Part shown: positions 1-32,000 of the stretch, in pieces
How the letters are laid out: each line of letters opens with the position of its first letter
Numbering within the stretch: position 1 is the stretch's first letter
Assembly (NCBI RefSeq): GCF_000619845.1
Contig: NZ_JHUX01000003.1
Span: 1,540,064-1,572,063 of the forward strand
Source: Alkanindiges illinoisensis DSM 15370
GTDB lineage: Bacteria; Pseudomonadota; Gammaproteobacteria; Pseudomonadales; Moraxellaceae
Reading direction: 5' to 3'
DNA: 32,000 bases
The notes under the pieces: generated by a model
Databases searched by the model: none
Seen by the model: the letters and a program-made list of their open reading frames with translations, nothing else
Told to the model about the DNA's origin: nothing
Program-made: the position numbers and the translations under genes

Positions 1-330
1 CTTGCTGGGCTTTTCGGCCACGGCATCATGGGTACGTGGCAAACCATCAATCAGCGCAATCTCGCCAAACCAGTTACAAGGTTCAATCACCGCCAGCAAT
101 GCTTCCTTGCCTTGCTCATTATGGCTATTAATCCGCAACGCCCCTTCCAGCACACAATACAGACCATCAAAGGCATCATTACGATAAAACAAATATTGCT
201 GGGCTGTTAGATGTTTAATTCTGGCATGGCTTAATAACTGCTGCTGAACATACGCTGGCAATGAATGAAACCACTGGCCCTGCTGAAGCTGCTGCATCTC
301 ATGTGTACTGATATCAGGCGCTATGGTCAT
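1..330 (-). CDS. Crp/Fnr-family transcriptional regulator, N-terminal part (gene runs off the left edge)
   Basis: Manual minus-strand translation from the ATG (revcomp of cat 328-330) stays open for 110 codons to position 1: MTIAPDISTHEMQQLQQGQWFHSLPAYVQQQLLSHARIKHLTAQQYLFYRNDAFDGLYCVLEGALRINSHNEQGKEALLAVIEPCNWFGEIALIDGLPRTHDAVAEKPSK. The F-GE-AL-DG-PRTHDA pattern is typical of the cNMP-binding barrel. It is absent from the ORF track because no stop lies in the window. Confidence 0.7.
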   Translation of the reverse strand, partial: MTIAPDISTHEMQQLQQGQWFHSLPAYVQQQLLSHARIKHLTAQQYLFYRNDAFDGLYCVLEGALRINSHNEQGKEALLAVIEPCNWFGEIALIDGLPRTHDAVAEKPSK

Positions 331-469
331 GTATTGTCTTGCCGGATTAAACCCATACTTTAATCATACGAAAGATTGCTGCCCAGTTAAAGATTGTCGC
401 CTAGTTGATAGTGTCAACGATGGAGTGAGCGTAAGCTATCCAGTAAATAATCCGGATGGAGTATCAACC

Positions 470-787
470 ATGAAAATTACCCTCAATGCAGAATGGACCC
501 GCCTGCTCAAAAGCTACAAGGCTGATCACCAGAATCCCCGTAACCAGTTTTGCCATAAAATTGGTATTCCCCTGATTGCAGCATCGCTACCTATCGGCGC
601 CACTATCATTGGCCTGCCCCTTGCTGTGCCCATGTTCACTGTAGGCTGGGGTTTTCAGTTTGCAGGACATATTTTTGAAGGTAAAAAACCGGCTTTTGTG
701 GATGACAAGCGTCAATTGCTTGTAGGACTGGTATGGTGGGGTCAAAAATCCGGTCTGGTTGATGTCAACACCACGGTTGAGGATTAA
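470..787 (+). CDS. DUF962 (Mpo1-like) small membrane protein
   Basis: This is the internal Met50 of tracked ORF 323..787, with GGATGGAG upstream. The sequence MKITLNAEWTRLLKSYKADHQNPRNQFCHKIGIPLIA...GHIFEGKKPAFVDD matches the DUF962 pattern (HxNPxNxxxHxxGIP and GHxxEGxxPA). Confidence 0.7.
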   Translation: MKITLNAEWTRLLKSYKADHQNPRNQFCHKIGIPLIAASLPIGATIIGLPLAVPMFTVGWGFQFAGHIFEGKKPAFVDDKRQLLVGLVWWGQKSGLVDVNTTVED

Positions 788-829
788 AGCAAATCATTGC
801 TGTATTGAACACAGTACATAGTTATAAAT

Positions 830-860
830 CAGGAGACTTAGCATACTAATAAGTCTCCTG
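830..860 (+). terminator. 11-bp hairpin after the DUF962 gene (possible terminator, weak U-tail)
   Basis: caggagactta (830-840) pairs with taagtctcctg (850-860) around a 9-nt loop. Only TT follows the stem. Confidence 0.4.
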
Positions 861-994
861 TTGATTAAAAAATAAGCTCTAATATTAATAGCAAACCTAT
901 TTTATTACTTACCAATGCTTCGCCTAATACAAAATTATTCATGATTAATAAAGCGTTTCTTTTATGCTATAGAAAACAATTATTGGAGAAAATT

Positions 995-1174
995 ATGCTA
1001 TCAAACATATTGAAAGTAATTAGTGCGGCTATTGCTACTGCTCTATTGGCAACAGGCTGTGCAGTACATACACCTGATGGCAGCGTCGTGATTGACCCTG
1101 ATCGCACTTATGGTAGTCATCCTCATGATGGTAGATTTTGCCCACCTGGTCAGGCTAAAAAGGGCCGTTGTTAA
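995..1174 (+). CDS. small lipoprotein (59 aa)
   Basis: This is the internal Met19 of ORF 941..1174, with GGAGAAAATT upstream. MLSNILKVISAAIATALLATGC has a lipobox (LATGC) after a hydrophobic signal. Confidence 0.6.
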   Translation: MLSNILKVISAAIATALLATGCAVHTPDGSVVIDPDRTYGSHPHDGRFCPPGQAKKGRC

Positions 1175-1187
1175 TTTTTATTTTTCA

Positions 1188-1214
1188 AAAGCTCCTCAAT
1201 TCAGGAGCTTTTTA
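1188..1214 (+). terminator. rho-independent terminator
   Basis: aaagctcct (1188-1196) pairs with aggagcttt (1203-1211) around loop caattc, and the stem runs into a T-run. Confidence 0.7.
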
Positions 1215-1274
1215 TTATCTTGAAAGTTATTCATGATAAAACAATACAAATTACCCAAATTCATTCAAGACGTA

Positions 1275-1694
1275 TTATTTACAGCCATTCATATTATGCG
1301 TCTGCGTTTCTACCATGGTTCGCGTGTCTTTATTGCAGGTCACAATGGCCGTACCATCATCCAGACAATACTTGAGTACTGACATATTTGCTGTTTGGGT
1401 ATCAGACAATACCTTGTAGCCTTTTCTAACAAACATACTTTTCATAATGCCCTGAAACGCCAGACAGCGATCATACTCCATTGACATGGTTTCATTGGTT
1501 AAGCCGGATGAACTCATCACCTTCTGGGTTGAAGCATTTGCTGTCCCAGTTTTAGTTTTTGACGAGGCTCCTACAGCACAGGGCGCTTCCTGATAAATCG
1601 TGCCTTTACTGGTGGTACATTTATAAACACTACTGGCTTCGGCAGACTGAGCCAGCACTAACATAACCATAACCCCTAAAATATTTGTCTTCAT
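1275..1694 (-). CDS. secreted hypothetical protein with a DUF4124-like N-terminal motif
   Basis: This is Met9 of ORF 1275..1718. MKTNILGVMVMLVLAQSAEA is a signal peptide. SSVYKCTTSKGTIYQEAPC resembles the DUF4124 motif. Confidence 0.5.
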   Translation of the reverse strand: MKTNILGVMVMLVLAQSAEASSVYKCTTSKGTIYQEAPCAVGASSKTKTGTANASTQKVMSSSGLTNETMSMEYDRCLAFQGIMKSMFVRKGYKVLSDTQTANMSVLKYCLDDGTAIVTCNKDTRTMVETQTHNMNGCK

Positions 1695-1871
1695 ATGAAT
1701 TTCCATTTCTTTATTCAATTATTTAAATACTTTCAATAACGCAACAATAGCATATTGGGTTTCATCGTGACTCTTCCAGTAAGGCATTATTAAAAAGAAT
1801 TTTAAGCTTTACTTTAGTTGCTTGAATGAACAAGTTTAAATTTAAAAAATCTAGATTTAATAGCATTGACC

Positions 1872-1905
1872 AAAAAACAAAAAACCGCACTAAAAAGCGC
1901 GGTTT
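1872..1905 (-). terminator. terminator of the tRNA operon
   Basis: The minus-sense stem AAACCGC/GCGGUUU (1882-1888 with 1899-1905) is followed by UUUGUUUUUUG. Confidence 0.6.
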
Positions 1906-1927
1906 CATTTTATTTCCAACAGAAATA

Positions 1928-2003
1928 TGGTGGGCGTTGACGGACTCGAACCGCCGACCCGCTGCTTGTAAGGCAGCTGCTCTACCAACTGAGCTAAACG
2001 CCC
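1928..2003 (-). tRNA. tRNA-Val (anticodon TAC)
   Basis: The revcomp GGGCGTTTAGCTCAGTTGGTAGAGCAGCTGCCTTACAAGCAGCGGGTCGGCGGTTCGAGTCCGTCAACGCCCACCA folds as a cloverleaf by hand. The anticodon loop is CTTACAA and CCA is encoded. Confidence 0.95.
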
Positions 2004-2142
2004 TGAGATTTTTTAAAGCACTGCTTTAAAAAAGCGCAAGTCAAACGAACAACGTGAGTGCGTAGTCTATGCATCTACGCATCAGTCTGCCACTCAAAAT
2101 TTTGAGCACAAGAAACAAATCTAAGATTTGCTTAAAAATAAA

Positions 2143-2219
2143 TGGCGCAGCGGACGGGACTCGAACCCGCGACCCCCGGCGTGACAGGCCGGTATTCTAA
2201 CCGACTGAACTACCGCTGC
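2143..2219 (-). tRNA. tRNA-Asp (anticodon GTC)
   Basis: The revcomp is GCAGCGGTAGTTCAGTCGGTTAGAATACCGGCCTGTCACGCCGGGGGTCGCGGGTTCGAGTCCCGTCCGCTGCGCCA. The anticodon loop is CTGTCAC. Confidence 0.95.
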
Positions 2220-2330
2220 GTTATCGCAACCAATGGGGTAAACTGGTGCGTTTGAATGTTTACTTGCATTCAGTCAAGTGCTTGTTACAAGCATTGTCAC
2301 TTGGGATAACGCCCTCTATTTCAGAGGAAA

Positions 2331-2407
2331 TGGCGCAGCGGACGGGACTCGAACCCGCGACCCCCGGCGTGACAGGCCGGTATTCTAACCGACTGAACTA
2401 CCGCTGC
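2331..2407 (-). tRNA. tRNA-Asp (anticodon GTC), second identical copy
   Basis: The sequence is identical to 2143-2219. Confidence 0.95.
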
Positions 2408-2438
2408 ATCGCGTTATTTTTACATAACAACTTTAACA

Positions 2439-2514
2439 TGGTGGGCGTTGACGGACTCGAACCGCCGACCCGCTGCTTGTAAGGCAGCTGCTCTACCAAC
2501 TGAGCTAAACGCCC
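2439..2514 (-). tRNA. tRNA-Val (anticodon TAC), second identical copy
   Basis: The sequence is identical to 1928-2003. Confidence 0.95.
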
Positions 2515-2608
2515 TGAGCGATGACAAAGCAAAACAACGTTTTGCCCGAGCGCAAGATTAAAGCTATCACAACACTATAAAGCCAGGCTTCATCGCGTTG
2601 TGGGGTGC

Positions 2609-2636
2609 ATTATAGAGAATCTAGATAAGCTGTCAA
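2609..2636 (-). promoter_or_regulatory. sigma70 promoter of the tRNA operon
   Basis: The minus strand reads TTGACA (2631-2636), a 16-nt spacer, then TATAAT (2609-2614). An A-rich UP-like tract lies upstream (revcomp of 2641-2665). The GC-rich discriminator gcaccccac is typical of stable-RNA promoters. Confidence 0.7.
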
Positions 2637-2743
2637 ACGCTTTTCCGCTTTTTTTGAAATTTTGCAGCTGATTGTCCAAAAATTGGCTCATCCGGCTTAA
2701 GTTGGTGAATATTTGATCTTTTTTAAGACGCTATATATCCAAT

Positions 2744-3337
2744 TTACAAGCAATTTTTGCCTGATATGTTTTCGTTAAAAATTAAATTACGCAATGAATC
2801 ATCAAGTTGCTCAAAAATATCCACCCGCGTTCCCACTTCTACCAGATCAAATAATTCAATGACATCGCTATTACGCATCCGGATACAGCCGTGAGAACGT
2901 GCAATGCCCATGGGCTCTGTGTCTGGCGTGCCGTGAATATAAATGTAGCGACTATGGCTATCGCAACCTGTCCCCTGATTAAACTGCGGTTCAATACCAT
3001 ACAGCCATAGAATCCGGCTTAAAATCCAGTCACGTTGCGGATATTGCTCCGCCAGTTCATTCGTATAAATTTCACCCGTTGGCACACGCCCGACAAACAC
3101 ACTATTGATGGGCTGTCCTGCGCCAATCTTGTCACTGACTACATGCTGGCCGCGCGGTGTGCAGCCGCTGCCTTCCTGCTCCCCCACCCCATTTAATGCC
3201 GTTGAAATGCTATAGCTGCGCTGAACTTCACCAAAAAAATGCAGTTGCTGGGTAGAGATATCCACCTGAATATAGGGCTTGGACATGGTGCTCAACTGTA
3301 AACCTGAATAACGATATAAGCTGCTACAGCCTAGCAT
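2744..3337 (-). CDS. L,D-transpeptidase (YkuD domain) family protein
   Basis: The active-site region HGTPDTEPMGIARSHGCIRMRNSDVIELFDLV contains the conserved SHGCIRM motif. The start is uncertain. An alternative ATG at 3286 gives MSKPYIQVD. Confidence 0.8.
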   Translation of the reverse strand: MLGCSSLYRYSGLQLSTMSKPYIQVDISTQQLHFFGEVQRSYSISTALNGVGEQEGSGCTPRGQHVVSDKIGAGQPINSVFVGRVPTGEIYTNELAEQYPQRDWILSRILWLYGIEPQFNQGTGCDSHSRYIYIHGTPDTEPMGIARSHGCIRMRNSDVIELFDLVEVGTRVDIFEQLDDSLRNLIFNENISGKNCL

Positions 3338-3543
3338 GCAGTGAGGCTGATTTGGAGATTAAAGTTTTGAGTTTAAATTTTGCTAACAGTTTACTGATTT
3401 TTTTACTGGATGCGTATTCAACCCATTATCTTTATGCTCGATGATTATGATTCTTTTCCCTTGAGTACAGCTTTCTTAAGAGATTCATTGATGCAGCAAT
3501 GTTTATAAATACCTCTTTTAATGTTGCACTTATGATTTTAAGT

Positions 3544-3981
3544 CTAAAGTTTTGGCGCTGGTGGCGTATCGTTATTGGGTTTGGCTGGAGTAAGCACCAT
3601 GAGTTCACGCTTGGGTTCAGGGCGCGTCCACATCCACACGGCCACCATTAGCATCACAATATCGGTAAAAACCTTTACCCAGAACGGCGCGTTGGTAAGC
3701 CACATCAGGCTGCCACTGGTCAGCATCATGAGTGTCGCAATCACCTTGGCCTTGCGTGGAATGGTTTTATGCGCACGCCACTCACGAATCAGATGCCCAT
3801 ATTTAGGGTGACTGGTGAGCCAATGATCCAGTGCTGGCCAGCCTTTGGACGCTGCCCAAGCCGCCAGAATTAAAAAAACAGTGGTGGGCAAGCCCGGCAG
3901 CAATGCACCAATAAATGCCAGGATCAGAAAAATAATGACCAGACTGCGCCAGAATAAATTGTGCCAAAACGAAGTACGCAT
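3544..3981 (-). CDS. ybaN: DUF454 inner-membrane protein (YbaN family)
   Basis: LLPGLPTTVFLILAAWAASKGWPALDHWLTSHPKYGHLIREWRAHKTIPRKAKV parallels E. coli YbaN ([28 protein letters not shown]...). Confidence 0.75.
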   Translation of the reverse strand: MRTSFWHNLFWRSLVIIFLILAFIGALLPGLPTTVFLILAAWAASKGWPALDHWLTSHPKYGHLIREWRAHKTIPRKAKVIATLMMLTSGSLMWLTNAPFWVKVFTDIVMLMVAVWMWTRPEPKRELMVLTPAKPNNDTPPAPKL

Positions 3982-4253
3982 TTTTTACTGCTATTGAAAC
4001 CCAAGGGATTAATGTCAAACTAAAACACTGATTTTGTACGCTCAAGTATAGTCTAATTTCAGCATAAGTTATTTTTGTCACCAGAACTGGCAAAAAACTA
4101 CGCATCATTTTAACTGTGTCGATTCATTTTATGACTTGGTTAACTACAATCTGTATACACAGTTAGCGCTTTCTGTTGATAGTGGCCTAAAAGCACTTTG
4201 TCAGACTGCCTGGTGTTTAAGATTATTTTTCGTAAAAACAGTTGAATGAAAAG

Positions 4254-5677
<1,424 letters not shown>

Positions 5678-5744
5678 GTTTTTTTATTGTGGTAATCACC
5701 CGCTTAAAGCTGGCCTTAGTTTTAGCTTTAAGCGGGTTTACTAT

Positions 5745-7001
5745 TTATAGGCTTTCACCAAAGACCCGTACCAGATGACGACCATCTGATTTTGCCTGAT
5801 ATACTGCTGAATCAGCATGCGCAATCAACTGGGTTTCGGTCATATCAGCTTCACCAGACCAGGTGGCTACACCAATACTCAGGGTCAAATATTTACCAAT
5901 CAGTGAAGCACTGTGTTCAACCTTTAGGTCATCGACAGCTTTCATAATATTATTGGCAACGACCTGTGCCCCACTGGACGGGGTATTTGGCAACAGCAGG
6001 ATAAATTCCTCGCCGCCATACCGCGCTGCCATATCCGAGCTGCGGCGCATGTGATTTTTAAGTACCTGTGCCACTTTAACCAGTGCATCATCCCCTTTAA
6101 GATGACCATAGGTATCGTTGTAGTTTTTAAAGCAATCAATATCGACAAACACCAGTGACAATGGCTCACCGGAACGCTCTGCCCGATCCCACTCCGTATG
6201 GATGGCTTCATTAAAATAGCGGCGATTATACAAACTGGTCAGCGGGTCTTCATTGGACAGCCGGATCAGTTCATTGCTCATCAGTTTGGAGTGCAGCTTA
6301 TCTAGCTCTAATAGGCGGGCTTGCAGAAAACTGATACGTTCCTTGCCAATAATGCTCTGGCTAACAAAAAATCCAATAAAATTACTGAAGATGACTGAAT
6401 AAAAATACAGCATCGGATCAAATTTCTCTCCCATCAAGCACAGGATTGGCAATGGCAGCAATCCTGCGATCAGACAGGTAATCCATAAAATTAAAGGGCG
6501 AGTGCCAGTGAGAAAATAAATCAGCATGTAGACAAACACGACAATATACCCACCCTGCTGGGTTAGGCGAGGTTCTTCATACTGTACGGTTAGAAAACTG
6601 CTAAAGAAAATCCCAATAAAGCTGACCCCAATAATAAAACGCTGAAAATAGGGCGTTAAACCGGGAATACTGGCAATGACTGGCAGGGTTGCCAGACACA
6701 CTGCACCATTTAAATACATGAGAAACCAGATCAGGATGTCATGCAGGCGATGCGACTCATCAGCAATTAAATAAATACTGGGAAAAGTGATTAACCCAAC
6801 CACAAAATAAATAAGTACACCCAGCGTCGCAATATTGCGGATCATTTGCAGTGAGCGCTGGGCCAGTGATTGCCAGAACAGGGCCTCTAAACTTTCCGGA
6901 AAAGGGCGGCTAATCCGCCGGCGGTCTGCCAGCAGCTTGCGGATAAACTGATCCTCTTGAAGCATGTCCTCGGGCAAGGCAGCAGTAGCAGGTTTAATCA
7001 C
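5745..7001 (-). CDS. membrane-anchored diguanylate cyclase (GGDEF domain)
   Basis: The N-terminal ~230 aa are multi-pass hydrophobic. The C-terminal part carries DPLTSLYNRRYF ... RYGGEEFILLL ... SIGVA, which is the GG(D/E)EF active site. Confidence 0.85.
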   Translation of the reverse strand: MIKPATAALPEDMLQEDQFIRKLLADRRRISRPFPESLEALFWQSLAQRSLQMIRNIATLGVLIYFVVGLITFPSIYLIADESHRLHDILIWFLMYLNGAVCLATLPVIASIPGLTPYFQRFIIGVSFIGIFFSSFLTVQYEEPRLTQQGGYIVVFVYMLIYFLTGTRPLILWITCLIAGLLPLPILCLMGEKFDPMLYFYSVIFSNFIGFFVSQSIIGKERISFLQARLLELDKLHSKLMSNELIRLSNEDPLTSLYNRRYFNEAIHTEWDRAERSGEPLSLVFVDIDCFKNYNDTYGHLKGDDALVKVAQVLKNHMRRSSDMAARYGGEEFILLLPNTPSSGAQVVANNIMKAVDDLKVEHSASLIGKYLTLSIGVATWSGEADMTETQLIAHADSAVYQAKSDGRHLVRVFGESL

Positions 7002-7054
7002 TTAAGCTCTCGTTGTCATACACGTTAATACTTTAGCCATCACATGTTCCCTAT

Positions 7055-7095
7055 GTGAATTTTATATTTGAGCATTTATTCAAATATAGGTTCAC
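7055..7095. promoter_or_regulatory. inverted repeat in the divergent GGDEF/pyrC intergenic region (candidate operator)
   Basis: TATATTTGA (7063-7071) and TCAAATATA (7080-7088) form a perfect 9-bp inverted repeat. It is flanked by GTGAA (7055-7059) and TTCAC (7091-7095). Confidence 0.4.
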
Positions 7096-7183
7096 ACTAT
7101 CAAGACTAGATATCTTCCTGCAAGTCATTCCGTCATTTCGATAATTGAATTATCATTGGGTTTTTAAGCAAAGATGTTGAACT

Positions 7184-8218
7184 TTGAATACTCTTACCAT
7201 CACCCGTCCTGATGATTGGCATATTCATCTGCGTGACGGTGCTGCACTTGCGCATACGGTGCCAGCCGCTGCCCAGCATTTTAATCGACTGATTTGCATG
7301 CCAAATCTGGTGCCGCCAGTTCGCACCGTTGAGGAAGCAGCTGCCTACCGTGACCGAATTCTAGCCCATGCACCTCAAGGCAGTGCTTTTGATCCGCGCA
7401 TGGTGCTGTACTTTACTGATGCAACTCCGGCCTCGGAAATTGCCAAAGCCAAAGCCACTGATTTCATGCAGGCTATCAAGCTGTATCCGGCAGGTGCCAC
7501 CACCAACTCACAAAATGGCGTGAGTGATATTCGCAAAGTATATTCGGTGATTGAGCAGCTTGAGGAGCACCAGTTCCCGTTATTGCTGCACGGCGAAGTC
7601 ACCCATAATCATGTGGATATTTTTGACCGTGAAAAACGTTTTCTGGATGAAGTACTTGCGCCCATGCTACGGCAGTTTCCCAAGCTCAAGCTGGTACTGG
7701 AGCATATTACCACCAGTGAAGCAGCGCACTTTGTATTGGAACAAGGCCGCAACGTGGCTGCAACCATTACGCCGCAACATCTTTTGTTTAACCGCAATCA
7801 CATGCTGGTTGGTGGGATACGTCCACATTTTTATTGCCTGCCGATCCTAAAACGCCAAAAACATCAGACCGTCCTGCTGGAAGTAGCCACTAGCGGCAAT
7901 CCCAAGTTCTTTCTGGGCACCGACAGTGCACCACATGCACAGGACAAAAAGGAAAATGCCTGTGGCTGTGCCGGTTGTTACACGGCGCCGATTGCCCTGC
8001 AACTGTATGCTGAAGCTTTTGAACAAGCGGGTCGTCTGGACAAACTGGAAGGTTTTGCCAGTCACTTTGGGGCAGATTTCTATGGCCTGCCGCGTAACAC
8101 CGAAACCATTACCCTGATTAAACAGGATTATCAGGTGCCGGCTTCCTATCCGTACATGGATAATCAGGCGCTGGTGCCTTTACGTGCTGGTGAAACACTG
8201 CCGTGGAGTATTAAATGA
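7184..8218 (+). CDS. pyrC: dihydroorotase (class II)
   Basis: [14 protein letters not shown]...MPNLVPPV...LHGEVTH..DIFDRE..F...HITT...[30 protein letters not shown]...LGTDSAPH is colinear with E. coli PyrC. The TTG start is forced by an in-frame TGA at 7178-7180 and the absence of any ATG or GTG before the RPDDWH motif. Confidence 0.93.
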
Positions 8219-8868
8219 CCACGCTGCCGGATGGCCAGCCCATCATTGGCCAGCGCTTTCGCGGCTTTTTGCCGGTAGTGGTCGATGTTGAAACTGCTGG
8301 CTTTAATGCACAAACTGATGCCTTGCTGGAAATTGCCTGCATTCCCATCATTTATGATGAAGCAGGCCGGTTTATGCCGGGAGAAGCCCTGCATGCCCAT
8401 CTACATCCGTTTGAGGGTGCACGGCTCGATCGTCGCTCACTGGATTTTACCGGCATTGACCCGTTTAACCCCATGCGCATGGCCATTGCAGAAGATGAAA
8501 AACTGGCACTAAAGCGCATTTTTAAACGCCTAACCGAAATTCGTCGTGAGCAAGGTTGCACCCATTGCATACTGGTTGGTCACAATGCGCACTTTGATCT
8601 GGGCTTTTTGCAAGCCGCAGTTGCACGCACAGGCACCAAGAACCAGACACCGTTTCATAGTTTTTCAGTACTGGATACTGTGACCTTAGGCGCTGTTGCC
8701 TATGGGCAAACTGTCCTGGCGCGTGCCTGCCGTGCTGCCAACATTGAGTTTGATGGCAAGGAAGCCCACTCTGCGCTGTATGACACGCAAAAAACGGCTG
8801 AACTGTTTTGTCATATTTTGAACAGTTGGCCGCAGATGCTGCTTGACACTACAGAGCAGAATCCCTAA
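8215..8868 (+). CDS. rnt: ribonuclease T
   Basis: DEDDh exonuclease motifs are present: [25 protein letters not shown] and [17 protein letters not shown]. The ATGA overlap with the pyrC stop indicates an operon. Confidence 0.9.
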
Positions 8869-8891
8869 TATGTGCGCACGCCAAACGCCTC

Positions 8892-8967
8892 GTCCCTATC
8901 GTCTAGAGGCCTAGGACATCGCCCTTTCACGGCGGTAACCGGGGTTCGAATCCCCGTAGGGACGCCA
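8892..8967 (+). tRNA. tRNA-Glu (anticodon TTC)
   Basis: GTCCCTATCGTCTAGAGGCCTAGGACATCGCCCTTTCACGGCGGTAACCGGGGTTCGAATCCCCGTAGGGACGCCA is close to E. coli tRNA-Glu. The anticodon loop is CTTTCAC. Confidence 0.95.
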
Positions 8968-9004
8968 TATTCGATTTTGCTGTCTGTCAGGATGGCAAAC
9001 TTGC

Positions 9005-9036
9005 AAAAAGCCCAGTCAATTATGATTGGGCTTTTT
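9005..9036 (+). terminator. rho-independent terminator after tRNA-Glu
   Basis: gcccagtc (9010-9017) pairs with gattgggc (9024-9031) with one G-U pair, followed by TTTTT. Confidence 0.75.
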
Positions 9037-9130
9037 GCATTTTAGTGTTCCGGATTTTGATTTCAATTGCTAACTTTTTAGCTGCTGCATTTGGACAACT
9101 GACAGGTTTGTAACAAAACTATAATACGGC

Positions 9131-10423
9131 ATGCAGCCTGAATCCCTACAATGCGCTCAGCCACAAATGAGTGTTGAGTTTTACATGCTGCATAAAGTCG
9201 CCGCCGCAGAAGGAATCCGGGGTATCGCCTGCTTTATGGTGGTGTTTTCTCATTTATCATTGTCATTTTTCCCTTATCTGCATTCATTTGACCACTATCG
9301 CTTGCCTGCTCATTCCTTAGAGCTGGCCATTCACCATTCCCCGTTTGCATTTTTTTATTCAGGCACAGCAGCGGTTTATATTTTCTTTGTGCTGAGTGGC
9401 TATGTGCTGAGCTATGCCATTATGAATAGCCGGGATCCGCTGCAAAAAATCCAGTCCATGACGATTAAACGCTTTCCCCGCCTGATGCTGCCTGCGCTCG
9501 GGTCATGCTTACTGTTATGGCTAGCGTTTCATTATCTGCAGCCATCGGGTCAGGATATTTCCGAATGGATTGATGTGCTGGGTGAAGAAAATCCGGGGCC
9601 GTTAAGCAATGCCTTTTTTGATGGCGTGGTGCGTACTTTCTGGTATGGCTGGAGCCAGTATAACTGGGTGCTGTGGACCATGAAATTTGAACTGGTGGGA
9701 TCGCTGCTGGTGTTTGCGCTGCTTTATACGCATTGCAAAAAAATCACATGGTCTATCGTACTGCCGCTCGTGCTGGTTGCCAGTTATCTGCTGCTTCGCA
9801 TGATGCCTTTTCACCTGGCTGACTTGCTACAGGCATCCTGGCTGGATATTGTAGAAAATAATCTGGAAATGCTCAGCTTTTTATTGGGAATGCTGTGTTT
9901 CTTCAGGTTTCACCAGCTTGGCAATTTTACTGCGTTTGGCTTGCTGACACTTGGCCTGTACTGTGCCGGTGTGCATGATAACAGTCCGTCCTATGCATGG
10001 CTAAATCCATGGCTGGATCACCGCACCTATAATATTCTTAACTTCATGGCTGGGCCGCTGGTCGTTGCAGCCATACTCATGAATGAAAAACTGGCCAGCC
10101 TGTTTTCCACACGGATACCGGTTTATTTAGGGAAAATTTCCTTTGCAGCTTATCTCAACCACTTATTGCTGATCTATGTGGTTGGTCTGCCCTTGTTTAA
10201 TTATTTGCATCACGCTAGCCACCTGAGCTATGCCGCCAATGCCCTGCTCACTTGTGCAGTGGTAATTGCAGCAACCATTATTTTTTCTGAACTGTATTAC
10301 CGCTGGGTGGATCAAAATGCCATGCGTTTTTCAGCATGGCTCGCCAACATTCGCTTTAAATTACCGAGCTTGGTCAACAGACTTTATGCTGCCTGTAGCA
10401 AGAAGCCCGGTTCATTGTCTTAG
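9131..10423 (+). CDS. acyltransferase family 3 membrane protein
   Basis: The protein is multi-pass hydrophobic. The N-terminus ...AAAEGIRGIACFMVVFSHLS resembles the acyltransferase_3 signature (RGIAxxxVVxxH). The start is uncertain, with alternative Mets at 9167 and 9185. Confidence 0.6.
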   Translation: MQPESLQCAQPQMSVEFYMLHKVAAAEGIRGIACFMVVFSHLSLSFFPYLHSFDHYRLPAHSLELAIHHSPFAFFYSGTAAVYIFFVLSGYVLSYAIMNSRDPLQKIQSMTIKRFPRLMLPALGSCLLLWLAFHYLQPSGQDISEWIDVLGEENPGPLSNAFFDGVVRTFWYGWSQYNWVLWTMKFELVGSLLVFALLYTHCKKITWSIVLPLVLVASYLLLRMMPFHLADLLQASWLDIVENNLEMLSFLLGMLCFFRFHQLGNFTAFGLLTLGLYCAGVHDNSPSYAWLNPWLDHRTYNILNFMAGPLVVAAILMNEKLASLFSTRIPVYLGKISFAAYLNHLLLIYVVGLPLFNYLHHASHLSYAANALLTCAVVIAATIIFSELYYRWVDQNAMRFSAWLANIRFKLPSLVNRLYAACSKKPGSLS

Positions 10424-10453
10424 CATTTTCTGGTTTTTCAGTTTATCTTGGCA

Positions 10454-11431
10454 TTAAACCTGCGCTTCTGGATTGTTTTTGGCATATTGCCATGACAACC
10501 ATGCCGTAATGGCCAGCACCACGCCAATAAAGCCTAAAGACGCCGCAATGGGCACATGGTACACGTCCAGCAATAGCATCTTAATACCAATAAACGTCAT
10601 GATCACGCCAAGGCCATATGGCAGGTAATGCATCTTGGCTGCTGCACCAGCCAGCAAAAAGAACATGGCACGCAGGCCCAGAATGGCCAGCAGATTGGCG
10701 CTTAACACAATAAATGGATCAGTTGTCACCGCAAAAATGGCCGGGATTGAATCCACCGCAAAAATCACATCGGAAAATTCAACCAGAATCAGCACCACAA
10801 ACAGCGGCGTAGCCCAGAGCAGACCATTTTCCCGCACAAAAAACTTGCCCTCGCGCAGGGTTGGTGTAATACGCATGTGACCACGTAGCCACTTGAGCAG
10901 TTTCATGTTTTCGATATCGGCCTCATCGTCATGACTGCCTTTGAGGAACTTGATACCGGTGTACACCAGAAATGCGCCAAACACATACAGAATCCACGAA
11001 AATTCCTGAATCAGCCAGGCCCCGGCAAAGATAAAAATCGTGCGCAGGATAATTGCACCCAGCACGCCATATAACAGCACACGACGCTGCAATGCTGGCG
11101 GTACTGCAAAGGCTGCAAAGATCATCAGCCAGACAAACACGTTATCAATGGCCAGCGATTTTTCCAGCAAATAGCCGGTCACAAATTCAAGGGTTTTCTG
11201 ATTGGCAATGGCAGTACCAACCTCGCCATTCAAATACCACCACAAGCCCCCTGCAAACAGGCCGGACACACCCACCCACGCGGCACTCCACAGCGCTGCC
11301 TGCCGGATAGGCACCGGTTGCTGATTTGATTCTGGGTCTTTTTGCTTAAAGCCTAGAAAGTCAACCAGTAGCATGACTGCCACAATTGCAAAGAAGATGG
11401 CATAAAGCCAGAAATTGCCAATGGATTCCAC
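10454..11431 (-). CDS. alx: TerC-family membrane protein, Alx homologue
   Basis: The sequence is colinear with E. coli Alx (FVTGYLLEKSLAIDNVFVWLMIFAAFAVPPALQRRVLLYGVLGAIILRT...FVRENGLLWATPLFVVLILVEFSDVIFAVDSIPAIFAVTTDPFIVLSANLLAILGLRAMFFLL). The GTG start at 11431 has GGAGGA 5 nt upstream. The tracked extension to 11503 (TTG) runs into the riboswitch expression platform. Confidence 0.9.
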   Translation of the reverse strand: MESIGNFWLYAIFFAIVAVMLLVDFLGFKQKDPESNQQPVPIRQAALWSAAWVGVSGLFAGGLWWYLNGEVGTAIANQKTLEFVTGYLLEKSLAIDNVFVWLMIFAAFAVPPALQRRVLLYGVLGAIILRTIFIFAGAWLIQEFSWILYVFGAFLVYTGIKFLKGSHDDEADIENMKLLKWLRGHMRITPTLREGKFFVRENGLLWATPLFVVLILVEFSDVIFAVDSIPAIFAVTTDPFIVLSANLLAILGLRAMFFLLAGAAAKMHYLPYGLGVIMTFIGIKMLLLDVYHVPIAASLGFIGVVLAITAWLSWQYAKNNPEAQV

Positions 11432-11473
11432 AATGATCCTCCAGTTTAGACAACAGGCCCTGCTTTTTAGGAA

Positions 11474-11529
11474 TAAAAAAACCCTGACCTGCCGCCTGAT
11501 CAATTAAGTCAAACAACATGAGTCAAGGT
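11474..11529 (-). terminator. candidate riboswitch-controlled terminator (expression platform)
   Basis: Minus-sense ACCUUGAC (11522-11529) can pair with GUCAGGGU (11481-11488, one U-G pair), followed by U6. The 5' arm overlaps the riboswitch closing helix strand CCUUG. The 33-nt loop makes this tentative. Confidence 0.4.
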
Positions 11530-11655
11530 CTTGCCTATACTGTCAAACCGAAGCGCTTTTGCTCCAGTTGCAATATCCATCTACCGACTTTATGGCTGTG
11601 TACAACCTATAAAGTGTATTGACGATAGCTGGCGTGGGTGAGGCTACTCCCCTTG
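11524..11655 (-). promoter_or_regulatory. yybP-ykoY (Mn2+) riboswitch
   Basis: The minus-sense RNA begins CAAGGGGAGUAGCC and ends UUUGACAGUAUAGGCAAGACCUUG. These are the two conserved halves of the yybP-ykoY motif, closed by CAAGG/CCUUG. It sits directly upstream of an alx/terC gene, the canonical context. Confidence 0.8.
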
Positions 11656-11822
11656 TGCAGCAAGTGCGTTCATTCACACCGTGCTGCAATAATCTGTAAA
11701 GGCATTTTGGCACAATCGCCTAAAGCCCGCAACTTAATGTCATCCACTAGCTTAAGCCAGTCTTTAAAACGATCAATTAAATCAACCATTAATTAATTTG
11801 CTGGGCCTTAACTTGCAGGACT

Positions 11823-12878
11823 TTAATTTGCAAGGTCGTGACTGGCCTTACGACGATGCACGATAGAAGCCCACAATGACCAGCCAATAAATGCCACACC
11901 AATCAGGCCAGTAAGCAGCTCTGGAATATGGAAGTGCATGGACATCAGCATAATAATGGCCAGCGCTCCAATCGCATAATGGGCGCCGTGTTCCAGATAA
12001 ATAAACTCATCCAGTGTGCCTTTTTCTACCAGATAAATGGTCATGGAGCGCACAAACATGGCACCAATGGCAAGGCCCAGCATAATAATAACCACATCGC
12101 TGGTAATGGCAAATGCGCCAATCACGCCATCAAAACTAAAGGATGCATCCAGTACTTCCAGATAGATAAATCCGGCAATGCCACCACGCTGTACTGCTTT
12201 GCCAATATCAACACCATCTTCGGTGTCATGACTTTCACCTTCCAGAATACTGCTGAGCAAATCAACCGCCTGATAGACCACAATGCCCCAAATTCCTGCC
12301 AGAAACACTGCAAACTGCATGTTTTCTGGCACAATGCGCAGTGCAGCAATGAGTGTAAGCAAGGCAACCAGTGTGGCAGCCGTGCCAGAGCGCCCCAGAA
12401 TGCTAAGCTTGGTTTCCAGCCAGTGATACCAGTGCACTTCTTTATCAGCATCAAACAGGAAATTTAAAAACACCAGCAACAGGAACATGCTACCAAATGC
12501 TGCAATTTCAGAATGATGTTCCATCAATTTGGCAGAGTAAGTCTTGGGGTCATTTAGTGCCAACTGGGCCACTTCAACCATGCCCATGTCCGCAGTTACC
12601 GCCACAATGACTAGCGGGAACACCAGCCGCATGCCAAACACGGCAATAATCATCCCCACTGTTAAAAACAGGGTTTTCCAGAACTGATCCCAGTGTTTCA
12701 AAATGGAAGCATTGACCACAGCATTGTCAAATGACAACGACACTTCCATCACAGCCAGAATGCCCACAATAGCGAGTGCCGAGAGCGCAGTGCTGACTGT
12801 TCCGTGTGACAGCCCCCACCAGAACGCTAGCCCCAGACAGACAAATGAAAAAATAAATGAAAAACGAAAATGTTGCAT
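11823..12878 (-). CDS. DUF475 (TerC-superfamily) integral membrane protein
   Basis: The protein is multi-pass. EVSLSFDNAVVNASILKHWDQFWKTLFLTVGMIIAVFGMRLVFPLVIV is the DUF475 N-terminal signature as I recall it. Confidence 0.65.
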   Translation of the reverse strand: MQHFRFSFIFSFVCLGLAFWWGLSHGTVSTALSALAIVGILAVMEVSLSFDNAVVNASILKHWDQFWKTLFLTVGMIIAVFGMRLVFPLVIVAVTADMGMVEVAQLALNDPKTYSAKLMEHHSEIAAFGSMFLLLVFLNFLFDADKEVHWYHWLETKLSILGRSGTAATLVALLTLIAALRIVPENMQFAVFLAGIWGIVVYQAVDLLSSILEGESHDTEDGVDIGKAVQRGGIAGFIYLEVLDASFSFDGVIGAFAITSDVVIIMLGLAIGAMFVRSMTIYLVEKGTLDEFIYLEHGAHYAIGALAIIMLMSMHFHIPELLTGLIGVAFIGWSLWASIVHRRKASHDLAN

Positions 12879-12971
12879 GCAAAATTCCAGACAAAGCTTG
12901 AAGCGTTAAATGGCAACTAAAGATTGCACGCAGAATAGCCGAAGCCTTTTGCAAAATGAAGTTATAAAAAC

Positions 12972-13000
12972 AAAAACGGCACTTCAAGCGTACCGTTTTT
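12972..13000. terminator. bidirectional-type hairpin flanked by A5/T5
   Basis: In aaaaacggcacttcaagcgtaccgttttt, the stem aacggcac/gtaccgtt has one mismatch. It lies just downstream of the flavin oxidoreductase gene, on the minus strand. Confidence 0.5.
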
Positions 13001-13041
13001 ATTGACTTAAGATTAAATTAAGTTTGGGCTATAGCAAGATA

Positions 13042-14343
13042 TCAGGCACGCAAACGGGTACGGCGCTGCAAAACCGCCTTGATATTACCACGCGCATAAT
13101 TGGCCAATACCAATAGCGGACTTAGGTTGGGCTTAGGTTTTTTGCCTTGTCCAATGGCCTTGAATTGCGCCGCATACCAGATCACTTCCATCACTGCCAT
13201 TTTATCCAGCATGGGCACGCCAGTCTTAATTGGTTTAACCGCATAACGCACGCTGGCATTTCCGGCCAGCAAATGATCCGGTGCATCGGTTTCTACTGCC
13301 AGCGGACGGGCAATGCCAATAAAGTCACAGGCACCACTTTGCAGCGCACCATCCATCCCCTGACGGGTTCTAAAACCACCGGTGACCATGAGGGCGGTTT
13401 TTACTTCCTGACGGATTTTTTCGGCAAACTCAAGGAAATACGCCTCACGTTCCACTGTGCTTTGTTTAACCTGGCTTTGTTTCACTGCTTCACCACTTTT
13501 CTTGCGCTTGGCACCAGCCATGGCAGGCGCTTCATAGGTGCCACCGGAAATTTCAATAAAGTCGATGCCTTCTGCATCAATGGCACGGAACACGGCAATG
13601 GCATCTTCTTCAGTAAAGCCACCGCGCTGGAAATCTGCCGAGTTGAGTTTGACGCTCACAATAAAGTTGTCGCCAGTTTGCTTGCGCACCTCACGGTAAA
13701 CTTCCAGCAAAAAGCGCATGCGGTTTTCAATACTGCCGCCCCATTGATCGGTGCGCTGGTTGGTTAAGGGTGATAAAAACTGGCTAATCAGATACCCATG
13801 CGCGCCATGCAATTGCACGCCTTCAAAACCTGCCTTTTTACAAATTCGGGCAGCATTGCCAAAGCGCTTGATAATGTCGTAAATCTCGGCTTCAGTTAAA
13901 GCGCGTGGCGTACCAAAAAAAGTAGACAGTGCCGGGCTAAACGGAATGGCCGAAGGCGCTACAGTTTCCTTATTCAGGCCTTTCGGGCACTGGCGGCCCG
14001 GATGTGACAGTTGCACCAGCTGGATCATGTTGTATTGCTTGCCAATATTGGCCCACTGGGTCAGGGCTGGCAGGTCATGTTCATCTTCAATAGCAACTAC
14101 GCCGGGTTCATTCTTGGCGTTGATATCGACCATCACATTGCCAGTGATGGAACAGCCCAGCCCACCTTGCGCCCAGGTTTCATACAGTTTCAAATGCTTG
14201 TCATTTACCTCACCAGCCTTATTGGCCAGGCCTTCACTCATGGCGCCCTTGATCATACGGTTTTTAAAATTAAAGCCCTGTAGGCTATAGGTGCTGGCAA
14301 TGGTGGTGCTATTGGTGACATTGTTGGTACTGGTACTCATCAT
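13042..14343 (-). CDS. NADH:flavin oxidoreductase (Old Yellow Enzyme family)
   Basis: GFEGVQLHGAHGYLISQFLSPLTNQRTDQWGGSIENRMRFLLEV is the OYE TIM-barrel core motif. Confidence 0.85.
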   Translation of the reverse strand: MMSTSTNNVTNSTTIASTYSLQGFNFKNRMIKGAMSEGLANKAGEVNDKHLKLYETWAQGGLGCSITGNVMVDINAKNEPGVVAIEDEHDLPALTQWANIGKQYNMIQLVQLSHPGRQCPKGLNKETVAPSAIPFSPALSTFFGTPRALTEAEIYDIIKRFGNAARICKKAGFEGVQLHGAHGYLISQFLSPLTNQRTDQWGGSIENRMRFLLEVYREVRKQTGDNFIVSVKLNSADFQRGGFTEEDAIAVFRAIDAEGIDFIEISGGTYEAPAMAGAKRKKSGEAVKQSQVKQSTVEREAYFLEFAEKIRQEVKTALMVTGGFRTRQGMDGALQSGACDFIGIARPLAVETDAPDHLLAGNASVRYAVKPIKTGVPMLDKMAVMEVIWYAAQFKAIGQGKKPKPNLSPLLVLANYARGNIKAVLQRRTRLRA

Positions 14344-14586
14344 GATCTCACTATTGTGTTAATGCCCGGCTGTCAGGTCTGGTTCAGGTTTATTCGTAGG
14401 TTGACTAGCTGGGTTTGATTGTAGAGCGTTTTTTATTTTTGACAATACTTCATGTCAAAACTATAGCGTCACGCTGATATCGCCTCTTCAAATACCCATC
14501 ATGCAAAAGTGTACTGTTTAAGCGCCATCAATCCGTTTATCATAACCGGTTAATGACCTGCCTTTTTGTACACCTCAGGAATTCAT

Positions 14587-15984
14587 GTGAGCAACTCCCC
14601 TGCACCACAGTTAAAACGTGGTTTAAAAAATCGTCATATCCAACTAATTGCCATGGGCGGTGCTATTGGCACTGGCCTGTTTCTGGGTTCCGCCGATGTG
14701 ATTGCCTCGGCCGGGCCATCGGTGATTCTGGGCTATGCCATTGGTGGCCTGATTGCTTTTTTAATTATGCGCCAGCTGGGCGAGATGATTGTACATGAAC
14801 CAGTGGCCGGGTCATTTAGCCATTTTGCCTATCAGTACTGGGGCAAGTTTCCGGGTTTTCTGGCTGGCTGGAACTACTGGATTTTGTATATTCTAGTAGC
14901 GATGGCCGAGCTGACTGCCGTAGGCAAATACATTAACTACTGGTGGCCACAAATTCCGTCGTGGCTGTCGATTTTGTTTTTTTACCTGATTATTACTGGC
15001 ATTAATTTAACTAACGTGAAATTTTACGGCGAATCGGAATTCTGGCTTGCCATTATTAAAGTCGCGGCTGTGATTGCCATGATTGTGTTTGGCTGCTATT
15101 TGCTGCTCACCGCGCCTGCTGATTCAATCTCGCATATCAGTAACCTGTGGACACATGGCGGATTTTTCCCCAATGGCTTTGATGGCCTGTTTTACATGCT
15201 GGCGTTTATCATGTTTGCCTTTGGCGGTATTGAACTGATTGGTATGGCTGCTGCCGAAGCCGATGACCCGCAAAAGACCATTCCTAAGGCCATTAATCAG
15301 GTAGTGTACCGGGTACTGATTTTTTATATTGGTTCGCTGACGGTGCTGCTGTCTTTAGTGCCCTGGAACCAGCTGGAAATTGGCAGTCTGGATAAAAGTC
15401 CTTTTGTGATGATTTTTAGCCAGCTTGGCATTGGCTGGGCTGCCAACCTGCTGAATTTTATTATCTTAACAGCAGCGCTTTCAGTCTATAACAGCGGCAT
15501 GTATGCCAATAGCCGTATGTTGTATGGTCTGGCAAAACAGGGCAATGCGCCCAAAATGTTTTTGAAAGTGAACCGTCAGGGTGTGCCAGTAACCGCTACC
15601 CTGCTGTCGGCTGTACTGATTTTTGGTTGTGTGCTACTCAATTATTTTGTACCGGAAAAAGCCTTAAGTCACCTGATGTACATTGTGATTGGTGCGCTGG
15701 TGCTCAACTGGGCCATGATTAGCCTGACGCACCTGAACTTCAGGAAATTTGTGCAGCGCAACAATATTGCTACCAGCTATCCGGCTCTATTTGCCCCGTT
15801 AAGCAACTGGCTATGTCTAGGCTTTGTGCTGTTAGTATTGTATATCATGTGGCAAAAGGGTTTTCAGGAATCGGTGATTATGATTCCGGTATGGATTGGC
15901 CTGATGTATGTGCTGTTTAGAACGCTGGGCTTAAATCAAAATTTGAATCAGCATTCAGAGCAGAATGATCAACCGCCATACTAA
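14587..15984 (+). CDS. aroP: aromatic amino acid permease (APC family, AroP/PheP-like)
   Basis: The sequence is colinear with E. coli AroP (LKRGLKNRHIQLIA.GGAIGTGLFLGSA...EPVAGSFSHFAY.YWG.F.GF..GWNYW.LY.LVAMAELTAVGKYI). The GTG start at 14587 has AGGA 6 nt upstream. The tracked start at 14566 is a TTG. Confidence 0.85.
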   Translation: MSNSPAPQLKRGLKNRHIQLIAMGGAIGTGLFLGSADVIASAGPSVILGYAIGGLIAFLIMRQLGEMIVHEPVAGSFSHFAYQYWGKFPGFLAGWNYWILYILVAMAELTAVGKYINYWWPQIPSWLSILFFYLIITGINLTNVKFYGESEFWLAIIKVAAVIAMIVFGCYLLLTAPADSISHISNLWTHGGFFPNGFDGLFYMLAFIMFAFGGIELIGMAAAEADDPQKTIPKAINQVVYRVLIFYIGSLTVLLSLVPWNQLEIGSLDKSPFVMIFSQLGIGWAANLLNFIILTAALSVYNSGMYANSRMLYGLAKQGNAPKMFLKVNRQGVPVTATLLSAVLIFGCVLLNYFVPEKALSHLMYIVIGALVLNWAMISLTHLNFRKFVQRNNIATSYPALFAPLSNWLCLGFVLLVLYIMWQKGFQESVIMIPVWIGLMYVLFRTLGLNQNLNQHSEQNDQPPY

Positions 15985-16078
15985 AATCTGGCCTAAATAC
16001 GGCAAGATGGCTGAAAAAAGCTGAGTTTTATGGTTTAATTTCGCGCTTAGCATTTGCAAGTAACTAATGCTAATTAAT

Positions 16079-16151
16079 ACGCCCTTAGCTTAACTGGATA
16101 GAGCAGTTGCCTCCTAAGCGACCGACGTGGGTTCGAGTCCCGCAGGGCGTA
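16079..16151 (+). tRNA. tRNA-Arg (anticodon CCT)
   Basis: The cloverleaf was drawn by hand. The acceptor pairs ACGCCCT/AGGGCGT, the D arm is GCTT...GAGC, the anticodon stem is GTTGC/GCGAC with loop CTCCTAA, and the T arm is GTGGG-TTCGAGT-CCCGC. CCA is not encoded. An A1-U72 first pair is unusual. Confidence 0.85.
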
Positions 16152-16199
16152 CTTCTTCTTAAAGAAATAAATAGCTATATATTAGAAAGTATCTTTAAA

Positions 16200-16646
16200 T
16201 TAATCAGGTTTAACGCCAAAAAACATCTCCCCTTCAAAGGTAAAGCACAAACACCACGTATAGTTTGAACCTATAAAATAATGATGTTGTGGTATTTCCA
16301 GAATACGATTTAAACAACTCATCATTACCTCTACACTGCCGCTTATTGCAAAATCTGTAGCACTATCTCCTACCCATACGATCTCACCATTTAAATGGTA
16401 TTTTTCGGACATTAGCCTAAAAAACTTAATAAAACTTTCTATCTCTAATTGCTTCGTTAAATTTTCTTCATAGCTTTTCTCAAATATTTTTAGTTTTTCC
16501 CAGTCAATTTGGTTGTGTTTTATCGGATAGTATTTTTCCAAGTTTGTACAATAAGATTCACTACTGGCTAATATATGCAACTCAGAAGAACAAATTTTCT
16601 TTTCTAAATCAACTAATAGGTTTTCTTCGAAATAATTTAAACTCAT
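16200..16646 (-). CDS. hypothetical protein (148 aa), AT-rich islet gene 3
   Basis: This is a tracked ORF with AAGGAA 7 nt upstream of the ATG. I recognise no family. The C-terminus HHYFIGSNYTWCLCFTFEGEMFFGVKPD loosely recalls small immunity-type proteins. Confidence 0.6.
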   Translation of the reverse strand: MSLNYFEENLLVDLEKKICSSELHILASSESYCTNLEKYYPIKHNQIDWEKLKIFEKSYEENLTKQLEIESFIKFFRLMSEKYHLNGEIVWVGDSATDFAISGSVEVMMSCLNRILEIPQHHYFIGSNYTWCLCFTFEGEMFFGVKPD

Positions 16647-16660
16647 TCATTTCCTTTTTA

Positions 16661-17038
16661 TCAAAAAATTATAGCTTTTATTGATACAAAAATTATTTTA
16701 TATAAATTAATATTTTCTAAAGCATCCTTAATTGTTCCTGCTAATTTTGGAAAATTATTCGCCTTACACTTTAATGCATCAATTGCTTTTCTTTTATCCA
16801 AGCAACTATGATTTCTGGCAATGTGGCCTAAACATATTACTGCTATGGAGGCTATAGCCAAGACTTTATTTTCAAGAAAATTCATACAAATCCTTTGATT
16901 ATACTGCCAATCGTTTTCACCATATAAAACCAATGCTAATAAAGCATTTATAACCTCTTTCTCATCTGTAGAGCCAAGCATTTGCGTTAAGTTTAATTCA
17001 TCTACTTTAAAAATTTCTTGGTATAACAATACTTCCAT
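16661..17038 (-). CDS. hypothetical protein (125 aa), AT-rich islet gene 2, possibly helical-repeat
   Basis: This is Met14 of tracked ORF 16661..17077. AAGGA lies 7 nt upstream and overlaps the stop of the preceding gene. The protein is rich in predicted helices (EVINALLALVLYGENDW...LAIASIAVICLGHIARNH). Confidence 0.55.
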   Translation of the reverse strand: MEVLLYQEIFKVDELNLTQMLGSTDEKEVINALLALVLYGENDWQYNQRICMNFLENKVLAIASIAVICLGHIARNHSCLDKRKAIDALKCKANNFPKLAGTIKDALENINLYKIIFVSIKAIIF

Positions 17039-17048
17039 TGGCTTATCC

Positions 17049-17483
17049 TTAAACCCCATATACTGAAATTCCATCAACTTGATCTTGTATATTTATTTCA
17101 AGAAATTTTATTACTATAGACAATAACTTTAAAATTTCACTTTTATACGATTCAAAATTTTCTACTACTTCTTTTGTGATGTCTTTGAACATTAAATGAA
17201 TATGTTGAGCAGGTAAAAAAGACGCCTCTAATATCTTTCCCCTGAATTCTTGCAATCTTTCTTTAATTACTTTCATTTTTGCTAAATTCAAATAAGTAGT
17301 GCCCCAATGTGCATAAGGATGCTCGCCCTCGAACCAGAATCTTTTAATTAATGAAAAAGCCTCTTCGTGCATAACAATAGATTTTTCAAAATCAGGATTG
17401 GTCACTTCATCAAACGGTGCTATTTGAAAGAATGATCCTATTTGAAAACCATCTTTCTCTTTAACTGTAAAATCTACTTTCAT
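17049..17483 (-). CDS. hypothetical protein (144 aa), AT-rich islet gene 1
   Basis: This is a tracked ORF with no family recognised. It is tightly coupled to the next gene. Confidence 0.55.
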   Translation of the reverse strand: MKVDFTVKEKDGFQIGSFFQIAPFDEVTNPDFEKSIVMHEEAFSLIKRFWFEGEHPYAHWGTTYLNLAKMKVIKERLQEFRGKILEASFLPAQHIHLMFKDITKEVVENFESYKSEILKLLSIVIKFLEINIQDQVDGISVYGV

Positions 17484-17717
17484 AATATTTACTCAATACT
17501 TGTTAATTTAAATACATCTATGGGCATACATGATAATGCGTTTCTATTTAGCCTAACATTTTTCTACTCAGCAGATGAGTCTTCATCAAAAAAGCGTTAA
17601 AATGCACGCATACGATGCCGACGGCATACAAAAAATACGCCCTTTATGCGTTGGACTTTTCATCCAGCATCCCAAGCGTTTAACTCAGTTTTGACTTCAT
17701 TTATTTAGGATATATCC

Positions 17718-19436
17718 ATGCGCGCCAGCCGCTTAATGTTTGCTACTTTACGCGAAACTCCCGGTGATGCCGAGGTAATCTCGCACCAGCTCATGCTCCG
17801 TGCAGGCATGATTCGTAAACTGGCTACCGGTCTGTACACGTGGCTGCCGCTGGGTGTGCGCGTGCTAAATAAAGTAACGGCCATTATTCGTGAAGAAATG
17901 AATAAAAGCGCCATGGAAGTGCTGATGCCAGTGACCCAGCCGATTGAGCTATGGGAAGAATCTGGTCGTGCGCAGGCTTATGGCCCGGAACTGCTGCGCT
18001 TCCGTGATCGCCATGACCGCCCGTTTGTGCTTGGCCCAACCCATGAAGAAGTCATTACTGACCTGGCCCGTCAGGAACTAAAAAGCTACAAGCAATTGCC
18101 AGTGAATTTTTATCAGGTGCAAACCAAATTCCGTGATGAAATCCGCCCGCGTTTTGGTGTCATGCGTTCGCGCGAATTTATCATGAAAGATGCTTATTCG
18201 TTTCATGCCAATCAAGCGTCACTGGAAGAAACCTATCAGGGCATGTATGACACTTATCATGCCATTTTCAACAGATTGGGCCTGAATTTCCGTGCAGTGC
18301 AGGCCGATACAGGTTCGATTGGCGGTAATGGTTCGCATGAGTTTCATGTACTGGCCGACAGCGGTGAAGATGACATTGCATTTTCTACAGAATCCGATTT
18401 TGCAGCCAATGTTGAAATGGCCGAAGCCGTAGTTACTGGCACACGTCCTGCCCCAACGCAGGCCATGCAGGTCGTCGATACCCCCAATGCGAAAACCATT
18501 GAGGAAGTGAGCAATTTCTTAAATGTAAGTCCAACCCAGACTGTTAAAACCTTACTGGTGCGTGGTGTAGCGGATGACACTAATCCCAACAGCAAGGGCA
18601 AATATGGTCTGGTTGCATTGGTACTGCGCGGCGACCATGAACTCAATGACATCAAGGCAGAAAAACTGGAACAGGTTGCCGCACCGCTAACCTTTGCCTC
18701 AGAAGATGAAGTCAAGGCACTGGGTCTGGAAGCTGGTTCCATCGGGCCACAAGGGTTAAGCATTCCTGTTATCGTAGACCGTGCCGCATCGATACTGGCC
18801 GATTTTGTGGCCGGGGCTAATCAGGCAGGCAAGCATGTGACTGGCCTGAACTGGGAGCGTGATGCACAAATTACCCAAGTGGCAGACATCCGCAACGTGG
18901 TGAATGGTGATCCTTCACCTGATGGTAAAGGCATCATTAACATCAAGCGCGGTATTGAAGTGGGCCATATTTTCCAGCTTGGCCAAAAATACTCTGAAGC
19001 CTTAAATTGCAAGGTGCTGGGTGAAGATGGCAAGCCATTTGTGGTGACCATGGGCTGCTATGGCATTGGCGTGACACGTGTGGTAGCCGCTGCCATTGAG
19101 CAAAATTTTGATGACAAGGGCATTATCTGGCCACAAAGCATTGCACCGTTTGCAGTGGCGATTGTGCCCATGAATCAGGCCAAATCGCCACGTGCTGTTG
19201 CCGCTGCCGAGGAACTGTATAACGAATTACTGTCCGCTGGCTTTGATGTGCTGCTGGATGATCGCAATGAACGTCCGGGTGTGAAGTTTTCTGATCTTGA
19301 ACTGATTGGTATTCCGCATCGTATTGTGGTGTCCGAACGTGGTCTGGATGCAGGCACGTTTGAATACAAGGGCCGTCGTGATAGTGATGCACGTGAACTC
19401 AGCAAGGATGAATTATTGGCGGTATTAGAAGGTTAA
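17718..19436 (+). CDS. proS: proline--tRNA ligase
   Basis: The 572-aa protein is colinear with E. coli ProS ([40 protein letters not shown]...[27 protein letters not shown]). Confidence 0.97.
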
Positions 19437-19514
19437 TATCTGCCGGATTTTTACCAGCTTAATCCTGCTTTTAACCAAAACTAAAAAGCGGGATGATTGA
19501 TTACGCAGCGATTC

Positions 19515-19555
19515 ATGCCTGTTTTCTATAGTTAATAGAAAACAGGCATTTTATT
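19515..19555 (+). terminator. strong rho-independent terminator after proS
   Basis: A perfect 15-bp stem forms between atgcctgttttctat (19515-19529) and atagaaaacaggcat (19535-19549). The loop is 5 nt and is followed by TTTTATTTTT. Confidence 0.85.
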
Positions 19556-19556
19556 T

Positions 19557-21008
19557 TTATCGGGTGCTAAACAATAACCTGTCTATTAGCCATACTACCA
19601 GTAGACTTACGCCCATTAACGGAAAGATAATTCCTAAGATTACTAGACCCACTTTCCAGCTCAGCATCGGTGGTGCTGTTTGCTCCCTTGCTGGTGCGCC
19701 TAATGAATGTGCTGGACGCCGCTTCCACCACATGATTGCGCCAGTCAGTGCCATTGCACCCAAGCCTACTGAAATCAGCGCACTAATAATCTGGTTGGCC
19801 AACCCAAAATAGCGCCCCATGTGTAGTGAGGTGCCATAAGACACGGCTTTTGAAATCGCACCATAATCGTTGTAGCGAATATCATGCAGTATCTTGCCGC
19901 TATACTGGTCAATGTACAAGGTACGTTCCTGCTTGGGATCAGCCGGAAAATAGGTCGCCACATACACTCCATCAGGCGTTGCAGGCAGTGTCAGCGTGTA
20001 GTCAGTCATAAGGCCTACTGCAGCGAGCTTGGCAATCACCTGACTGATGGGAACCGGCTGATTTGCTAAGGGAGTTGCTGCCGAATTCGGCACAGGAAGC
20101 TGGCCAACTGCCCAAGGCAGCTGTGCTACAGGCAGTTGATCCATCACCATGCCGGACATCGATGCATCATCATGGTGATGGGATGCGCTATGTGATGGTG
20201 TGCTTATTTCCTGAACACCTGACTGACCTGACTTTAAGGGTAAATCACCCCAGACTCCCGGTGGCGCACCCAGACTGGTCATACCCACCAGGGCCTGAAA
20301 GTTTTTACCCCAAAACCCTGTCCAAGGTAGTCCGGTCAGGATAAATGCAATACCGCCAATTGCGAGCCATATTCCCATGGATGCATGCAGGCTTTTCCAG
20401 AATGGCCGTCCCTCTAGTGAAAACTGTGGCCAGAATCCTGTGCGATTTGTATTGCGATTTTCCGGCTGCCTAAGAGGCCACCACAGGGCAATCCCTGTAC
20501 CAATCATCACCAGTGTCCAGCAGGCAGCAAGTTCCATTAACAGCTCACCGGGCTTACCCAGTAGCAGCTTGCGATGCAGCATCCGGGTGGTTTGCATAAA
20601 CCGGTCAGACACACTTAAGCTGCCCAGTACCTTGGCGGTGTATGGATTGACATAAACACTGTGCTCGCCGCCATCTGGAAAACGAAAGATAAATTCGCTA
20701 CTCCGGTCAGCACTATTATTCACAGGAATGGACACAGGGATACTTCCCGCAGGTGCCGCTTGCTGTGCTGCTACAAGTAACTGATTGGCATCAAGCCGGG
20801 CGGTCGTTTGCGGCTGTACAATCAGTAAATGCGGATATAACAATAGTTCAAGCTGTGGCTTAAAGCAATATAAGGTGCCGCTAACAGCCAGCACCATCAG
20901 CAATGGCATAACAAACAGGCCTGCATAAAAATGCCAGCGCCATAGTGTTCTGTAGGACGCCTGGCTACTATCTATATTCATTGGGGGCTGCTGTAGCGTG
21001 GTGGACAT
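19557..21008 (-). CDS. PepSY-associated TM-helix protein (PiuB-like iron-regulated membrane protein)
   Basis: The N-terminus YRTLWRWHFYAGLFVMPLLMVLAVSGTLYCFKPQLE is the characteristic PepSY_TM signature. A further TM segment lies at the C-terminus. Confidence 0.8.
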   Translation of the reverse strand: MSTTLQQPPMNIDSSQASYRTLWRWHFYAGLFVMPLLMVLAVSGTLYCFKPQLELLLYPHLLIVQPQTTARLDANQLLVAAQQAAPAGSIPVSIPVNNSADRSSEFIFRFPDGGEHSVYVNPYTAKVLGSLSVSDRFMQTTRMLHRKLLLGKPGELLMELAACWTLVMIGTGIALWWPLRQPENRNTNRTGFWPQFSLEGRPFWKSLHASMGIWLAIGGIAFILTGLPWTGFWGKNFQALVGMTSLGAPPGVWGDLPLKSGQSGVQEISTPSHSASHHHDDASMSGMVMDQLPVAQLPWAVGQLPVPNSAATPLANQPVPISQVIAKLAAVGLMTDYTLTLPATPDGVYVATYFPADPKQERTLYIDQYSGKILHDIRYNDYGAISKAVSYGTSLHMGRYFGLANQIISALISVGLGAMALTGAIMWWKRRPAHSLGAPAREQTAPPMLSWKVGLVILGIIFPLMGVSLLVVWLIDRLLFSTR

Positions 21009-21078
21009 TGAGTGCTCCTGTTCGGAACAGCTACCCGGCTAATCGTGCAACCAGGTAACTGCCTTACTGATCTTGGTC

Positions 21079-23193
21079 TTACCACTTAAACCGGACACCG
21101 CTATAAACCGCGCGTCCAGCTCCCGGATTAAATAAAGCAGCAGTGGCATCAGCAGTTCCGGCAATGGCCACATTGGCAATATAGCGCTTATCTGACAAGT
21201 TGCGCCCTTCTACATAAGCCGACCAGTTTGCATTAGCAGCTTCGTAACCGGCTTTTAAATTCAGTAGCGTATAGTGATCCACCATCACCTGATTGGCATT
21301 ATCCGCAAAATAGCCTTTTGGCACCCATTCTGTATTGGGGCCAGCATAAAAACCGCCAGGATGCTTATAAAGCAGTTCAGCGCGGATAAAATGTGGTGGA
21401 ACACCCGGCAACTCATTATCGCCGTAGGTAGAATCACCATCAAAAAAGAAATCATTATAGGTATAAGCCAGATTACACCAGAGCCGGTCACCCTGCTTCA
21501 TCAGTGAATCCAGCACAGGCATATTTAGCGCAGCCTCAATGCCCTGATGCACCGTGCGATCTGCATTCACTACACTGCATAGGCTATAAGGCGAAGTGGT
21601 AATACATTGCAATTCCTTTTTAAGTTGCGCCTGGTAAATGCTGGCTTCCCATGACAGATTCGCCAGCTTGCCACGCGTACCCATTTCATACGTGGTGGCA
21701 GTCTGGGCATCCACATTGGTACTGGCAGGGCTAGTAAAAGAATTGGCATCAAAGGTCGGAATTTCAGCACTACGGGAAATATTGCCAAACACCTGCCAGT
21801 CAGGATTTATATCCCACAGCACGCCAACTTTTGGGCTCCACAAATCAAAATCTCTACTGCCAGACTGGTTGCCGTTGGACAGGAAACGGTCAGTACGCTT
21901 GCGTTCAGCATGCAAAAATTGTGTTCCAGCAATTAGTGCCAGATCAGGCTGAAGATAAAAGGAATTTTCAATATACGCCGAGGCATTTTCTGATTTATCC
22001 ACATTGGAAGCGGCCAGTTCCCCTTTTACTGCACCGGGCAGGTTCTCATATTGCTTGTTATCAATTGTGCCATTATGCAGGTTAAGGCCAGTAACCAGTT
22101 CATTGCGAAAGCCCTTGATCAAGCGGTCATCTACTGCCCGGACAAAGCCACCCCGGTCCAGTACGGTATAATCCAGCCACTGATAAATCGGATGCATGAC
22201 ATGGCGCCTGACGCCAAACACGCCAAAATCCACTGTGGTTGGACCAAAGCGCATGGTGGTTTTATTGGCCAGACGCACCGAGTCAATATTACGCTGCTGG
22301 TCAACCAGTACAAAATACGGGTCGGCGCTTTCAGGATTATTCAATGCAGCATCTTTGGTTACTTCACCCGGCAAATGCTGACGTATACGGTTGGCATTTA
22401 GGTAAAAACGGGTTTCTGCATCCGGTGAAAACTGGTAACCCACATTGCCACTCAAGCGCTGCTGATCGCCATCACTGTGTTCCCGATAGCCGTCGAACTG
22501 CTGCCCTGAACCGGTAATAAAGTAATCATAAGGCCCATTAACCGCACCAGTGCTGGCCTGCGCTTTGATGTAGCCAAAACTGCCTGCATCGACACGACCA
22601 TCAAATCGGGAAGCATTGTGGCCCGTTGGAGTCACATAATTAATAGCACCCCCCAATGAATTGGCACCATAACGCATGGCATTGGCGCCTTTAAATACTT
22701 CAACGTAACGGTAAGCGGTTGGATCAATTTCAAACAGGTCAACCAAGCCATCCGAGGTATTAATTGGAATTCCATCCATGGACATATTGATGCCACGGTT
22801 GCCATAGTTACGCGATAGCCCTGAACCGCGAATCGAGACCCGGGCATCATCGCCAAAGCGTGATTGGGCAAATACACCGGGTACCCAGCCCAGTACATCC
22901 TTAATGGTTTGTGCCGGGCCTGCCTTAAATACAATATCGGGGACAACCTCAACCGCGCCGGGAATGCGTTGGATATTGGCTATGGCTTGTGCTGTATTGG
23001 GGACAGTGAGCGTGCTGGTGATTGAAGGAGTTGCAGTGATAACAATACTCGGTAATGTCTGGATCGAATTATTTTTAGTTGTAGGCGTTGTATCGCTAAT
23101 TGTGGCTGAATCATCTGCATACACTAATGGAGTAAACGCGGCAGCATACAGGCAGGCTACTGTTAAGGCAGACAAACGAAATTGATTGGTCAT
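21079..23193 (-). CDS. TonB-dependent outer-membrane receptor
   Basis: The protein has a signal peptide, a plug domain (VEVFKGANAMRYGANSLGGAINYVT), a long beta-barrel region and the terminal ...YSGVRFKW aromatic residue. The substrate cannot be told from sequence alone. Confidence 0.9.
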   Translation of the reverse strand: MTNQFRLSALTVACLYAAAFTPLVYADDSATISDTTPTTKNNSIQTLPSIVITATPSITSTLTVPNTAQAIANIQRIPGAVEVVPDIVFKAGPAQTIKDVLGWVPGVFAQSRFGDDARVSIRGSGLSRNYGNRGINMSMDGIPINTSDGLVDLFEIDPTAYRYVEVFKGANAMRYGANSLGGAINYVTPTGHNASRFDGRVDAGSFGYIKAQASTGAVNGPYDYFITGSGQQFDGYREHSDGDQQRLSGNVGYQFSPDAETRFYLNANRIRQHLPGEVTKDAALNNPESADPYFVLVDQQRNIDSVRLANKTTMRFGPTTVDFGVFGVRRHVMHPIYQWLDYTVLDRGGFVRAVDDRLIKGFRNELVTGLNLHNGTIDNKQYENLPGAVKGELAASNVDKSENASAYIENSFYLQPDLALIAGTQFLHAERKRTDRFLSNGNQSGSRDFDLWSPKVGVLWDINPDWQVFGNISRSAEIPTFDANSFTSPASTNVDAQTATTYEMGTRGKLANLSWEASIYQAQLKKELQCITTSPYSLCSVVNADRTVHQGIEAALNMPVLDSLMKQGDRLWCNLAYTYNDFFFDGDSTYGDNELPGVPPHFIRAELLYKHPGGFYAGPNTEWVPKGYFADNANQVMVDHYTLLNLKAGYEAANANWSAYVEGRNLSDKRYIANVAIAGTADATAALFNPGAGRAVYSGVRFKW

Positions 23194-23272
23194 GGTTAGA
23201 ACCCTGATAAAGCAAACTAACAGAGTGGCAAATCCAGCTAAAAAGCCAGCGCCCTGAAATTAAGATTGTGCT

Positions 23273-23824
23273 TTACAGGATAAAAGGTGGGGCATGCTTA
23301 AAAGGCAAGGCAAAGCTAATGTGAGGAATATAAAGCCGTTTTGTCCAGGTGTAGCACAGTGAACGTACCAGAGCAAACCAGCAAACCAGCAGGATCACAA
23401 GCAGCACAATTAAAGGAATGAGAATCCCACTATCTAGGCCATGTGAACACAGGGGACAGTGCTTCATAATTTTGGAGGCCAGGATAAATACTTCATGGGC
23501 ATGCTGCGTATGAAAAGTATCACTGGCGGAGGCAGTCATGAATTGCTGTGTGGAAGCAGGCATTGGCATCTGATGCTGTATGAAGCCATCTGTTCTGGAA
23601 TGCTCCGGTATTATAGATTGTTCCGGAGTACTATTTACATCGACACCAGAATACCCATTGCTAAACACTGCTGGCTGGCAATGGCTCGGAAAGGCAAACA
23701 ATGCTGGCATCACCCCTACATGCACCAGAGTGGGTAGCAAAATATGCCATAGCAAACAGAATAAAGTGACTGCACCCAGTAAGGTACGCCGCTTTACAAG
23801 CTGTTGGCGAAAGGTCGGCATCAT
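23273..23824 (-). CDS. DUF2946-like membrane protein (partner of the TonB receptor)
   Basis: There is an N-terminal TM segment (LLGAVTLFCLLWHILLPTLV), a His/Met-rich middle, and HCPLCSHG followed by a C-terminal TM segment. Met19 of tracked ORF 23273..23878 is the preferred start. The family call is from memory. Confidence 0.45.
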   Translation of the reverse strand: MMPTFRQQLVKRRTLLGAVTLFCLLWHILLPTLVHVGVMPALFAFPSHCQPAVFSNGYSGVDVNSTPEQSIIPEHSRTDGFIQHQMPMPASTQQFMTASASDTFHTQHAHEVFILASKIMKHCPLCSHGLDSGILIPLIVLLVILLVCWFALVRSLCYTWTKRLYIPHISFALPFKHAPPFIL

Positions 23825-24019
23825 TGCTAGGGATTTCAGGCATAATGAAATATCGATCAAATTGTATCTGAAAGGCAAATGATGTGCAAAAGCTAATAAA
23901 AATGCTGTTGTTGGTATAAGTGTTAGCTAGAAAGTAAGAAACAGAATTGATCAGCGAAAGCTGGCAAATAGATAATAAAAATAATCGTCTTTTTATTCTT
24001 TAGAATTTAGAAAAGTAAA

Positions 24020-24046
24020 TGGGGTGGCTAATGGGACTCGAACCCA
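24020..24046 (-). repeat. tRNA-His 3'-end fragment (att-type repeat), copy 1
   Basis: The revcomp TGGGTTCGAGTCCCATTAGCCACCCCA corresponds to the T-loop, acceptor 3' strand, discriminator C and CCA. It is nearly identical to the E. coli tRNA-His 3' end (GGGTTCGAATCCCATTAGCCACCCCA). No tRNA body lies upstream. Confidence 0.8.
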
Positions 24047-24163
24047 AGACATAAAAGACTAAAACAATATATAAAACACTTGCTTAGGTAATAATAAAAG
24101 CTAGTTTATGGCTTATATGGGAATAGCCTATCAAAAACGGCCTTGAGTGATGAAAAAGATGAA

Positions 24164-24190
24164 TGGGGTGGCTGATGGGGTTCGAACCCA
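24164..24190 (-). repeat. tRNA-His 3'-end fragment (att-type repeat), copy 2, divergent
   Basis: The revcomp TGGGTTCGAACCCCATCAGCCACCCCA has the same layout as copy 1 but differs at four positions (T-loop GT vs AC, and acceptor TAGCCAC vs CAGCCAC). Confidence 0.8.
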
Positions 24191-24426
24191 AAATTATTCG
24201 CCCCTAAAGTCCATATAAATTATTGAGTTATATAGATATCTTTTTAAAATTTACTTTATATGGGAATTAAACAGCTCATAAATGCTTATTTATCTATCGG
24301 TGATAAATTTGGTTGGCTAAAATTTATGGCCATATTTGTTTTTATATAATAATTGGCTTTAATTGCTTTTATTTGATAATAAAAATGCCTGAATAAATCA
24401 GCACTCAATCAATAAATATAAAAATA

Positions 24427-25584
24427 CTAGGTATTAATGTAATTGTTAATTTTGCTTAAATAGTCTGGTGCATCTTCAGCAATTAACTTGCCATAGTGTT
24501 TATAAATCATTGTAGTGTCTGTATGACCCAGCTGGTCAGCAATCCATTCTGGCGGTACACGGCCGCTGGTGAGCAGCTGGCTGGCAAAGGTGTGTCTGCC
24601 CTGGTTAATTCCACGCATTCTCACTTTTGCCTTACGCAAGTGCTTATTCCAGCGATAGCGTAATTCGTGGTATTCAAAATTGGTGGATTGTTCCTGGTTA
24701 ATCCATACAAACCGTACCTTTTCAACTTTATAGGTTTGGTTATCGCGCTGTAGCACGCGGATCGTCTGGCTCCTACGGTTACTGGTGATCTTATACTGCC
24801 TTCTCAATGCGTCCAGTGCTGGCTGCAGCAGCTTAATTTCACGGTTACGTCGACGATTTTTGGTGACGCGGAAAATTCCTTTCACATATGATCGGCTGAT
24901 CTGGATGGTGCCTTTATCCAGGTCTATATCTTCCCAAGCAACGGGAATTTGCTCAGAGATTGATAGGCCTGTCCAGAATAAGCAAGGCAACAAGTTTTCA
25001 ATATCCAGATCCGTCTGTGTATCCAGGATTGTATTAATTTCTGCCTTGGTAAATGGATCTGGCTCTGGCGTGTCCAGCTGCTGGATAGTGATCGTTTCAA
25101 AAGGGTTATAAGCAATCTTTTGTTCGTTGCGCCAGATAGTATGAATTGATGCCAGGCGTGTAACCACTTCTCGCACTGTTTTGGCATTAAGCGACTGTTT
25201 AAGTTCAAAAATCCATTTTTTGATGCTGTTGGTATCTATATCTTTAGGATGAACTTTACCCCACCGTGGTAATACATGCGTGTGCACTTGGCTTTTATAG
25301 GCATCAAAGGTACTGGGTGAAACTTCTTTGATGATGACATCTTTCCATATTGTTGCAAAATAGCTGATCTGGTTCTTTTCAATATGTTTTGAATTAGGAA
25401 AATGCTTGGCCAAGTTGAATTGGCCAAGCTCAATTTCCAGTTTAATGAGTTCTGATAATTTCCGGGCTTTATCAATATTTTCCGGTGTAGCTGACCAACT
25501 TAAAGTTTCTTTAATTTGCTCGGAACCTTCGGGCTTCATCCAGATCCGGATGCTATTGCCACGAACTTCTAAACCTGCTGACAT
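24427..25584 (-). CDS. int: tyrosine recombinase/integrase with an Arm-type (DUF3596-like) N-terminus
   Basis: The C-terminus RHTFASQLLTSG...LGHTDTTMIYKHYGKL carries the catalytic R/H/Y region. The N-terminus MSAGLEVRGNSIRIW is arm-binding-like. The start at Met19 has AGGAA upstream. The longer tracked start lies inside a terminator hairpin. Confidence 0.9.
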   Translation of the reverse strand: MSAGLEVRGNSIRIWMKPEGSEQIKETLSWSATPENIDKARKLSELIKLEIELGQFNLAKHFPNSKHIEKNQISYFATIWKDVIIKEVSPSTFDAYKSQVHTHVLPRWGKVHPKDIDTNSIKKWIFELKQSLNAKTVREVVTRLASIHTIWRNEQKIAYNPFETITIQQLDTPEPDPFTKAEINTILDTQTDLDIENLLPCLFWTGLSISEQIPVAWEDIDLDKGTIQISRSYVKGIFRVTKNRRRNREIKLLQPALDALRRQYKITSNRRSQTIRVLQRDNQTYKVEKVRFVWINQEQSTNFEYHELRYRWNKHLRKAKVRMRGINQGRHTFASQLLTSGRVPPEWIADQLGHTDTTMIYKHYGKLIAEDAPDYLSKINNYINT

Positions 25585-25618
25585 AATATTCCTGAATGTG
25601 TTTAATTTGCTTAATTTT

Positions 25619-25645
25619 AAAAAAACACGCCTCATCATAGAGGCG
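25619..25645 (-). terminator. rho-independent terminator between the cargo operon and int
   Basis: The minus-sense hairpin is CGCCUC-UAUGAU-GAGGCG (25628-25645), followed by UGUUUUUUU. Confidence 0.7.
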
Positions 25646-25669
25646 CATGCAAGGTGTGTTTGGGTGATT

Positions 25670-25930
25670 TTAATGAGGATGCCGGATTAACCGGATATAG
25701 CGGTTGGTTGGCCGACGCTCAATACAGCCCTGATTCCAATACGGTAAAAGCAGCTTTGCTACTTCGTCCCTACTGCATTGCAAACCCTGTTCAATACGGG
25801 CATACAGTCTTTTGACATTTATCCAAGTTGGGATAATTTTCTGCTTAAGCCGTTGTTGCTCAGATATTTCCATTTCATGCAACATGGCTACTGCATAAGC
25901 TTGAATCTCAACCGGGCTAGCTCCAATCAT
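25670..25930 (-). CDS. hypothetical protein (86 aa)
   Basis: This is a tracked ORF. Its start overlaps the stop of the upstream ORF by 4 nt. No family is recognised. Confidence 0.5.
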   Translation of the reverse strand: MIGASPVEIQAYAVAMLHEMEISEQQRLKQKIIPTWINVKRLYARIEQGLQCSRDEVAKLLLPYWNQGCIERRPTNRYIRLIRHPH

Positions 25931-26358
25931 GATTCAGCTTCCATTATTGGTATGACAACGAAATCGTCATCTTCAATGCAATCTGAATAGTCAATATCAA
26001 CTATCTCAAAAGCAGCTGGATCAAAACCTTCTTGATTAAATACAGAATTAATCCCATATCTATGAGCAGTACTGGGAGTACCAATATAATCATTGCCATC
26101 CCTGCAAACAGCTAAAACTAAAGGCCCTATTAGTTTTAGAACGGCTTTAACAATATCACCCTGACTGGCTCTAAGTCGGTCGTCATGACCTGACCAGAAA
26201 TTATTAAGCTCATGCAATTCAGCATCATCACACTTAACCAGTATGGTAAATTCCAAAAAGAAATCACCCATATTGTTACAGCTGACTTTAAATTTCCTAA
26301 CGAGTGTAGGCAGTTGGCTTTGGTGTTCTAGATTAACTACAGTAGAATCGTTTTGCAT
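25927..26358 (-). CDS. hypothetical protein (143 aa), acidic C-terminus
   Basis: The ATG at 26358 has GGAG 7 nt upstream. The tracked GTG start at 26385 lies inside a 13-bp hairpin. No family is recognised. Confidence 0.55.
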   Translation of the reverse strand: MQNDSTVVNLEHQSQLPTLVRKFKVSCNNMGDFFLEFTILVKCDDAELHELNNFWSGHDDRLRASQGDIVKAVLKLIGPLVLAVCRDGNDYIGTPSTAHRYGINSVFNQEGFDPAAFEIVDIDYSDCIEDDDFVVIPIMEAES

Positions 26359-26381
26359 TTTGCGTCTCCAACGTGAATGTG

Positions 26382-26413
26382 ACACAGGCAGAAGTGGCCG
26401 CTTCTGTCTGTGT
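26382..26413. other. 13-bp intercistronic hairpin
   Basis: acacaggcagaag (26382-26394) pairs with cttctgtctgtgt (26401-26413) around loop tggccg. One position is G-T on the plus strand, which becomes C-A in the minus-sense RNA. No U-tail follows. Confidence 0.6.
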
Positions 26414-26420
26414 GCTTGGT

Positions 26421-26741
26421 TTAACGGTCTTTCACTGGTAAGTAGTGAATCGGATCAATTTCAATATCTTTAAATGTGTCGTTATCCATTACGGCCAGAT
26501 CTGCAAGGCAGCACTGGGACACATAAAAATGTTCAAACAGTTCTGTACCCTCGCCTGTTTCCATATTGATGCTCTGTGAATACACGTGCTTATAGAAATG
26601 GGCTTGAGTGCAATTACCGCATTGGGTGCAATAAAACAGCTGATTGCCTTGCAACTCTGGAATAGTGAATAAAGCCTTTTCAGACTTCAGCTGGGTGAAA
26701 AAGGGACTGTCAAAATCAGGATCAATAGCATGTACATTCAT
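26421..26741 (-). CDS. hypothetical Cys-rich protein (106 aa), possible zinc-binding
   Basis: This is a tracked ORF carrying YCTQCGNC ... SQCC. Its ATGA start overlaps the upstream gene. Confidence 0.55.
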   Translation of the reverse strand: MNVHAIDPDFDSPFFTQLKSEKALFTIPELQGNQLFYCTQCGNCTQAHFYKHVYSQSINMETGEGTELFEHFYVSQCCLADLAVMDNDTFKDIEIDPIHYLPVKDR

Positions 26742-26974
26742 TTCTTATTGTCCTGAATAAATTCTTCTACTTTTTCACCAGTCTTTTCCCATACCTTGAT
26801 GAAGTCAGCCAAAGTTATATTTGGTGACTTAATTTCAACTTGGTCACTGTCAGCACGTTTGACTTGGAATTGCATCTTGATTGAAGAAAGATCAACGTCT
26901 TCATTCTCAATGATTTTAAGTAATGAACGATTTATCATTCTGGAAATTTCCAGATACATTGCTATAGCTTCCAT
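26738..26974 (-). CDS. hypothetical acidic protein (78 aa)
   Basis: This is a tracked ORF lying 22 nt downstream of the primase-helicase stop. Confidence 0.5.
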   Translation of the reverse strand: MEAIAMYLEISRMINRSLLKIIENEDVDLSSIKMQFQVKRADSDQVEIKSPNITLADFIKVWEKTGEKVEEFIQDNKK

Positions 26975-26996
26975 AGCTCTCTCCTAAAAATGGGAA

Positions 26997-29690
26997 TTAA
27001 TCCCTGTTGGCCACCGGCTTTTCAAAGATCCAGCAGCGGGTTGATTTGCGGGTGATGCGACTTGACACCATCCGGTTAGTTTCAATAAAGCGGTAATGCT
27101 GGCTGTGCCGCAGGGCATCCTGTAATTCCTGCATTGGCGGCAGCTGGTAGTGCAGATCTGAAGCGACCTTGTACAACTGGGGAAAGTTGATGGCGATCAG
27201 TGTGGATTTGGAGTGGTGATTCACCACTGATTCTTCAGTCAGTGACTTATGACCTTCGATTTGCTCAAAGGTGTCCCAGAAGTTTTGAACAATGACAGAA
27301 TCGGATTTGAGCACTTTGTCACGGCTAATGGCCATATTCACCAGTTCGCCCCTAACCTGATCCTGGATCTCTGCAGGCACAGTGATAAGGTGCTGGCACA
27401 TGGCATCAAACAGGGCCATCAGCTGGGCATGGTTATGCACTACCCGGCTGGACTGAATATTTAAGCTTTCCTGGTGCAGCTGGTTGTCATAATGATTTAG
27501 CTGCAGGCTATAGGTGTGCAGAACTTCTTTTTCTTTTTGCAGACATTCCAGAATAAACTGGCTCACATCTTCCAGCTCATACTTTGATAAACGGCGTGAA
27601 GCAACCAGGGTTTCTTTGGTCAGTTGATCCTTCTTAAAACCAACATGAACGATACGGCCCATCACCGCTTCAGATGCCATCACTTCCGCGTTCTGGCTGA
27701 TAATGACAGTGCCCATAAACGGTGGCTCATACGTTTCATTGCCGCCATTTTTTATGCCCTGTGCACCAAGCGAACCACCGTCATACAAAGTTTTAATAGT
27801 GTCCCAGTTGAACTGGCGTGATGCGTTCTCGCCCTGGCGATCTGATTCAATCAGTAACACTGGCAAATTGGATACTTGCCGAAAGGTACGTGTTAAACCG
27901 GCCTTACTGGTTTTGTTAGGATCTAAGCCTTCATAGTTGGCCCGGCCAAACAGTTTCCATAAGAACTGGATCAGGGTGGTTTTACCCGTACCAGGTTCAC
28001 CAACAATTTCAACGAATGGAAAAGACTTGTGCATGTGACGGATCTGCTGGGCATACAGGCTGCCAAAAAATGCAGTCAATGCCAGTAGGCCTTTCACCTG
28101 GAATGCACCAATAAAGTCATTTACCCAGGCTTTTTTATAATCTGCGAGCTGGGTGTTAATACTTAACTGGAATGGTGCACGGCTTTTTAAATTGATCTTG
28201 CGTGGCAATTCAAAATATTGCTCATTATTGATTTTGAACTGTTTGCCATTCTGATACGCGATATCACCCAATACATAGGTTTTTAGCTCATTGTGATAGC
28301 CCACGTAATTGATAAGCTGAACCCGTTTAATATCGGTAATCCAGTGTTCCAGCAATTTATCCAGCTGGCCACCTGATCCGGTGTATACCACGCCCGGAGC
28401 GATGGCCAACAGGCGTTTTTTAAACTCTGATGCGGCCGCCAGTTGCGAACCGGTAAAGGTATTTTGTACAGCCGGTGCATTACGCGGAAAATCAATATTG
28501 AAGAAATACCAGGCTTCATCGGTTTCATCGCTGTACTGGTAGTACAAAGCGGTAGGCTTGCAGTTAACAATCTTGGTAACGGTATTGCTATTTTTTAGCG
28601 CATTGTCACGGGCTTCCAGCTCTGCTTTTTCCTTCTCGGCTTCCAGCCAGTCTTCATTGTCCAGATCTGCCAGTTTTAAAGCATCGTTGTACTTGTCCAT
28701 GTCCAGCTTAAACCAGTAAAGCTGATTCATAAAATCAAATGGAAAGCTGTTATTCCCATGCCGGTTGTAAATTAGCAGGGCTTTTTCAACCGGCTTTTGG
28801 GCAGTCAGTAAATTGCCGTAATAACGGTAGTTTTCAAGATCATGGAAGCCTAATTTTTCGGCTTTATATAAGTCATTCCAATCAACTTTAGTACGGCCAG
28901 ATGGTGGCTGGGCTGCAAAACAGGTGAAACCGGCTTCAGTGGCTTTCCTGATATTTTTTTCAATACCGGCTTTGCCAGATGGATCGGCATCAAATGCCCA
29001 TACCAGTGTTGGTAGGGTCTTATTGGCTTCCCGGCACTTGGTGGCAATCTGTTCTAAGAAAATAGAGGGATAATTATTACTGGATAAGGCTGAAAAACTG
29101 GTAATGCCAGATAACCACAGGGCGATGGTGTCAAAAATCCCTTCAGTGATCCAGATTTCCTTGCTATCTAAATAATTAGTGTTGGGTGTTAGCCAGGCAT
29201 GGCCACTGGATGACCATTGCCACTTGAATGTGGTTTTCTGCAGTACACCTTTATCATCCAGAATGCGCTGCCACCAGCCTTCATTGCCAGCTTCATCTGT
29301 AATGGGAAAACGAACAGTGACTGAACCGACGTTTAATTCAGAGTTTTTATAATATTCCTGGGTATATAAGCCTTTTAGCTTATCCAGTGGAAATCCCCTG
29401 CCTTCGCACAGGTAAGCATCAACCGTTGCGGTCGGGTTTTCCTGAGTTGGCTTAAAGCGTTTTTCCCAGTTCTCAAATAGATCGGGGTACAAATCACGTA
29501 GATAAAACTGTTCGCCACAATGGTTGGTTCTAGGGCAGAACAATACCCAAGGGGCTTGTGCATGGGTCCATAGTTCTTTTTTATGGCAGCTGGGGCAAAT
29601 ACCACCACGCAAATGAGTGGCACTTTTCCTTTTAAACTGGAAGTCACGATCCAGTCGCACGAGTGCATCATTTAATGTTTCTGGGTACAT
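26997..29690 (-). CDS. bifunctional DNA primase/helicase (zinc finger + TOPRIM + SF3 P-loop helicase)
   Basis: The N-terminus has CPSCHKKELW...CPRTNHCG. The TOPRIM motifs are WITEGIFDTIAL and VWAFDADPSGKAG. The helicase has Walker A GEPGTGKTT, Walker B PVLLIESD and the SF3 motif C VIISQN. The ~170-aa C-terminal extension has unknown function. Confidence 0.85.
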   Translation of the reverse strand: MYPETLNDALVRLDRDFQFKRKSATHLRGGICPSCHKKELWTHAQAPWVLFCPRTNHCGEQFYLRDLYPDLFENWEKRFKPTQENPTATVDAYLCEGRGFPLDKLKGLYTQEYYKNSELNVGSVTVRFPITDEAGNEGWWQRILDDKGVLQKTTFKWQWSSSGHAWLTPNTNYLDSKEIWITEGIFDTIALWLSGITSFSALSSNNYPSIFLEQIATKCREANKTLPTLVWAFDADPSGKAGIEKNIRKATEAGFTCFAAQPPSGRTKVDWNDLYKAEKLGFHDLENYRYYGNLLTAQKPVEKALLIYNRHGNNSFPFDFMNQLYWFKLDMDKYNDALKLADLDNEDWLEAEKEKAELEARDNALKNSNTVTKIVNCKPTALYYQYSDETDEAWYFFNIDFPRNAPAVQNTFTGSQLAAASEFKKRLLAIAPGVVYTGSGGQLDKLLEHWITDIKRVQLINYVGYHNELKTYVLGDIAYQNGKQFKINNEQYFELPRKINLKSRAPFQLSINTQLADYKKAWVNDFIGAFQVKGLLALTAFFGSLYAQQIRHMHKSFPFVEIVGEPGTGKTTLIQFLWKLFGRANYEGLDPNKTSKAGLTRTFRQVSNLPVLLIESDRQGENASRQFNWDTIKTLYDGGSLGAQGIKNGGNETYEPPFMGTVIISQNAEVMASEAVMGRIVHVGFKKDQLTKETLVASRRLSKYELEDVSQFILECLQKEKEVLHTYSLQLNHYDNQLHQESLNIQSSRVVHNHAQLMALFDAMCQHLITVPAEIQDQVRGELVNMAISRDKVLKSDSVIVQNFWDTFEQIEGHKSLTEESVVNHHSKSTLIAINFPQLYKVASDLHYQLPPMQELQDALRHSQHYRFIETNRMVSSRITRKSTRCWIFEKPVANRD

Positions 29691-29710
29691 AGAATACTTC
29701 TAGTTAAAAG

Positions 29711-29893
29711 TTACAACGAATGCCGGAGGTTAGTTTGAATTTCACGTCCTGCCAGCTGCAGCAGTTTTTCCTGCAGTCGCTGCTTGAGCAAAAATTCAAT
29801 CGTTTCTTCCACGCTGGCAAGCCCCAAAAACAGTTGTACTTCCTGTACAACCTCTAATTCCTGATCGCTTAGGTCTATTGGTTTTGCTGGCAT
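29711..29893 (-). CDS. hypothetical small protein (60 aa)
   Basis: This is a tracked ORF that overlaps the upstream gene by 19 nt. It is acidic and helical. Confidence 0.4.
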   Translation of the reverse strand: MPAKPIDLSDQELEVVQEVQLFLGLASVEETIEFLLKQRLQEKLLQLAGREIQTNLRHSL

Positions 29894-30138
29894 ACTTCGC
29901 CGCTCCGCGAAAGGTGAGCAGTCGCGCCTTTGTTTAAAAATTTATCAAGGCTAAAGTCCGGCTCGATGTCATCAGCCAGCAGGATAGCCAGTGCCTGCTT
30001 CATCAGCATTTGGCGCATGATGACACCGGCTTGAATGCCAGTAATGTTGGCAGCGGCTTCAAATATCTTTGTTTCATCATCGGTCAGATTGATATTGAAG
30101 CGGTTGTCACGCTTTTGTTTTCTGATACGCAATGACAT
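29875..30138 (-). CDS. ribbon-helix-helix-like small DNA-binding protein (87 aa)
   Basis: RFNINLTDDETKIFEAAANITGIQAGVIMRQML has the beta-strand/helix/helix layout of RHH (MobC/CopG-like) proteins. GGAG lies upstream of the ATG. Confidence 0.5.
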   Translation of the reverse strand: MSLRIRKQKRDNRFNINLTDDETKIFEAAANITGIQAGVIMRQMLMKQALAILLADDIEPDFSLDKFLNKGATAHLSRSGEVCQQNQ

Positions 30139-30147
30139 GACCCGCTC

Positions 30148-30354
30148 CTAGTTCTGACTTTGGTTGGCATTTTGGCTGGCGAGCTTGCCGGCATAGTAAA
30201 ACTTGGCAATAACGCTAGAACGGCTGGAATCAGTCTGCTCTGCAATTTCATCCAGAAATTTGAGTTCTTCCGCTGGAAGATACAGGGCGCAACGCTCACG
30301 ACCACCTGAGATTTTGCGGGCGCGTGTCGATTTAGGTGAATTTGATGTGCTCAT
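30148..30354 (-). CDS. ribbon-helix-helix (CopG/Arc-like) protein (68 aa), Cro-position gene of the switch
   Basis: This is Met16 of tracked ORF 30148..30399. RERCALYLPAEELKFLDEIAEQTDSSRSSVIAKFYY has an RHH pattern. It is the first gene of the leftward operon and is divergent from the XRE gene. Confidence 0.55.
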   Translation of the reverse strand: MSTSNSPKSTRARKISGGRERCALYLPAEELKFLDEIAEQTDSSRSSVIAKFYYAGKLASQNANQSQN

Positions 30355-30379
30355 AAGGTAAACTCGGCCATAGTGATAT

Positions 30380-30401
30380 GCTATAGCCCAATATAGCACA
30401 A
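30380..30401. promoter_or_regulatory. candidate operator repeats in the divergent switch region
   Basis: The 8-bp palindrome GCTATAGC lies at 30380-30387. Tandem 10-bp repeats TATAGCCCAA and TATAGCACAA lie at 30382-30391 and 30392-30401. All sit between the divergent RHH and XRE genes. Confidence 0.4.
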
Positions 30402-30435
30402 ATATTTACCCTTTCAATAGAAATAGGTGAAATTT

Positions 30436-30891
30436 ATGTCTGATTCTTCAGATTCGAATATACATAGCGCCGAAAACATAGCGCATCGCTTTAATGATGA
30501 AGTCGCACGTAATGGCTTTAAGGCTAAAAGTTTGTCGCGTGATATTGGCGCGCATGAAAACACGCTGGGCAATTATGTTCGGGGCAAGGTGCCGGATCAG
30601 TGGGTGTATTTAGCCAGGCTGCATGAAAAAGGCATTGATATTCGTTATGTGCTGCTGGGCATTGACCCGGATTTTGCAGGGCTGACCAGTGAAGAAAGCC
30701 TGTTATTAAAAGCCTATCGGCAGATTAGTCCTGAAGGACAGGAAGCATTACTGGGTTTGGCCAAGGCCTATGCAAAAGATGGTGAAAAAAATGCAATGGT
30801 ACAAAGTCAGTATATGGAACCGCTTGATTATGATTTTGATTTGCCAAGCATTAAAATAAAAACTGATGACGATGAAAAATCGTCTGCATAA
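30436..30891 (+). CDS. XRE-family helix-turn-helix repressor (CI-like)
   Basis: The HTH is AKSLSRDIGAHENTLGNYVRGKVPDQWVYLARLHEKGIDIRYVLLG. The ATG at 30436 has AGGTGA 5 nt upstream. The tracked GTG start at 30427 lies within that SD. Confidence 0.8.
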   Translation: MSDSSDSNIHSAENIAHRFNDEVARNGFKAKSLSRDIGAHENTLGNYVRGKVPDQWVYLARLHEKGIDIRYVLLGIDPDFAGLTSEESLLLKAYRQISPEGQEALLGLAKAYAKDGEKNAMVQSQYMEPLDYDFDLPSIKIKTDDDEKSSA

Positions 30892-30921
30892 AAAAACCGG
30901 CAACTGAAAACCAGCTGCCGG
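30890..30921 (-). terminator. terminator between convergent genes (best in minus sense)
   Basis: ccggcaactg (30897-30906) pairs with cagctgccgg (30912-30921). The single mismatch is a U-G wobble only in minus sense. The A7 run at 30890-30896 gives a U7 tail in minus sense. Confidence 0.7.
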
Positions 30922-30938
30922 TGATACCACTGCCTAAA

Positions 30939-31520
30939 CTAACTATCCAGCTTATGCTGCACTTTCTCTAGCTTTTGCTCAATGTCCAGCAGCTTATACA
31001 CCAGGTCATTTAAATTATAGGTGACCTGCGGATTGTTGACTGCACTCTCCAGTGAGCTGCGCCAGATGCGGATGTTACCCAGTGCCATGTCCAGCAATAA
31101 ACCTGTGTCGGGCTGTTGATTTGGATTGACTTGCATAGTTCTCCTGTTGTCCGTTGATATTGTTTGGGTGCTGGCAATCCTGTTTAACTGAAAACGCCAG
31201 CCTGCCACCGCCTCATCATACCAAATGGAACTTTTTACAACGCCCGTTCCATGAAAAATTGGATATTTTGCGTCAGCCAGTGACGCAGTAATGTCTTCGA
31301 GTGGTGGCAGGGCTGGCTGTTCTTCCTGCTGTAATAAGGCTCTGATTTGCTCATAGGAAATCACCAGAAAACCATGCTGGGTAGTATGGTTGATGTTATG
31401 CCCCTGCTGCACCAGATAATCTACCGCAGCAAACAGTTGTTTAAGCACTTTGCGGCTTTTCTTGCAGGTGGCCATGACACGATCGCCAATGGGAACGTAA
31501 GGAATGATGGAATCGTTCAT
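30939..31520 (-). CDS. hypothetical protein (193 aa)
   Basis: This is a tracked ORF with no family recognised. The C-terminal ~40 aa look coiled-coil-like (LNDLVYKLLDIEQKLEKVQHKLDS). Confidence 0.6.
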   Translation of the reverse strand: MNDSIIPYVPIGDRVMATCKKSRKVLKQLFAAVDYLVQQGHNINHTTQHGFLVISYEQIRALLQQEEQPALPPLEDITASLADAKYPIFHGTGVVKSSIWYDEAVAGWRFQLNRIASTQTISTDNRRTMQVNPNQQPDTGLLLDMALGNIRIWRSSLESAVNNPQVTYNLNDLVYKLLDIEQKLEKVQHKLDS

Positions 31521-31657
31521 TTGGCACCTGCCTTGATTTTTGCAATCAGTTTGGCAAGCGTGCTTTGAGGTATAGCAAAGTTGGATGCGGTTAAGCGGTT
31601 ATAGCAGATAAGGTCGAATTGAGTGCTTGGACGTGCAGGTGCCTGACGTAACTTCAT
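31517..31657 (-). CDS. untracked 46-aa ORF, possible small HTH (AlpA/Xis-like) protein
   Basis: Manual translation gives MKLRQAPARPSTQFDLICYNRLTASNFAIPQSTLAKLIAKIKAGAK. The ATG is at 31655-31657 with the purine tract GAGAAAAG upstream. The stop overlaps the next ATG as ATGA. It falls below the 60-aa track cutoff. Confidence 0.5.
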   Translation of the reverse strand: MKLRQAPARPSTQFDLICYNRLTASNFAIPQSTLAKLIAKIKAGAK

Positions 31658-31665
31658 AGTCTTTT

Positions 31666-31900
31666 CTCGTGAATAAGTTTTAAGTTATCCACCACCTAAC
31701 TTTCCTAGGGTTAGGGTGGCAGATCAGACAAGGCTAGGAAAACCGCTTCACGAGTCGCGGCCAGCCCGAAGGCTGCCCCATCTGATCCACCATAAAAGTA
31801 TGACCAAACAGTTGGCAAAAAAATAGCCGCTGAAGCGACTGTGTTTTTGCGCTCGTGAAGTATATGCGAGTTTCCTAGGCTCGACACCGATTTTGCGGTG
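31666..31900 (-). ncRNA. candidate structured regulatory leader RNA with a three-site complementary box network
   Basis: In minus sense there is a central domain at 31715-31791. It is closed by an 11-bp helix (31715-31728 with 31781-31791) and contains a cUUCGg-capped hairpin (31759-31777). It has single-stranded boxes CUCGUGAAG (revcomp of 31746-31754) and UUUUCCUAG (revcomp of 31734-42). Complementary box pairs lie at 31852-31879 and at 31666-31709. A small hairpin plus U7 lies at 31816-31840. The wobble pairs and U-runs only work in minus sense. Confidence 0.55.
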
Positions 31901-32000
31901 TAAATATATCTTGTGTCATAGCGTGCTGTTATGTCAAGGGTTATTTAAGTACTATCATCTCCATAATACTAACATCTGGTACAACTGTTCTCACTAACTC

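What the first reader, a model, noticed from the sequence alone, without database searches (positions are those of the whole stretch)
31666..31900. Leader RNA with a central two-box domain complementary to box pairs on both sides: candidate RNA-based (P4 CI-like) immunity or attenuator
Seen in sequence: Box A, CTCGTGAA(G/T), occurs on the plus strand at 31666-31674 and 31852-31860. Its exact reverse complement CTTCACGAG lies between them at 31746-31754. Box B, TTTCCTAGG, occurs at 31701-31709 and 31871-31879, and its complement CTAGGAAAA lies at 31734-31742. On the minus-strand transcript, which is the direction of the downstream 46-aa and 193-aa genes, the central copies sit unpaired inside a folded domain. 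That domain is closed by an 11-bp helix with a 3-nt bulge and contains a hairpin capped by a C(UUCG)G tetraloop (31767-31770). Both outer B copies form exactly the 9-nt loop of a hairpin. The stems are 31689-31700/31710-31719 and 31867-31870/31880-31883. This is the geometry expected for loop-mediated (kissing) RNA-RNA contact. The downstream A copy (AUUCACGAG) runs straight into the purine-rich SD (GAGAAAAG) of the 46-aa ORF. Residues 31715-31719 are shared by the closing helix and the downstream hairpin, so the two folds are mutually exclusive. A 6-bp hairpin plus U7 (31816-31841) separates the upstream site from the central domain. Established knowledge: satellite phage P4 maintains immunity through CI RNA. 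Its seqB pairs with seqA and seqC in the leader of the same operon and causes premature termination. P4 also encodes a TOPRIM-primase/SF3-helicase (alpha) and an integrase that targets a tRNA. Inference: this element may use an analogous, unrelated-in-sequence RNA immunity or cis-attenuation device alongside a protein XRE repressor. I know of no described system with these boxes.
Basis: partly seen in the sequence, partly recalled or inferred. Interest (0 to 1): 0.8.

Follow-up and report, generated by a model that had tools for sequence, protein, structure and literature searches.

The report
C4/CI-type antisense immunity RNA leader
The boxes are real and they work through RNA, but this is an ordinary new member of the well-known C4/CI antisense "immunity RNA" family of phages P1, P7 and P4, sitting here in a P4-like integrated element of Alkanindiges illinoisensis with its own box sequences.

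Summary
Every coordinate in the observation checks out, and chance does not explain it. In 20,000 flank shuffles, none gave even one two-sided 8-nt complement; the window has two.

The central domain (31712-31797, minus strand) matches Rfam RF01695, the C4 antisense RNA family. It scores 69.8 bits against a gathering score of 45. P1 c4 scores 68.8 and P4 CI scores 74.9. The upstream part resembles isrK/P4 seqA at 35.6 bits, which is below threshold, as is P1's own upstream region at 35.1.

The geometry matches the annotated P1 sites:
- The downstream A copy overlaps the Shine-Dalgarno sequence of a 46-aa ORF.
- That ORF overlaps the 193-aa ORF by ATGA, as icd overlaps ant1 in P1.

Across 15 distinct leaders (13 from Moraxellaceae, plus P1 and P4) I found 12 different A boxes and 6 different B boxes. 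Both flanking copies track the central copy in every leader (0 of 200,000 permutations).

The claims "unrelated in sequence" and "no described system" are wrong. The box pair itself was not found anywhere else that I searched. Novelty: new member of a known kind. Interest is low to moderate.

The parts
31908..31937 (-). Probable promoter. The -35 is TTGACA (31937-31932), followed by an 18-nt spacer holding the invariant block CAGCAC.CTAT. The -10 is CAAGAT (31913-31908). The predicted start is about 31901.
   Evidence: TTGACATA.C.GCAC.CTAT and CAAnAT are invariant in 10 aligned leaders. The spacing puts the start at the first base of hairpin 1, which is model position 1 of isrK. The assignment is inferred. 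The consensus scan preferred a different weak pair.
31817..31901 (-). Short upstream RNA of the isrK / P4 seqA / P1 a1-b1 type. It has hairpin 1 (31901-31884, loop GCAAAAUC), hairpin 2 (31883-31867) with box B1 in its loop, single-stranded box A1, and an intrinsic terminator.
   Evidence: The Rfam isrK (RF01394) match is 35.6 bits, E = 4.6e-6, over 31901-31820, below the gathering score of 50. P1's own upstream region scores 35.1 and P4's scores 60.8. Hairpins 1 and 2 show compensatory changes in relatives.
31871..31879 (-). Box B1, CCUAGGAAA, the upstream copy of the B target. It corresponds to P1 a1.
   Evidence: It complements B' over 8 nt and sits in the 9-nt loop of hairpin 2.
31852..31860 (-). 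Box A1, CUUCACGAG, the upstream copy of the A target. It corresponds to P1 b1.
   Evidence: It complements A' over 9 of 9 nt.
31817..31840 (-). Intrinsic terminator that ends the short RNA: a 6-bp stem (31840-31825) followed by AUUUUUUU.
   Evidence: The same element is present in all relatives, in P1 and P4, and is the IsrK terminator in Gifsy-1 (PMC4825925).
31712..31797 (-). C4/CI-type antisense RNA gene. The predicted mature RNA is 77 nt, 31791 to 31715. Helices: P1 31792-31776 with 31733-31717; P2 31775-31762 with a UUCG loop; P3 31761-31742.
   Evidence: Rfam RF01695 at 69.8 bits, gathering score 45, E = 7.7e-12, full-length match. On its own it folds into the family structure at -41.3 kcal/mol. 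The ends are placed by alignment to the annotated 77-nt P1 C4 RNA: GGU at the 5' end and CCACC at the 3' end.
31746..31754 (-). Box A', CUCGUGAAG, in the P3 hairpin loop. It corresponds to P1 b'.
   Evidence: Mean probability of being unpaired in the mature RNA is 0.71.
31734..31742 (-). Box B', UUUUCCUAG, in the single-stranded joining region between P3 and the closing helix. It corresponds to P1 a'.
   Evidence: Mean probability of being unpaired is 0.73.
31689..31719 (-). Downstream hairpin that presents box B2 (CCUAGGAAA, 31709-31701; P1 a2) in its loop. Its 5' arm reuses the CCACC tail of C4.
   Evidence: Stem changes are compensated in relatives: CUAAC/GUUAG in the window against AUUC/GAAU.
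31666..31674 (-). Box A2, AUUCACGAG (P1 b2). Its 3' end, GAG, forms the Shine-Dalgarno sequence 8 nt before the AUG of ORF46.
   Evidence: In all 15 leaders the A2 copy lies at +30 to +39 from the C4 3' end. The start codon lies at +48 to +55 in the 12 leaders where it was located (P1 from its annotated icd start).
31517..31657 (-). ORF46, the first small ORF. It occupies the position of icd in P1, orf45 in Gifsy-1 and kil/eta in P4.
   Evidence: Homologous 44-aa ORFs are present in L012/L017 and L143. The N-terminus M(K/N).RQ.Q.R is shared with the 65-67-aa ORFs of the Acinetobacter relatives. It has no Pfam, PHROG or NCBIfam match.
30939..31520 (-). ORF193, the second and last gene of the controlled operon. 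Its start overlaps the ORF46 stop (ATGA). Function is unknown; I infer it is a derepression or antirepressor-module protein.
   Evidence: Matches phrog_25537 at 3e-44, function unknown. The family is small and found in Moraxellaceae. In relatives it always follows a Rha-family gene in the same operon. The AlphaFold model has pLDDT 71 and gives no fold match at E<0.001.
30896..30922 (-). Strong intrinsic terminator (12-bp stem plus U7) that ends the ORF46-ORF193 operon.
30427..30891 (+). Convergent 154-aa putative repressor. It separates the RNA-controlled operon from the primase-helicase operon (30399 down to 26997).
   Evidence: Support is weak: phrog_8, transcriptional regulator, 1.6e-5, and no Pfam hit. 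A repressor-sized gene holds the same position in relatives.

Best explanation
The region 31640-31937 (minus strand) is the leader of a C4/CI-type antisense immunity module. It is homologous to immI of phages P1/P7 (c4-icd-ant), to the seqA-CI-seqC region of satellite P4, and to IsrK-STnc1160-orf45-anrP of Gifsy-1.

**Proposed sequence of events**
1. A promoter at about 31937-31908 starts transcription near 31901.
2. Most transcripts stop at the terminator 31840-31817. This gives an RNA of about 85 nt that carries decoy copies B1 and A1.
3. Read-through transcripts contain the C4 domain. By analogy with P1, RNase P cuts before G31791 and a stable 77-nt RNA (31791-31715) is released.
4. This RNA has two single-stranded boxes: A' in the P3 loop and B' in the joining region. 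They pair with B2, presented in a hairpin loop just 3' of C4, and with A2, which overlaps the Shine-Dalgarno sequence of ORF46.
5. Translation of ORF46 is blocked. ORF193 is then not made either, through the ATGA translational coupling and probably through Rho-dependent polarity.
6. The short upstream RNA, or the A1/B1 segment acting in cis, can sequester A'/B' and so counteract the repression, as shown for IsrK.

The box sequences set the specificity, so elements with different boxes are heteroimmune.

**Shown here:** homology, structure, box geometry and three-way covariation.
**Inferred:** processing, the translation block, polarity, and the role of ORF193 in derepression.
For: **Family membership**
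- Rfam C4 match at 69.8 bits against a gathering score of 45, over the full model length. P1 c4 scores 68.8 and P4 CI scores 74.9 with the same model.
- The mature domain folds on its own into the family structure with both boxes unpaired.

**Geometry**
- The box positions coincide with the a1, b1, a2 and b2 sites annotated in the P1 GenBank record.
- P4 shows the same two-box arrangement.

**Covariation across 15 distinct leaders**
- There are 12 different A boxes and 6 different B boxes.
- The upstream and downstream copies always match the central copy over 7-10 nt, at constant offsets. A1 lies at -61 to -71, B1 at -79 to -90, B2 at +1 to +5 and A2 at +30 to +39. P4's upstream copies lie further away, at -144 (A1) and -160 (B1).
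- Non-cognate combinations average about 5 nt.
- The cognate statistic is 231. Permuted values average 144 +/- 8 with a maximum of 192, and 0 of 200,000 permutations reach the observed value.

**Chance and context**
- Chance is excluded within the window itself.
- A2 overlaps the Shine-Dalgarno sequence in every leader. ORF46 and ORF193 overlap by ATGA, as icd and ant1 do in P1.
- Sister elements place a Rha-family antirepressor-type gene in the same operon.
- The 5' GGU and the 3' CCACC tail, which mark the RNase P-processed ends of P1 C4, are present (PMC5320573).
- IsrK acts in trans on its own read-through mRNA, and the paper notes its likeness to P4 seqA/CI (PMC4825925).
Against: - There are no expression data for this organism. 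Processing, stability and the regulatory output are all inferred.
- The upstream part does not reach the Rfam gathering score for isrK (35.6 against 50), and RF03163 (c4-a1b1) gives no hit at E up to 10.
- The -10 element is weak (CAAGAT), and the promoter scan preferred another pair.
- ORF193 has no recognisable antirepressor domain, and the window's operon lacks the Rha gene found in most relatives. What the RNA ultimately controls is therefore unknown.
- Nested-structure folding cannot model loop-loop contacts, so cofolding does not by itself show the C4-target complex.
- In the unprocessed leader the predicted minimum-energy fold pairs A1/B1 with A'/B' in cis (-96.4 against -88.7 kcal/mol for the conformer with the canonical C4 fold). 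The balance between cis and trans action is open.
Confidence: 0.85

Rival explanations
1. The module works mainly as a cis-acting switch of the IsrK type, not as a trans-acting repressor RNA. The read-through leader folds so that A1/B1 pair with A'/B', giving a translationally silent mRNA. The short terminated RNA then acts in trans as an activator by displacing that pairing. Under this reading the main regulator is the 85-nt upstream RNA, not a processed C4.
For: The minimum-energy fold of the full leader pairs A1:A' and B1:B' in cis at -96.4 kcal/mol. The conformer with the canonical C4 fold is at -88.7. This mechanism was shown experimentally for the homologous Gifsy-1 locus (PMC4825925). 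The upstream segment ends in a good intrinsic terminator.
Against: The strict conservation of the C4 scaffold and of the RNase P-type ends argues for a processed trans-acting RNA, as in P1, P7 and P4. So does the exact conservation of the downstream B2/A2 sites over the Shine-Dalgarno sequence. The two modes do not exclude each other, and both belong to the same known family.
Confidence: 0.3
2. The output is premature transcription termination alone, as in the P4 textbook description, and it protects the replication genes from expression.
For: The element has a P4-alpha-like primase-helicase and an integrase. A sister element also has an Ogr/Delta zinc-finger gene. P4 CI pairing with seqA/seqC causes premature termination (PMC4825925).
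Against: The RNA-controlled operon here consists only of ORF46 and ORF193. It ends at a 12-bp-stem terminator (30922-30896), and a convergent repressor-like gene follows. The primase-helicase operon starts separately at about 30399. Any effect on replication would therefore be indirect.
Confidence: 0.1
3. The boxes are DNA operators bound by a protein such as the XRE-like repressor, and the RNA complementarity is incidental.
For: Box B contains the palindrome CCTAGG. The boxes flank a promoter-proximal region, and a repressor-like gene is nearby.
Against: - The central copies lie exactly in the two single-stranded elements of a conserved structured RNA that scores 69.8 bits against Rfam C4.
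- The boxes change completely between close relatives while staying reverse-complementary to the central copy. That relation is the one RNA pairing requires, and identical operator copies for one protein would not show it.
- The palindrome is present only in the window and L009.
- The A and B boxes reassort independently among elements, for example L001/L013 and L011/L014.
Confidence: 0.03
4. The repeats are chance matches or remnants of a local duplication with no function.
For: The boxes are short, at 8-9 nt.
Against: None of 20,000 shuffles reproduces even one two-sided 8-mer. The same geometry appears in 15 independent leaders with different sequences.
Confidence: 0.01

Closest known systems
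immI region of phages P1/P7: a1 b1 - c4 - a2 b2 - icd - ant1/ant2
   Same: - Same Rfam family, with nearly the same score (69.8 here, 68.8 for P1).
- Same 77-nt predicted mature RNA with a GGU 5' end and a CCACC 3' end.
- Same order and spacing of sites. The joining-region box has copies in an upstream hairpin loop and just after the C4 3' end. The P3-loop box has copies upstream and over the ribosome-binding site of the first small ORF.
- An intrinsic terminator lies between the upstream sites and C4.
- The small ORF overlaps the next gene by ATGA.
   Different: - The box sequences differ: CUCGUGAAG/UUUCCUAG here, UCACUAAC/CUGUCAA in P1.
- The small ORF (46 aa) gives no detectable Icd family match.
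- The downstream gene is an uncharacterised 193-aa protein, not Ant.
- The host element is an integrated P4-like island in a member of the Moraxellaceae, not a plasmid prophage.
- No C1-type operator could be identified.
Immunity region of satellite phage P4: seqA - CI RNA (seqB) - seqC
   Same: - Same RNA family (P4 CI scores 74.9 bits).
- Same two-box complementarity on both sides, and P4's upstream part matches isrK at 60.8 bits.
- The element type is similar: an integrase and a Toprim/SF3-type primase-helicase, plus an Ogr/Delta gene in the sister element L017.
   Different: - In P4 the upstream boxes lie 144-160 nt from CI. Here they lie 63-81 nt away.
- In P4 the controlled operon runs on into epsilon, orf151 and the alpha replication gene, and CI is the only immunity factor.
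- Here the controlled operon is two genes long and is followed by a separate protein repressor gene and a separate replication operon.
Gifsy-1 IsrK - STnc1160 - orf45 - anrP (Salmonella)
   Same: A short terminated RNA lies upstream of a processed CI-like RNA and shares complementary sequences with it. Read-through forms the mRNA for a small ORF that is translationally coupled to an antirepressor-type gene (PMC4825925). The window's upstream part aligns with the isrK model over its full length.
   Different: The isrK match is below threshold at 35.6 bits. In Gifsy-1 the small ORF overlaps the CI-like RNA, and the demonstrated effect is activation by the short RNA. None of this has been tested for the window.
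Acinetobacter baumannii 'Group 1' sRNAs, which are C4 homologues (Weiss et al. 2016, PMC5320573)
   Same: They are C4-family RNAs in the same bacterial family (Moraxellaceae). They are highly expressed and apparently processed at a GGW site. Their variable loop is proposed to set target specificity.
   Different: Those 21 copies have a different upstream 'Region 1' (loop CACAUU), and the authors suggested they target bacterial mRNAs. In the window and its relatives the targets are plainly in cis, on both sides of the RNA.
CA RNA of the anti-immunity (immA) region of N15-like phages
   Same: From my own knowledge, N15 has a small processed RNA of the P4 CI type that controls an icd-antirepressor operon. 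The only blastn similarity of the leader to deposited phages is a 78% match of the C4 core to the N15-like Klebsiella phage phiKO2.
   Different: I did not examine this in detail here. The similarity is limited to the C4 core.

Membership tests
C4 antisense RNA (Rfam RF01695; P1/P7 c4, P4 CI) | Match to the family covariance model at or above the curated gathering score | tested here: met
   69.8 bits against a gathering score of 45, E = 7.7e-12, model positions 1-87 of 87.
C4 antisense RNA (Rfam RF01695; P1/P7 c4, P4 CI) | A long closing helix enclosing a tetraloop hairpin and a second hairpin with a variable loop, followed by a single-stranded joining region | tested here: met
   The Rfam alignment and an independent minimum-energy fold of 31791-31712 at -41.3 kcal/mol agree. 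Helix pairs are kept with compensatory changes in relatives.
C4 antisense RNA (Rfam RF01695; P1/P7 c4, P4 CI) | The two single-stranded boxes are complementary to two sites downstream on the same transcript, and the distal site overlaps the ribosome-binding site of the first ORF | tested here: met
   B' pairs with B2 at +4 and A' pairs with A2 at +39. The GAG of A2 lies 8 nt before the AUG. The positions equal P1 a2 and b2.
C4 antisense RNA (Rfam RF01695; P1/P7 c4, P4 CI) | A second pair of complementary sites upstream (P1 a1/b1, P4 seqA) | tested here: met
   B1 at -81 and A1 at -63.
C4 antisense RNA (Rfam RF01695; P1/P7 c4, P4 CI) | Boxes and targets covary between related elements (the basis of heteroimmunity, as between P1 and P7) | tested here: met
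   15 leaders, 12 A boxes and 6 B boxes. The cognate statistic is 231 against permuted 144 +/- 8, with 0 of 200,000 permutations reaching it.
C4 antisense RNA (Rfam RF01695; P1/P7 c4, P4 CI) | Release from a longer precursor by RNase P, giving a stable RNA of about 77 nt | not testable with these tools
   Only the sequence signals are present: AU|GGU at 31793-31789 and a CCACC tail at 31719-31715, aligned to the annotated ends of P1 C4.
C4 antisense RNA (Rfam RF01695; P1/P7 c4, P4 CI) | Represses an antirepressor or derepression operon through a translationally coupled small ORF | tested here: inconclusive
   The ATGA overlap of ORF46 and ORF193 is present. ORF193 has no known domain or fold. 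A Rha-family gene occupies the operon in sister elements but not in the window.
isrK / P4 seqA-like upstream RNA (Rfam RF01394) | Match to the family model at or above the gathering score | tested here: not met
   35.6 bits against 50 (E = 4.6e-6 in a 601-nt search), aligned over the full model length. P1's own upstream region scores 35.1 and P4's scores 60.8.
isrK / P4 seqA-like upstream RNA (Rfam RF01394) | A 5' hairpin with a GCAAAAUC loop, a second hairpin, a single-stranded stretch and an intrinsic terminator | tested here: met
   Hairpin 1 at 31901-31884 with loop GCAAAAUC, hairpin 2 at 31883-31867, and the terminator at 31840-31817.
c4-a1b1 (Rfam RF03163) | Match to the family model | tested here: not met
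   No match at E up to 10 in 31400-32000. P1 scores 51.0 and P4 scores 44.1.
P4-like phage satellite | Integrase plus an alpha-type primase-helicase | tested here: met
   The 403-aa integrase at 24427-25638 has the Phage_integrase and Arm-DNA-bind_2 domains. The 897-aa protein at 26997-29690 has a Toprim_2 domain and matches phrog_1139 at E = 0; it also gives weak, below-cut-off matches to P-loop helicase-type families (MCM P-loop, DUF5906).
P4-like phage satellite | Ogr/Delta-type late activator, capsid-size and Psu functions, and cos sites | not tested
   The window ends at 32000, inside the element. An Ogr/Delta zinc-finger gene is present in the sister element L017 (Pfam 3.7e-15). I did not look for Sid, Psu or cos.

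The most novel reading that the evidence does not exclude
The Moraxellaceae elements may form a family of P4-like satellites in which the two boxes reassort independently, generating many immunity types. I saw at least 12 A boxes and 6 B boxes, and the same A box occurs with different B boxes. In this reading the terminated upstream RNA acts as a diffusible anti-antisense decoy, which would allow cross-talk between co-resident elements or with a helper phage. ORF193 would be a new kind of derepression effector that can work without the Rha partner. This would also recast the abundant Acinetobacter C4-like sRNAs as mobile-element immunity RNAs with cis targets, not as regulators of host mRNAs.
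Probability: 0.25. Interest if true: 0.45.

Novelty: new member of a known kind. Interest (0 to 1): 0.22.

Why it matters
**For annotation.** It supplies a correct reading of this region:
- a 77-nt C4/CI-type immunity RNA;
- its decoy sites and its target sites;
- the small operon it controls;
- evidence that the element is a P4-like integrative island in Alkanindiges.

**More broadly.** The set of relatives gives a clean natural experiment. Fifteen leaders share one scaffold but carry 12 A boxes and 6 B boxes. This shows that specificity in this family evolves by coordinated replacement of three copies of each box. It also shows that two strains of one species carry heteroimmune variants.

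The box pair of this element was not found in the IMG/VR viral contigs or the JGI metagenome contigs. It does not open a new kind of mechanism.

Tried and rejected
- **Whole-element search in phages.** Megablast of the element (24000-32000) against deposited phages found nothing. Distant blastn of the leader found only short C4-core similarity to phiKO2 and two others.
- **ORF193 in phages.** tblastn of ORF193 against phages found nothing.
- **Gapped target pattern.** Searching IMG/VR for CTAGGAAA N15-45 TTCACGAG gave 119 or more hits. These are chance matches, and none has a C4-like sequence nearby.
- **Exact A'-B' pattern.** The pattern gave no hit in viral or metagenome contigs. I therefore found no helper phage or other element with the same specificity.
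- **Promoter pattern in genome contigs.** The search gave only two true relatives, A. illinoisensis NFYY 23406 and A. bereziniae, plus four apparent chance hits.
- **ORF193 function.** Pfam, NCBIfam, PHROG, an AlphaFold model (pLDDT 71) and Foldseek against PDB and BFVD gave no significant match.
- **ORF46.** It gave no match to Icd or to any other family.
- **Cofolding.** RNAcofold of C4 with its target does not show the box pairing, because loop-loop contacts lie outside nested-structure models.
- **Failed look-ups.** Two exact-sequence look-ups (P0001, P0004) were not on record. Hartmann et al. 1995 is not held in the paper library.
Full report
**1. The observation**

On the plus strand, CTCGTGAA occurs only at 31666 and 31852 in the whole 32-kb window, and TTCACGAG occurs only at 31747. 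TTTCCTAGG occurs only at 31701 and 31871, and CTAGGAAAA only at 31734.

Read on the minus strand, which is the direction of the 46-aa and 193-aa ORFs, the order of sites is:

| Site | Sequence | Coordinates |
|---|---|---|
| B1 | CCUAGGAAA | 31879-31871 |
| A1 | CUUCACGAG | 31860-31852 |
| A' | CUCGUGAAG | 31754-31746 |
| B' | UUUUCCUAG | 31742-31734 |
| B2 | CCUAGGAAA | 31709-31701 |
| A2 | AUUCACGAG | 31674-31666 |
| AUG of ORF46 | | 31657-31655 |

These are the UUCG tetraloop (31770-31767), the 6-bp hairpin plus U7 (31840-31817), and the two hairpins that present B1 and B2 in their loops. The CCACC residues (31719-31715) are shared by the closing region of the central domain and the B2 hairpin.

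One detail differs. The closing helix is a continuous 17-bp helix that includes G-U pairs. It is not an 11-bp helix with a bulge.

Chance does not explain the pattern. I shuffled both flanks 20,000 times while preserving dinucleotide content. No shuffle produced even one segment of the central domain with an 8-nt complement in both flanks, whereas the window has two such segments.

**2. What it is**

A scan of the window against Rfam places the central domain (31797-31712, minus strand) in RF01695, C4 antisense RNA. The score is 69.8 bits against a gathering score of 45, E = 7.7e-12, and the match covers the whole model. This family contains the c4 repressor RNA of phages P1 and P7 and the CI immunity RNA of satellite P4. 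With the same model, P1 c4 scores 68.8 bits and P4 CI scores 74.9 bits.

Folded alone, 31791-31712 adopts the family structure at -41.3 kcal/mol. A' lies in the loop of the third helix and B' in the single-stranded joining region. Both are mostly unpaired, with a mean unpaired probability of about 0.7.

The upstream part (31901-31820) aligns over the full length of the isrK model (RF01394), but at 35.6 bits it is below the gathering score of 50. The corresponding region of P1 scores 35.1 and that of P4 scores 60.8. The paper on Gifsy-1 IsrK states that IsrK is a structural homologue of P4 seqA. It also reports that a processed CI-like RNA, STnc1160, lies downstream of it (PMC4825925).

**3. 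Comparison with the annotated P1 sites**

The P1 GenBank record annotates the following, in locus L015 coordinates:

| Feature | L015 coordinates |
|---|---|
| a1 | 8256-8262 |
| b1 | 8270-8277 |
| C4 RNA | 8344-8420 |
| a2 | 8424-8430 |
| b2 | 8453-8460 |
| icd | 8471-8692 |
| ant1 | 8689-9732 |

My complementarity scan recovers exactly these sites in P1 and finds the same pattern in P4 and in the window.
- The joining-region box has one copy in the loop of the second upstream hairpin and one copy 1-5 nt after the 3' end of C4.
- The P3-loop box has one copy upstream and one copy 30-39 nt downstream, over the ribosome-binding site of the first small ORF.

Aligning the window to the ends of the annotated 77-nt P1 C4 RNA predicts a mature RNA from G31791 to C31715. 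That is also 77 nt. It begins with GGU and ends with CCACC, the features reported for the RNase P-processed RNA (PMC5320573).

ORF46 and ORF193 overlap by ATGA, as icd and ant1 do in P1.

**4. Relatives and covariation**

The 193-aa protein is 100% identical to a protein of Alkanindiges illinoisensis (Moraxellaceae). It belongs to a small family found mainly in Acinetobacter.

I collected leaders from several sources:
- contigs that encode homologues of the 193-aa protein;
- IMG/VR viral contigs and GTDB genome contigs that contain the conserved promoter motif.

This gave 13 distinct Moraxellaceae leaders. Eight relatives match RF01695 at 61-74 bits and one more at 74.4 bits. The remaining three were found with an nhmmer profile built from the others.

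The scaffold is conserved, but the boxes are not. With P1 and P4 added, there are 12 different A boxes and 6 different B boxes. In every leader the upstream and downstream copies follow the central copy, with 7-10 nt of perfect complementarity at near-constant offsets.

Non-cognate combinations average about 5 nt. They reach cognate values only where two elements share a box. A permutation test that reassigns the flanks among the leaders gives an observed statistic of 231. Permuted values average 144 +/- 8.4 with a maximum of 192, and 0 of 200,000 permutations reach the observed value.

The A and B boxes also reassort. L001 and L013 share an A box but differ in B, and L011 and L014 do the same.

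A second strain of the same species (L017, identical to L012) carries a related element with different boxes, UCCUUUGUA and UUCCUAC. The two strains are therefore predicted to be heteroimmune, like P1 and P7.

This pattern is what RNA-RNA pairing predicts. It argues against protein operators, for which the copies would be expected to be the same sequence instead of the reverse complement of a copy held in an RNA loop.

**5. Context**

The element runs from an integrase (24427-25638) to beyond the end of the window. Reading leftwards from the leader, it contains:
- the promoter (TTGACA 31937-31932; the -10 is best read as CAAGAT 31913-31908, which is invariant as CAAnAT in 10 leaders);
- the short RNA;
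- the C4 RNA;
- ORF46 and ORF193;
- a 12-bp-stem terminator at 30922-30896;
- a convergent 154-aa putative regulator (30427-30891; support is weak);
- a separate minus-strand operon with ribbon-helix-helix-like small proteins and an 897-aa Toprim/SF3-type primase-helicase.

Chromosomal genes, a TonB-dependent receptor and a PepSY protein, lie to the left of the integrase.

The sister element L017 has an Ogr/Delta zinc-finger gene. It also has a Rha-family gene between the small ORF and the ORF193 homologue. The Acinetobacter relatives have the Rha gene as well. The window and L143 lack it.

The RNA therefore heads a short operon in the antirepressor position, as in P1 immI and Gifsy-1. It does not head the replication operon, as it does in P4.

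**6. How it most likely works**

- **Shown:** family membership, structure, site geometry and three-way covariation.
- **Inferred from P1/P7, P4 and IsrK:**
  - Most transcripts stop at the terminator after A1, giving an RNA of about 85 nt that carries B1 and A1.
  - Read-through transcripts are processed to the 77-nt RNA.
  - That RNA pairs through B' with B2 (a loop contact) and through A' with A2, and so covers the Shine-Dalgarno sequence of ORF46.
  - Without translation of ORF46, ORF193 is not made, because of the translational coupling and probably Rho-dependent polarity.
  - The A1/B1 segment can hold A'/B' in cis. In the full leader this conformer is predicted at -96.4 kcal/mol, against -88.7 for the conformer with the canonical C4 fold. 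As the short RNA it could also act in trans, opposing repression as IsrK does.
- **Unknown:** whether repression by C4 or activation by the short RNA dominates, and what ORF193 does. ORF193 gives no domain or fold match.

**7. Verdict**

It is wrong in calling the device unrelated in sequence and undescribed.

This is a new member of the C4/CI antisense immunity family, with a box pair that I did not find anywhere else. C4 homologues have already been reported in Acinetobacter (PMC5320573).

Interest is low to moderate. The main value is correct annotation, plus a tidy natural series of specificity variants.

Noticed in passing
L017:4875-5735 (identical to L012:9981-10840): In the sister element of A. 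illinoisensis NFYY 23406 the leader promoter motif occurs twice, about 840 nt apart (starting about 960 nt and 140 nt upstream of C4). The two copies flank a reverse-strand 255-aa ORF with an Excalibur calcium-binding domain. This looks like an insertion that duplicated the promoter.
   Followed up: partly
L001:1538-3544 and L142:119-3138: Relatives carry anti-phage defence genes divergent from the immunity leader. L001 has AriA plus AriB (PARIS; PADLOC 5.5e-24 and 4.2e-11). L142 has an AriA-like ATPase and an Mrr-type nuclease. The equivalent region of the window lies beyond position 32000.
   Followed up: partly
L001:6648-7197 (and L002-L008): A RelB/YafQ toxin-antitoxin pair follows the ORF193 homologue in the Acinetobacter towneri-type elements. 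The window has none at that position.
   Followed up: no
window 30939-31657, compared with L017:5993-7543: The window's RNA-controlled operon lacks the Rha-family (Phage_pRha) gene. In L017 and L001-L008 that gene lies between the small ORF and the ORF193 homologue. L143 has the same short layout as the window, so the short form is not unique to this strain.
   Followed up: partly
window 31871-31879 and 31701-31709: The core of box B, CCUAGG, is a palindrome. The B1 and B2 loops are therefore also complementary to each other and to themselves. This holds only in the window and L009, so it is probably incidental.
   Followed up: no
window 1928-2514: There is a tRNA cluster, Val(TAC)-Asp(GTC)-Asp(GTC)-Val(TAC), on the minus strand. 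The paired copies have identical Rfam scores.
   Followed up: no
window 16001-18000: A low-GC stretch (0.32-0.38, against about 0.46 elsewhere) lies directly after tRNA-Arg(CCT) at 16079-16152 and holds three small minus-strand ORFs. It may be a separate small island.
   Followed up: no
window 31711-31887 (-) and 31716-31826 (+): Mechanical ORFs of 58 aa and 36 aa lie across the isrK-like and C4 RNA region. They are most likely not genes, because the sequence there is constrained as structured RNA.
   Followed up: no
L001, L011, L142, L143 and P4 (L016:8420-8507): The joining-region box UUCUCAC of P4 CI is identical to the B' box of several Moraxellaceae leaders, although the hosts are distant. 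The A boxes differ.
   Followed up: no
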